Assembly: GCA_001766815.1 (NCBI GenBank)
Contig: LYOS01000003.1
Coordinates: 1 to 32,000, forward strand
Origin: Candidatus Syntropharchaeum caldarium
GTDB lineage: Archaea; Halobacteriota; Syntropharchaeia; Syntropharchaeales; Syntropharchaeaceae
Direction of reading: 5' to 3'
Length of the DNA: 32,000 nucleotides
In this document: positions 1 through 32,000 of the stretch, in pieces
How the letters are laid out: every line of letters starts with the position of its first letter
Position numbering within the stretch: the stretch's first letter is position 1
Notes under the pieces: model-generated
The model's input: the letters and a program-made list of their open reading frames with translations, nothing else
The model's database searches: none
Told to the model about the DNA's origin: nothing
Program-made: the position numbers and the translations under genes

Positions 1-2
1 TC

Positions 3-125
3 GATGCAGGGATGTTTGCACCTGCTGAGGTTACGATCAACGAGCTCACAACTGGAATGACACTGACGAGTGGAAAGATCGATACAGAGATCCTGCTCGA
101 GTCGTTCAGGTTGAAGAGGGTTTGA
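3..125 (+). CDS. 3' end of a CDS entering from upstream of the window; product unknown
   Basis: Frame 3 is open from the window edge (...DAGMFAPAEVTINELTTGMTLTSGKIDTEILLESFRLKRV) and stops at TGA 123-125, just before the RBS of the next gene. No domain recognised. Confidence 0.3.
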   Translation, partial: DAGMFAPAEVTINELTTGMTLTSGKIDTEILLESFRLKRV

Positions 126-148
126 ATCGATAAAGGAGGGGGATAAAA

Positions 149-1015
149 ATGAGACGAGGGGTATTACTCATCTTTCTGTTCTTGATTGCACTGTTTGCGA
201 TCATATCTGCCGATGCTGGAAAGACCTATCTTGCATCAGAGGATCTTGGGAGACGTGCCCTTGCAAAAGCAGAGGCTGAGGGCTGGAAGGTACTCACGGT
301 TGAGATTTACCTTGATGAAGACTGGGCAAAGATGCCAGCACTTACTGCAGGAGAGACTGTATCGCTTACAGGACAGAGTTACTACTATATGGAGATGCCG
401 TCGATAAACGCTGCAAAAGAAGGGGCATGTCCAGAAGAAGTTGTACATCTTGAGATTTACAGGGATGACAGGCTCCTGAATCGTTATGAGGGTACGTGCG
501 ATCCCAACGGGAATATAAAGTTTGATCTTGAGTTCGCAGAGCCAGGATACTACGGCTACAAGATTTATACTGCATGGCAGATGGAGAATAACAAGATCCC
601 TGATCATCCAACTTCGTTCTTCGTGAGACCGAGAATAGCTGAGGGAGAGGATTCAAAGTCGTGGATCGTTGTGGACTTTGCGTTTACACCATCAGGGCCC
701 GCACCAGGTGATGGTGTAATATTTACAGATCGTTCGCAGTACAGGATGACAAAAGTTGCATCATGGCACTGGGACTTTGGGGACGGTACAAACTCAACCG
801 AACGGGACTGTGAACATGCATACCAGCAGGAGGGCACATACACCGTCACACTCACGCTAAAAACAGAGGATGGAGAAAGCCACTCCAAATCGAAAGAGAT
901 TGTGGTGAAGATTCCGCCTGAATTACAGCCAACAGAGGAATCTCCTTCGATGGGTTTGTATGCCTCTCTACTCACCATTTTCCTGATGTATTTTGCTAAG
1001 CGCCATCGCCGTTAA
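149..1015 (+). CDS. Secreted surface protein with a PKD domain and a C-terminal membrane anchor
   Basis: 288-aa ORF with a GGAGGGGG RBS at 135-142. N-terminal signal peptide (MRRGVLLIFLFLIALFAIISADA). PKD signature WHWDFGDGT...YTVTLTL. C-terminus is a Pro/Glu/Ser linker, then a hydrophobic helix and a basic tail (SPSMGLYASLLTIFLMYFAKRHRR). Confidence 0.75.
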   Translation: MRRGVLLIFLFLIALFAIISADAGKTYLASEDLGRRALAKAEAEGWKVLTVEIYLDEDWAKMPALTAGETVSLTGQSYYYMEMPSINAAKEGACPEEVVHLEIYRDDRLLNRYEGTCDPNGNIKFDLEFAEPGYYGYKIYTAWQMENNKIPDHPTSFFVRPRIAEGEDSKSWIVVDFAFTPSGPAPGDGVIFTDRSQYRMTKVASWHWDFGDGTNSTERDCEHAYQQEGTYTVTLTLKTEDGESHSKSKEIVVKIPPELQPTEESPSMGLYASLLTIFLMYFAKRHRR

Positions 1016-1031
1016 CGGAGGTCCTGAGCTA

Positions 1032-2051
1032 TTATATCAGCGACCGAATGGTGTTTAACACCTCTTTGATTGGTGGAGCATCAAACCATCTTCTTCCTGT
1101 CAATTCATTAGCGCATGCCTGATACATCAGGGCGATTGAGTCTGCCAGCTCCTCTGGCAATGGTGGAGGTGAGCTTTTCACAGATCTTTTCCAGTTGAGT
1201 CTGTCTTGATTTTTGGCAAACTCGACATCTTTGTACCATCCTGTCTTGCGATAATAGATTCTCGCCACCTCTTTACTCACAGGCAAGTTGTCATAGGTGA
1301 ATCTGCATTCATCCAGGGTTCCAGGCGTATCAACAAGCATCAAGTTCCTCTCTGCATCAAATCCAAACTCTACTTTTCCATCCTCATTGAATAAACCGAT
1401 CTTTTTAGCCTCGTTGGTGATAAGATCGTCTATCTGCAACGTCACACTTTTTATCTCATCGATCTCGTCATCACTCAGGTTGGAGATCTCTTTTGCCTCA
1501 TCCCAGGTTGTGTATCTATCCGTCACCTCGAGTTTTGTTGATACATCAAGGATCGGTTTATCCAGAACCTGCCCTTCATGGGGTATATCCTTCAATCCTA
1601 TGTCTTCCAATCTCAAACTACCTTCTTTTAACCTTTTGAAAACAGAAGACCCCTCGGGCAATGAATTGCGGTATATTATTTCTAAAGGTATTAGAAAGTT
1701 TCCTCTCGTTTTTCGGTAGGCAGAATAGTCATAGGTATCTCCCTGGATTCCTGGCTTTATCACCTTAAGTAGCCTGAACTCCATGATATCTTCTGGTTCT
1801 TTTAACTCATCCAATCTCCTGGCTTTTTCATCTTCGACTATCCCCAGGTAATGTGTCATTATACCTGATTTTTCAAGCTTCTCAAAGAAATACGCAGCCA
1901 TTATGCAGGTTGCCTTACCCTTCTCAACGATGTGGTCTGGCATCTCCCCCCAATCAAATACTGAATATCTATCTGAAAAGATAAACCGTCCCACTCCTGC
2001 GCTATCATCCTGTGGTTCTCTCAGAACTATCAGATCTTTCACACTACCCAT
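1032..2051 (-). CDS. purC: Phosphoribosylaminoimidazole-succinocarboxamide (SAICAR) synthase
   Basis: 339-aa ORF. The N-terminus MGSVKDLIVL...GVGRFIFSDRYSVFDWGEMPD carries the SDRxSxFD motif typical of PurC. The antisense ORFs over it are low-complexity mirror frames. Confidence 0.85.
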   Translation of the reverse strand: MGSVKDLIVLREPQDDSAGVGRFIFSDRYSVFDWGEMPDHIVEKGKATCIMAAYFFEKLEKSGIMTHYLGIVEDEKARRLDELKEPEDIMEFRLLKVIKPGIQGDTYDYSAYRKTRGNFLIPLEIIYRNSLPEGSSVFKRLKEGSLRLEDIGLKDIPHEGQVLDKPILDVSTKLEVTDRYTTWDEAKEISNLSDDEIDEIKSVTLQIDDLITNEAKKIGLFNEDGKVEFGFDAERNLMLVDTPGTLDECRFTYDNLPVSKEVARIYYRKTGWYKDVEFAKNQDRLNWKRSVKSSPPPLPEELADSIALMYQACANELTGRRWFDAPPIKEVLNTIRSLI

Positions 2052-2170
2052 ATTGCATCACTTCTGGGCAAAGATAAATTCGCTCGTTCAGACAGCTTCG
2101 CCAAAAAAGATAGAAATAGATATAGAGGCGCTGTGGATTAAAAATCAACCCTATACGCCTCATTTTAATT

Positions 2171-3070
2171 TTAAAAAAGCTCATGCAGGTTTATCTTGTA
2201 TTCTCCAAGATCGCCGCCATAATTTCCAGCGGTTATCTTGACAATTCCATCACAGGCTGTTGCAGCCTCAATTCCCTTCTTTGTTGCGAGCTTAACAGCA
2301 TCGACATCAAGCCCGTTTATAACAAGCTCAAAGATCGCATCGACATCAGGTGGCACGATAGAACCTTCAACCTTATCTTTCAGTGTTGGGCAGAACTTCT
2401 CGTTTGTCGAGGCTTTCAGGAAGCTGTACTTGTTTGAGCCTGGTTTTGATCCTGAGGCAACAATTCCACCTGGGAATGGTGTGATCGAGCCTTCAAGCTC
2501 CATTATCGCATCAACCGCAGCCTCAGCAGCAGCAAGTGCCTTTTCCTGTGTCTTTCCAAGTATGAAGAAGTTCCCACCTGCAACGCCCGCTACTGCACCA
2601 ATATTCTCCTCAACACCAAACTCACCCTGCATCATCGGTATGAAAAACATTTTTCGTCCATCGATCTCATCCACGCGCTCGAACCCATCTGCAAAGAACT
2701 TGAGCTTGAAACCTGTGTTAAACTGTTTTTCTGCATCAGGAAGTCCATTAAACGCCCTTGCAGTTGCAGATGTCAGCACACACTGCCCAATACGCTCAAG
2801 AAGCTGTTCTTCAAGCGATTTGTACCCGAATGTGCAGATCTGGATGTACGCGCCTGGTCTACCATCAGGCGTCTCAGATCCATCAACCATTCGCTCGATC
2901 CCACACTCTGCAGGACAGCCGATAACCGACGTCCCGAATCCCGTTGCCTCACGCGCTGCGTTCAGGACCCATTTCTCAGAAGCTGCTGTTATCAACACCC
3001 TTGCGATCTTTATCCCGAACGCTTCAGCATACGTATCCTCTATCTCAACGCCATTTATTTCCATAATCAT
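2171..3070 (-). CDS. ftr: Formylmethanofuran--tetrahydromethanopterin N-formyltransferase
   Basis: 299-aa ORF. MEINGVEIEDTYAEAFGIKIARVLITAAS...ATGFGTSVIGCPAE...TPDGRPG is the characteristic Ftr N-terminus. The true start may be the third codon (ATG at 3064). Confidence 0.9.
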   Translation of the reverse strand: MIMEINGVEIEDTYAEAFGIKIARVLITAASEKWVLNAAREATGFGTSVIGCPAECGIERMVDGSETPDGRPGAYIQICTFGYKSLEEQLLERIGQCVLTSATARAFNGLPDAEKQFNTGFKLKFFADGFERVDEIDGRKMFFIPMMQGEFGVEENIGAVAGVAGGNFFILGKTQEKALAAAEAAVDAIMELEGSITPFPGGIVASGSKPGSNKYSFLKASTNEKFCPTLKDKVEGSIVPPDVDAIFELVINGLDVDAVKLATKKGIEAATACDGIVKITAGNYGGDLGEYKINLHELF

Positions 3071-3124
3071 CCCTATTTAGAAGAACTCACATCCACCTAT
3101 TTTAAAGTATTGGTATTGTCTGCC

Positions 3125-3613
3125 CTATTTTTCAATATAGACCCGCCACTCACACCAACAGTCGTCTGGATGTAAATCTGGCGGAGCAGTTATAACACCG
3201 ATTCTAAGTTCTGGATCGATCTCGGTAGCAAAAGCCTTAAAATATATCAATCCAGGTTCTTTGCATGGATACTCTGGGAGATTCTTCTTTAACCTTGCCT
3301 TCTGGGCAGAGCAGGATGAATTTCTGAATATCGCTTCATTCTCATCGAGTTTTACGACCTCAAAATTCTCAAGCAGGTTCTCTGGTAGAAACCCAAAGAG
3401 CTTCATGAAACCAGATACGCCTTTCACCTCCCCAAAGATCTTTTTTAGCTCGCTTGCGTGTCTTCTCCCAATAGATTCCATCATCCTTAACTCGACTGAG
3501 ACCGCTGCATCAAGCCCGTACATCTCTTCGATCGCGGCACGCCATCGCTGATGTAGATTTCCCCAGAACCAGGCATAGGTTTTCACCAGTGCTTCGAGTT
3601 CATGCGTTTTCAT
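3125..3613 (-). CDS. Conserved hypothetical protein (162 aa)
   Basis: Clean ORF with normal composition, ending ...PDDCWCEWRVYIEK. I do not recognise the family with confidence. Confidence 0.55.
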   Translation of the reverse strand: MKTHELEALVKTYAWFWGNLHQRWRAAIEEMYGLDAAVSVELRMMESIGRRHASELKKIFGEVKGVSGFMKLFGFLPENLLENFEVVKLDENEAIFRNSSCSAQKARLKKNLPEYPCKEPGLIYFKAFATEIDPELRIGVITAPPDLHPDDCWCEWRVYIEK

Positions 3614-3766
3614 AGTCGTTAAACTTCCACTTTCTTTAATGATAAGATCATGAGGGACCGAAGAATAAAAACCTTTTCAGCCAACCACACTTTACACGAA
3701 ACAATTATCTCCATTCATATATGACCAATTTTTCTCTTCCTGTGAAAAGGTCAACCAAATTTTATT

Positions 3767-4345
3767 TTACCATAATTTACCCCTGTATTGCCCGATCGCA
3801 GGACATCCAAGGCACTGGCTGTTTTTATAAATTGCGCAGTCCTTACACTCGATATCGATTCCGCAGGGCTGCGTATCAACCAGTTTTATATCCATCTTCA
3901 CAGGTATGATCAACTTTTTTGCCGTGCTGATCACGATATTGAGTTCAACGCTCTCAACCTCTTCAATTGGGCGTATGTGACCGTTTACGATCGCCTCAAG
4001 GGTTGGAATGTCCTCACCTGCAAAGAATAGACAGACATTATTCTTTCCCGAGAGAATGAAACCGTTCAGGAAATATGGACAGTCTCTAAACATGTTGATT
4101 ATACGACTTGTATCTGCGGTTGCGATGTCCACCTTTGCGATATAAAGACCAAGCTTCGATGGATCTATCCCGCACCGTTTCTCTATCGCTCCCATATTTT
4201 TAAGCTTCTTGAGCCGCATCGCAACTGAGGGCTGTGTGAGTTTGATCCTCTCCGCGATCTCCTTCTGTGAGATATCGGGATTCTCGATGAGAAGTGTAAT
4301 AATCTCCCGATCCTTTGAGTCGATCTTGAATTCTTTCAGCGGCAT
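3767..4345 (-). CDS. Lrp/AsnC-family transcriptional regulator with a C-terminal Cys-rich extension
   Basis: 192 aa. N-terminal HTH (DREIITLLIENPDISQKEIAERIKLTQPSVAMRLKKLKNMGAI) and a RAM-like middle part. The tail is C161-x5-C-x2-C-x7-C-x2-C181-P (PCGIDIECKDCAIYKNSQCLGCP). Transcribed divergently from the redox operon. Confidence 0.8.
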   Translation of the reverse strand: MPLKEFKIDSKDREIITLLIENPDISQKEIAERIKLTQPSVAMRLKKLKNMGAIEKRCGIDPSKLGLYIAKVDIATADTSRIINMFRDCPYFLNGFILSGKNNVCLFFAGEDIPTLEAIVNGHIRPIEEVESVELNIVISTAKKLIIPVKMDIKLVDTQPCGIDIECKDCAIYKNSQCLGCPAIGQYRGKLW

Positions 4346-4360
4346 CTATAGACTGATTGT

Positions 4361-4421
4361 TTTAATAGTATATAGGCTTTATTGGAATAAAGTTATAAAT
4401 TATAGTCAAAAGCTTTATATA
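4361..4421. promoter_or_regulatory. Divergent promoter region with two TATA-like boxes
   Basis: 75-nt AT-rich spacer between the lrp-like start (4345, minus) and the operon start. TTTAATAGTATATA lies at 4361-4374 and AAAAGC-TTTATATA at 4405-4421. A short inverted repeat TATAA-A-TTATA sits at about 4394-4404. Assigned by position and composition only. Confidence 0.3.
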
Positions 4422-4687
4422 TGATAAATATGATAGAGTACCAGAGGCATACTATGATAGATGCATGTCCAGGTGCAGTAGACTTCACAGACCCAAAACC
4501 GATGTTTGTCAAATGTGAGTGCGGGCGCGAGGTTGAGATATGGACGGATGAGATAAGCGCTGAATGTGAATGCGGTAGAACCGTAAAGCGCGATATGAAA
4601 TCCGCCTGTTATCTCTGGTGTGAGCATGCTGCTGAATGTATTGGAGAAGAAAACTTGAGGAGAATCAAGGATGAAAAAAGTGAGTGA
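4421..4687 (+). CDS. Small Cys-rich (zinc-ribbon-like) protein, first gene of the redox operon
   Basis: 88-aa ORF with 8 Cys, including two CEC knuckles (KCECGREVEIW...AECECGRTV) and C-x4-WC-x5-C. Overlaps the next gene by 17 nt. The real start may be ATG 4454 (MIDACPG...), because the TATA-like box overlaps 4421 and AGAGG precedes 4454. Confidence 0.6.
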   Translation: MINMIEYQRHTMIDACPGAVDFTDPKPMFVKCECGREVEIWTDEISAECECGRTVKRDMKSACYLWCEHAAECIGEENLRRIKDEKSE

Positions 4688-6518
4688 ACACGATTCTGTT
4701 AATGAAATGCGCGAGATTTTGAGTGCTGATGGAATTACAAATCTCTTTGATCGTTTTGAAAATCAAAACGGGAGGTGTCCTTTCTGTACAGGAGGGATAA
4801 GCTGCCAATTGTGCAGTAACGGACCCTGCAGGATAAAGAAGGGGGCAGACAGGGGTGCATGTGGGATAGATGCTGACGGGATGGCGATGCGAAACTTCCT
4901 TTTGAAGAATATCATGGGAACGGCAACCTATACCTATCATGCGAAAGAGGTCGCAAAGACGCTCAAAGCCACAATAGCGGGGAAGACCGCCTTTAAGATA
5001 ACTGACGAAGCAAAATTGAAAGAACTTGCATCGATGTTTGGGATTGCAGATACTGATCTTGGTGGAGCTTTCCTTGATCTTATAAAGACCGATTCGGATG
5101 AAGTTCTGAAGTCTGTTGAACTTCTGGCACCAGCAAGCCGAATAAAGGTCTGGAAGGAGCTTGGAATACTCCCAGGAGGTCCACAGGAAGAGATGATGGA
5201 TGCGCTCTCAAGCTGTCTTACGAATGTTGATGGGGATTATGTATCACTTGCAAAAAAGGCGATGAGGCTTGGAATATCGACGATATATGGTTCGCAGATC
5301 CCGCTTGAACTGGGGCAGGACATCCTCTTTGGAACCCCTATGCCACACGAGGTTAATACCGATCTTGGGATCATCGATCCTGATTATGTTAACATCGTGC
5401 CGAACGGACATGAACCTTTCATCGGTGCTGCGATCATCGAGACTGCTCACACTGATCTTGTTCAGCAGAAAGCACGAGATGCAGGGGCAAAAGGACTTCG
5501 TGTCATCGGCTCGATCGAGACAGGGCAGGAGCTTATACAGCGTTTCGAGGTTGATGATGTCTTTGTTGGGTTTACAGGTAACTGGATCTCGATTGAGCCT
5601 GCACTTGCAACGGGTGGAATTGATCTCTTTCTGATGGATATGAACTGCTCACCACCTGCAATGGGGGAGTATCAGGATAAATACAACACAACGCTTCTCT
5701 CGGTCTCAAAACTTGTTTCAGTCCCTGGAATGAAGGGGCAGAAAGTATACATGCCCGAAGAGGTTAAGGCACAGGCAGAAGAACTGATCGATATGGCGAT
5801 TGAAAACTTTAAGGCTCGCAAGGGTAAACCAACACATCCTGTTTCAAAGACCCAGAAAGCGATTGCCGGAATCTCGATTGAAGCGTGTCTTTCGGTGCTT
5901 GGAGGTAGCCTTGATCCACTGCTTGATGTGATAAAGAACGGTACGATTAAGGGTGTTGTTGCGGTTGTGAGCTGTACAAGTCTCAAAAACGGTCCACAGG
6001 ACTCACTCACCGTTGCTGTTGCAAAAGAACTCATAAAACGGGACATTCTTGTTGTTGCTGCAGGATGTGGAAACGCAGCACTCCAGGTCGCAGGACTTGA
6101 GACACCTGAGGCAAAGGAGCTTGCAGGAGACGGCCTTAAAGCAGTCTGTGAGAAGCTTGGAATCCCACCAGTTTTGAGTTTTGGTACATGCACGGATACG
6201 GGCAGGATCGCAATGCTTGTAACAGCGGTTGCAGATGCCCTTGGTGTTGATCCATCAGATCTCCCCGTGGCTGTGACAGCTCCTGAGTACATGGAGCAGA
6301 AGGCAACAATAGATGCGGTATTTGCGGTTGCGTTCGGACTTTACACACATGTATCACCGATCCCACCTGTTACAGGAGCGGATCGTCTTGTTAATCTTCT
6401 TACAGAGGATGTTGAGGGACTTACAGGGGGCAAGATCGCTGTAGGCGACGATCCTGTTGAGATCGTTGATGGGATTGAAGCGCATATAAATAAGAAACGA
6501 GCTAAGCTTGGGATATAA
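4671..6518 (+). CDS. cooS: CooS/Hcp-superfamily enzyme: CO-dehydrogenase catalytic-subunit scaffold with a non-canonical active-site ligand set (CooS-V-like)
   Basis: 615 aa. N-terminal B/D-cluster Cys block CPFCTGGISCQLCSNGPCRI...GACG. CooS-like motifs NGHEP (His247), MDMNCSPP (Cys326), VVSCTS (Cys435), AAGCGNAAL (Cys466), FGTCTDTGR (Cys507) and EQKA (Lys544). Where canonical CooS has GICCTGNE, this protein has GSIETGQE (Ile282/Glu283). Confidence 0.85.
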   Translation: MKKVSEHDSVNEMREILSADGITNLFDRFENQNGRCPFCTGGISCQLCSNGPCRIKKGADRGACGIDADGMAMRNFLLKNIMGTATYTYHAKEVAKTLKATIAGKTAFKITDEAKLKELASMFGIADTDLGGAFLDLIKTDSDEVLKSVELLAPASRIKVWKELGILPGGPQEEMMDALSSCLTNVDGDYVSLAKKAMRLGISTIYGSQIPLELGQDILFGTPMPHEVNTDLGIIDPDYVNIVPNGHEPFIGAAIIETAHTDLVQQKARDAGAKGLRVIGSIETGQELIQRFEVDDVFVGFTGNWISIEPALATGGIDLFLMDMNCSPPAMGEYQDKYNTTLLSVSKLVSVPGMKGQKVYMPEEVKAQAEELIDMAIENFKARKGKPTHPVSKTQKAIAGISIEACLSVLGGSLDPLLDVIKNGTIKGVVAVVSCTSLKNGPQDSLTVAVAKELIKRDILVVAAGCGNAALQVAGLETPEAKELAGDGLKAVCEKLGIPPVLSFGTCTDTGRIAMLVTAVADALGVDPSDLPVAVTAPEYMEQKATIDAVFAVAFGLYTHVSPIPPVTGADRLVNLLTEDVEGLTGGKIAVGDDPVEIVDGIEAHINKKRAKLGI

Positions 6519-6538
6519 GAAAAGGAGGTGAGAGGATC

Positions 6539-6700
6539 ATGAAAGAAGTATTTCTATGCAGTGAACATGGATGTTGTCCAAGTGTTGAGATACTCGATGA
6601 GAGTGTGGTAATCGGCGAAGAGACATTCGTTGAACTCAACAGAGATCAGTGGAACGATCTTGTGTCTAAGATCGAGTCAGGCGTTCTTGGAAAGATTTGA
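6539..6700 (+). CDS. Small conserved-looking protein (53 aa), not in the ORF track
   Basis: Strong RBS AAGGAGGTGA at 6522-6531, then ATG 6539 and TGA 6698-6700. Sequence: MKEVFLCSEHGCCPSVEILDESVVIGEETFVELNRDQWNDLVSKIESGVLGKI. The pattern (Cys pair, xVEI, then W..LV..I..G) resembles DUF397-type small domains. Confidence 0.6.
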   Translation: MKEVFLCSEHGCCPSVEILDESVVIGEETFVELNRDQWNDLVSKIESGVLGKI

Positions 6701-6715
6701 GTGGGGGTATACTGG

Positions 6716-7042
6716 ATGGATGTGATCAATGTTCTTGATAGGGAATCTTTCAGCCCAGATTCAAAGAGTGTTGTTCGCCTGATCGATGAAGATTACCTCC
6801 AGCTTAACCTGATATGCCTTGAGGCAGGGCAGGAAGTTCCATATCACAATGCAAACTCGAATGTGAACCTGCTGGTCGTGAGGGGAGAGGGTGAACTGGA
6901 GCTTGCAGGTGAAAAAGCACGACTGGAACATGGAAAGATTTTCCGTGTTCCTTTCAAGACAAGGATGAGGATCGTGAACGATTCAAATGATCGTCTTTCT
7001 TTCCTCGTCTTTAAAACCCCGAATCCAAAAGAAATGAGGTGA
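6716..7042 (+). CDS. Cupin-fold protein
   Basis: ORF 6701-7042. I prefer ATG 6716, which is preceded by GGGGGT (6703-6708). Cupin-like core LEAGQEVPYHNANSNVNLLVVRGEGELELAGE...IFRVPFKTRMRIVN, with a reduced His set. Confidence 0.65.
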   Translation: MDVINVLDRESFSPDSKSVVRLIDEDYLQLNLICLEAGQEVPYHNANSNVNLLVVRGEGELELAGEKARLEHGKIFRVPFKTRMRIVNDSNDRLSFLVFKTPNPKEMR

Positions 7043-7054
7043 GGAAGGTAGAAT

Positions 7055-8407
7055 ATGAGAAAAGGTTCTGTAATTTTTGTGCTGCTGCTATTGATCCTGC
7101 CTTTTATGGGATCTGCGGTAGCATCGGAGTGTACAGACTGCCACGAAAGCGTGACACCGAAGATCGTTGAAGACTTCAGTAGCGGTGTGATGGGCGATAA
7201 GATCGACTGTTCGAACTGCCATGGATCGGCACACAATTCCGCCGATAATGTGGAGAATGTGAAATTCCCAACCCATGAGACCTGTGGTGCCTGTCACGAT
7301 GTACAGGATACCCAGTATATGGAGGGTAAACACAGTATCGCATGGGCCGCTCTCTTTGCACCTCCCACAACCGGTGATCAGCCTAAAGAGTTAATGGAGG
7401 GTCAGAAGGGATGTGGAGGTTGCCACAAGATCGGAGCAAAGGATGAAACAGGCTGGGATGATTATGAGTACGGTGTGGTGGGCTGTGACAACTGCCATAC
7501 AAGACATAGCTTCTCAGTAGAGGAGGCGAGAAAGCCTGAAGCATGTCTGCCATGCCATCAGGGATTTGATCATGCACAGTGGGAGATGTACTCAACATCG
7601 AAGCACGGTGTGATCTACCAGACAGAGGGTGATAGATGGGACTGGAGTGTACCGCTCAGTGAGGCAGGCGACGAGTACACCGCTCCAACGTGTCAGCTCT
7701 GCCATATGAAAGATGGAGATCACGCGGTGATGACAAGCTGGGGCTTCCTCGGTGTCAGGGTCGAAGAGCCAGATGAGGAATGGATGGATGATCGTGTATC
7801 TGTACTCAAGGCGTATGGTGTACTCGATGCAGACGGAAATCCGACAGATAGGTTCGATCTCGTGGGTGCTGCAAAGCTTGCGCGGCTTACGATGGATGAA
7901 TGGAATGCCGAAAGAGAGGAGATGATTGCAACCTGCAGTGAGTGTCACTCAGAGACATTTGCAAGAAACTCACTTGAAGAGGGTGATCACCTTCTGAGAG
8001 AATCTGACAGGATCTATGCAGACTCAATCGAGACGGTTGCAGCCCTTTACAGGGATGGAATTCTTCCAGAGCCAGAGTACATCGAGGAACTTCCGTCTTA
8101 CCCATATCCGGATGTCCTGAGGTTCTATGATCAGGCAACACCAATCGAGGAGGACCTCTGGCTCATGTGGATGGAGTACAGGATGCGGACATTCCAGGGC
8201 GCTTTCCATGCAAATCCCGACTACGTTCAGTGGTATGGATGGGGACCACTCAAAGAGACCGCTGTGAGAATTCAGGCAGAGGATGAGCGATTGCGGGCTG
8301 AGGCAGCAACTCCAGAGAGTTCGGTAGAAGAGAGTCCTGGGTTTGGTGCGATCATCGGGATTGCAGCACTACTTGGACTGGTTCTCTACCTTAGAAGAAG
8401 GGGATAA
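7055..8407 (+). CDS. hao: Hydroxylamine-oxidoreductase (HAO)-family octahaem cytochrome c, secreted, with a PGF-CTERM anchor
   Basis: 450 aa with a Sec signal peptide (...FMGSAVA|SE). Eight CxxCH motifs at C26, C52, C77, C120, C144, C164, C213 and C294. The block [42 protein letters not shown], plus APTCQLCHM and [11 protein letters not shown], closely matches Nitrosomonas HAO as I recall it. C-terminus: [25 protein letters not shown]. Confidence 0.85.
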
Positions 8408-8419
8408 GTTAATTACCCC

Positions 8420-8431
8420 TTTTCTTTTTTT
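8420..8431 (+). terminator. Oligo-T archaeal terminator after the cytochrome gene
   Basis: TTTTCTTTTTTT lies 13 nt after the stop codon, followed by AAAAAATAT and the GGAGGT RBS of the next gene. Confidence 0.45.
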
Positions 8432-8453
8432 AAAAAATATGGAGGTTTTAAGA

Positions 8454-8873
8454 ATGGAACCTGTAAACGAGAATAAGATTGGTATTGCAAAGGGAACTGA
8501 GCTTGAAAATGTTGTGAAGGCAAACTTTCAGGGTGAGACGACGGAAGTCGGGCTTTACCTTGCGATGGCACGATGTGCACAGCGAGAAGGTTACCCCGAG
8601 ATCGCAGAGGTCTTGAAGACGCTTGCCTTTGAAGAAGCGGCGCATGGAGCACGATTTGCTGAGCTCAACGCCGAGATCTCAACGAGCACAGAGGAGAATC
8701 TGAAATATATGCTTGAAGGCGAACGAATGGCGAATAAGGAGAAGTTAGATGCTGCGATGAAGGCGAAAGAACTCGGGCTTGATGAACTTCATGATCTCTT
8801 CGATGAATCCTCCAGAGATGAAGCACGGCATGCAAAAGCACTTGAAGGTCTCCTGAAGCGGTATTTTGGTTGA
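8454..8873 (+). CDS. Rubrerythrin-like diiron (ferritin-fold) protein without a rubredoxin domain
   Basis: 139 aa from ATG 8454, with RBS GGAGGT at 8441-8446. The 8343 start in the ORF track overlaps the cytochrome tail and is rejected. Diiron motifs E..GE...Y, EEAAH and DEARH. Confidence 0.8.
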
Positions 8874-8882
8874 TAGATTAAC

Positions 8883-9212
8883 ATGAAGATCGCAGTGGTT
8901 AGATGCGAGATCGTGTCTGAGGTATGCCCTGGTGTTGGCTGCTTCAAGGCATTCAATGATCGGAGAGAGTATTTCAAAGATTATGGAGAGGATGCCGAGA
9001 TCGTGGGGTTCTTTACCTGCGGCGGGTGCTCTGGCAGGCGGGTTATGAGACTTGTTGGAAGCCTTAAGAAGTACGGGGTCGATGTAATCCATCTTGGGTC
9101 CTGTATGACGATGGGTGAGCGAGAGGGATATCTCCCATGCCCGCATCTGGATACGATTAGATCAGGTATCGAGTCAAAAGGTGTCAAGGTAGTATCAGGG
9201 ACGCATCATTAG
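8883..9212 (+). CDS. CGGC-domain protein
   Basis: 109 aa: MKIAVVRCEIVSEVCPGVGCF...FFTCGGCSGRR...HLGSCM. This is the literal CGGC motif in its usual context. Confidence 0.75.
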   Translation: MKIAVVRCEIVSEVCPGVGCFKAFNDRREYFKDYGEDAEIVGFFTCGGCSGRRVMRLVGSLKKYGVDVIHLGSCMTMGEREGYLPCPHLDTIRSGIESKGVKVVSGTHH

Positions 9213-9229
9213 AGAAGAGGTTACTGAAT

Positions 9230-9910
9230 ATGGTAAAACGACTCATCATAAAGATAGACGAGGAGAAATGTGATGGCTGTGGGGAATGTGTCATCGCATG
9301 CGAGGAGGGAGCACTTGAGATCATCGATGGAAAGGCTAAGGTTGTCAAAGAGAGTCTCTGCGATGGTCTTGGTGCGTGTATCGGTGAATGCCCACAGGGA
9401 GCGCTTACAATCGAAGAACGTGAAGCAGAGGCATTTTTGGGGGCAGAAATACCTGTATGCCCCTCCACAAAGTCGATGGTCTGGGAAAAACCTTCTGAAT
9501 CGAAAGAAACAGTACGAACAAGCTCTGAGCTTCGCCAGTGGCCAGTTCTACTCAATCTTGTATCTCCACAGGCTCCCTATTTCAAAAACGCAGATTTACT
9601 CCTTGTTGCAGACTGCGTTCCTGTTGCATACCCGAACTTCCACGCCGACTTTCTTAAAAATCACGCTATCGCGGTTGGTTGCCCAAAGTTCGATGATGTC
9701 AACGTCTATCTGAATAAGGTTACAGAGATCCTGAAGCAATCAGATCTTAAAAGTCTCACCGTGCTCTACATGGAGGTTCCATGCTGTTTTGGACTTGTAC
9801 ATCTTGCACAGGAGGCGGTCAAGCGATCTGGAATGGATGTGCCGTTCAAGGTCATTAAGATTGGAATAAAGGGCGAGGTAATTGAAGAAAAAAGAGGTGA
9901 AATAAAATGA
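9230..9910 (+). CDS. 2x[4Fe-4S] ferredoxin domain fused to an uncharacterised Cys-containing C-terminal domain
   Basis: 226 aa. CDGCGECVIAC and CDGLGACIGECP are ferredoxin motifs. The C-terminal part carries WPVLLNLV...LLLVADCVPVAY...VGCPKFDD...MEVPCCFGL. Confidence 0.75.
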   Translation: MVKRLIIKIDEEKCDGCGECVIACEEGALEIIDGKAKVVKESLCDGLGACIGECPQGALTIEEREAEAFLGAEIPVCPSTKSMVWEKPSESKETVRTSSELRQWPVLLNLVSPQAPYFKNADLLLVADCVPVAYPNFHADFLKNHAIAVGCPKFDDVNVYLNKVTEILKQSDLKSLTVLYMEVPCCFGLVHLAQEAVKRSGMDVPFKVIKIGIKGEVIEEKRGEIK

Positions 9911-10236
9911 GCGATGAGGCCATAAAATCAAGAGCAATCAAACTCTCAGAATTTATCGATTACTCCCCAGGCTCGATCGTGAGTAAAGCAATCGTTGATA
10001 AGAAGGCAGGTACGATAACCCTCTTTGCTTTTGACCGTGGTCAGGGCTTGAGTGAACATTCAGCACCGTTTGACGCTGTTGTGCAGGTTATAGAGGGTGA
10101 GGCAGAGGTCATAATTGGTGGAGAGGTGCATAGGGTCAGAGCGGGAGAGATCATCATCATGCCAGCAGATGTCCCACATGCAGTGAAGGCGCCTGAGCAA
10201 TTCAAGATGCTTCTTGTGATGATCAGATCGCAATGA
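9907..10236 (+). CDS. Cupin-fold protein
   Basis: 109 aa with an ATGA start/stop overlap with the upstream gene. Core: GQGLSEHSAPFDAVVQVIEGEAEVIIGGEVHRVRAGEIIIMPADVPHAV. Confidence 0.7.
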   Translation: MSDEAIKSRAIKLSEFIDYSPGSIVSKAIVDKKAGTITLFAFDRGQGLSEHSAPFDAVVQVIEGEAEVIIGGEVHRVRAGEIIIMPADVPHAVKAPEQFKMLLVMIRSQ

Positions 10237-10245
10237 GGAGAAAAA

Positions 10246-11025
10246 ATGTTCTCAAGTGATCTGAAATTAATCGTAATTTACAGCGATCTCTTCGGAGATA
10301 AGTTCATCAGAAACCTCGTGAATACGACAACCTTCTGTATATCCTGCGCTGAGGCGTGCGATCACTGCAGAGAAGGTAAGTTTAACTTTTCGACAAATAT
10401 CGTGGGCATCTTCAAATTACCGGATCCTGCAACGCTTCCTGAATTTATCGAGGAAGGAATTGAGGAGTACATGCCACAGAATCTCCCAGAAGCAGATCTT
10501 GCGATAGTATCAGGGGTTCACAATGATATTCTGCTTGAGCTTCCATATCTTCTTAAAAGTGCAGGGATAAAAGCGATGATCGTCCCAATCGAGGCATCAG
10601 CACGTCTTGGAATTGCACAGGTTCAGGAAATATGTGAGAAACTTGAAATCGAGTTTGCCGCACCAAAACCGTTCTGTGAGCTTGATCTCGATCCTGATAA
10701 GCCTGTGATCTCACAGTTCATCGAAGAGTTCGGTATCGGGCGACCGAAGCTAAACGTGGAGCTTGATGGAGAGAGGATTGCCCGTATGGATGTTATAAGG
10801 AGTGCCCCCTGTGGCTGCACATGGTACATCGCAAAGCAGCTTCGAAATGTTAAGATTTCAGATAGAAGAGAGTTATGGGATCGGATCAGTGAGGCACACC
10901 ACTCCTACCCCTGTACCGCAAGCATGGAGCACGATTCTGTACTTGGAGATACGATACTTCATAAGGCGGGGTATATTGCGAGGGAGGCGGTTGAGGAGGG
11001 GATTGAGGGGAAAACAATTTTATAG
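10246..11025 (+). CDS. Cys-containing conserved archaeal protein, probably DUF166 family
   Basis: 259 aa. Features I associate with DUF166: N-terminal C..C..C..C, KPFCEL, RSAPCGCTWYIAKQL and HHSYPCTASMEHD...GDTILHKAGYI. Family assignment is from memory only. Confidence 0.55.
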   Translation: MFSSDLKLIVIYSDLFGDKFIRNLVNTTTFCISCAEACDHCREGKFNFSTNIVGIFKLPDPATLPEFIEEGIEEYMPQNLPEADLAIVSGVHNDILLELPYLLKSAGIKAMIVPIEASARLGIAQVQEICEKLEIEFAAPKPFCELDLDPDKPVISQFIEEFGIGRPKLNVELDGERIARMDVIRSAPCGCTWYIAKQLRNVKISDRRELWDRISEAHHSYPCTASMEHDSVLGDTILHKAGYIAREAVEEGIEGKTIL

Positions 11026-11061
11026 CATTTGCAAATAATGGTTTTAGCAGGAAAGTTTCTG

Positions 11062-11071
11062 TTTTTTTTTT
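11062..11071 (+). terminator. T10 tract, a likely terminator of the second redox operon
   Basis: Ten consecutive T, 37 nt downstream of the stop at 11025. Confidence 0.45.
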
Positions 11072-11086
11072 GTTATTGGTAACCGC

Positions 11087-11100
11087 TATATATATTTAAA
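11087..11100 (+). promoter_or_regulatory. TATA-like box positioned for a leaderless transcript starting near 11119
   Basis: TATATATATTTAAA lies about 20-30 nt upstream of ATG 11119. That spacing fits an archaeal TATA-to-TSS distance. Confidence 0.35.
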
Positions 11101-11118
11101 CTTCAACCCTCTGGTTTG

Positions 11119-11247
11119 ATGAAAGCGTTGGGCATTTCAGTGATGGTGCTGATGGTGATGGCGGTAACGGTAGTGGCTGCAGGTGCGAGCGATCTGAAAG
11201 CGGTTGGAAGCCCAGTACGTGATATTGTAACGGACGCAAATAAGTAA
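11119..11247 (+). CDS. 42-aa hydrophobic micro-protein (signal-peptide-like or single TM), not in the ORF track
   Basis: MKALGISVMVLMVMAVTVVAAGASDLKAVGSPVRDIVTDANK. Shows strong GNN/RNY codon periodicity (gtg atg gtg ctg atg gtg atg gcg gta acg gta gtg gct gca ggt gcg). A TATA-like box sits upstream and the next gene starts 3 nt after its stop. Confidence 0.4.
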   Translation: MKALGISVMVLMVMAVTVVAAGASDLKAVGSPVRDIVTDANK

Positions 11248-11249
11248 TT

Positions 11250-11861
11250 ATGATAATCATGCGAAATAGAAACAACCGAACCCAAAAAATCATACGATCT
11301 CTTGCTGGTTTGTTGTTAATGGTACTACTATTCTTTTTAGTGCTCACAACCGTGGTGGGAAAGGATATTTACCAGTACAGATTGTTTGAGGCCATTGGGC
11401 AGATGTATGGAGTTTTTATCCTTTTTGGATGGCTTTTTATTGGTTTTTTGGCTGCGATGCTTATCTTTATCCGTGTATTTAAATGGGATAATAAACTGAA
11501 CGCTGGTTATGTGATCGGGGGTTTATTTGGCCTGTTTGTTTATTATCTCTGGGCGTTGTTCTTGATTCTATTTCTCAGATCTTCTACTTCGTGGTTCAAT
11601 AGCTTTCAGTGGCTTACAGGAGGCTCGATCATATTGTTTGTAGTGGGAGGTATCTATCTCTTTACCTCTTGTGGCAGACAGAAAGTGAAGGAGCGTATTC
11701 GATCGGACGTGATAATCTTTCTGATCACATTCTTCGTATGGCTTGGTTTTGTAGGGATACTGGATATTGCGAAGATGCCTCTCCCTGTTCAAGTTAACAT
11801 TGGCATTGGTTACCTGCTGGCTCTTATGATTCTCTGGAGTGTGAAAAGCAATGAAGTTTAG
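11250..11861 (+). CDS. Polytopic membrane protein (about 6 TM), function unknown
   Basis: 203 aa with repeated hydrophobic segments (LLLMVLLFFLVLTTVV, VFILFGWLFIGFLAAMLIFI, LFGLFVYYLWALFLILFL, SIILFVVGGIYLF, IIFLITFFVWLGFVGIL, IGIGYLLALMILW). Alternative start at ATG 11259. Confidence 0.65.
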   Translation: MIIMRNRNNRTQKIIRSLAGLLLMVLLFFLVLTTVVGKDIYQYRLFEAIGQMYGVFILFGWLFIGFLAAMLIFIRVFKWDNKLNAGYVIGGLFGLFVYYLWALFLILFLRSSTSWFNSFQWLTGGSIILFVVGGIYLFTSCGRQKVKERIRSDVIIFLITFFVWLGFVGILDIAKMPLPVQVNIGIGYLLALMILWSVKSNEV

Positions 11862-11970
11862 TATCGCTATTTACACCACAGGTATTTTTTATTTTATCAC
11901 TTTTTTAATTTTACTTCTTATTGCATATTGGTTGTGGAAAAAGAGAAAAATAAAAGGAGAAAAGATGTGA
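11851..11970 (+). CDS. Possible 39-aa single-TM micro-protein
   Basis: MKFSIAIYTTGIFYFITFLILLLIAYWLWKKRKIKGEKM, overlapping the upstream gene by 11 nt. The AT-rich context makes chance hydrophobic ORFs likely. Confidence 0.2.
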   Translation: MKFSIAIYTTGIFYFITFLILLLIAYWLWKKRKIKGEKM

Positions 11971-12178
11971 GGAGTGTGGGCTAAGATGAAAATCCCAGAT
12001 TCCCGATCAACACCGACCAACCAACCCTACCGAAGGCTATATATACGGCAGGAGCATACTCAAAAACGAGAAAGAAGGAAATTTTCGAGGGTTGCAGAAA
12101 AGTCTACGAAAACAAGGATTGAGACGCCCAATATGCTAATACGCCGTTTCAGCTGTGAAAAATAAATGGAGATAAGAT

Positions 12179-12499
12179 ATGAAAGTTGGCATCGTAATCT
12201 ATTCAAATGACTCGGAAATAGTATGGAATGCCTTTCGGTTTGGAAATTTTGCATTGAATGAAGGTGATGAGGTAAAAGTATTCTTACTTGCCAAAGGTGT
12301 GGAGTGCGAATCTATAGACACAGATAAGTTTAATATAACAGAACAAATGCAGACGTTCGTTGATAAGGGTGGCGAAATATTTGCCTGCGGTATATGCCTC
12401 AAGATTCGCCAATCTGAAGGTTCGCAAATGTGTCCTTTATCAACGATGAAAGACTTGTATGAAATCGTAAAGTGGTGTGATAAGATTGTTACATTTTAG
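12179..12499 (+). CDS. DsrE/DsrF-like sulfur-relay family protein
   Basis: 106 aa with a GGAG RBS upstream. MKVGIVIYSND...KVFLLAKGV...GGEIFACGICLKIRQ...STMKDLYEIVKWCDKIVTF fits the DsrE-family pattern (the ACGxC...R and terminal ...D K ..TF). Confidence 0.7.
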   Translation: MKVGIVIYSNDSEIVWNAFRFGNFALNEGDEVKVFLLAKGVECESIDTDKFNITEQMQTFVDKGGEIFACGICLKIRQSEGSQMCPLSTMKDLYEIVKWCDKIVTF

Positions 12500-12749
12500 A
12501 AGTAGAGTCTAAACACGCTCACCCTCACTGGCATATACCAAACAGATATGCGGTTCGCATCGCTCTTCGAGTGAGTCTTCCAGCCTTTGGGACTTGCCCG
12601 ACTGAAAAGGCGATAAAGAAGTGCGAGGGGTAAGTGGTGAGGTATTCGCAAGGTATATAAGCATAAAAGTGAAAAAAATGTGTGCAAGTGTATTTATGTT
12701 TCTTGGTAGATAGTCTCGATGGAGCGGCTCAATTGCGGAGGCGGGTGTT

Positions 12750-13502
12750 ATGGATAAAGCCGTTGACATGAAGGCAGAGGAGATAATTAAAAGATTATCT
12801 AATCGCGATGAAGAATTCTTCATAAACACAACTGCCAAGGTTGTTTCAGTGGATAAAAGAATAAAAGAAGGGGATAGGTGGACTTTGGGAAGTATTACAG
12901 CTGAGAACATAGAAGATGCAAAAACGTACAAGATAAACTTTAGAATTAACTTGTGGGGCAAATTCTCAATTCTGGTGAATGAGTTGGAGAAAGGAGATAT
13001 CTTAAATATTAAAAATGGACTGGCAAAAAATTATTCTTACAATGATAAAACATACCCCCAGATAAATTGTGACGAAAGATACGGTTCTCAGGTGGAGATC
13101 AAATATAAAAAAGAAAGAATCCTCGTTGACGGAGCAAATGTTGCATGGGAAGCAAAAAAAGAGGGAGGGCCAAATATAGATAATATCGAAATAATCCGGT
13201 TAAAATTGGAGAAGCAAGGATATACCCCAATAATTATTGTTGATGCCAGTCTGAGGCATATAATACCCGAAGCAGATAAAGAACGGTTTGGAAAGTGGAT
13301 CGATGAAGGAAAAGTGATCCAGGCCCCTGCACAAGTAAGAGCGGATGATGCGTTATTGAAATTTGCAGATGGAAGAGGACTGAAAATAGTTAGTAATGAT
13401 ACATTTAAAGATTACAGGAATATTTACCCTTGGATTAAGGATAGGAGTAAAAGGGTACCGTTTAACATAATAGGTACTCAGGCTATCTTGCATTTCCATT
13501 GA
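12750..13502 (+). CDS. OB-fold (RPA/tRNA-anticodon-type) domain fused to a Zc3h12a-like NYN ribonuclease domain
   Basis: 250 aa with RBS GGAGGCGGGTG upstream. N-terminal OB-like segment: AKVVSVD...WTLGSITAEN...INLWGKF...LEKGDILNIKNG. NYN acidic residues in context: ILVD127GANVAWE, IIIVD165ASLRH, RADD200ALLKFA and KIVSND217TFKDY. Confidence 0.7.
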   Translation: MDKAVDMKAEEIIKRLSNRDEEFFINTTAKVVSVDKRIKEGDRWTLGSITAENIEDAKTYKINFRINLWGKFSILVNELEKGDILNIKNGLAKNYSYNDKTYPQINCDERYGSQVEIKYKKERILVDGANVAWEAKKEGGPNIDNIEIIRLKLEKQGYTPIIIVDASLRHIIPEADKERFGKWIDEGKVIQAPAQVRADDALLKFADGRGLKIVSNDTFKDYRNIYPWIKDRSKRVPFNIIGTQAILHFH

Positions 13503-13873
13503 AAAAGCTGGAGTGAAGTGTATGCGGAAGAAGCAAATGTATAGAAATGTAGTTTTCCTCAGTATACCAGCAATTGTATTTGGTATAATTTCCCTGAGGT
13601 ATAGGCTACTTCTAGATATGGTTTTGGTAGAAACCCAGGCGTTGTAATGGTAATAAAAGGCATAGAGTGTTCTTTGCTGATATGGATATGCTTGATAATT
13701 ATAGGCATTTCCTAGATTTGCGGTTGGTTAGAAAAATAATGACTGAAGAAAAGATGATAAGCAAGACAAACTCTCTAAATGTCACGGAATCCATTGCGTG
13801 GAGGAGAGAGGGTAAGTGGTCGAACCCCTACTTGCTGAATTGGTGATACAGATGAAGCATTGGAGGAAAAGGC

Positions 13874-14518
13874 ATGAAATTTTGTACTTCGTGTGGAAAG
13901 ATGCTTAAGTTTGACGGAGAAAATTGGTATTGCCCCACATGCGAACCCGCACGACACAAAAAGGTCCTGGATCGAGAAAGGAGAAGAAAAAGAATGCATG
14001 AAAAGCGTACTTACGCAGAGGCAAGACCACGAATTTTCGTTCGCAGGGATGAAAACAAAAGAGTGGATATCTTTCTCTATTGTGAACCAAAAATATCAGG
14101 GAGTGAATACAGGAAATGTTGTGAAATTCTTGAAGAATGTGGCTTTAAACACGAAAAGAATCAAAAAGAGAAATGGCATAAAGATGGCGTCCCCCCATTT
14201 AAGTTACTTGAAAAATTAAAAGAATGTAACATGAAAATATATGATGATGATGCAAAGATCAACATTGCCTATGCAGACAATAAAGAAGGAGTGAAAGTCT
14301 ATCTCTTTGATCCCAGAATATGGCTACCTCCAGATAAATATAAAAAATACTGCGAGATATTAAGAAAACAAGGTTTTGAACAACGTACTGTCAGTACAGA
14401 TACTTCCTACGGCAGGAAAGAAATATGGTACAGAAGTGATAGATCGGTCCTATACGATTTAATAGATGATCTAAAAAGACGTGGTATTAACGTATTATTG
14501 CGAGGTGAAGAGGTATGA
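13874..14518 (+). CDS. Zn-ribbon protein (TFS/RpoM-like N-terminal ribbon) with two tandem copies of an unknown domain of about 75 aa
   Basis: 214 aa with a GGAGGA RBS. MKFCTSCGKMLKFDGENWYCPTCE is followed by a basic linker (RERRRKRMHEKR). Repeats A (res 53-123) and B (res 129-210) share YRKCCEILEECGF/YKKYCEILRKQGF and KEKWHKD/KEIWYRSD. Confidence 0.65.
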   Translation: MKFCTSCGKMLKFDGENWYCPTCEPARHKKVLDRERRRKRMHEKRTYAEARPRIFVRRDENKRVDIFLYCEPKISGSEYRKCCEILEECGFKHEKNQKEKWHKDGVPPFKLLEKLKECNMKIYDDDAKINIAYADNKEGVKVYLFDPRIWLPPDKYKKYCEILRKQGFEQRTVSTDTSYGRKEIWYRSDRSVLYDLIDDLKRRGINVLLRGEEV

Positions 14519-14593
14519 TTCATAGCTTATTTTGAACTTTATTTGATTTAATGAGGAATAAAGAGTGAAAATATCAAATATTCTCCCCCCCCC

Positions 14594-15646
14594 TCAATAC
14601 CTCAACACCGCCCCAACCCCACCAAGTCCCTTCAACTGCTTGCCAGGCTCAAACTCGCTGCTGAATATGACAACTCTCCCCCCTGCATCCTCCACCAGCT
14701 TGATCAACTCCTCAAGCTTCCTCTCTCCTTCCATCCTGCTCTCTCTCAGAACCTCATCGAGTAGCAGCAGTATCTTAACAGCCCCAATCTCAGCCTTGCT
14801 CCGCACCTCATCAAAGCCATAAGCTGCCTTGCCCTCAAGTGCAACCTCTCTCAAGAACTCCTCGATGAGTTCAGCCTCCTCTGCTATCCTGAAAGAAGAC
14901 GCAATCTCAAGAACCCCGCTTTTTCCTTTTCTCAGGACTTCCTGATACCCTGAGGGTCCTGTGGACTGTGTATCGACGACGATGAGTTTGGATGAGATCT
15001 CCTGGCTCTGCTCCCTGAGGCGTGATACAAACTCATTCTTCACAAAACCAGGACCTGCAACAACGAAAAGATCCGCTTCAATGGGTACCCGTTTAAGGTG
15101 ATCTATAACGATGGAAAAGAAATCCTTATCTGTGCCACCTCTTTTCCCCCTCGATCCACTGCACGTGAAGAGTTCTTCGACCCCAAACTCCCGCAGCCTC
15201 CCACACGCAGCATATCCCTCTTCAATTGTTAGAACCAGCACACTCGTTCCTGAACCCCGCTCAACCGCGCTCTCCAACCGCTCGAGCTGATCCCCGTGCC
15301 ATGATTTGGATACTTTAAGCTCACTTCCAGGCTCGATGTTGAGTGTGTGATATGAGCCGGTATCCATTCCTTCCTCAATTATACCATGGATCCTCAATCG
15401 ATTGGAAAACCTGTGAAATTCAACCTCCTCGACCCTGATCGCGAGATAGACCGGTTTTTTCTCCCGCTTCTCGGATCGTATCTTATCACTTGCTTCTTCC
15501 ACCCGCCTGTATGTCAGAGCATGAATGATATCCCCAGGTTCAACGATGTACTTCAGATGCCATAGATCATCGAGTGATTCCACCAGGAGTTTTACACTCC
15601 CTTCCCGACGTTTCAGCTTCTTTGCGAGTATCTGCACACAGTCCAC
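14594..15646 (-). CDS. pelA: Pelota (Dom34) mRNA-surveillance / ribosome-rescue factor
   Basis: 350 aa. ...SVKLLVESLDDLWHLKYIVEPGDIIHALTYRR... and the eRF1-like C-terminal domains are typical of archaeal Pelota. Confidence 0.85.
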   Translation of the reverse strand: MDCVQILAKKLKRREGSVKLLVESLDDLWHLKYIVEPGDIIHALTYRRVEEASDKIRSEKREKKPVYLAIRVEEVEFHRFSNRLRIHGIIEEGMDTGSYHTLNIEPGSELKVSKSWHGDQLERLESAVERGSGTSVLVLTIEEGYAACGRLREFGVEELFTCSGSRGKRGGTDKDFFSIVIDHLKRVPIEADLFVVAGPGFVKNEFVSRLREQSQEISSKLIVVDTQSTGPSGYQEVLRKGKSGVLEIASSFRIAEEAELIEEFLREVALEGKAAYGFDEVRSKAEIGAVKILLLLDEVLRESRMEGERKLEELIKLVEDAGGRVVIFSSEFEPGKQLKGLGGVGAVLRY

Positions 15647-15663
15647 CGCTTAAAACTTAAAGG

Positions 15664-16713
15664 ATGAAGCCTAAAAGGTTTATCATGCGAATTCTTGCAG
15701 TTGACATCGGTATGGGAACACAGGACATCATGATTGTGGATGAGGCTAAATCACCGCTTGAAGGTTCGTACAAGCTCGTTCTCCCCTCACCAACCCGTTA
15801 TTTTGCACAAAAGATCCGATCCACAACGGGAGATCTTCTGATATACGGTGATACGATGGGTGGAGGACCGATAAATCGCGCAATCCTTGATCACCTCAAA
15901 GAACACAGGGTTTACATGACACCATCTGCTGCAAGAACGATAAGGGACGATCTTGAGCAGGTCAGGGAGCTCGGGATCACACTGATATCAGACGATGAGC
16001 TTGAGAAAGTAGATTGTGAAAAGCTCAGGATAACAGATCTTGACCTTGAACTGCTCAGATCACGGCTTGAGGCATTTGGGATCGATACGTCCTTTGATGT
16101 AATCGCTGTCGCAGTTCAGGATCATGGAGTTGCACCCCGGGGCGTGAGTGATCGTGAAAATCGATTTATCATCTTCAAGAAGCTTCTTTTATCGTCAAGA
16201 CGGATCGAGGAATTTTCCCATTTAAATAAAATAAGGGGAGAATTCAGCAGGATGAAATCGATCTTGAAGCGACTCAGATCAAGCTTCACAGGGGATATTC
16301 TCATTATGGATACAGGTGTCGCAGCAGCTCTCGGAAGCCTAATGGATGAGAGGATGAGTGGGATTCAGCGATCTGTTGCTGTTAATATCGGAAACGGACA
16401 TACACTTGCTGTATCGATCGAGGATCGAGAGATATGCGGCTTTTTCGAGCATCATACACGGATGATAGATCGAGATAAATTACTGCATTTCCTTGATCGA
16501 CTCAAAAAGGGCGTTATAACCTTTGATGAGGTATTTGATGATGGGGGGCACGGTGCCCTTATATTTGAGCCGATCGAACCTGATGTTATTACAATCACAG
16601 GGCCAAAGAAGTCGTTTATGAAGGGGGCAGAGGTTCATGTTGCACCTGCGGGAGATATGATGATGGCAGGTCCTGTGGGGCTTGTAGAGGCTGTAAAGTA
16701 CAGGCTGGGATGA
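15664..16713 (+). CDS. ASKHA (actin-like ATPase) fold protein, probably DUF1786 family
   Basis: 349 aa. ILAVDIGMGTQDIMIVD is a phosphate-1-type motif, and MDTGVAAALG and VNIGNGHT occur later. A leaderless start at ATG 15685 is plausible, given the TATA-like CTTAAAACTTAAA at 15650-15662. Confidence 0.5.
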   Translation: MKPKRFIMRILAVDIGMGTQDIMIVDEAKSPLEGSYKLVLPSPTRYFAQKIRSTTGDLLIYGDTMGGGPINRAILDHLKEHRVYMTPSAARTIRDDLEQVRELGITLISDDELEKVDCEKLRITDLDLELLRSRLEAFGIDTSFDVIAVAVQDHGVAPRGVSDRENRFIIFKKLLLSSRRIEEFSHLNKIRGEFSRMKSILKRLRSSFTGDILIMDTGVAAALGSLMDERMSGIQRSVAVNIGNGHTLAVSIEDREICGFFEHHTRMIDRDKLLHFLDRLKKGVITFDEVFDDGGHGALIFEPIEPDVITITGPKKSFMKGAEVHVAPAGDMMMAGPVGLVEAVKYRLG

Positions 16714-18092
16714 AAATGGAGCTTGAGCGTCAGATGATGAGGGCAATCGATGATGGTGCTGACTACCTGGATATAAGGTACGAGAAGGAACAGAGTACAG
16801 TTATTGAGATCAGAGATGATGTATTACGGGAAGCAAAGGTCGGATTCGAGCTTGGTGCTGGCATCAGGGTACTCCTCGATGGGTCGTGGGGGTTTTATGC
16901 AACAAGCGATCCTTCAAGACTTGAAGATGGGATTACAAAAGCTTTAAAGCTTGCAAAGGCACATAAAGCGGATAAAAATATCAAACTCGCACCCTCTGAC
17001 TCAACGAACGAGGAATTTAAGCTCAAGGTGAGAGAACCTCCTGAGGATGTGGGAATTGATCGGAAGATCTCGCTCGTCAGAGAAGCCTATAAGAAGCTTG
17101 TGGATGTGGATGAGCGGATCAAGAGCGCTTCTGTCTATTACACCGATAGTATAATCGAGAAGTTGTTTCTAAACTCAGAAGGATCTGAGATCAGGTTGCA
17201 TCTCCCTTACATCTCGATCGGGTTCAGGGCGGTTGCATCAGAGGGGGGCGAACTTCAGGAAGCCCATGATCGAGTCGGCGCATTCACGGGTTTTGAACTG
17301 ATAAAAGAGAATGATCCTGGAGAGATCGCGGCGAGTGTATCAAGGCGTGCACTGAGGCTGCTTGATGCGAAAAATCCACCCTCAGGAAAATTTCCGGTGG
17401 TGATGAATGGTAAGCTTCTCGGCGTTTTTGCTCACGAGGCGCTCGGACATGCAGCAGAGGCGGATCTTGTTGTATCGGGTGAGTCGATTCTTGCAGATAA
17501 GATCGGAAGCAGGATTGCATCCGAGATCATAACGATCGCCGATGATCCCTCAATCCCACAGACACATGGCTACTATCCCTTCGATGATGAGGGAGTGAGA
17601 TCCAGACGGACGCTGATCATAGAGAACGGGACCCTCAGGTCGTACCTCCATACAAGATCAAGTGCAGGAGAACTCGGAATGGAGGTTACCGCAAATGCGC
17701 GGGCAGAGGATAACTCACACATACCGATTGCAAGGATGAGCAATATTATAATCGAAAGAGGAGACCAGAGCTTTGATGAGATTATTGAGGATATAAAGAT
17801 GGGGATATATGCAAAGGGTATGCGCGGTGGTCAGGTTGATACGGTCGGTGGTAACTTCCAGTTCACAGCAGAAGAAGCTTTCATGATCGAGAATGGTGAG
17901 GTTAAAGGCTCGATAAGAAACCTCTCTCTTGCAGGGAGGACGTTGGAGGTGCTTGAAAAGATCGATGCACTCGGCAAAGATGTAACTGGATCGATCGGAT
18001 TCTGTGGAAAAAACGGTCAGACAGTCCCTGTATCAGAATCAGGACCTGATGCGAGGATTTCTGAGATTCTGGTGGGTGGTAACGATGCTTGA
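16710..18092 (+). CDS. tldD: TldD-family metalloprotease
   Basis: 460 aa with the HEALGH (HExxxH) motif and ...GNFQF... and the usual TldD/PmbA C-terminal core. ATGA overlap with the upstream stop. Confidence 0.85.
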   Translation: MKMELERQMMRAIDDGADYLDIRYEKEQSTVIEIRDDVLREAKVGFELGAGIRVLLDGSWGFYATSDPSRLEDGITKALKLAKAHKADKNIKLAPSDSTNEEFKLKVREPPEDVGIDRKISLVREAYKKLVDVDERIKSASVYYTDSIIEKLFLNSEGSEIRLHLPYISIGFRAVASEGGELQEAHDRVGAFTGFELIKENDPGEIAASVSRRALRLLDAKNPPSGKFPVVMNGKLLGVFAHEALGHAAEADLVVSGESILADKIGSRIASEIITIADDPSIPQTHGYYPFDDEGVRSRRTLIIENGTLRSYLHTRSSAGELGMEVTANARAEDNSHIPIARMSNIIIERGDQSFDEIIEDIKMGIYAKGMRGGQVDTVGGNFQFTAEEAFMIENGEVKGSIRNLSLAGRTLEVLEKIDALGKDVTGSIGFCGKNGQTVPVSESGPDARISEILVGGNDA

Positions 18093-19392
18093 TACCATGA
18101 AAAAAGGGCTTGAAACTGCGCTCAGGATTGCTTCAGAAGCCGAAGTTTACGCTTCTTTCTCGAATTTCGCTTCTGTTGAGATCGAAAAAGATAAGATACA
18201 CAGGCTTGAGGCTGGAAGTGGTGGTGGAATCGGCATAAGGGCGGTAGTCGAGGGGAAGGTTGGGTTCGCTTACACGAGCGATCCTGCAAAGGTTGAGGAC
18301 TGTGCCAGAGAAGCTGTTAAGCTTGCAAGGGTTGCTGGGTCTGATTTTCGGGGGTTTTCAGAGAAACAGGGAGCTTACCAATCGGTTAAAGGCATATTTG
18401 ATCCGCTTATCGCTGATCTTGAAGTCAATGAGAGAATAGCGTATGCCGAGATGATGATAGATGCTGCAAAGGAAGTGGATGGTGCGATCAAGGTTACAGG
18501 CGGGGAGATTGGCACATCTTCAGGCTCAAGATGGATCATGAACTCAAACGGGGTTGAGATAAGTGAAGATTCAACATCAATCGGGGCATCAGTTAGCGTT
18601 GCACTGGGCGAGATTTCTGCATGGGACTGGCAGGAGTCGAAACTTCTCTCCAATATCGATCTTGAATCGCTCGCAAAAGAGACGGCAACGCTTGCTGTAA
18701 ACTCGCAGAAACCTGTAAAGACTGAGGGTGGGATAAAATCTGTGATCCTTTCCCCCCGTGCAGTCTCAAGCCTCTTCTCTGCTACAGCGATAAATCACCT
18801 TCTTGGAGATAGTATTCAGGAGAAGCGATCTCCCTATATGGAACGAGTCGATGAGGCTGTAGCATCCGATTCAGTTACAATAATAGATGATGGAAGGTAC
18901 TATAACGGAACAGGGAGCCGTATCTTTGATGGAGAGGGCACTCCTTCATGCAGAACAGTGGTCATCGAAGATGGTATCCTCAGAGGATTTCTCTATGATA
19001 TTTACACCGCAAGAAAGGAAGGGGTTGATAGTACCGGTAACGCATCGCGTTCATTTGATTCAACCCCAAAGACCGCCCCCTCAAACTTTGTTATAAAACC
19101 TGGAAATAGAGAGGAAGATGAGCTTATCGCCGAAGTTAGGGATGGAATCTTTGTAACAGACCTGATCGGGGCACATACTGCATCCAGGACATCTGGTGAG
19201 TTCTCGCTGCTCGTTCACAATGGTTTCAGGATCGAGAAGGGGGAACTTGGTGATCCGCTGGGGCAGGTGATGATTTCGGGATCGAGTCCTGAGGTGCTTG
19301 AAAATATCACGCTTCCTGGATCCAGTCTCAGACAGTATGGGGCAGTTATATCGCCATCTCTGCTCGTTGAAGGGATGAGGATAAGCGGGTGA
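18085..19392 (+). CDS. pmbA: PmbA/TldE-family partner protein
   Basis: About 435 aa from ATG 18085 (MLDTMKKGLETALRIA...), overlapping the tldD stop by 8 nt. TldD/PmbA-fold sequence without HExxxH. The 18004 start in the ORF track lies inside tldD and is rejected. Confidence 0.8.
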   Translation: MLDTMKKGLETALRIASEAEVYASFSNFASVEIEKDKIHRLEAGSGGGIGIRAVVEGKVGFAYTSDPAKVEDCAREAVKLARVAGSDFRGFSEKQGAYQSVKGIFDPLIADLEVNERIAYAEMMIDAAKEVDGAIKVTGGEIGTSSGSRWIMNSNGVEISEDSTSIGASVSVALGEISAWDWQESKLLSNIDLESLAKETATLAVNSQKPVKTEGGIKSVILSPRAVSSLFSATAINHLLGDSIQEKRSPYMERVDEAVASDSVTIIDDGRYYNGTGSRIFDGEGTPSCRTVVIEDGILRGFLYDIYTARKEGVDSTGNASRSFDSTPKTAPSNFVIKPGNREEDELIAEVRDGIFVTDLIGAHTASRTSGEFSLLVHNGFRIEKGELGDPLGQVMISGSSPEVLENITLPGSSLRQYGAVISPSLLVEGMRISG

Positions 19393-19397
19393 ATGGT

Positions 19398-19667
19398 CTA
19401 CTTACTCCTTCTCGATCTTCCAAGTATGATGTGTGCGAGCGTTCCAAAATCCCCACCAAGATTATCGGTCATACCAATCTCAGGTAGAGGATCAATCTGA
19501 TTTCCTTTTGGTGCCTTACCCTTCATCTGTTCAACAACACCATAGATCTGGGAGATACCTGTTGCTCCAAGCGGATGTCCTTTTCCAAGCAGACCACCTG
19601 ACATGTTGGTTGGGATCTTTCCACCGATCTCGAAATCACCCTCCTTACATGCTTTGTATCCCTCAAA
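19398..19667 (-). pseudogene. 3'-terminal remnant of a thiolase (acetyl-CoA C-acetyltransferase) gene
   Basis: An 89-codon open frame bounded upstream by an in-frame TGA (19668-19670): FEGYKACKEGDFEIGGKIPTNMSGGLLGKGHPLGATGISQIYGVVEQMKGKA...GMTDNLGGDFGTLAHIIL. It contains the thiolase C-terminal signature (NxSGG...GHPxGATG). The N-terminal ~300 aa are absent in any frame, and ccmE starts 36 nt further on the opposite strand. Confidence 0.75.
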
Positions 19668-19702
19668 TCATTCAAAATCTATTTAAACACGCTCACCTTA
19701 AT

Positions 19703-20095
19703 ATGGATTCAATGAATAAACAAACCCGCCTGGCGATTGGAGCGATTATAATTGTTCTCTGCCTTATTGGACTTGGACTCACCCTCAAAGGTTCTGTTGT
19801 ACCATATATCACTGTCAGTGAGCTTAAATCAGGCGACTACGTGGGAGAACACATCCAGATCAACGGAACTGTGGTCACGGGATCGGTTGAGTGGCACCCA
19901 AAAGATGTTCTGCTGACATTCCAGCTAACAGATGGCCATGAGGTGGTGAATGTCGAGTACAGGGGCAGTATCCCGAACAACTTTGAGGAAGGCAAGATGG
20001 TTGTTGTTGGTGGAGTTTATGAGAGGGATCTCTTCGAGGCAGACGAGATACTTGTAAAATGCCCATCAAAGTACACCGAGGAGATCGAAGAATGA
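19703..20095 (+). CDS. ccmE: Cytochrome c maturation haem chaperone CcmE, archaeal CxxxY variant
   Basis: 130 aa: N-terminal TM anchor, OB-fold body, and C-terminal LVKC120PSKY124 in place of the bacterial HxxxY. Alternative start at ATG 19712, which may be leaderless from ATTTAAA at 19681-19687. The 19433 start in the ORF track is rejected. Confidence 0.85.
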   Translation: MDSMNKQTRLAIGAIIIVLCLIGLGLTLKGSVVPYITVSELKSGDYVGEHIQINGTVVTGSVEWHPKDVLLTFQLTDGHEVVNVEYRGSIPNNFEEGKMVVVGGVYERDLFEADEILVKCPSKYTEEIEE

Positions 20096-21987
20096 ACGAT
20101 CTAATCTTTCTTGGGGCGGCACTTCTTGCAGCAATGGCAGCGGTTCTCCTCTATGTGGTCGGGGCTGAACTCAAACGGAATGATCTGATCGAGTGGGGAA
20201 AAGTCTCAACGCACTTAACTTTTATATTTATAACGATCGCATCGCTCCGGCTGTTTTATCTGCTCATCACTCATGACTTCCAGAATATGTATGTTGCAAC
20301 GTACACAAGTCGGGATCTCCCACTTTTCTATGTCGTATCAGCCTTCTGGGCAGGTCAGCAGGGTTCATTCCTTCTATGGGTCTGGCTCATTGCGATCTTT
20401 GCATCGGCTCTGCTTTTTATTAAGAAGGATGATGAACGCTTCATGGCATACACCCTGGCGATGCTTGCTGCGATCATGGTCGGATTTCTCTACATCCTTG
20501 TTACAGTATCAAATCCATTTGAACGACTTGATTTTATACCAGCAGACGGAAATGGGCTGAATCCACTCCTGCAGGATCCAGGCATGGTGCTACACCCGCC
20601 CGTGCTCTTCATCGGGTATGCAGGGTTGGCTGTTCCCTTCGCGTTTGCCGTTGCTGGTGTTATCATGAAACGGGACTGGATTAAATCTGCAAGAAGCTGG
20701 CTCATCCTGGCATGGGTAGCTCTCTCAATGGGTAATATCATTGGTGCATGGTGGGCATACCATGTGCTTGGGTGGGGTGGATACTGGGCATGGGACCCGG
20801 TCGAGAACTCGTCACTTCTACCCTGGCTAACAGCATCAGCACTGCTCCACACCATGATGATCGAGGAGAAAACGGGAAAAATGCGTCTCTCAAACTTTCT
20901 CCTTATCTCAATCACCTTCATTCTTGTCCTGTACGGGACATTCCTGACACGAAGCGGCATCCTCGAATCGGTCCACGCATTTGCAAACTCCGGGCTCGGT
21001 GGCATACTGATGGGATTTTTGCTCATCATACTGACAGCATCTGTGAGGCTCATGATAAGAAGAAGGGATTACCTCAAATCAGATCCAGTTGGGTTTGATC
21101 TATCGCGATCAGGGCTCATACTGATCACTTCCATCCTGCTTGTTATATCTACAGGGACGGTTCTTGCAGGAAGTTTCTATCCATTGATTCTTGAGTTTAC
21201 AGGTGGGGTTCAGCAGATGGTTCAGGCTGAATATTATAACACGATGAATGTCCCGATCGCAGTCATGATTCTCCTGCTTCTTGGAGTTTGTCCCCTGATT
21301 GGCTGGCGGCGGTACACTATGATGGAGTTGAAGAAAAATGTCATGGTTTCAGCGATATCTGCGGTAACAGTTCTTGTAATTGCACTTATTGGAGGCATTA
21401 GAAATCTTATTGCACTTTCTGGCATCATAGCGTGCACATTTGCTCTTACAACCCATATATTTGAGTTTTACACTACAAAAAAATCTGGAAATAATATTCT
21501 TGATGCTATAGGCAAAAACCATCGCCGTTTCGGGGGATACATCGTTCATATCTCGCTAATTGTAATGGTAATCGGCGTCTGTGGCTCTTCGATCTATGAT
21601 GAGCGAGATATCTTCACACTTCAGATAGGTTCAGAGCATACAATCGGCGATTACACGATGAGATATGGTGGTACAGAGATGATCCCTTCGAAATCTGGTG
21701 TCTACTATGTTGCAATCGTTGATCTGTACAGGGATGGCAGGGTTATTGGACGAGCCATGCCAGATGTGTACTACTCATATCGATTTGATCAGACGTATCA
21801 GCATGTCTATATCAAAAGCACACTATTGGAGGATTTCTATCTTGTATATCAGGGGTCTGAGCAAGGATACGCTCTTTTTGAAGTGCGGATTCTTCCCCTT
21901 GTAAGTTTCATCTGGTGGGGTGGCATTCTACTTCTCCTGGGTGGGATTGTTGCCCTTATGCCTGATAAGAGGAGAAATGAAAAATGA
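20092..21987 (+). CDS. ccmF: Cytochrome c maturation haem lyase / haem-handling protein CcmF
   Basis: 631 aa from ATG 20092, with an ATGA overlap with the ccmE stop. Polytopic, with the WWD motif WGGYWAWDPVENSSLLPWL. Confidence 0.9.
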   Translation: MNDLIFLGAALLAAMAAVLLYVVGAELKRNDLIEWGKVSTHLTFIFITIASLRLFYLLITHDFQNMYVATYTSRDLPLFYVVSAFWAGQQGSFLLWVWLIAIFASALLFIKKDDERFMAYTLAMLAAIMVGFLYILVTVSNPFERLDFIPADGNGLNPLLQDPGMVLHPPVLFIGYAGLAVPFAFAVAGVIMKRDWIKSARSWLILAWVALSMGNIIGAWWAYHVLGWGGYWAWDPVENSSLLPWLTASALLHTMMIEEKTGKMRLSNFLLISITFILVLYGTFLTRSGILESVHAFANSGLGGILMGFLLIILTASVRLMIRRRDYLKSDPVGFDLSRSGLILITSILLVISTGTVLAGSFYPLILEFTGGVQQMVQAEYYNTMNVPIAVMILLLLGVCPLIGWRRYTMMELKKNVMVSAISAVTVLVIALIGGIRNLIALSGIIACTFALTTHIFEFYTTKKSGNNILDAIGKNHRRFGGYIVHISLIVMVIGVCGSSIYDERDIFTLQIGSEHTIGDYTMRYGGTEMIPSKSGVYYVAIVDLYRDGRVIGRAMPDVYYSYRFDQTYQHVYIKSTLLEDFYLVYQGSEQGYALFEVRILPLVSFIWWGGILLLLGGIVALMPDKRRNEK

Positions 21988-22619
21988 AGGCTGAACGAAT
22001 ATTTTTCATACTGATAGTTACTTCTCTACTCTTCATGCCGTATGCTTCTGCCGGGTCAGATGATGCCGAGATCGAGATTGTTATGAGCCACATCTTTATT
22101 ACCCCTGCCACAGATCATCTTGAGGTCACTGAAGTTCTTGCTTTCAAAAACGTGGGCCCAGTTACTTTTAATGGAACGATCGAGCCAACACCCTTTGATG
22201 GGTGGCAAAATCTTGATGCAGAGCCTTTCACAGGAGAAATACAGGCAAACGAGAGTGTGCAGATGATGCTCTCATACAATATCGAGATCTCTGGCGAGAC
22301 TGTAAAACTTACAAAGATCACACCATATACGATCAAAACAGTGAGCCTCTTTCTACCGGTAGAAAGGGGTCTTATAGTGGATGATAAAGGAAGCTTTGAG
22401 TCTGTAACCGGCAGCACGATCCGGGGGAACGAGTATTACGTACTCGAATCGTATGATGTACCCCCTGAATCCACCATCTGGGCAAGCTTCGGTATACCAC
22501 AACACGAGAAGGTGACTGATGAAACTGATTACGATATTGGAGTGATCGTTCTAATTATCGTACTCATCACGATAGCTCTTTTTCCGAATTTAAGGGACTA
22601 CCTGAGGAAGAGAGATTAG
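21984..22619 (+). CDS. Unknown extracytoplasmic protein: signal peptide, beta-rich Cys-free body, C-terminal TM anchor. Translationally coupled to ccmF
   Basis: 211 aa with an ATGA overlap with the ccmF stop. Signal peptide MKAERIFFILIVTSLLFMPYASA. No Cys at all. C-terminal anchor IGVIVLIIVLITIALF followed by RDYLRKRD. Confidence 0.65.
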   Translation: MKAERIFFILIVTSLLFMPYASAGSDDAEIEIVMSHIFITPATDHLEVTEVLAFKNVGPVTFNGTIEPTPFDGWQNLDAEPFTGEIQANESVQMMLSYNIEISGETVKLTKITPYTIKTVSLFLPVERGLIVDDKGSFESVTGSTIRGNEYYVLESYDVPPESTIWASFGIPQHEKVTDETDYDIGVIVLIIVLITIALFPNLRDYLRKRD

Positions 22620-23580
22620 ATGAGGAGGAGGAAGTGGGCTGTAACTGCGGTAATTCAATTCCCATCGCCTCAACCATATCTTTGTATCGATTTCTGATCG
22701 TGACCTCTGTAACACCTGTCGCTGCTGCAACTTCCTTCTGCGTCCGTGTGATCCCACACATCCTTGCTGCTATATATATCGCAGCCGCAGCGATTGAAAT
22801 TGGACCTTTGCCAACGGTAAGTTCCTGTGTCTCCGCCTTATTCACAATTTCAACCGCTTTTGTACGCACGTCCTCCTTCAGACCAAGACGTGAACAGAAC
22901 CTTGATACAAATTCCACCGGAGAGGATGGCTGCAGCTTGAAGTCAAGTTCTCGTGAAAGGAAGCGATATGTTCTTCCGATTTCTTTTTGTTTAACTCTTG
23001 AGACGCTGCCAACCTCCTCAAGCGTTCTTGGTATGCCCTTCTGTCTGCAAACTGCATAAAGGATTGCTGTCGCAAGTCCTTCAACGCTCCGTCCCCGGAT
23101 AAGATCTTTTTCCATCGCTTTGCGGTACATAAGTGCTGCGGCCTCACGTACATCTTTTGAGAGTCCGAGCGCTGACCCCATCCGATCGATCTCAGAGATC
23201 GCAAAGATGAGGCTCCGCTCGCTTGAACTGCTAACGCGCACCCTATTCTGCCATTTTCGAAGTCGATGGATGTTAGCTGCACTCTTACCATGCACATTTG
23301 CATCGCGCCAGTCGATGAATGTGCTGAGTCCTTTATCATGGATCATGTACGTCATAGGAGCACCGGTTCGTGCCCGCTTCACCATCTGTTCATAGTCGAA
23401 TGCTCTCCATTCGGCACCCTGATCCATGATATTCTCCTCGATAACGAGTCCACATGAATCACAGATTATTTCCCCTCTTTCATAGTCCTGCTTTAAGATT
23501 GGTGAATCACATTCAGGACATTTCGTAGCAGCCCTGTACACTCGCTGCTCCTCTTCCGCTTTTTCCTTTGCTTCAGTCAT
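22567..23580 (-). CDS. tfb: Transcription initiation factor B (TFB/TFIIB)
   Basis: 337 aa. N-terminal Zn ribbon CPECDS...CDSCG, a B-finger region, two cyclin-like repeats, and ...TEVTIRNRYKDMVEAMG. A Ser-rich tail of about 25 aa overlaps the 3' end of the convergent gene by 53 nt. Confidence 0.9.
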   Translation of the reverse strand: MTEAKEKAEEEQRVYRAATKCPECDSPILKQDYERGEIICDSCGLVIEENIMDQGAEWRAFDYEQMVKRARTGAPMTYMIHDKGLSTFIDWRDANVHGKSAANIHRLRKWQNRVRVSSSSERSLIFAISEIDRMGSALGLSKDVREAAALMYRKAMEKDLIRGRSVEGLATAILYAVCRQKGIPRTLEEVGSVSRVKQKEIGRTYRFLSRELDFKLQPSSPVEFVSRFCSRLGLKEDVRTKAVEIVNKAETQELTVGKGPISIAAAAIYIAARMCGITRTQKEVAAATGVTEVTIRNRYKDMVEAMGIELPQLQPTSSSSSNLSSSGSPLNSEKELS

Positions 23581-24008
23581 GCCTTCCCCCCTTCGGTATC
23601 TACAGTCATGCCATTCATGGCATGGAGTGAAAGCTGGCTTTTAGGTATATTCAGGATGGACTCGACATGCTTCAGGAAGCAGATTCGATCCGTAAGTGGC
23701 ATCTTTGATATAAACATCTCAACATCATCCTTTACTCGCTCAAAAAGCGCCTCTTTGCACTCATCTCTCACTGTATATATTTTTTTGTATCTACCTTTAA
23801 TACCATTATCCTGGGTGACCTTGCCACAGAGAAGATTGAACTCCTCCATCTTCTTCAAATGCTGGCTGATAGCCGAGATTGAGATGGAAAGCCCGGCACA
23901 CTTTTCCAGGCTATATGCTGTGTGTCCATTCGTATTACTCTCAAGTAACATAGAGAGTATTATTCTACGATTTGGGTTGCTCAAGATTATATCTATCTCT
24001 TTTTGCAC
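23577..24008 (-). CDS. ArsR-like winged-helix transcriptional regulator
   Basis: 143 aa with an apparent GTG start. NPNRRIILSMLLES...HTAYSLEKCAGLSISISAISQHLKKMEEFNLL... is an ArsR/SmtB-type HTH. Its stop overlaps the tfb start (ATGA). Confidence 0.65.
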   Translation of the reverse strand: MQKEIDIILSNPNRRIILSMLLESNTNGHTAYSLEKCAGLSISISAISQHLKKMEEFNLLCGKVTQDNGIKGRYKKIYTVRDECKEALFERVKDDVEMFISKMPLTDRICFLKHVESILNIPKSQLSLHAMNGMTVDTEGGKA

Positions 24009-24294
24009 AGGCTCACCCGCATTTAGAATGGTTAGAATTTCTCACCATATTATACTGCTCAGTAATAATATATAAAGGTTGCGGTATCTGGTGCTGATCA
24101 ACGCTGAATACATCCTGATTGATGCGTCAGCTGTATGTGATTTGTGTATGGATGGTTCAAACAATCGTGGGTGCAAAAGACTTTTATAGAAGCGACCGTA
24201 CTATTGATTGAAATCTGTCATGCTTAGGCTATTCTATCTACTGTGGGTGGTGCAATCAGGATAATGCGGAAAACAGATCGTAATGATAAAAAGA

Positions 24295-24368
24295 GGGCTC
24301 GTAGCTCAGTTAGGCAGAGCACCTGGCTTTTAACCAGGTGGCCAAGGGTTCAAATCCCTTCGAGCCCG
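24295..24368 (+). tRNA. tRNA-Lys (anticodon UUU)
   Basis: Folded by hand into a cloverleaf. Acceptor GGGCTCG/CGAGCCC, D arm GCTC-AGTTAGGCA-GAGC, anticodon arm CCTGG-CTTTTAA-CCAGG, variable loop TGGCC, T arm AAGGG-TTCAAAT-CCCTT, discriminator G. No encoded CCA. Confidence 0.9.
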
Positions 24369-24383
24369 TGGAGGTTATAATAA

Positions 24384-24623
24384 ATGAAGGACGTAACCCT
24401 GTTAGATCATGAAATGGTACCAAAACATGAGATACTTTCGAAAGAGGAGGAAAAGTTGATTTTGAAAAAATATAATGCCTCCAAGGCTCAATTTCCAAAG
24501 ATCTATCACAGTGATCCGATAATAAAGGAGATTGGAGCAGAGGTTGGTCAGATCATCAAAATAACACGTAATAGCAAAACTGCTGGTAAATCAATTGCGT
24601 ATCGCGTTGTGGTAGATCAGTAA
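24384..24623 (+). CDS. rpoH: DNA-directed RNA polymerase subunit H (Rpo5)
   Basis: 79 aa. ...LLDHEMVPKHEILSKEEEKLILKKYNASKAQFPKI...DPIIKEIGAEVGQIIKITRNSKTAG..IAYRVVV is the typical RpoH sequence. It sits first in the RNAP operon. Confidence 0.9.
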   Translation: MKDVTLLDHEMVPKHEILSKEEEKLILKKYNASKAQFPKIYHSDPIIKEIGAEVGQIIKITRNSKTAGKSIAYRVVVDQ

Positions 24624-24644
24624 GCAAATGTAGGGGGTCAAATT

Positions 24645-27600
24645 TTGTTAAACAGACGTATATTGTCGGAGGCGTATTTTACAAAGGATAAGCTCGTGCA
24701 GCATCACATCGATTCGTTCAACGAGTTTCTCGAACATAGACTTCAGGCGATTGTTGATGAGCAGGGAGTGATCGAGACAACAATTGAGGGGGGTTCTGAT
24801 CAGGATAAGTACAGGGTGTATGTTCAACTCGGTGAGATCAGAGTCTCTACACCCAAGGTCAAAGAGGCGGATGGATCGCGGGAAAATCTTTTTCCAGCAC
24901 AGGCACGCCTTAGAAACCTCACCTATTCCGCTCCGATCAACCTCGTGATGAAGGTTATACAGGAGTATGTGGCGAGTGGTGAGACCAACGAAATTTTAGT
25001 GGAAGAGGTTGAGATCGGCGAACTTCCAATAATGGTTGGATCAAAGGCATGCAACCTCAAAGGACTCTCAAAAGAAGAGAGAATCAGAGCAGGCGAGGAT
25101 CCACTTGACCCAGGAGGATATTTCATCATTAACGGCACGGAACGGGTTGTTATAACACTCGAAGATCTTGCGCCAAATAAGATACTTACCGAATATGAGA
25201 TGCGTTACGGAGATCAGGTCGAGATTGCAAAGGTCTTCTCGCAGCGATACGGCTACAGGGCGCTTGTGGTCATCGAACGTAACCGCAAATCAATCCTTGA
25301 AGTCTCATTCCCATCGATTCCTGGTAAAATCAACTTTGTAACGCTGATGCGGGCACTTGGTCTTGAAACCGACGAAGAGATCGTGAACGCTGTATCAGAC
25401 GATCCAGAGATCATCAAGTTCATGATGGAGAACCTGGAAGAGGCAGAGGTTGAAACTACTGAGGATGCAATGGATAAACTCGAGAAGAAGATCGCATCAG
25501 GGCAGGCAAAGGAGTATCGTGAGATAAGAACAAAGTATGTCCTCGACAGGTATTTGCTCCCGCATCTTGGTGAAGGAGAGGAGTCGTACATCAAGAAAGC
25601 GCATTTCCTTGGTAGAATGGCTGAGGCATGCTTTGAACTTGCACTCGGACGCAGGGGTGAGGATGACAAGGATCATTACACAAATAAAAGGCTCAAACTC
25701 TCTGGTGAACTGATGGAGGACCTCTTCCGTGTTGCGTTCAATCGACTCCTCAAGGACATAAAGTACCAGCTTGAGCGGGCACATATGCGAAACAGAGAGC
25801 TCCAGGTTTCAACTGCTATACGATCTGATGTCCTGACAGAGCGTCTTTTCCATCCACTTGCAACCGGCAACTGGGTTGGTGGACGAACAGGGGTCTCACA
25901 GCTCCTGGACAGAACAGACTACATGTCATTTCTTTCACATTTAAGACGGCTCATATCACCGTTGTCCCGTTCCCAGCCTCACTTTGAGGCACGAGATCTG
26001 CATCCCACCCAGTGGGGAAGGATCTGTCCGTCAGAGACACCAGAAGGACCAAATTGTGGGCTTGTCAAGAACTTTGCCCAGATGGTCGAGTTATCACGTG
26101 ATATAACCGAGGAGGAAAACGCGAAACTCAACGAAGCACTCGAAGAGCTTGGTATGATACCAATGAGCCGACTGACCCATGCCACAGAATCTGAAGGGAT
26201 GCCAGAACCTAACACAAGAATCTTCCACAACGGTGATCTGATCGGTATGTGCGCCAATCCATCTGAGATAGTGCGATCAATAATCCAGATGCGCCGAGAA
26301 GGAGCGATTTCAAGATATATAAATATCGCCTATCATGGAACAACCAAGGAAGTATTTATAAACTCAGATCGTGGGCGGATGCGCAGGCCGCTGATCGTGG
26401 TAGAGGCTGGATCACCTCGCATTACAAACGATCACATCGAACATCTCGCAAAGGGGAACATAAAATTTGATGATCTGGTTGATAACGGTTTTATCGAGTT
26501 TCTTGATCCTGAAGAAGAAGAGGACGCGCTGGTTGCAATAAACGAGGAGGATCTCACGCTCAACCACACACACCTTGAGCTTGATCCTGCACTGATTCTT
26601 GGAATCTGCGCAGGTATGGTTCCCTACCCTGAACACAACGCCTCGCCGCGTAATACGATGGGCGCTGGAATGATAAAGCAGTCACTGGGGGTCAGCGCAA
26701 CAAATTTCAAACTGCGAGGAGATACGACAAACCACCTTCTGCACTATCCACAACGTGCAATCACAAATACACAGACAGCAACCTCGATAGGCTTCAACGA
26801 GCGGCCATCGGGGCAGAATTTTGTTGTAGCAATCCTCTCTTATGAAGGGTACAACATCGAGGATGCATTGATCGTGAATAAAGGATCGATTGAGCGTGGA
26901 CTTGGAAGAAGTCACTTCTTCAGGACGTACGGTGGGGAAGAGAATCGCTACCCGGGTGGACAGGAGGATATATTTGAGGTACCTGATATCGAGGTTGCAG
27001 GGTGCAGGGGCAGTGAGTTCTACAGCCATCTTGACAGCGATGGTATCGTAAACCCTGAGACCGTTGTTGGCCCAAATGATGTTTTGATCGGGCGAACAAG
27101 CCCACCGAGATTCCTCGAAGAACCAGCCGATATCGGCATTACACCCCAGCAACGCAGAGAAACATCGATTACGATGCGTTCGAACGAGAAAGGGGTTGTT
27201 GATACGGTCATCCTCTCTGAATCTGAGAATGGATCGAAACTTGTTAAAGTGACTGTGAGAGACCAGCGAATACCTGAAATTGGAGATAAGTTTGCATCCA
27301 GACACGGACAAAAAGGCGTAATCGGATTGATCCTTCCTACAACCGATATGCCGTTCACAGAGAGCGGTCTCGTACCGGATCTCATTGTGAACCCACATGC
27401 GATTCCTTCAAGGATGACGGTTGGGCATGTGCTTGAGATGATCGGGGGTAAAGTCGGTTCGATGGAAGGCAGATTCATCGATGCCACCGCCTTCTCTGGT
27501 GAAAAGGAAACTGACCTCAGATCGGCGCTTGCGAAGTTTGGGTTCTCACACACGGGTAAGGAGGTCATGTACAACGGAATCACAGGTGAAAAGTTCAATG

Positions 27601-28019
27601 TTGATATATTCGTCGGCGTTATCCTTTACCAGAAGCTATACCACATGGTTGCATCCAAAGTACATGCCAGATCAAAAGGTCCTGTACAGGTTCTAACGCG
27701 CCAGCCGACCGAAGGGAGAGCAAGGGAAGGTGGATTGAGATTTGGTGAGATGGAACGGGACGTACTGATTGGATATGGTGCATCACTCACGCTCAAGGAG
27801 CGATTGCTTGATGAGTCGGACAAAGTTGTGTTGCTTGTATGTGAACGTTGCGGGATGGTCGCAAACTTCGACAGGAGATTGAATCGTGTTCACTGCCCTA
27901 ACTGTCAGTCAGATACTGACATCCACTATGTTGAGATGAGCTATGCCTTCAAGCTCTTGCTGGATGAGATGAAGGCACTCTGTATTACGCCGCGTCTTGT
28001 CCTGGAGGACGCCGCGTAG
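24645..28019 (+). CDS. rpoB: DNA-directed RNA polymerase subunit B (Rpo2), encoded as a single unsplit polypeptide
   Basis: 1124 aa with a TTG start after GGGGGT. Conserved blocks include [49 protein letters not shown] and the C-terminal Zn ribbon CERCG...CPNC. There is no stop at the position where methanogen B''/B' genes are split. Confidence 0.92.
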
Positions 28020-28029
28020 GAGGAATGAA

Positions 28030-30657
28030 ATGATCGCAAACCCAAAACGGATAAAATCAATAAAATTCGGTATCTTCTCACCAAAAGAGATCAGAAAAAT
28101 GAGTGTAACAAAGATTATAACACCTGACACGTACGATGATGACGGCTTCCCTATCGAGATGGGACTGATGGATCAGCGTCTCGGAGTTATTGACCCAGGA
28201 CTTCGCTGTAAAACTTGTGGTGGAAGGCCTGGCGAGTGTCCGGGTCATTTTGGACATATTGAGCTTGTTGCACCGGTTATTCATGCAGGATATGCACGTC
28301 TCATCAAAAAGATCCTGCGTTCGACGTGTGTATCCTGTAACCGGGTTCTGCTTGAGAAGAAGGATCGGGACAGGTTTGTGACGCAGATCAAGAGATTCCA
28401 GCAGGTAGGTCAGCCACTGGAAGAAATCCTGAAAGAAGTCTTCAAAAAAGCGATGGCCGTTGAAATATGTCCCCACTGTGGAACAAAACAGCCAAAGATC
28501 ACATTCGAATCTCCGACCACATACGAAGAGGATGGACATAAACTCATGCCTGCAGACATCAGAGCACGACTTGAACAGATTCCCGATGAAGATCTTCCTG
28601 TTATGGGTATGAACCCAAAGGAAGTAAGGCCTGAATGGATGGTATTAACCGTTCTTCCTGTTCCGCCGGTTACTGCCCGTCCCTCGATCACGCTTGAGAG
28701 CGGGCAGCGGAGTGAGGATGATCTAACACATAAGCTCGTTGATATAATCCGTATAAACCAGCGTTTTCAGGAAAATAGGGAAGCGGGAGCGCCTCAACTA
28801 ATTATTGAAGATCTTTGGGAGCTTCTTCAGTACCACGTAACAACCTATATCGATAACGAGGTATCAGGCATCCCGCCTGCGAGACACCGCAGTGGAAGAC
28901 CTCTGAAGACCCTCTCACAGCGGCTTAAAGGAAAGGAAGGGCGGTTTAGAGGAAGCTTATCCGGTAAGCGTGTCAACTTCTCAGCCCGTACTGTGATCTC
29001 ACCAGATCCAAACCTGAGCATAAATGAGGTTGGTGTACCGCAACGGATAGCAGAGGAGATGACGATAACCGAGAATGTCACGGATCGAAACTTTGAATCA
29101 ATGCAGAAACTCATAAGGCGCGGAAGGAGATATCCTGCTGCCAACTATGTCAAACGTCTGGATGGCAAGCGTGTGAAGGTAACAGAGGCAAATTATGAGG
29201 AGCTTGCAGATCAGATGCAGGTTGGCTGGAAGGTCGAACGACAGCTCAGGGATGGTGATATCGTCCTTTTCAATCGTCAACCATCACTCCATCGGATGAG
29301 TATAATGGCGCACCGCGTAAAGGTGATGCCAGGCAAGACGTTCCGACTCAACCCCGCTGTCTGCCCGCCGTATAACGCAGACTTTGATGGGGACGAGATG
29401 AACCTCCATGTGCTCCAGAATGAGGAGGCACGGGCAGAGGCCAGGATACTGATGGATGTTGAGATGAATATACTTTCACCACGCTTTGGAGGACCTGTCA
29501 TTGGTGGGATACACGATCATATCTCAGGGCTTTATCTCCTGACAAGGGGTGATATGCGGTTTGATGAGAATGATGCGCTCGAGTTGCTGCGCAGATCCAG
29601 AATCACAGATCTGATTGAGCCATCCGCAGGAGAGGGAAACAACAAACCATACTGGAGCGGAAAGGATATTTTCAGTATGATCCTGCCAGAAGGATTAAAT
29701 TTGAGATTTGAGGCTGAGATATGCCAGAATTGTGATACCTGCCTCAAAGAGCAGTGTGAGCATGATGCTTATGTTGTGATAGAGAACGGCAGGCTTATAA
29801 CCGGCACAATCGATGAGAAAGCGATCGGAGCGTTCAAAGGAAAGATCCTTGATCGAATTACAAAGGAATACGGCTATGATCGTGCGAGAAAGTTCATCGA
29901 CGAAGCCACAAGCCTTGCGATAAGGGCGATAACGCGGCTCGGGTTTAGCTTTGGAATCGATGATGAAGATATACCACCCGATGCACAGCGGCAGATACAG
30001 GCGTCGATCATTGCCACAGAAGAACGGGTTGCTCAACTCGTAGATGCGTACGATAACAATGAGCTTGAACCTCTGCCAGGCAGATCAATCGAGGAGACTC
30101 TTGAGCTTCGGATCATGCAGGAACTTGGAAGAGTTCGTGACGCAGCGGGTGAGATCGCAGGGAAGTATCTTGGTATGGATAACACCGCGGTAGCAATGGC
30201 AGTTTCTGGTGCAAGGGGCTCGATGATGAATCTGACACAGATGGCTGGATGCGTTGGTCAACAGTCAGTACGAGGTGCACGGATCACGCGAGGATTTGAT
30301 AAGAGAACGCTCCCTCATTTTAGACGGGGAGATCTCGGTGCAGCAGCACACGGATTCGTCAAGTCCTCTTACAAAGAGGGATTAAGCCCAACTGAATTTT
30401 TCTTCCATGCGATTGGTGGGAGAGAGGGGCTGGTCGATACTGCAGTGAGGACATCTCAGTCTGGTTACTTCCAGCGTAGACTCATAAACGCACTACAGGA
30501 TATAGAGGTAAAGTACGACAGAACTGTCAGAGAGACACGGGGTATGATAGTCCAGTTTGAGTATGGAGAAGATGGCGTTGATCCATCGCGTGGTGATTAT
30601 GGAAAGTCGGTCAATATCGATCGGATAATAGAGCTTGTCACCGGAGTGGGGGAGTAA
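28030..30657 (+). CDS. rpoA1: DNA-directed RNA polymerase subunit A' (Rpo1N)
   Basis: 875 aa from ATG 28030, with a GGAGGA RBS at 28019-28024. The 27997 start overlaps rpoB. Motifs: FGIFSPKEIRKMS, CKTCGG...CPGHFGHIEL, and the catalytic NADFDGDEMN. Confidence 0.92.
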   Translation: MIANPKRIKSIKFGIFSPKEIRKMSVTKIITPDTYDDDGFPIEMGLMDQRLGVIDPGLRCKTCGGRPGECPGHFGHIELVAPVIHAGYARLIKKILRSTCVSCNRVLLEKKDRDRFVTQIKRFQQVGQPLEEILKEVFKKAMAVEICPHCGTKQPKITFESPTTYEEDGHKLMPADIRARLEQIPDEDLPVMGMNPKEVRPEWMVLTVLPVPPVTARPSITLESGQRSEDDLTHKLVDIIRINQRFQENREAGAPQLIIEDLWELLQYHVTTYIDNEVSGIPPARHRSGRPLKTLSQRLKGKEGRFRGSLSGKRVNFSARTVISPDPNLSINEVGVPQRIAEEMTITENVTDRNFESMQKLIRRGRRYPAANYVKRLDGKRVKVTEANYEELADQMQVGWKVERQLRDGDIVLFNRQPSLHRMSIMAHRVKVMPGKTFRLNPAVCPPYNADFDGDEMNLHVLQNEEARAEARILMDVEMNILSPRFGGPVIGGIHDHISGLYLLTRGDMRFDENDALELLRRSRITDLIEPSAGEGNNKPYWSGKDIFSMILPEGLNLRFEAEICQNCDTCLKEQCEHDAYVVIENGRLITGTIDEKAIGAFKGKILDRITKEYGYDRARKFIDEATSLAIRAITRLGFSFGIDDEDIPPDAQRQIQASIIATEERVAQLVDAYDNNELEPLPGRSIEETLELRIMQELGRVRDAAGEIAGKYLGMDNTAVAMAVSGARGSMMNLTQMAGCVGQQSVRGARITRGFDKRTLPHFRRGDLGAAAHGFVKSSYKEGLSPTEFFFHAIGGREGLVDTAVRTSQSGYFQRRLINALQDIEVKYDRTVRETRGMIVQFEYGEDGVDPSRGDYGKSVNIDRIIELVTGVGE

Positions 30658-32000
<1,343 letters not shown>

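Follow-up and report, generated by a model that had tools for sequence, protein, structure and literature searches.

The enzyme at the centre of the locus described here has its closest characterized relatives in the CooS-V class of proteins built on the carbon monoxide dehydrogenase (CODH) scaffold (Jeoung 2022, PMC9311411; Inoue 2019, PMC6344411). CooS-V of Carboxydothermus hydrogenoformans, which has a hybrid Fe/S/O cluster, turns over neither CO nor CO2 and slowly reduces hydroxylamine in vitro; CODH-II with the C295E exchange is deficient in Ni (PMC9311411). The CooS-V cluster potentials lie approximately 300 mV below those of Hcp, which its authors took to suggest a different physiological function, and hybrid-cluster proteins (HCPs) also show peroxidase activity (PMC9311411). 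The C. hydrogenoformans gene has been described as lacking an informative genomic context (PMC9311411), and no pattern emerged for clade D when synteny was surveyed in an earlier study (PMC13056359).

The Hcp proteins of the hcp-hcr and hcp-frdX systems, which are under HcpR or NsrR control, belong to the same superfamily and contain a near-identical type of hybrid cluster; they reduce NO and NH2OH in the cytoplasm, and a partner gene encodes a ferredoxin-like protein, an arrangement similar to the one proposed below for the CooS-V-type enzyme. An adjacency of cooS_2 and hao genes has already been drawn in the archaeon Methanoperedens BLZ2, where it was read as CO dehydrogenase and the Glu substitution of cooS_2 was not noted (PMC13079737); the preliminary description of the present locus did not know of such a combination as a described unit in archaea.

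Organization of the locus

The window, that is the whole stretch of DNA analysed, comprises 32,000 nt of contig LYOS01000003.1 from Candidatus Syntropharchaeum caldarium. Ca. Syntrophoarchaeum oxidises butane in a sulfate-linked syntrophy, and nitrate or nitrite metabolism is not known to have been reported for it. Comparisons were made with about 170 related loci, and family calls relied on Pfam and NCBIfam profiles. A recheck of open reading frames returned the same coordinates and strands for all 11 genes as the preliminary description (Table 1), and the recomputed junctions likewise agreed with it: −17 nt (88-aa gene/CooS-V), +20, 0 and +12 in the first string from ORF-based starts, and +9, +17, −4 and +9 in the second, with a 46-nt spacer after the first string. 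The abutting junction between the 53-aa and cupin 1 genes holds for the mechanical ORF, but it becomes a 15-nt gap if cupin 1 starts at its ATG, the more probable start because of homology to the MDIIKL... sequence in two related loci (L094, L095) and the G-rich stretch upstream.

Table 1. Features of the locus, in window coordinates
Feature	Coordinates	Strand	Remarks
Lrp/AsnC-type regulator, 192 aa	3767..4345	-	Divergent from enzyme string
Divergent intergenic region	4346..4420	.	75 nt, AT-rich
88-aa protein, 8 Cys	4421..4687	+	17-nt overlap with the start of CooS-V
CooS-V-type (clade D-1) CODH-scaffold hybrid-cluster enzyme, 615 aa	4671..6518	+	Predicted cytoplasmic
53-aa protein, 3 Cys	6539..6700	+	Strong GGAGGTGA ribosome-binding site; lineage-specific
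Cupin 1, 108 aa from probable ATG	6716..7042	+	Mechanical ORF starts at GTG 6701; Cupin_2 E = 2e-7
HAO-family octahaem cytochrome c, 450 aa	7055..8407	+	Predicted Sec-exported, PGF-CTERM-anchored; no Tyr cross-link
Imperfect hairpin and oligo-T tract	8401..8431	+	Spans octahaem stop codon
Rubrerythrin-like diiron protein, 139 aa	8454..8873	+	Rubrerythrin E = 3e-14; no rubredoxin domain
CGGC-domain protein, 109 aa, 7 Cys	8883..9212	+	PF08821 E = 4.5e-35
2x[4Fe-4S] ferredoxin fused to C-terminal AF_0155 domain	9230..9910	+	Fer4 families, PF27217
Cupin 2, 109 aa	9907..10236	+	Cupin_2 E = 2e-11
DUF166 protein, 259 aa, 9 Cys	10246..11025	+	PF02593 E = 4.8e-64

The oligo-T tract, TTTTCTTTTTTT, was reported correctly at 8420-8431 and is directly preceded by an imperfect hairpin, GGGGATAAGTTAATTACCCC, at 8401-8419, which is kept in Ca. 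Syntrophoarchaeum butanivorans BOX1; together they possibly represent an archaeal terminator, perhaps a leaky one. A promoter and operator are presumed to lie in the divergent intergenic region. When ORFs of at least 110 aa were searched, the window held no cooC, cooF-type, acs/cdh or hydrogenase genes, as had been stated. It also contains no gene for HPP or another N-oxide transporter, and no membrane electron conduit feeding the surface cytochrome is encoded in the island.

The regulator matches HTH_AsnC-type (E = 1.4e-11) and HTH_24 (E = 9e-14) and, weakly, AsnC_trans_reg. Its eight Cys include two in the core and a C-terminal five-Cys tail (C-x6-C-x2-C-x7-C-x2-C), a pattern kept at 47-77% identity in L001/L010, L094, L109, L029, L033 and L037, and every regulator homologue found among the comparison loci adjoins an HAO-like gene. 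The 88-aa protein, which has no Pfam or NCBIfam match, is 88% identical in S. butanivorans, and two loci from bacteria, L058 and L060, have homologues of 36-39% identity adjoining CooS-V. The 53-aa protein is absent from S. butanivorans BOX1 and was found only in the near-identical contig L112, and in L094, L095, L109 and L116 the gene immediately preceding the octahaem gene encodes a homologue of cupin 1 (75-83% identity).

As for the second string, a rubrerythrin gene comes immediately after the type-A octahaem in L002-L006, L098, L105, L107 and L117, and DUF166 recurs beside it in L002, L005, L095, L101, L105, L106 and L113; the CGGC protein is conserved only in S. butanivorans. The ferredoxin fusion, the AF_0155 domain of which has four conserved Cys, is the commonest neighbour of CooS-V (19-20 of 80 loci, mostly directly upstream) and occurs elsewhere with AhpC/DsbD and with flavodiiron/rubredoxin genes. 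Cupin 2 adjoins CooS-V in 9/80 loci and the type-A octahaem in 6 of the 32 close loci.

The CooS-V-type enzyme

The CooS-like protein matches Prismane (E = 2.7e-144), scores 796 bits against the NCBIfam CooS equivalog TIGR01702 (cut-off 478) and aligns over its full length with C. hydrogenoformans CooS-V (PDB 7B7Q, E = 2.4e-234). It is not an Hcp, the score against TIGR01703 being 44 bits for a cut-off of 361. Comparison with 7B7Q gives H247, E283, C326, C435, C466 and C507 as the cluster ligands; the preliminary description was right that a C-cluster Cys is missing, Glu283 standing at the Cys295 position (GSIETGQE) with the other five ligands kept, and its view of the CooS variant as Hcp-like holds for the active site. 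C36-x2-C39 forms the CxxC motif for a [2Fe-2S] cluster, and Y87 replaces the acid-base His at the His93 position. What had gone unrecognised is that this substitution marks a known class, CooS-V (clade D-1; PMC9311411, PMC6344411).

The C. hydrogenoformans protein (Ni-CODH clade D, structural group D-1) shares the Glu at Cys295, the five ligands, the CxxC motif and the Tyr. On sequence, the window protein is an orthologue-level match to CooS-V and its predicted chemistry is not new; the novelty is its genomic context. Unlike the C. hydrogenoformans enzyme, it comes from an archaeon, and the genes packed around its own encode an exported octahaem, a dedicated Lrp regulator with a Cys tail and a fusion of ferredoxin with AF_0155. 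From Hcp it differs in its dimeric CODH scaffold and the lower potential reported for its class, and the regulator is of the Lrp/AsnC type rather than HcpR or NsrR.

The octahaem cytochrome

The octahaem protein (Multi-haem_cyto, E = 1.4e-40) has eight CxxCH motifs and a signal peptide, and its PGF-CTERM signal exceeds both curated cut-offs (21.9 against 18.8, and 27.6 against 24.5 for TIGR04126), in keeping with the export and surface anchoring proposed earlier. Among PDB structures it matches Kuenenia Kustc0458 best (6H5L, E = 2.7e-36; 1FGJ, E = 9.5e-36), although identity to solved structures is low. With Kustc0458, epsilon-Hao and the Ignicoccus octahaem, which we take to be PDB 4QO5, it shares the eight CxxCH motifs, the Asp-His pair (Asp172-His173) and the lack of a cross-linking Tyr; Q392 occupies the Tyr467 position, which varies in the family (Q/H/L/M/F). 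HAOs without the Tyr cross-link are reductases (PMC8042395), and since the cross-link tyrosine is absent and the pocket pair is kept, the window cytochrome would be of the reductive type.

It differs from these reductive HAOs in being shorter, archaeal and lipid-anchored through PGF-CTERM, and has neither a dihaem partner like Kustc0457 nor an adjoining NapC/NrfH-type quinol dehydrogenase gene. NrfA, which carries out periplasmic nitrite ammonification, is likewise a multihaem N-oxide reductase located outside the cytoplasm and shares the evolutionary lineage, but the window has no NrfA or NrfH and its octahaem is HAO-type, not a pentahaem containing a CxxCK haem. Genes for CcmE and CcmF lie 8 kb downstream.

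Conservation of the gene neighbourhood

Among the 80 species-level loci, CooS-V is followed by an HAO-family gene in the same string in 9; counted within the archaeal clade, this is 9 of 25 evaluable loci. Such an arrangement exceeds chance expectation: the 1.07 Mb of sequence flanking the 80 CooS-V genes contains 10 HAO-family matches, and 8 of these start 72-157 nt downstream of CooS-V on the same strand, within one 86-nt span (P approximately 5e-19 under uniform placement, or 3e-8 if there were only three independent events). Loci with the linkage are dispersed across the CooS-V tree, their HAO genes belong to three subfamilies with no more than 35% identity to one another, and the same Cys-tailed Lrp regulator accompanies the pairs. 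The pairing is conserved in related archaea but lineage-restricted, and among close relatives of the window octahaem it is confined to the Syntrophoarchaeum lineage. An HAO neighbour is missing in 71/80 CooS-V loci and most close octahaem relatives have no CooS-V, which implies that each enzyme can work alone. In bacteria, CooS-V genes are neighboured by regulators of the Rrf2 family (10 loci) and the Crp/Fnr family (7 loci), and in ANME-2 they lie behind genes for rubrerythrin-like, flavodiiron and FTR-like proteins, regulator and neighbour types that are known for hcp (PMC1274295).

The 'CODH/nitrate reductase cluster' of BLZ2 has the same core as the window, consisting of a Cys-tailed AsnC/Lrp regulator, a Glu-type CooS-V, an 8-haem PGF-CTERM HAO-like gene and an adjoining ferredoxin-AF_0155 gene. 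Its HAO belongs to a different subfamily (32% identity to the window octahaem) and is followed by CBS, HPP (E = 2e-59) and ferredoxin genes; the cluster adjoins nitrate reductase and cooS_1, which is of the canonical Cys type, and is also carried on a mobile element. HPP, a nitrite-transporter family, is linked to CooS-V in 4 loci. Under CH4/NO3-, CO/NO3- and CO/CO2, respectively, transcript levels (TPM) were 602/3613/614 for cooS_2, 17/185/39 for hao and 60/552/236 for narG (PMC13079737), suggesting that the pair tracks nitrate respiration and not CO alone, although the pattern cannot separate a CO from an N-oxide role because canonical cooS_1 shows the same one. The cooS_2 transcript is ∼35 times more abundant than that of hao.

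Other close loci retain the skeleton of the island with a different enzyme in the CooS-V position. L094 and L109 have the divergent Cys-tailed Lrp gene and then, in place of CooS-V, a 225-aa sirohaem reductase ahead of cupin 1 and an 81-82% identical octahaem; the best match of the reductase is the NirB domain (E = 4e-51), and such small NIR_SIR proteins also match DsrA, CysI and Sir far more weakly (about 1e-13). Hcp proper fills the position next to the octahaem in L124 and in L142, where the order is hcp, ferredoxin-AF_0155, hao-like (Hcp 853 bits against a cut-off of 367). A NirB-like gene follows the octahaem-rubrerythrin pair in seven further close loci, and bacterial octahaem homologues (44-50% identity) adjoin NrfA (PF02335, E = 2e-133), which lies within 3 kb in 8 of 48 loci.

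Function of the island

The reading most consistent with these data is that the island encodes a module which works in two compartments to reduce or detoxify the nitrogen oxides nitrite, NO and hydroxylamine and does not oxidize CO, and we put the probability of this reading at roughly 0.58. It is favoured because of the exchange of CooS-V for NirB-like proteins or Hcp, the NrfA and Hcp neighbours, the HPP gene of Methanoperedens and the co-induction with nitrate reductase. All the comparative lines pursued point to N-oxide chemistry, and the module suggested in the preliminary description stands as the best reading on genomic grounds. Weighing against it are the slow hydroxylamine turnover and low cluster potentials of CooS-V, the sulfate-linked metabolism of the host, the lack of a membrane conduit and of an N-oxide transporter gene, the frequent occurrence of either enzyme without the other and, in BLZ2, the ambiguous expression pattern and the excess of cooS_2 over hao transcripts.

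An unlikely but partly overlapping explanation is a general defence island against oxidative or redox stress, in which CooS-V would be a peroxidase or O2-damage-related hybrid-cluster enzyme acting alongside rubrerythrin and other Fe-S/thiol proteins, and the octahaem would scavenge peroxide or oxygen species or drain electrons. The rubrerythrin-like gene behind the octahaem here and in many relatives, the desulfoferrodoxin, flavodoxins and further rubrerythrins around the octahaem in L002, the ANME-2 contexts and the other partners of the ferredoxin fusion fit this explanation, the rubrerythrin, flavodiiron and desulfoferrodoxin neighbours as well as they do N-oxide handling, and the peroxidase activity of HCPs (PMC9311411) is in line with it. 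However, it leaves unexplained the NirB-like or Hcp proteins in the CooS-V slot, NrfA beside the bacterial homologues and HPP in the Methanoperedens string; the HAO pocket residues are conserved, and hcp/frdX of C. difficile protects against nitrosative, not oxidative, stress (PMC12915319). The two explanations are compatible, since flavodiiron proteins and Hcp serve both. Detoxification of sulfite or other sulfur oxyanions, by which the surface octahaem and interchangeable cytoplasmic reductases would protect alkyl-CoM reductase metabolism near a sulfate-reducing partner, appears improbable. In its favour, the host belongs to a sulfate-reducing consortium, L006 has a gene for an Fsr-type F420-dependent sulfite reductase close to its octahaem cluster, and other octahaem cytochromes, such as MccA, reduce sulfite. 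Yet the window octahaem falls in the HAO branch and not that of MccA or OTR, the small reductases match NirB far better than the sulfite reductases, Hcp and CooS-V have no known sulfur-oxyanion activity, and the NrfA and HPP associations point to nitrogen.

That the enzyme is a genuine CO dehydrogenase, its electrons leaving by way of the octahaem for a partner or a nitrate reductase as in the published reading of the BLZ2 cluster, is very improbable. The TIGR01702 score would suit such a role, as would the 6- and 11-fold rise of BLZ2 cooS_2 and hao under CO/NO3- within their published cluster (PMC13079737) and the use by related archaea of surface multihaem cytochromes for interspecies electron transfer (PMC9012536). 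Against it stand the Glu for Cys295 and the Tyr for the acid-base His, the behaviour of C. hydrogenoformans CooS-V and C295E CODH-II (PMC9311411) and a window devoid of cooC, cooF and hydrogenase genes, in agreement with the earlier view that this is not a carboxydotrophy module; in BLZ2, moreover, cooS_1 can account for CO oxidation and cooS_2 was not induced under CO/CO2. No trans-membrane link from the cytoplasmic enzyme to the lipid-anchored outer cytochrome is encoded, and exchange with a NirB-like reductase or Hcp does not fit. Least probable is the absence of any functional link, with two independent stress or redox genes brought together by chance in a variable genomic island: the many CooS-V loci without an HAO neighbour, the unrelated contexts of the octahaem in Geoglobus and several close relatives and the survey of clade D (PMC13056359) would agree with this, but not the clustering of HAO genes within 86 nt, the involvement of three divergent HAO subfamilies, the shared Cys-tailed regulator or the tight junctions.

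For the N-oxide module, the sequences show the gene identities, the ligand sets, the signals for export and anchoring, the conserved synteny and the exchange of enzymes in the CooS-V position, whereas we infer which substrates are used, how electrons reach the enzymes, how the genes are regulated and that the role is detoxification instead of respiration. The octahaem would be exported by Sec, receive its haems from the Ccm system, be tethered to the membrane by PGF-CTERM and, like epsilon-Hao and Kustc0458, reduce nitrite and/or hydroxylamine to ammonium or NO. The CooS-V-type homodimer would contain a bridging [2Fe-2S], a [4Fe-4S] and a [4Fe-3S-nO] hybrid cluster, the last held by the ligands from His247 to Cys507 listed above, and may, like Hcp, clear NO and NH2OH, small uncharged molecules able to pass the membrane, with low-potential electrons supplied by the ferredoxin-AF_0155 fusion. 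The rubrerythrin-like protein, the two cupins, the CGGC protein and DUF166 would act as accessory redox/stress proteins, and the divergent regulator may control the string, possibly as a metal- or thiol-based sensor; the redox-sensing role assigned to it in the preliminary description goes beyond its conserved Cys pattern and its constant association with HAO-like genes. N-oxide handling of this kind, if true, would give the orphan CooS-V class a testable job.

Organization of the island and its genomic setting

The ORFs, strands and gene junctions of the island were all reproduced as the preliminary description had given them, as was the T-tract that follows the octahaem cytochrome gene. One detail differs: for cupin1, homologues point to ATG 6716 as the most likely start rather than GTG 6701. 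A hairpin and the T-tract 3′ of the octahaem gene are kept in Syntrophoarchaeum butanivorans BOX1, which suggests a terminator, possibly leaky, separating the first string (88-aa protein, CooS-like enzyme, 53-aa protein, cupin1, octahaem) from the second (rubrerythrin-like protein, CGGC, ferredoxin-AF_0155 fusion, cupin 2, DUF166). The 88-aa and 53-aa proteins gave zero matches to Pfam and NCBIfam. The window derives from a near relative of the thermophilic butane-oxidizing archaeon Ca. Syntrophoarchaeum butanivorans; its ferredoxin-fusion protein has 100% identity to one from an S. butanivorans MAG, and the octahaem shares 99% identity with a Syntropharchaeales MAG protein and 87% with its counterpart in the BOX1 genome.

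Housekeeping genes flank the island, with Ftr and DUF6125 upstream and Pelota, TldD/PmbA, CcmE/CcmF, TFB and RNA polymerase subunits downstream. A mobile-element origin of the island was rejected because GC content is uniform across it (0.47-0.50) and the flanks, such as Ftr and RNA polymerase, are housekeeping genes. The low-GC segment beyond the second string may be of different origin. The Ccm genes are part of the cytochrome c maturation machinery required for attaching the eight haems. Also downstream of the island, a DUF1786 gene precedes two neighbouring TldD/PmbA-family metallopeptidase genes, which overlap by ∼90 nt if GTG 18004 is the start, and RNA polymerase subunit B is encoded by a single ORF, not divided into B′ and B″; methanogen-related Euryarchaeota usually have a split rpoB.

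Positions of features in the window and in comparison loci
Sequence	Feature	Position (strand)	Remark
Window	Lrp-type regulator	3767-4345 (-)
Window	CooS-V	4671-6518 (+)	615 aa
Window	Octahaem cytochrome	7055-8407 (+)	450 aa
Window	T-tract	8420-8431	3′ of octahaem
Window	Second string	8454-11025 (+)
Window	Ferredoxin-AF_0155 fusion	9230-9910 (+)
Window	Low-GC segment	11001-15000	GC 0.38-0.42, against 0.47-0.50 in the island
Window	Multi-pass membrane ORF	11250-11861	203 aa; no family match
Window	NYN-domain RNase	12750-13502	Within low-GC segment
Window	214-aa ORF	Within 11001-15000	No match
Window	TldD/PmbA-family pair	16710-19392
Window	CcmE	19433-20095	∼8.4 kb downstream of island
Window	CcmF	20059-21987
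Window	211-aa ORF		Follows and overlaps CcmF (segment 19433-22619); no Pfam match
Window	RNA polymerase subunit B	24645-28019	1124 aa; Rpb2 domains 1-7
L029 (Methanoperedens BLZ2)	cooS_1, canonical (Cys at 295)	4455-6311	Opposite direction to cooS_2 string
L029	cooS_2, Glu-type CooS-V	10001-11869
L002 (Methanosarcinales MAG)	Oxygen-defence cluster with octahaem	14261-19001
L052 (Actinomycetota CooS-V locus)	NrfA-like gene	14760-15992	∼8 kb downstream of CooS-V
L124	Octahaem	704-1920	Two ORFs
L098	p233	591-1292
L005	p233	7267-7956

The CooS-like enzyme belongs to the CooS-V group

Along its entire length, the window CooS-like protein matches PDB 7B7Q (E = 2.4e-234), compared with E = 1e-122 or weaker for the best canonical CO dehydrogenase (CODH). 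This structure is CooS-V of Carboxydothermus hydrogenoformans, which combines the CODH fold with a redox-morphing [4Fe-3S-nO] hybrid cluster, does not turn over CO or CO2 and reduces hydroxylamine (PMC9311411). Replacement of Cys295 (CODH-II numbering) by Glu is a synapomorphy of the CooS-V subclade that goes together with a Gly41-to-Cys change creating a bridging [2Fe-2S] site, and CODH-II variants C295A and C295E are missing Ni (PMC9311411). In the window protein, Glu283 (GSIETGQE) occupies the column of Glu295 in 7B7Q (GSIESGQE), where canonical enzymes have Cys (GMCCTGNE, GSMCTGQE), and is invariant in our CooS-V alignment, as are the remaining five ligands, H247, C326, C435, C466 and C507. 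[quoted passage not shown] Y87, likewise invariant, aligns to the first His of AAHSDH in 6T7J, the acid-base His, and Tyr at this position is a listed feature of structural group D-1 of Inoue et al. (PMC6344411). Compared with the canonical complement (five Cys and one His as C-cluster ligands, plus an acid-base His and Lys), Lys544 is kept, Cys295 is Glu and His93 is Tyr.

The preliminary description had noted a CooS scaffold lacking a C-cluster Cys; the observation stands, as Glu283, but its chemistry was already known as that of CooS-V and group D-1. The protein scores 796 bits against TIGR01702 (CooS), above the cut-off of a model that does not separate clade D, and only 44 and 41 bits against the hybrid-cluster protein (Hcp) models TIGR01703 and NF003658 (cut-offs 361 and 367), so that it is not an Hcp member; a genuine Hcp in the bacterial locus L142 reaches 853 bits by contrast. 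Since it carries the CooS-V features and passes the CooS model but fails the Hcp models, the window protein is a CODH family member predicted to work like Hcp. Carboxydotrophy, against which the preliminary description had also argued, is rejected on two grounds, the Glu/Tyr ligand set and the lack of partner genes, with no CooC, CooF, hydrogenase or ACS found among the window ORFs.

The octahaem cytochrome is probably of the reductive HAO type

Eight CxxCH motifs are located at residues 26, 52, 77, 120, 144, 164, 213 and 294 of the octahaem, and its significant PDB relatives are solely of the HAO family, namely Kustc0458 (6H5L), Nitrosomonas europaea HAO, Kuenenia HOX and HDH (6H5L, 1FGJ, 4FAS and 6M0P, E ∼1e-36; 4N4J, 1e-30; 6HIF, 1.6e-25). 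Following haem 6, an Asp-His pair matches that in CHSGVDH of the N. europaea enzyme and is kept as GFDH, GLDH or GPDH across all three HAO subfamilies distinguished below; we take these to be distal-pocket residues. Retention of this catalytic pocket argues for a probable enzyme and against a mere electron wire. The cross-link residue Tyr467 (N. europaea numbering) aligns to Gln392, in a column that holds Q, H, L, M or F across relatives, with Tyr at +2 and -2. An oxidative, nitrifier-type HAO was rejected because the cross-link Tyr is absent by alignment and the hydrazine_HDH model, at 107 bits, falls far below its cut-off of 900. Characterized HAOs without the cross-link are reductases: Kustc0458 converts nitrite to NO and does not oxidize hydroxylamine, and Epsilon-Hao reduces both nitrite and hydroxylamine, again without oxidizing the latter (PMC8042395).

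By eye the N-terminus of the octahaem reads as a signal peptide, and the C-terminus carries a PGF-CTERM sequence (PGF motif, hydrophobic helix and basic tail) that scores higher than each model's cut-off, 21.9 versus 18.8 with Pfam and 27.6 versus 24.5 with TIGR04126. No electron route to the surface cytochrome is encoded in the island.

CooS-V and HAO-family genes are recurrent neighbours in one archaeal clade

A scan of one genome per species with the CooS-V alignment returned at least 560 relatives, from which the best 80 loci were kept with 10-kb flanks; all 80 have Glu at position 295. Neighbours were tallied by tblastn with the window proteins and by de novo clustering of neighbouring ORFs, and the two approaches agree. 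The commonest neighbour is the ferredoxin-AF_0155 fusion, mostly directly upstream of CooS-V (19-20 of the 80), followed by Rrf2-family regulators (10, bacterial only), HAO-family octahaems and cupins (nine each) and Crp/Fnr regulators (seven). The octahaem is on the same strand as CooS-V in 9/9 cases and starts 72-157 nt downstream in eight. In the Actinomycetota locus L052 an NrfA-like gene lies on the same contig.

All nine HAO-linked loci fall within the Syntrophoarchaeum/Methanoperedenaceae/Methanosarcinales clade, representing nine of its 25 loci with enough downstream sequence, and a rough, quick NJ tree scatters them over that clade, basal branches included. Clustering of the HAO hits has P ∼5e-19 under uniform placement, or ∼3e-8 if only three events are counted, the locus sets being phylogenetically non-independent and many metagenome loci truncated. 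No hidden HAO N-terminus was found directly downstream of CooS-V in truncated ANME-2 loci. The adjacent octahaems form three subfamilies sharing ≤35% identity: A in the window and BOX1; B1 in Methanoperedens BLZ2, METP1 and a Rifle MAG; and B2 in uncultured Methanosarcinales and HGW-1. Common to all three are eight haems, a signal peptide, the Asp-His pair and an anchor at the C-terminus. Because the CooS-V proteins beside these divergent HAOs stay ∼70% identical, the pair appears either to have been retained through very deep divergence or to have been rebuilt with different paralogues. The proposed co-occurrence of the two genes across archaea is borne out within one clade, but pairing with a type-A octahaem is limited to the Syntrophoarchaeum lineage.

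The CooS-V slot is shared with other reductases

On the octahaem side, the neighbourhoods of homologues were examined together with a metagenome scan using the type-A alignment. CooS-V precedes a type-A octahaem only in the Syntrophoarchaeum lineage (L001/L010, L010 being BOX1, L093 and L112). In loci L094 and L109, the octahaem (81-82% identical to that of the window), the divergent Cys-tailed Lrp (73-75%) and cupin1 (76-83%) are retained, and a 225-aa sirohaem NIR_SIR protein lies between the regulator and cupin1; both loci reproduce the skeleton of the window, with the place of CooS-V taken by another cytoplasmic reductase. At L124 this slot is filled by the C-terminal part of a genuine Hcp. 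The L124 octahaem appears frameshifted, with GFDL in place of GFDH as its pocket pair, and may represent either a pseudogene or a misassembly.

ANME-like relatives arrange their genes as p233, octahaem, Rbr (rubrerythrin-like), NirB-like and cupin, preceded by DUF166 and an AsnC regulator. p233, a conserved ∼233-aa protein encoded directly 5′ of the type-A octahaem in L098 and 14 other loci (L005 among them), has no Pfam or NCBIfam match, and its gene is absent from the window. Bacterial homologues of the octahaem (44-50% identity) have NrfA (PF02335, E = 2e-133) within 3 kb in 8/48 loci, directly adjacent in four, including three contigs nearly identical to one another. In four loci the gene immediately 5′ of the bacterial octahaem homologue encodes the ferredoxin-AF_0155 fusion, and the contig of L142 carries hcp (above its cut-off of 367 bits), ferredoxin-AF_0155 and a hao-like gene. 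The partners of this octahaem family are thus NrfA, Hcp, CooS-V and the NirB-like reductase, each of which is an N-oxide enzyme. In the Methanosarcinales MAG locus L002 the octahaem is located inside a large oxygen-defence cluster comprising desulfoferrodoxin, two flavodoxins, an FMN reductase, several rubrerythrins and an FTR-like gene.

A Cys-tailed Lrp regulator accompanies the HAO-like gene

Homologues of the window Lrp regulator were detected seven times in ∼170 loci, and all seven adjoin an HAO-like gene, irrespective of whether the HAO belongs to subfamily A, B1 or B2 and whether the accompanying gene is CooS-V or NirB-like. Two core Cys are conserved in every one of them, as is a C-terminal PPCG-x(3-5)-C-x2-C-x(7-8)-C-L-G-C-P motif, and a role as a metal- or thiol-based sensor is plausible. 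Bacterial CooS-V loci have Rrf2-family and Crp/Fnr-family regulators in the equivalent position, families that include NsrR and HcpR, respectively (PMC1274295).

The second string and the ferredoxin-AF_0155 fusion

The second string does not appear to be independent baggage, because the fusion it encodes is the commonest partner of CooS-V, and no genes accompany the type-A octahaem more often than Rbr, cupin and DUF166. From these partner counts the window appears to combine two recurrent modules, one of Lrp, CooS-V and HAO with the ferredoxin fusion and one of HAO-A, Rbr, cupin and DUF166. In L142 the fusion gene separates Hcp from the HAO-like gene, and distant members of its family sit in mixed stress contexts, not always beside a Prismane gene. 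A PDB sequence search matched only the N-terminal ferredoxin part. The AlphaFold2 model of the AF_0155 domain is confident for residues 105-226 (pLDDT 75-94), and Foldseek returned nothing significant against PDB (best E = 8.5e-3, TM ≤0.31); the model indicates a generic alpha/beta fold from which function would not be inferable.

The Methanoperedens BLZ2 version and its expression

In L029, the Methanoperedens BLZ2 locus, the canonical cooS_1 is followed by a 498-aa gene, DUF1894 and ferredoxin-AF_0155, and the divergent string comprises the Cys-tailed Lrp, cooS_2, a B1 octahaem, a CBS protein, an HPP-family membrane protein (E = 2e-59) and a ferredoxin. HPP genes accompany CooS-V at four loci, and nitrite transport has been shown for members of this family from cyanobacteria and chloroplasts (Maeda 2014, cited by PMC7438415). 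The gene order is that of PADDDONK_01836-01843 in a 2026 Nature Communications paper, which counts all cooS genes as Ni-CODHs and leaves the Glu substitution unmentioned (PMC13079737). Under CH4/NO3-, CO/NO3- and CO/CO2, respectively, TPM values were 602, 3613 and 614 for cooS_2, 17, 185 and 39 for hao, and 60, 552 and 236 for narG (PMC13079737). By this pattern, expression of the cooS_2/hao pair follows nitrate respiration rather than CO alone. The expression is compatible with N-oxide handling but not decisive, because the canonical cooS_1 shows the same behaviour.

Proposed function and alternatives

We infer function for the island throughout from genomic context and from homologues characterized elsewhere, and favour a two-compartment system for the reduction or detoxification of N-oxides (nitrite, NO and hydroxylamine), at a probability of roughly 0.58. 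Syntrophoarchaeum is, to our knowledge, not known to encounter N-oxides, and no literature linking it to hydroxylamine was found. A role in sulfite metabolism is improbable: the NIR_SIR protein that occupies the CooS-V slot in L094 and L109 has its best match to the NirB sirohaem domain (E = 4e-51), as against ∼1e-13 for sulfite reductases. A function in oxidative stress, for which a trio of Rbr-like, flavodiiron and FTR-like genes in the CooS-V loci of ANME-2 and Methanosarcinaceae may be considered, is somewhat less improbable though still unlikely, and may well coexist with N-oxide reduction.

N-oxide handling can be extended, tentatively and with the odds rather against the whole, to a general proposal in which CooS-V-type pseudo-CODHs (clade D-1) would be the cytoplasmic half of archaeal N-oxide defence or respiration, a lipid-anchored, cross-link-free HAO octahaem would be the outer half, and control would lie with a new Lrp/AsnC class sensing NO or redox state via its C-terminal Cys cluster, with CooS-V, Hcp and the small NirB-like sirohaem reductase interchangeable.

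CooS-V biochemistry, reductive HAOs and hcp-frdX/hcr systems are already known. The latest synteny survey gives no pattern for the CooS-V clade and does not mention cytochromes (PMC13056359), and neither HAO-like nor CooS genes are discussed in a large comparison of ANME genomes. The preliminary description knew of no account of the combination as a unit in archaea; a published figure for BLZ2 does show cooS_2 next to hao, but as a CODH (PMC13079737). We could not find a published description of the conserved arrangement of a Cys-tailed Lrp divergent from CooS-V, NirB-like or Hcp followed by an HAO-like gene, or of its bearing on the role of clade D-1.

Implications for CooS annotation and for alkane- and methane-oxidizing archaea

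In hundreds of genomes, proteins of the CooS-V type carry a CO dehydrogenase annotation, with at least 560 in the one-genome-per-species scan, and the regulator-linked partnership of CooS-V with a surface HAO, together with Hcp/NirB-like interchangeability, provides a first concrete, testable genomic-context hypothesis for them, that of N-oxide handling. The cooS counts behind inferences of CO metabolism in ANME and alkane-oxidizing archaea include Glu-type genes that probably do not oxidize CO, one of them among the most highly expressed "CODHs" of Methanoperedens BLZ2 (602-3613 TPM). If the general proposal is true, this highly expressed cooS_2 would encode an N-oxide reductase and not a CO dehydrogenase, and alkane- and methane-oxidizing archaea would routinely process nitrite, NO and hydroxylamine. 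The findings suggest that strictly anaerobic alkane and methane oxidizers invest in defence against these compounds, which bears on the habitats open to them and on their ties to the nitrogen cycle.

Follow-up and report, generated by a model that had tools for sequence, protein, structure and literature searches.

The best structurally solved relative of the protein studied here is CooS-V of Carboxydothermus hydrogenoformans, which belongs to a class defined from sequence in 2019 and characterized structurally in 2022. Inoue et al. 2019 treated these proteins as structural group D-1. They listed Tyr at the acid-base His position of the group (their Table 2), noted a Glu two residues ahead of the Lys, and cited M. 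acetivorans genetics as a hint that D-1 proteins have a role in CO metabolism or oxidation (PMC6344411). Jeoung et al. 2022 reported that CooS-V carries a Glu in place of Cys295 and a redox-morphing [4Fe-3S]/[4Fe-2S-S*-2O] hybrid cluster that is redox-active and cycles reversibly with substrate (PMC9311411; PDB 7B7Q, 7B7T, 7B95, 7B97 and 7B9A). CooS-V contains no Ni, does not oxidize CO, and does not reduce CO2. It reduces hydroxylamine with a kcat of 0.13 s-1 and a kcat/KM of 20 M-1 s-1, below R. rubrum CODH, and NO reduction was not detected. The conversion of hydroxylamine to ammonia is the sole turnover demonstrated for the class. An extra cysteine (Cys41) provides CooS-V with a [2Fe-2S] D-cluster, as in D. 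vulgaris CODH. In CODH-II, the C295E and C295A variants are Ni-deficient and have lost CO oxidation (PMC9311411).

Two further systems are relevant for comparison. The hydroxylamine/NO reductase Hcp shares Pfam family PF03063 with the CooS-V type and has a similar Fe/S/O hybrid cluster, ligated by His, Cys, and two Glu residues. Unlike Hcp, CooS-V-type proteins are CODH-like dimers with a bridging D-cluster, and their hybrid cluster is of independent origin. The second system is cooS_2 (PADDDONK_01842) of Ca. Methanoperedens BLZ2 (carboxydivorans), which was interpreted as a monofunctional Ni-CODH (Nat Commun 2026, PMC13079737). Its transcripts rose about six-fold, from 602 to 3613 TPM, on CO plus nitrate, and the adjacent ferredoxin-domain gene PADDDONK_01840 rose from 174 to 2326 TPM under CO/CO2. 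CO without nitrate did not induce cooS_2 (614 vs 602 TPM). Here we describe a further archaeal member of the CooS-V class, encoded in a 32,000-nucleotide stretch of Candidatus Syntropharchaeum caldarium DNA (contig LYOS01000003.1, positions 1 to 32,000), referred to below as the window.

Results

The gene at 4671-6518 (+ strand) is an intact ORF with a 615-residue product that matches Pfam Prismane (E 2.7e-144). In every annotation it is listed as a nickel CO dehydrogenase. HMMER searches of the PDB identified CooS-V (7b7q) as the best solved relative, with a full-length match (E 2.4e-234, 782 bits; 58.9% identity), compared with 413 bits for the best Ni-CODH. Identity to the Ni,Fe-CODHs CODH-II of C. 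hydrogenoformans, Thermococcus AM4 CODH, and D. vulgaris CODH is only 33-38%, and Hcp structures matched at E 1e-5 to 1e-7. An AF2 model of the protein (pLDDT 87, pTM 0.90) superposed on 7b7q/7b9a with TM 0.98 and rmsd 1.4-1.5 Å, and Foldseek ranked 7b9a and 7b7q first and second. The three-domain fold is shared with the Ni,Fe-CODHs, on which the model superposed at TM 0.94-0.95. In a neighbor-joining tree of 616 trimmed columns, built without bootstrap, the protein fell inside a monophyletic Glu-bearing clade with CooS-V, and the sister groups of this clade keep Cys.

The curated family models performed differently. TIGR01702 ("anaerobic CO dehydrogenase catalytic subunit") gave 796.5 bits against a cut-off of 478, and this NCBIfam equivalog model evidently fails to separate the CooS-V type from true CODHs. 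The Hcp model (TIGR01703/NF003658) reached 44.4 bits against a cut-off of 360.8, with a partial match confined to the C-terminal part, which places the protein outside the Hcp family.

We compared the metal ligands residue by residue. CODH-II numbering was taken from chain offsets, column statistics, and the Inoue and Jeoung papers. P0134 was considered as a proxy for a direct CODH-II alignment and dropped, being closest to the Thermococcus CODH. The D-cluster motif C36-P-F-C39 (4776-4787) corresponds to Cys38/Cys41 of CooS-V (PMC9311411), and where canonical CODHs have the second D-cluster Cys, the protein has Ser44 (4800-4802). The resulting spacing, C36-x2-C39-x5-C45 with Ser44, is the type III motif Cys-x2-Cys-x5-Cys as defined by Inoue et al. 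2019 (PMC6344411), and the CxxC [2Fe-2S] D-cluster is common to the CooS-V type and D. vulgaris CODH. The [4Fe-4S] B-cluster cysteines C45, C48, C53, and C64 (4803-4862) are invariant in homologues and belong to a cluster shared with the Ni,Fe-CODHs. They match the CooS-V motif C47-x2-C50-x4-C55-x12-C68 with a loop two residues shorter; overall, the window protein is 14 residues shorter than CooS-V.

The central substitution lies at the position of Cys295. HMMER alignments place GSIETGQE of the window protein opposite GMCCTGNE in 6t7j, GICCTGNE in 6elq, and GSIESGQE in CooS-V. Ile282-Glu283 (5514-5519, codons ATC GAG, with Glu283 at 5517-5519) thus stands opposite the Cys294-Cys295 pair of the Ni-CODHs, and Glu283 corresponds to the CooS-V ligand Glu295, in agreement with the tree. 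The replacement had been proposed from a hand alignment, which proved to be unshifted: no Cys was found at the ligand position. The C-cluster set His261, Cys295, Cys333, Cys446, Cys476, and Cys526 is therefore incomplete, with five of the six ligand positions shared and Glu283 at the sixth.

All remaining hybrid-cluster ligands of CooS-V were found. These are His247 (5409-5411; CooS-V His259, CODH-II His261), Cys326 (CooS-V Cys338), Cys435 (5973-5975; Cys449), Cys466 (6066-6068; Cys480), and Cys507 (6189-6191; Cys521, which forms the persulfide and gates the channel, PMC9311411). Cys326 is preceded by Asn325 (5643-5648 for the pair), the equivalent of CooS-V Asn337, which hydrogen-bonds to a cluster water (PMC9311411). 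Glu542-Gln543-Lys544 (6294-6302) provides the equivalents of the cluster ligand Glu556 and of Lys558; the counterpart of Glu556 in HCP is Glu494. The D-cluster (C36, C39), B-cluster (C45, C48, C53, C64), and hybrid-cluster ligands (H247, E283, C326, C435, C466, C507, E542) are identical in CooS-V, as are the second-sphere residues N325, K544, and Y87.

The acid-base pair of CODH-II (His93 and Lys563) is only half retained. Lys544 is kept, and the His93 position is Tyr87. This correspondence was derived by numbering offset from the chain ranges of the alignments and known CODH-II ligand numbers, which also equates His90 with His96 (4929-4940 for residues 87 to 90). Canonical CODHs have His at query columns 87 and 90 in 32/34 and 30/34 representatives, respectively. 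Among the Glu-type proteins, Tyr occupies column 87 in all 12 and His is found at column 90. The initial annotation had taken His90 for the acid/base His, and the column counts and Inoue Table 2 correct this assignment. The residues it named (C36, C39, S44, C45, C48, C53, C64, H90, H247, I282-E283, C326, C435, C466, C507, and K544) are otherwise as stated, and it had overlooked the signature residues Asn325 and Glu542-Gln543.

The full CooS-V signature (C39, S44, Y87, I282-E283, N325, and E542-Q543) is invariant in close homologues, whereas canonical CODHs have Gly, Cys, His, Cys-Cys, Gln (beside the Cys333 equivalent), and Ser/Thr/Asn followed by Glu at these positions. Glu283 is present in 121/121 close homologues, and C36/C39 are kept in 119/119 of those covering that position. 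Pattern searches with GSIETGQE or MEQKATID found more than 580 stretches encoding relatives in species-representative genomes. These counts indicate that the replacement is neither a chance event nor a sequencing error. By sequence, ligand set, tree position, and predicted fold, the window protein clearly belongs to the CooS-V class. The initial annotation had argued that the enzyme is not a CO dehydrogenase and had proposed a structural model and a phylogeny as checks. Class membership supports that reading, and both checks agree with it. Jeoung et al. 2022 (PMC9311411) confirm its statements that the CX2C arrangement goes with a [2Fe-2S] D-cluster, as in Desulfovibrio, and that a Cys-to-Glu CooS-V class has an Fe-S-O hybrid cluster. 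The hydroxylamine reduction that it named is likewise reported there, but for a slow substrate only.

We examined the genes around cooS-V. The gene for an AsnC/Lrp-type regulator whose C-terminal tail is Cys-rich (3767-4345, - strand; Pfam) is transcribed divergently. It is conserved upstream of the CooS-V-type genes of S. butanivorans and Methanoperedens, with 77% identity in locus L008 and 48-49% in L017 and L022. The divergent promoter/operator region between the two directions of transcription (4346-4420) contains a palindrome at 4390-4401. Across 4340-4430, 87 of 91 positions are identical to S. butanivorans, compared with about 80% identity in the flanking genes. A small Cys-rich ORF of 88 residues (4421-4687, + strand; ORF call) overlaps the cooS-V start by 17 nt and shows 88% amino acid identity in locus L008. 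Pfam and further searches returned no family match for it. We rejected this ORF as a family-wide partner because it was found only in Syntrophoarchaeum, apart from one weak bacterial match; in ANME-2/3 loci its place is taken by a small ferredoxin-thioredoxin-reductase-beta-like protein.

Downstream, all on the + strand, Pfam matches identify a cupin gene (6701-7042) that a locus comparison shows to be absent here in S. butanivorans, a rubrerythrin-like protein (8439-8873, with the likely start ATG 8439 inside the mechanical ORF 8343-8873), a CGGC-domain protein (8883-9212), a ferredoxin-domain protein (9230-9910), a second cupin (9907-10236) that recurs beside CooS-V-type genes in 7 other loci, and a DUF166 (DfsP-like) protein (10246-11025), where the collinearity with S. 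butanivorans ends. Between the first cupin and the rubrerythrin-like gene lies an HAO-family octaheme cytochrome c (7055-8407, + strand; PF13447) with a signal peptide and a PGF-CTERM anchor. It carries 8 CxxCH motifs and matches 6h5l at 3e-36 and N. europaea HAO at 1e-35. In an ambiguous alignment, the position of the P460 cross-linking Tyr is Gln, with an invariant Tyr two residues upstream. The HAO-like protein is predicted to be extracytoplasmic and the CooS-V-type protein has no signal peptide, so the two cannot form one complex.

Pfam scans of 20 of the larger window ORFs revealed no CooC, CooF, Ech, or ACS genes, and a motif screen found no CooC-like or CooF-like protein within 3.5 kb at any of 85 related loci. 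CooC had been reported missing, and these searches confirm its absence among the window ORFs scanned. The same claim for CooF is strictly true, but the ferredoxin-domain gene at 9230-9910, 2.7 kb downstream, is a candidate electron donor. Its product combines two [4Fe-4S] motifs with a Cys-containing C-terminal domain, and 7 other loci, from at least 4 phyla, have a homologue no more than 3.5 kb away from a CooS-V-type gene. We ruled it out as CooF because it has two [4Fe-4S] motifs only and no Fer4_11/CooF-type match. No solved relative was found for its C-terminal 150 residues.

Recurrent neighbors at related loci include a flavodiiron protein, rubrerythrin, hemerythrin/DUF438, a rubredoxin-reductase-like protein, CRP/FNR regulators, cupins, and a ferredoxin-domain protein. 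The flavodiiron protein, rubrerythrin, CRP/FNR regulator, and ferredoxin-like partner resemble the stress contexts of Hcp. A universal operon partner was rejected, as the gene is solitary in long Methanoperedens contigs. Of the 19 Methanosarcinales-type loci with enough flank, 8 have an HAO-family octaheme cytochrome gene directly after the CooS-V-type gene; none of 60 non-Methanosarcinales loci do. The block of AsnC-like regulator, small Cys-rich ORF, and HAO-like octaheme cytochrome distinguishes this archaeal (Syntrophoarchaeum-like) locus from that of the Carboxydothermus gene, for which no such block is described and whose context was reported as uninformative; absence of CooC and CooF is common to both.

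The BLZ2 cooS_2 product is 70.6% identical to the window protein and has the Glu-type signature. The gene order is also shared: an AsnC-like regulator (PADDDONK_01841, described as "asnC-like"; PMC13079737), the CooS-V type, and a Hao-like 8-heme cytochrome, with a homologous ferredoxin-domain gene nearby. The block therefore extends from Syntrophoarchaeum to Methanoperedens. The BLZ2 module, which is duplicated on a mobile element, is part of a non-canonical nitrate-reductase cluster with NarG-like and HPP-family genes, whereas the window has no nitrate-reductase genes.

Discussion

We consider it probable that the gene encodes a CooS-V-type protein in which an all-iron Fe/S/O hybrid cluster replaces the Ni,Fe C-cluster on a CODH scaffold, and which is not a CO dehydrogenase but reduces a small N-O or O-O compound in the cytoplasm. 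The ligand set, fold, and clade membership come from our analysis; the cluster chemistry, the absence of Ni, and the lack of CO turnover are carried over from published work on the orthologue CooS-V. By homology to CooS-V, two subunits would be bridged by a [2Fe-2S] cluster on the C36 and C39 residues of both chains. Each monomer would hold a [4Fe-4S] B-cluster on C45, C48, C53, and C64 and a hybrid cluster on H247, E283, C326, C435, C466, C507, and E542, with N325 and K544 in the second sphere. [quoted passage not shown] Oxidation by substrate would then yield an oxo-bridged, persulfide-capped form and close the channel.

Gene context suggests a role in nitrosative or oxidative stress or in N-oxide handling, because the window encodes an HAO-like cytochrome, rubrerythrin, and cupins, and other lineages contribute a flavodiiron protein, hemerythrin, rubredoxin reductase, and CRP/FNR regulators. 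To our knowledge, N-oxide respiration is not known in Syntrophoarchaeum-type archaea. This stands against our preferred explanation, as do the very slow hydroxylamine turnover of CooS-V and its undetected NO reduction, the rise of BLZ2 cooS_2 on CO plus nitrate, the M. acetivorans genetics, the TIGR01702 score far above cut-off, and the predicted location of the HAO-like neighbor in another compartment.

Some of these observations would fit a genuine Ni,Fe-CODH that oxidizes CO or reduces CO2 in vivo, with Glu283 in place of Cys295 and Ni supplied by a CooC encoded elsewhere in the genome. The retention of Lys544 and five C-cluster ligands, the TIGR01702 score, the high expression and CO/nitrate induction of BLZ2 cooS_2, and the genetics that Inoue et al. 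took to suggest a part for D-1 proteins in CO oxidation all speak for it. Nevertheless, we regard this reading as quite improbable, given that CooS-V, 59% identical and with the same ligand set, lacks Ni and CO/CO2 activity and that CODH-II C295E and C295A are Ni-deficient and inactive. The acid/base position is also altered (Tyr87), E542 adds a Glu ligand typical of hybrid clusters, and CooC-like or CooF-like genes are missing from the window and from the vicinity of 85 homologues. The BLZ2 expression data also count against it, since cooS_2 is not induced by CO without nitrate; its expression follows the nitrate-reductase cluster rather than CO.

A hybrid cluster might instead serve a role tied to CO or general redox stress, for example as a low-potential electron valve or as a peroxide/O2 reductase that is induced upon over-reduction of the ferredoxin pool by CO. 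Induction of the BLZ2 orthologue with CO plus nitrate and the strong response of PADDDONK_01840 to CO/CO2 are compatible with such a role, and rubrerythrin and flavodiiron neighbors suit defense against O2/H2O2 as well as NO. This seems unlikely to us in view of the demonstrated reduction of hydroxylamine, the only activity known for the class, and of the HAO-family gene and, in BLZ2, the NarG-like and HPP-family neighbors, which point specifically to nitrogen oxides. The slow turnover could also mark a catalytically dead CODH relic kept as a structural or regulatory protein. We give this little credence: cluster ligands and second-sphere residues are invariant in 121 homologues from Archaea and several bacterial phyla, relatives number more than 580 stretches, the CooS-V cluster cycles reversibly with substrate, and the BLZ2 orthologue is highly transcribed.

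With the gene assigned to the CooS-V type, a Syntrophoarchaeum-like alkane oxidizer is no longer wrongly inferred to be carboxydotrophic. Such misreadings arise elsewhere, as CooS-V-type proteins pass a curated NCBIfam model and the 2026 Methanoperedens CO study counted an orthologue as a Ni-CODH (PMC13079737). More tentatively, the AsnC-like regulator, the CooS-V-type protein, and the PGF-CTERM-anchored HAO-family cytochrome could form a dedicated two-compartment system for hydroxylamine/NO (reactive nitrogen), in which the cytochrome would work outside the membrane and the CooS-V type would be the cytoplasmic low-potential reductase. If so, CooS-V would gain its missing physiological role, and the "cooS" counts used for CO metabolism in ANME and alkane-oxidizing archaea would include proteins incapable of CO oxidation. 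The HAO-family pairing and the stress-type neighbors across phyla offer a concrete, testable starting point for finding what the whole class does.

The CooS homolog is of the CooS-V type

The ORF at 4671-6518 (+) is intact over 615 codons, and Pfam assigns its product to the Prismane/CODH family (PF03063, E 2.7e-144). By far the nearest solved relative is CooS-V from C. hydrogenoformans (7b7q and four sister entries), which matches over the full length with 58.9% identity (E 2.4e-234) and scores 782 bits; the top-scoring Ni-CODH reaches 413 bits. We compared an AlphaFold2 model built from 33 homologs (pLDDT 87, pTM 0.90) with the PDB. The CooS-V structures 7b9a and 7b7q ranked first (TM 0.98, rmsd 1.4-1.5 Å), followed by Ni-CODHs at TM 0.94-0.95 and 32-37% identity. 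In a neighbor-joining tree, the window protein falls within a monophyletic clade of Glu-type homologs, which carry Glu at the C-cluster Cys295 position (CODH-II numbering). This clade also includes CooS-V, the S. butanivorans protein (82.9% identity), and cooS_2 of Methanoperedens BLZ2 (70.6%). Alignment, model superposition, and phylogeny, the computational checks proposed in the initial annotation, all place the protein with CooS-V.

All CooS-V ligands named by Jeoung et al. 2022 (PMC9311411) have counterparts in the window protein. C36 and C39 correspond to Cys38 and Cys41 of the bridging [2Fe-2S] cluster, and C45, C48, C53, and C64 to Cys47, Cys50, Cys55, and Cys68 of the [4Fe-4S] B-cluster. 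The hybrid cluster ligands His259, Glu295, Cys338, Cys449, Cys480, Cys521, and Glu556 are matched by H247, E283, C326, C435, C466, C507, and E542, and N325 takes the place of Asn337, which hydrogen-bonds to the cluster water. Every residue position claimed from the sequence alone was correct (C36-P-F-C39, S44, C45/C48/C53/C64, H90, H247, I282-E283, C326, C435, C466, C507, and K544). The central claim, that I282-E283 (ATC GAG, 5514-5519) replaces the CC pair, held in HMMER alignments to solved Ni-CODHs, which set these residues opposite the CC of GMCCTGNE (Thermococcus AM4 CODH, 6t7j) and GICCTGNE (CODH-IV, 6elq). These alignments are gap-free near I282-E283, which rules out a shift in the hand alignment. 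Glu283 is present in 121/121 close homologs, and C36 and C39 in all 119 that reach the N-terminus. PMC9311411 confirms the proposal that this CxxC arrangement goes with a [2Fe-2S] D-cluster, which D. vulgaris CODH also has.

One functional assignment required correction. H90 had been taken as the acid/base His, which column counts and offsets do not bear out. Canonical CODHs have two conserved His residues, at query columns 87 (32/34 representatives) and 90 (30/34), and Tyr87 and His90 occur in all 12 Glu-type proteins. Converting to CODH-II numbering by chain offsets (C64 = Cys70) equates Tyr87 with His93 and His90 with His96. Inoue et al. 2019 describe structural group D-1, to which the Glu-type proteins correspond, as 'type III D-cluster; H-E-C-C-C-C; Tyr, Lys' (PMC6344411). 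With Tyr87 at the His93 position, the acid/base His is therefore lost too, and the conclusion that this enzyme is not a CO dehydrogenase is strengthened, not weakened.

Further discriminating sites, absent from the initial annotation, are Asn325 (Gln in true CODHs) and Glu542-Gln543 (Ser/Thr/Asn-Glu in true CODHs). We searched 1.84 billion representative proteins and aligned the full-length matches. Glu-type proteins combine C39, S/R44, xE, N325, and E542; canonical CODHs have G39, C44, CC, Q325, and S/T/N542. Proteins of the next groups (40-48% identity) retain Cys at 283 and share N325 and E542 with the Glu-type. This pattern agrees with the one reported in PMC9311411. TIGR01702, the NCBIfam Ni-CODH equivalog, has a cut-off of 478 bits, which the window protein clears with 796, so automatic annotation is unable to separate the CooS-V type from Ni-CODH.

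Relatives are widespread. Using the GSIETGQE or MEQKATID patterns, we found more than 580 stretches in species-representative genomes that encode relatives, in hosts including Methanoperedens, ANME-2/3, Hydrothermarchaeota, Thermoplasmata, Nitrospirota, Armatimonadota, and many Clostridia.

The gene neighborhood lacks CODH partners

The absence of CooC and CooF partners, noted initially, extends to related loci. When 20 of the larger ORFs in the window were scanned against Pfam, no CooC, CooF, Ech hydrogenase, or ACS was detected. At 85 non-redundant related loci, every ORF up to 3.5 kb from the gene was screened by motif, and none encoded a CooC-like P-loop protein or a CooF-like polyferredoxin. 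Unbiased clustering of ORFs from the 85 loci, followed by Pfam assignment, recovered as recurrent neighbors an HAO-family octahaem cytochrome (9 loci, window included), a small cupin (8 loci), and a 2x[4Fe-4S] ferredoxin-domain protein with a Cys-containing C-terminal domain (8 loci, from Archaea, Armatimonadota, WS1, and Nitrospirota). Flavodiiron and ferredoxin-thioredoxin-reductase-beta-like proteins each recur at 5 loci, rubrerythrin at 4 plus the window and S. butanivorans, a hemerythrin/DUF438/PAS protein at 4, and a rubredoxin-reductase-like flavoprotein and CRP/FNR regulators at 3 each. Such a repertoire usually accompanies O2/NO-detoxifying enzymes, not C1 metabolism.

The + strand block in the window encodes, in order, a small Cys-rich ORF, the CooS-V-type protein, a cupin, the HAO-like cytochrome, rubrerythrin, a CGGC protein, the ferredoxin-domain protein, a second cupin, and DUF166. 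Window positions 3768-11051 are collinear with LYOR01000005.1 from Ca. Syntrophoarchaeum butanivorans BOX1 at 80-88% nucleotide identity. Outside this segment the window encodes archaeal proteins (Ftr, TFB, RNA polymerase subunits, CcmE/CcmF). Together these point to a Syntrophoarchaeum-like archaeal host that lies outside the set of species representatives searched; the cytochrome c maturation genes CcmE and CcmF, at 19433-21987 (+), fit multihaem cytochrome production by the host.

The small ORF at 4421-4687 (+) encodes 88 aa with a zinc-ribbon-like CxC...CxC pattern, overlaps the cooS-V start by 17 nt, and has no match among Pfam or NCBIfam families. Its S. butanivorans counterpart is 88% identical, and the ORF is essentially confined to Syntrophoarchaeum. 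The cupin gene at 6701-7042 is an insertion between cooS-V and the HAO-like gene (window 6519-7029) relative to S. butanivorans, in which the gap is 76 nt. The mechanically called rubrerythrin ORF (8343-8873) has a TTG start and overlaps the end of the HAO-like gene; comparison with S. butanivorans points to the ATG at 8439 as the probable true start. The ferredoxin-domain protein (9230-9910, +) ends in ~150 residues with conserved ADCVP, CPKxDD, and MEVPCC motifs and no solved or curated relative. The collinear locus of S. butanivorans lacks this gene. Methanoperedens, Thermoplasmata, Armatimonadota, WS1, and Nitrospirota carry homologs no more than 3.5 kb from a CooS-V-type gene.

An HAO-like cytochrome and an AsnC-like regulator are encoded near the gene

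The HAO-like gene (7055-8407, +) encodes 450 aa with a signal peptide, eight CxxCH motifs, and a PGF-CTERM archaeal surface anchor. Its nearest solved relatives are Kuenenia HAO-like 6h5l (E 3e-36) and Nitrosomonas HAO (E 1e-35). An ambiguous HMMER alignment sets Gln opposite the cross-linking Tyr467 (P460) of Nitrosomonas HAO, and an invariant Tyr lies two residues upstream ('DYxxW'). Of 19 non-redundant Methanosarcinales/Syntrophoarchaeum-type loci with sufficient flanking sequence, 8 have an HAO-family gene directly after the CooS-V-type gene and in the same orientation; none of 60 other loci does. The HAO-like gene follows in the window and in related loci L005-L008, L015-L017, and L022 (Syntrophoarchaeum and Methanoperedens types). 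At five ANME-2a/ANME-3/Methanosarcinaceae loci (L019, L023, L024, L025, and L028), a rubrerythrin-like gene, a flavodiiron gene, and a small ferredoxin-thioredoxin-reductase-beta-like gene lie upstream; no HAO-like gene was seen there, but most of these contigs stop no more than ~600 nt downstream. Relative to the window, the cytochromes are ~30% identical and the CooS proteins ~70%. The cytochrome is predicted to be extracytoplasmic and the CooS-V-type protein to be cytoplasmic, so their link would be functional or regulatory and not a physical complex.

A divergent AsnC/Lrp-type regulator (3767-4345, -) carries a C-terminal Cys-rich tail, PCGIDIECKDC...CLGC, and could be a metal or Fe-S sensor. 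The regulator and its tail are both conserved upstream of the CooS-V-type gene of S. butanivorans (77% identity), as well as in Methanoperedens BLZ2 and HGW-1 (48-49%). The 75-bp divergent intergenic region (4346-4420) lies inside a 91-nt stretch (4340-4430) that is identical to S. butanivorans at 87/91 positions, above the ~80% of the flanking genes, and it contains the palindrome AAGTTATAAATT (4390-4401). The region is probably a conserved promoter/operator.

The Methanoperedens ortholog and a possible CO role

The Methanoperedens BLZ2 locus (L017, NZ_NTMG01000017.1) encodes, in order, NarG-like, CooS, DUF2114, DUF1894, ferredoxin-domain, AsnC-like, CooS-V-type, HAO-like, CBS, and HPP proteins. 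This order agrees gene for gene with PADDDONK_01837-01843 as tabulated in the supplement to a 2026 Nature Communications study of CO metabolism (PMC13079737), which takes cooS_1 and cooS_2 both to be monofunctional Ni-CODHs. Our alignment identifies cooS_2 (PADDDONK_01842; 10001-11869) as Glu-type, of the CooS-V class; in cooS_1 (4446-6374, minus strand) both the Cys and a canonical D-cluster remain.

Genetics in M. acetivorans, cited by Inoue et al., hint at a CO link for D-1 proteins (PMC6344411), and the chief evidence that could be taken to favor a CO role, itself ambiguous, is the expression of cooS_2, which is abundant and rises from 602 TPM on CH4/nitrate to 3613 on CO/nitrate (PMC13079737). 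On CO/CO2, however, it stands at 614 TPM. Induction solely by CO and nitrate together indicates that cooS_2 follows the surrounding nitrate-reductase cluster and not CO itself. The account of the CooS-V class in the initial annotation also agrees with PMC9311411: the enzyme has an Fe-S-O hybrid cluster, does not oxidize CO, and reduces hydroxylamine. CooS-V contains no Ni and shows no CO chemistry (PMC9311411). We are highly confident that the window protein is a CooS-V-type enzyme and not a CODH.

Proposed function and implications

Hydroxylamine is a slow substrate of CooS-V (kcat 0.13 s-1), and NO reduction was not detected (PMC9311411). Substrate oxidizes the cluster to [4Fe-2S-S*-2O-2H2O], a Cys persulfide shuts the channel, and the potentials are ~300 mV lower than those of HCP (PMC9311411). 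The window protein has the ligand set, fold, and clade of this enzyme, and its chemistry is probably the same. It would then act as a cytoplasmic reductase of a small N-O (or O-O) compound, fed electrons by ferredoxin or the co-encoded ferredoxin-domain protein, within a putative stress or N-oxide-handling island under control of the AsnC-like regulator. We give a nitrogen oxide species roughly even chances of being the substrate.

The class itself is not new: an HCP-like nature was predicted in 2019 (PMC6344411), and a structure followed in 2022 (PMC9311411). The window protein is a further member and no new enzyme type, and the Tyr87 correction adds some value. CooS-V-type proteins are systematically mis-annotated, including in recent literature. 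The conserved AsnC-like/CooS-V/HAO-like module, common to alkane-oxidizing and methanotrophic archaea, provides a testable lead to the physiological role of CooS-V.

Follow-up and report, generated by a model that had tools for sequence, protein, structure and literature searches.

The oxidising, P460-type members of the HAO family (NeHAO, 1FGJ/4FAS; KsHOX, 4N4J; HDH, 6HIF) carry a cross-linking Tyr, which is Tyr462 in HDH (PMC6469936), and HDH has a 'conserved Asp255/His256 pair' (PMC6469936). HAOr of Kuenenia stuttgartiensis (Kustc0458, 6H5L) is without the cross-link and without the P460 band and reduces nitrite (PMC8042395). The epsilon-Hao of Campylobacterota (Haase et al. 2017) reduces nitrite and hydroxylamine in vitro (PMC8042395), and its signature, as reported in PMC8940962, is a Trp at the Tyr position. 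In the supplement of PMC11543930, the orthologue family in Ca. Syntrophoarchaeum butanivorans is tabulated as 'hao + PGF_CTERM' and the HAO-like family is listed for 3/7 ACR-encoding vs. 1/54 MCR-encoding Syntropharchaeia; the same supplement assigns archaeosortase A to S. butanivorans (SBU_000152; PF09721, TIGR04125, K24447) and artA to 3/7 ACR-encoding vs. 0/54 MCR-encoding Syntropharchaeia. Our literature search found no paper that names both Syntrophoarchaeum and HAO in its main text.

The window analysed here comprises the first 32,000 nucleotides of contig LYOS01000003.1 of Candidatus Syntropharchaeum caldarium, an archaeon of the butane-oxidising type (Syntropharchaeales), and contains a gene of this kind, with the following features.

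HAO-family octahaem cytochrome c and its predicted anchor

7055..8407, + strand: precursor gene of an HAO-family octahaem cytochrome c, 450 aa (PF13447; PDB sequence matches 6H5L, 1FGJ, 4N4J and 6HIF; AF2 and Foldseek)
7055..7123, + strand: predicted Sec-type signal peptide, aa 1-23, cleavage after AVA
7130..7948, + strand: span of the eight CxxCH motifs, aa 26-30 (C26), 52-56 (C52), 77-81 (C77), 120-124 (C120), 144-148 (C144), 164-168 (C164), 213-217 (C213) and 294-298 (C294)
7412..7426, + strand: fourth haem motif C120-G-G-C-H124, at the position of catalytic haem 4 of the HAO family (motif order and alignment to HAO structures)
7568..7573, + strand: Asp172-His173, counterpart of the conserved distal Asp/His pair in HAO active sites
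8207..8248, + strand: loop His385...Pro398, where oxidising HAOs carry their cross-linking Tyr and this protein has Trp393 (His+8) or Gln392
8324..8404, + strand: end of an acidic/Ser linker and PGF-CTERM signal (P428-G-F, hydrophobic helix, RRRG; TIGR04126, PF18204)

The open reading frame listing and its translation give an ATG start, with a purine-rich stretch resembling a ribosome-binding site (GAGGTGAGGAAGG) immediately 5' of it. By inspection and hydropathy profile, the N-terminus consists of MRK, a 15-residue stretch and SAVA/SE, and contains neither a twin-arginine nor a lipobox Cys. All 16 Cys residues of the protein fall inside its eight CxxCH motifs; none of 20000 shuffles of the protein reached eight motifs (maximum 2), and the six frames of the rest of the window hold only 2 more. 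Across 118 homologues, the Cys and His residues never vary in motifs 3-8, and in motifs 1-2 at least 90% of the sequences retain them. The sequence-only reading, which had described eight CxxCH motifs with HAO-like spacing behind a Sec signal peptide, thus holds in these respects: eight motifs are counted, their order and spacing match the family, and an AxA site is present, as is a hydropathy peak over aa 1-25. The residue numbers it gave (C120, Y390, Y394, P428-G-F) are correct on the translation.

Sequence, profile and fold searches agree that the gene product belongs to the HAO family. The PF13447 profile matches with E = 1.4e-40 (139.7 bits vs. a cut-off of 21.9), and the matches of a profile search against the PDB (E from 8e-55 to 7e-33) are all HAO-family proteins: HAOr 6H5L (189.6 bits), KsHOX (163.6), NeHAO (147.8), HDH (135.9) and IhOCC (117.5). 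An AF2 model of the monomer without haems (pLDDT 85.3, pTM 0.81) has three long C-terminal interface helices (300-333, 363-384 and 388-418), as in the HAO fold, and its best 11 Foldseek matches are all HAO, HOX, HDH, HAOr or IhOCC (top match 6H5L, E = 3.4e-15, TMq 0.65); NrfA and ONR structures score E > 1 against the model, and MccA and Otr are absent among the Foldseek matches listed and from the PDB sequence searches. The protein has no CxxCK haem motif of the NrfA/ONR type. An identity as MccA was ruled out by the lack of a CX15CH motif and of a spare Cys for the Cu site. The family assignment made from the letters alone therefore stands, the profile search placing the protein with HAO and not with MccA, Otr or NrfA, and the stretches that it had likened to Nitrosomonas HAO, including APTCxxCHM, CxxCHSExFAR and GWGP, do align with 1FGJ/4FAS.

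The C-terminus had been read as a PGF-CTERM signal, and both models score above their curated cut-offs: TIGR04126 with 27.6 bits vs. 24.5 (aa 424-449) and PF18204 with 21.9 bits vs. 18.8 (aa 428-449), small margins of the kind usual for models of 23-28 residues. By eye, all 13 of the closest archaeal homologues have PGF or PGL, a hydrophobic segment and a basic tail, some of them scoring below the model cut-off. The bacterial homologues of ~410 aa have no C-terminal tail, tails being confined to archaeal or monoderm-like members. The CGP-CTERM model does not match the GICGP tails of homologues P0014 and P0016. Neither a further PGF-CTERM protein nor artA was found in the 32-kb window. These sequence features give good support to a secreted protein that is predicted to be tethered to the membrane through its PGF-CTERM, a prediction with which the archaeosortase A of S. 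butanivorans agrees, and the family would then use different anchors in cells without an outer membrane, namely PGF-CTERM, a GICGP-type tail or a plain helix.

Active site and cross-link loop

In the fourth haem motif, G119, C120, C123 and H124 are invariant in the 118 homologues, and by analogy with the family (PMC8042395) its haem would be the 5-coordinate one. D172-H173 aligns with NeHAO D267-H268 in CHSGVDHNNWE; Asp172 is present in 117 of the 118 homologues and His173 in all of them. Because this pair is conserved, the protein is probably catalytic and not purely electron-carrying.

In the cross-link loop, the pattern A-H-x6-T-Y-x-x-G runs through a gap-free alignment of NeHAO, KsHOX and HDH; their cross-link Tyr stands at His+8, in the column that corresponds to Tyr467 of NeHAO. 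Position His385+8 of the present protein is Trp393, which is invariant (118/118), and the protein lacks the oxidisers' T-Y dipeptide; an alternative register puts Gln392 in the cross-link column, at a position that varies among homologues (L/T/F/H/Q). The loop is 14 residues long in 118 of 118 homologues, with H385, W393, Y394 and G395 all invariant and Tyr390 conserved in 93%. Its His...G part is equal in length to that of HAOr (HAQQDVSWWWGQAP). The sequence-only reading had found the loop one residue shorter than in oxidising HAOs, with which the alignment agrees, and the NeHAO segment that it had given, GGWTYTEGWGP, is right in the PDB alignment. The choice between a P460-type and a reductive enzyme, which that reading had left open, now shifts towards the latter, neither Tyr390 nor Tyr394 lying in the cross-link column: since the cross-link Tyr needed for oxidation is missing, the enzyme is, judged from these alignments, most likely of the reductive type.

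The converse, that this is an oxidising P460-type HAO in which Tyr394 (or Tyr390) cross-links via a shifted loop register and that the archaeon oxidises hydroxylamine, appears very improbable. It can draw on the conservation of Tyr390 and on the invariance of Tyr394, which lies directly beside key position 393 and counts against the reductive reading, on one profile alignment that superposes the Y-G of KsHOX on Y394-G395 and thereby its cross-link Tyr415 on Tyr394, and on the secondary structure assigned to the AF2 model, in which Tyr390 and Tyr394 sit where the last long helix begins, in the same region as the cross-link Tyr. That profile alignment, however, shifts the invariant His by one residue, and we rejected both Tyr390 and Tyr394 as the cross-link residue, as moving either into the cross-link column takes two indels and disrupts the His(0)-Tyr(+8) spacing, which does not vary among NeHAO, KsHOX and HDH. 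HAOr moreover has the same loop length yet no cross-link, the T-Y dipeptide is missing, the host is a strict anaerobe, the window offers no ammonia monooxygenase or hydrazine synthase context, and the neighbouring genes encode reductases. We regard it as just as improbable that Tyr394, one residue past the canonical position, forms a non-canonical haem cross-link or tunes haem 4 for oxidation, in which case a widespread clade, of ~50% identity, and an anaerobic alkane-oxidising archaeon would be capable of hydroxylamine oxidation.

Operon, relatives and proposed function

3767..4345, − strand: AsnC/Lrp-type regulator with a Cys-rich C-terminal tail, divergent; candidate operon regulator (Pfam HTH_24/HTH_AsnC-type)
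4671..6518, + strand: CooS-V-type hybrid-cluster 'CODH', Glu replacing the C-cluster Cys295 (TIGR01702, 796 bits)
6701..7042, + strand: small cupin (PF07883), separated by 12 bp from the HAO-like gene that follows
8439..8873, + strand: rubrerythrin-like di-iron protein without a rubredoxin domain (PF02915)
8883..11025, + strand: rest of the tightly packed operon (Pfam), comprising the next four genes
8883-9212, + strand: CGGC-domain protein
9230-9910, + strand: 2x[4Fe-4S] ferredoxin-domain protein
9907-10236, + strand: second cupin
10246-11025, + strand: DUF166 protein
19433..21987, + strand: ccmE (CxxxY variant) and ccmF, outside the operon (PF03100, PF16327, PF01578)

The likely start of the rubrerythrin-like gene is ATG 8439, the mechanical reading frame beginning at 8343, and intergenic gaps in the part 8883..11025 range from -4 to 17 bp. 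The CGGC, ferredoxin-domain, second cupin and DUF166 proteins have no TM segment and no CxxCH, and the operon contains no other CxxCH-containing reading frame, no other cytochrome and no NrfH/CycB-type quinol or methanophenazine dehydrogenase. CcmE ends in ...LVKCPSKY. The best PDB match of the CooS-V-type protein is C. hydrogenoformans CooS-V (7B7Q, 782 bits; next match 413); its GSIETGQE aligns to GSIE295SGQE, and the RCxxC38/41 motif is retained. We rejected readings of this gene as a genuine CO dehydrogenase or as a classical Hcp in favour of the CooS-V type; CooS-V itself does not oxidise CO, turns over NH2OH very slowly and has no detected NO reduction (PMC9311411).

The sister species S. 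butanivorans has an HAO-like orthologue of 87% identity in the same operon, with the 144-aa rubrerythrin-like orthologue directly 3' of it and with CGGC, cupin and DUF166 genes in synteny. The AsnC/Lrp-type regulator recurs beside the HAO-like gene, at 77% identity in S. butanivorans and at 74% in GoM-Arc1 E37, which also has a small cupin orthologue at the same position (82% identity); AsnC-type regulators occur near the gene in loci L002 and L088 as well, a rubrerythrin gene flanks it in L002-L004 and L088, and DUF166 and cupin genes recur in L002-L004, L011 and L088. The place of CooS-V is taken in GoM-Arc1 E37, the P0007 lineage and a Methanosarcinales MAG by a 223-aa sirohaem protein, which scores 173.6 bits against the NirB sirohaem domain and at most 55 bits against sulfite reductases, and the island of the Methanosarcinales MAG holds additional rubrerythrins, flavodoxins and desulfoferrodoxin. 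In a tblastn search with the operon proteins of the window, synteny was confined to the archaeal subclade. Elsewhere, another archaeon has the arrangement amtB-glnK-HAO-like gene, and a Methylomirabilis homologue is adjoined by NorCB-like genes and a hemerythrin. At 79 mostly bacterial loci, a census by Pfam of the ORFs beside the gene (144 in all) found no recurrent N-cycle or quinol-dehydrogenase neighbour, and a conserved partner across the clade was rejected; the commonest neighbours in the bacterial loci were other c-type cytochromes (8/144).

We assign a probability of roughly 0.55 to the reading that the gene encodes a Tyr-less HAO-family N-oxide reductase, lipid-anchored, that serves on the outside of the cell in an AsnC-regulated operon for defence and scavenging. 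The protein would be exported unfolded and then loaded with haem by System I Ccm, of which the ccmE and ccmF part is encoded 11 kb away, would assemble into a non-covalent trimer like HAOr, and would be cleaved by archaeosortase A at the PGF motif and lipid-anchored on the outer face of the cytoplasmic membrane. Electrons may come from a reduced extracytoplasmic cytochrome or from the membrane carrier pool of the alkane-oxidising archaeon; as the operon encodes neither an NrfH/CycB-type dehydrogenase nor another cytochrome, the donor is a guess. At the five-coordinate haem 4, nitrite, NO and hydroxylamine would be reduced to NO, NH2OH or NH4+. The cytoplasmic arm, made up of the CooS-V-type enzyme (in relatives the NirB-like sirohaem reductase), the rubrerythrin-like protein, the cupins, the ferredoxin-domain protein and DUF166, could handle what enters the cell and so protect enzymes sensitive to nitrite or NO, such as alkyl-CoM reductase; according to PMC9295563, ANME relatives have a dedicated nitrite reductase that is thought to shield Mcr. 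The conservation of the operon in S. butanivorans, the replacement of CooS-V by the NirB-like protein, the amtB-glnK, NorCB-like and hemerythrin neighbours elsewhere, and a CooS-V that turns over some NH2OH but does not oxidise CO count in favour of this model, whereas the lack of a consistent N-cycle partner across the 79 loci, the very low rate of that NH2OH turnover and the undetected NO reduction of CooS-V count against it. The rubrerythrin neighbours, and the desulfoferrodoxin and flavodoxin of L088, fit oxidative as well as nitrosative stress.

A different role, which we consider unlikely, is that of a mainly electron-transfer cytochrome with no small-molecule substrate, an anchored 24-haem trimer that would pass electrons from the membrane to an extracellular cytochrome or nanowire network (DIET to a sulfate-reducing partner) or act as a CymA-like hub. 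The host lineage consists of syntrophic alkane oxidisers with many multihaem cytochromes, a CymA-like role has been proposed for small multihaem cytochromes of ANME that bear a PGF-CTERM (PMC9012536), the metal reducers Geoglobus, Geobacter and Geomonas have close homologues, and the operon has no dedicated redox partner; the cytochromes next to bacterial homologues and the enrichment of the family in ACR- over MCR-encoding Syntropharchaeia, as tabulated in the supplement of PMC11543930, point the same way. However, the 118 homologues hardly vary at the distal Asp-His pair or in the haem-4 motif, as would be expected if these formed a catalytic site but not if the protein were a wire, the family is also common in Acidobacteriota, Aminicenantes, Gemmatimonadota and Bacteroidota, which are not known for extracellular electron transfer, and the archaeal operon pairs the gene with reductase and stress proteins of the cytoplasm, controlled by a regulator of the AsnC type, and not with parts of a conduit. 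Somewhat less probable again is an extracytoplasmic reductase for another oxidant (H2O2/O2-derived species or sulfite) in an oxidative or sulfite stress island, for which the rubrerythrin-like gene, always adjoining the HAO-like gene in the archaeal subclade, and the stress proteins of the Methanosarcinales MAG island would speak. Multihaem nitrite reductases such as NrfA are reported to detoxify H2O2 as well (Kern et al. 2011). Sulfite, for its part, inactivates Mcr-type enzymes (PMC9295563). Against such a substrate stand the sirohaem neighbour, far closer to NirB than to sulfite reductases, the absence of the MccA features, and the fact that, in the literature covered, every Tyr-less enzyme of the HAO family that has been characterised reduces N-oxides.

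If the N-oxide reductase reading applies, archaea that oxidise short-chain alkanes (Syntrophoarchaeum, the GoM-Arc1/Ethanoperedens group and related Methanosarcinales) would carry a dedicated, surface-tethered nitrite, NO or hydroxylamine reductase tied to cytoplasmic reductases under one regulator. This would give organisms known for carbon and electron transfer alone a means of defence against N-oxides or of scavenging them, and would offer a natural setting for probing the function of CooS-V-type 'CO dehydrogenases'. More tentatively, the operon as a whole may be a previously undescribed relay for N-oxide reduction outside and inside the cell, formed by the anchored HAO-type reductase and CooS-V or the NirB-like mini sirohaem reductase. 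Such a relay would shield the F430 enzymes of alkane-oxidising archaea and would be the first physiological context for CooS-V. The picture of archaeal ammonia and hydroxylamine oxidation is unchanged.

Novelty and comparison with known systems

The novelty implied by the sequence-only reading was overrated, because archaeal HAO homologues, PGF-CTERM multihaem cytochromes and the 'hao + PGF_CTERM' annotation of the family were already on record; the gene is a fairly ordinary addition to known families and its novelty is modest. Comparison with described systems shows that HAOr is the best match by sequence, profile and fold (~27% identity), and the two proteins share eight haems, the Asp-His pair, Trp and not Tyr at His+8, and the loop length. 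They differ at residue +9, which is Tyr here and Trp in HAOr. HAOr has the dihaem partner Kustc0457, with which it forms a 60-haem complex (PMC8042395), whereas no cytochrome gene flanks the present gene, and HAOr is soluble in the anammoxosome, whereas a PGF-CTERM anchor is predicted here. The P460-type HAOs share with the present protein the fold, the order of haem motifs, the distal Asp-His pair and, around haems 5-7, long stretches of identical sequence, but have T-Y at His+8, a loop longer by one residue, and 50-130 additional residues, mostly N-terminal.

The epsilon-Hao, compared by its published signature only, resembles the protein in being Tyr-less with Trp at the key position; the conserved Met eight residues before this Trp in the signature of PMC8940962 corresponds to the invariant His385 here, Met being found only at position 386 (37/118 homologues), and no CycB/NapC/NrfH-type partner is encoded at this locus. 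The combination of an HAO-type enzyme outside and a CooS-V-type enzyme inside is like the reverse-HURM scheme of Nautilia (HaoA outside, hybrid-cluster protein inside), except that CooS-V is not a classical Hcp and is slow on NH2OH. IhOCC (Igni_0955, 4QO5), the octahaem nitrite reductase of Ignicoccus hospitalis, is likewise an archaeal, Tyr-less, HAO-like octahaem protein (TMq 0.61), but is far more distant (117.5 bits, 17% identity), belongs to another archaeal lineage and cell architecture, and has no reported PGF-CTERM. With small multihaem cytochromes of ANME that end in a PGF-CTERM or a C-terminal anchor (Chadwick et al. 2022; Timmers et al. 2017), the protein shares the signal peptide, the archaeosortase A signal and an origin in methane- or alkane-oxidising Halobacteriota; those cytochromes are discussed as electron carriers without an enzyme family, whereas the present protein has a recognisable family and a conserved active-site pair.

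Family, fold and sorting signals of the window protein

7055-8407, + strand: HAO-like gene, with an ATG start and a purine-rich ribosome-binding stretch upstream, encoding 450 residues

The gene content of the window is archaeal (Ftr, aRF1-type, TFIIB, RpoB and RpoA' genes), and the window protein shares 99% identity with a protein from a MAG labelled 'Candidatus Syntropharchaeales archaeon' and 87% with OFV66005.1 of Ca. Syntrophoarchaeum butanivorans. We counted exactly eight CxxCH motifs in this protein (C26, C52, C77, C120, C144, C164, C213 and C294), in line with the sequence-only reading, and these motifs consume all 16 of its cysteines. None of 20,000 shuffled versions of the protein contained eight CxxCH motifs (maximum two), and beyond the HAO-like gene the six-frame count in the whole window is two. 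The residue numbers of the sequence-only reading all agreed with the translated ORF, and each Nitrosomonas-like stretch that it had quoted was borne out by alignment to PDB HAOs.

The protein matches Pfam PF13447 (E = 1.4e-40), and a phmmer search against PDB sequences returned HAO-family enzymes only: HAOr, the cross-link-less HAO of Kuenenia stuttgartiensis (6H5L, 2.7e-36), N. europaea HAO (NeHAO, about 1e-35), KsHOX (4N4J), Brocadia HOX, HDH (6HIF) and, more weakly, Ignicoccus IhOCC. HAOr was also the top PDB match of a profile built from 118 homologues (189.6 bits). The AlphaFold2 model (pLDDT 85.3, pTM 0.81) contains the three long C-terminal helices, and its eleven significant Foldseek matches are all HAO-family (best 6H5L, E = 3.4e-15, TMq 0.65), with NrfA and ONR at E > 1. 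The window protein lacks a CxxCK motif, and none of its cysteines is left over for an MccA Cu site or a CX15CH motif. Because all significant matches are to HAOs and these motifs are missing, a different multihaem family, the outcome named beforehand as contrary to the HAO assignment, is ruled out by sequence, profile, fold and motif content alike.

The N-terminus (MRK, a hydrophobic core, then SAVA followed by SE) reads as the Sec-type signal peptide proposed earlier, a call based on inspection and the hydropathy profile only. The C-terminal 23 residues comprise PGF, 16 residues forming a hydrophobic segment, and RRRG, and both curated PGF-CTERM models score above their cut-offs (PF18204, 21.9 vs. 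18.8 bits; TIGR04126, 27.6 vs. 24.5 bits), as expected from the earlier claim of such a tail. The G+C content of the gene is 51%, whereas that of the window is 46%. An ancient horizontal acquisition would be compatible with this difference, taken with the ~50% identity that links the protein to a very broad clade of bacteria.

19433-22619, + strand: ccmE, ccmF and the next ORF

These cytochrome c maturation genes are a side observation; with ccmE and ccmF in the window, part of the maturation machinery is encoded near the HAO-like gene. The CcmE protein ends in LVKCPSKY; this is the CxxxY form of the haem chaperone, with Cys, which is known from archaea and some bacteria. The product of the ORF after ccmF (21984-22619, + strand) starts with a signal peptide, has a helix at its C-terminus and gives no Pfam match.

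The cross-link column

The sequence-only reading had left open whether the protein is a P460-type or a reductive enzyme. The cross-link column was set by aligning a C-terminal fragment of KsHOX with PDB sequences. In this region, the three enzymes whose cross-link is proven by structure align without gaps (KsHOX, AHMSMYNQTYGNG; HDH, AHGSWNDATYSDG; NeHAO, AHVNPGGWTYTEG) and share the pattern A-H-x6-T-Y-x-x-G, in which the Tyr is residue 462 of the HDH chain and 467 of NeHAO; the HDH paper (PMC6469936) names this very Tyr462 as the residue attached to haem 4 of a different subunit. The counterpart of the pattern His in the window protein is His385, and His385+8 is Trp393; both are invariant among the 118 homologues. 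Since the window protein has Gly at His+10 rather than +11, its loop is one residue shorter than in the cross-linked enzymes, as had been noticed by eye. The Tyr column coincides with either Trp393 or Gln392, according to the placement of the single deletion; position 392 varies freely among homologues (L/T/F/H/Q). The HAOr loop, H-AQQDVS-W-W-W-G, is equal in length to that of the window protein. HAOr has no cross-link and no P460 band, does not oxidise NH2OH or N2H4, and converts nitrite to NO (PMC8042395); Trp at the Tyr position is also reported for epsilon-Hao (PMC8940962). The distal Asp-His pair is retained (D172 in 117 and H173 in 118 of 118 homologues).

A rival explanation is a non-canonical cross-link through Tyr394. 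This residue is invariant among the 118 homologues, and Tyr390, the other tyrosine singled out earlier, is 93% conserved; placing either in the cross-link column requires two indels, and both lie outside it. Judged from the alignment, the window protein is probably (at roughly 85%) a cross-link-less, reductive-type HAO, which favours the reductive option.

A conserved archaeal operon

3767-4345, - strand (window); 7165-7743, - strand (S. butanivorans locus); 6072-6650, - strand (GoM-Arc1 E37 locus): AsnC/Lrp-type regulator with a six-Cys C-terminal tail, CGIDIECKDCAIYKNSQCLGCP
4671-6518, + strand (window): CooS-V-type gene matching TIGR01702, anaerobic CO dehydrogenase catalytic subunit, at 796 bits
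6913-7584 (GoM-Arc1 E37 locus); 11905-12576 and 4481-5155, - strand (loci L002 and L088 of Methanosarcinales-type lineages): stand-alone sirohaem protein (NIR_SIR), 223-224 aa

A small cupin gene ends 12 bp before the HAO-like gene, and the 'CooS' gene lies 183 bp upstream of this cupin, with the regulator divergently transcribed. Genes for a rubrerythrin-like protein, CGGC, a 2x[4Fe-4S] protein, a second cupin and DUF166 follow on the 3' side at intergenic distances of -4 to about 31 bp. The operon of S. butanivorans is the same. The 226-aa protein encoded at 9230-9910 (+ strand) has two N-terminal [4Fe-4S] motifs and an unassigned, Cys-containing C-terminal domain; it lacks a full-length counterpart in S. 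butanivorans, where positions 12195-13232 of the locus hold just a 70-aa ORF and a gap, which may reflect gene decay or an assembly problem.

In GoM-Arc1 E37 (Ca. Methanoperedenaceae archaeon GB37, complete genome), the genes for the AsnC regulator, the 223-aa sirohaem protein and the cupin precede the HAO-like gene in this order, and two further Methanosarcinales-type lineages have the sirohaem protein (62% identity), rubrerythrin, cupin and DUF166 around it; at L088, a MAG, it lies within a larger stress island that includes rubrerythrins, flavodoxins and desulfoferrodoxin. In all three, the sirohaem protein takes the place of CooS-V, and it scores 173.6 bits against the NirB sirohaem domain vs. 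55 bits or less against sulfite reductases. The regulator stands beside the HAO-like gene in three genomes (74-77% identity), and its six-Cys tail may serve in redox or NO sensing through a metal or an Fe-S centre. One archaeon has amtB-glnK directly upstream of a PGF-type homologue (L090, 5325-8344), and a Methylomirabilis homologue has hemerythrin and NorCB-like genes nearby (L007, 4498-11066). No recurrent partner gene was found in the flanks of 79 mostly bacterial loci, so the synteny characterises the archaeal alkane-oxidiser subclade rather than the clade in its entirety.

The best PDB match of the window 'CooS' is C. hydrogenoformans CooS-V (7B7Q), at 782 bits, while no true CODH exceeds 413. 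Glu replaces the C-cluster ligand Cys295 of CODHs, and the extra Cys41 is retained; the window 'CooS' is a CooS-V-type enzyme and, despite its TIGR01702 score, probably no CO dehydrogenase. The cluster of CooS-V is a hybrid Fe/S/O one, and the enzyme converts neither CO nor CO2 but reduces hydroxylamine slowly (PMC9311411); linkage to an HAO-type gene may hint at its physiological role.

Anchors, proposed function and known systems

8001-9443 (locus L006), as an example: one of three archaeal-type homologues (P0014, P0016 and P0017) ending in GICGP, a hydrophobic helix and RRR(R), with no PGF

The ~410-residue bacterial proteins of the ~50%-identity clade stop straight after the last helix, and the 13 closest archaeal proteins (Syntropharchaeales, GoM-Arc1/Methanoperedenaceae and Methanosarcinales) add a linker and a PGF-type tail, PGL in one. 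PGF tails also occur in a separate Geoglobus-type group, and a few other homologues have a plain C-terminal helix. The GICGP tail, which matched none of the NCBIfam sorting-domain models, looks like a different C-terminal sorting signal. A rough neighbour-joining tree does not place the two PGF groups as sisters, so anchors were gained or swapped repeatedly, a pattern that fits an enzyme which is otherwise periplasmic being tethered in cells without an outer membrane. Within the window we found neither artA nor a second PGF-CTERM protein; a secreted PKD-domain protein (149-1015, + strand) has a hydrophobic segment near its C-terminus and a KRHRR tail, without the PGF motif. S. butanivorans encodes ArtA (SBU_000152; PF09721, TIGR04125, K24447; PMC11543930 supplementary data, 2024), and artA is present in 3/7 ACR-encoding vs. 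0/54 MCR-encoding Syntropharchaeia genomes (PMC11543930). This is in keeping with the absence of ArtA from ANME-1 reported in earlier work (PMC5244752). Two S. butanivorans proteins are tabulated with PF13447, TIGR04126 and K10535 'hao', and their family occurs in 3/7 vs. 1/54 genomes (PMC11543930).

We propose that the window protein would be exported by Sec, receive its haems through Ccm, form a non-covalent trimer and be lipid-anchored on the outer face of the membrane in an ArtA-dependent manner. Electrons would come from an extracytoplasmic cytochrome or a membrane carrier pool, and haem 4 would reduce nitrite, NO or hydroxylamine. With cytoplasmic CooS-V or NirB-like reductases, the protein may form a defence and N-scavenging module, an idea made plausible by the nitrite sensitivity of Mcr-type enzymes and by the dedicated nitrite reductase of ANME (PMC9295563). 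This proposal competes with a purely electron-transferring protein serving interspecies electron transfer, and with an enzyme whose substrate is peroxide or sulfite.

HAO homologues in archaeal proteomes were catalogued in 2015 (11 matches; PMC4429474), PGF-CTERM multihaem cytochromes have been noted in ANME, and a published table already gives S. butanivorans proteins the hao and PGF_CTERM annotation, though the main text of that paper does not mention hydroxylamine, nitrite or PGF (PMC11543930). The earlier identification of an HAO-family octahaem cytochrome with PGF-CTERM is confirmed, although not as a novelty, since both kinds were already on record in archaea (PMC4429474, PMC11543930). 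The orthologues are named 'PGF-CTERM sorting domain-containing protein' or 'multiheme c-type cytochrome' at NCBI. HAOs without the Tyr are widely regarded as reductases, and a structure of an archaeal HAO-like nitrite reductase, IhOCC (4QO5), is already available. Compared with these systems, what appears to be new is the residue-level assignment of the clade to a putative Trp-type, cross-link-less class, the conserved archaeal operon pairing the HAO-like gene with CooS-V or a NirB-like mini-reductase, and the modular anchors in the clade of the window protein.
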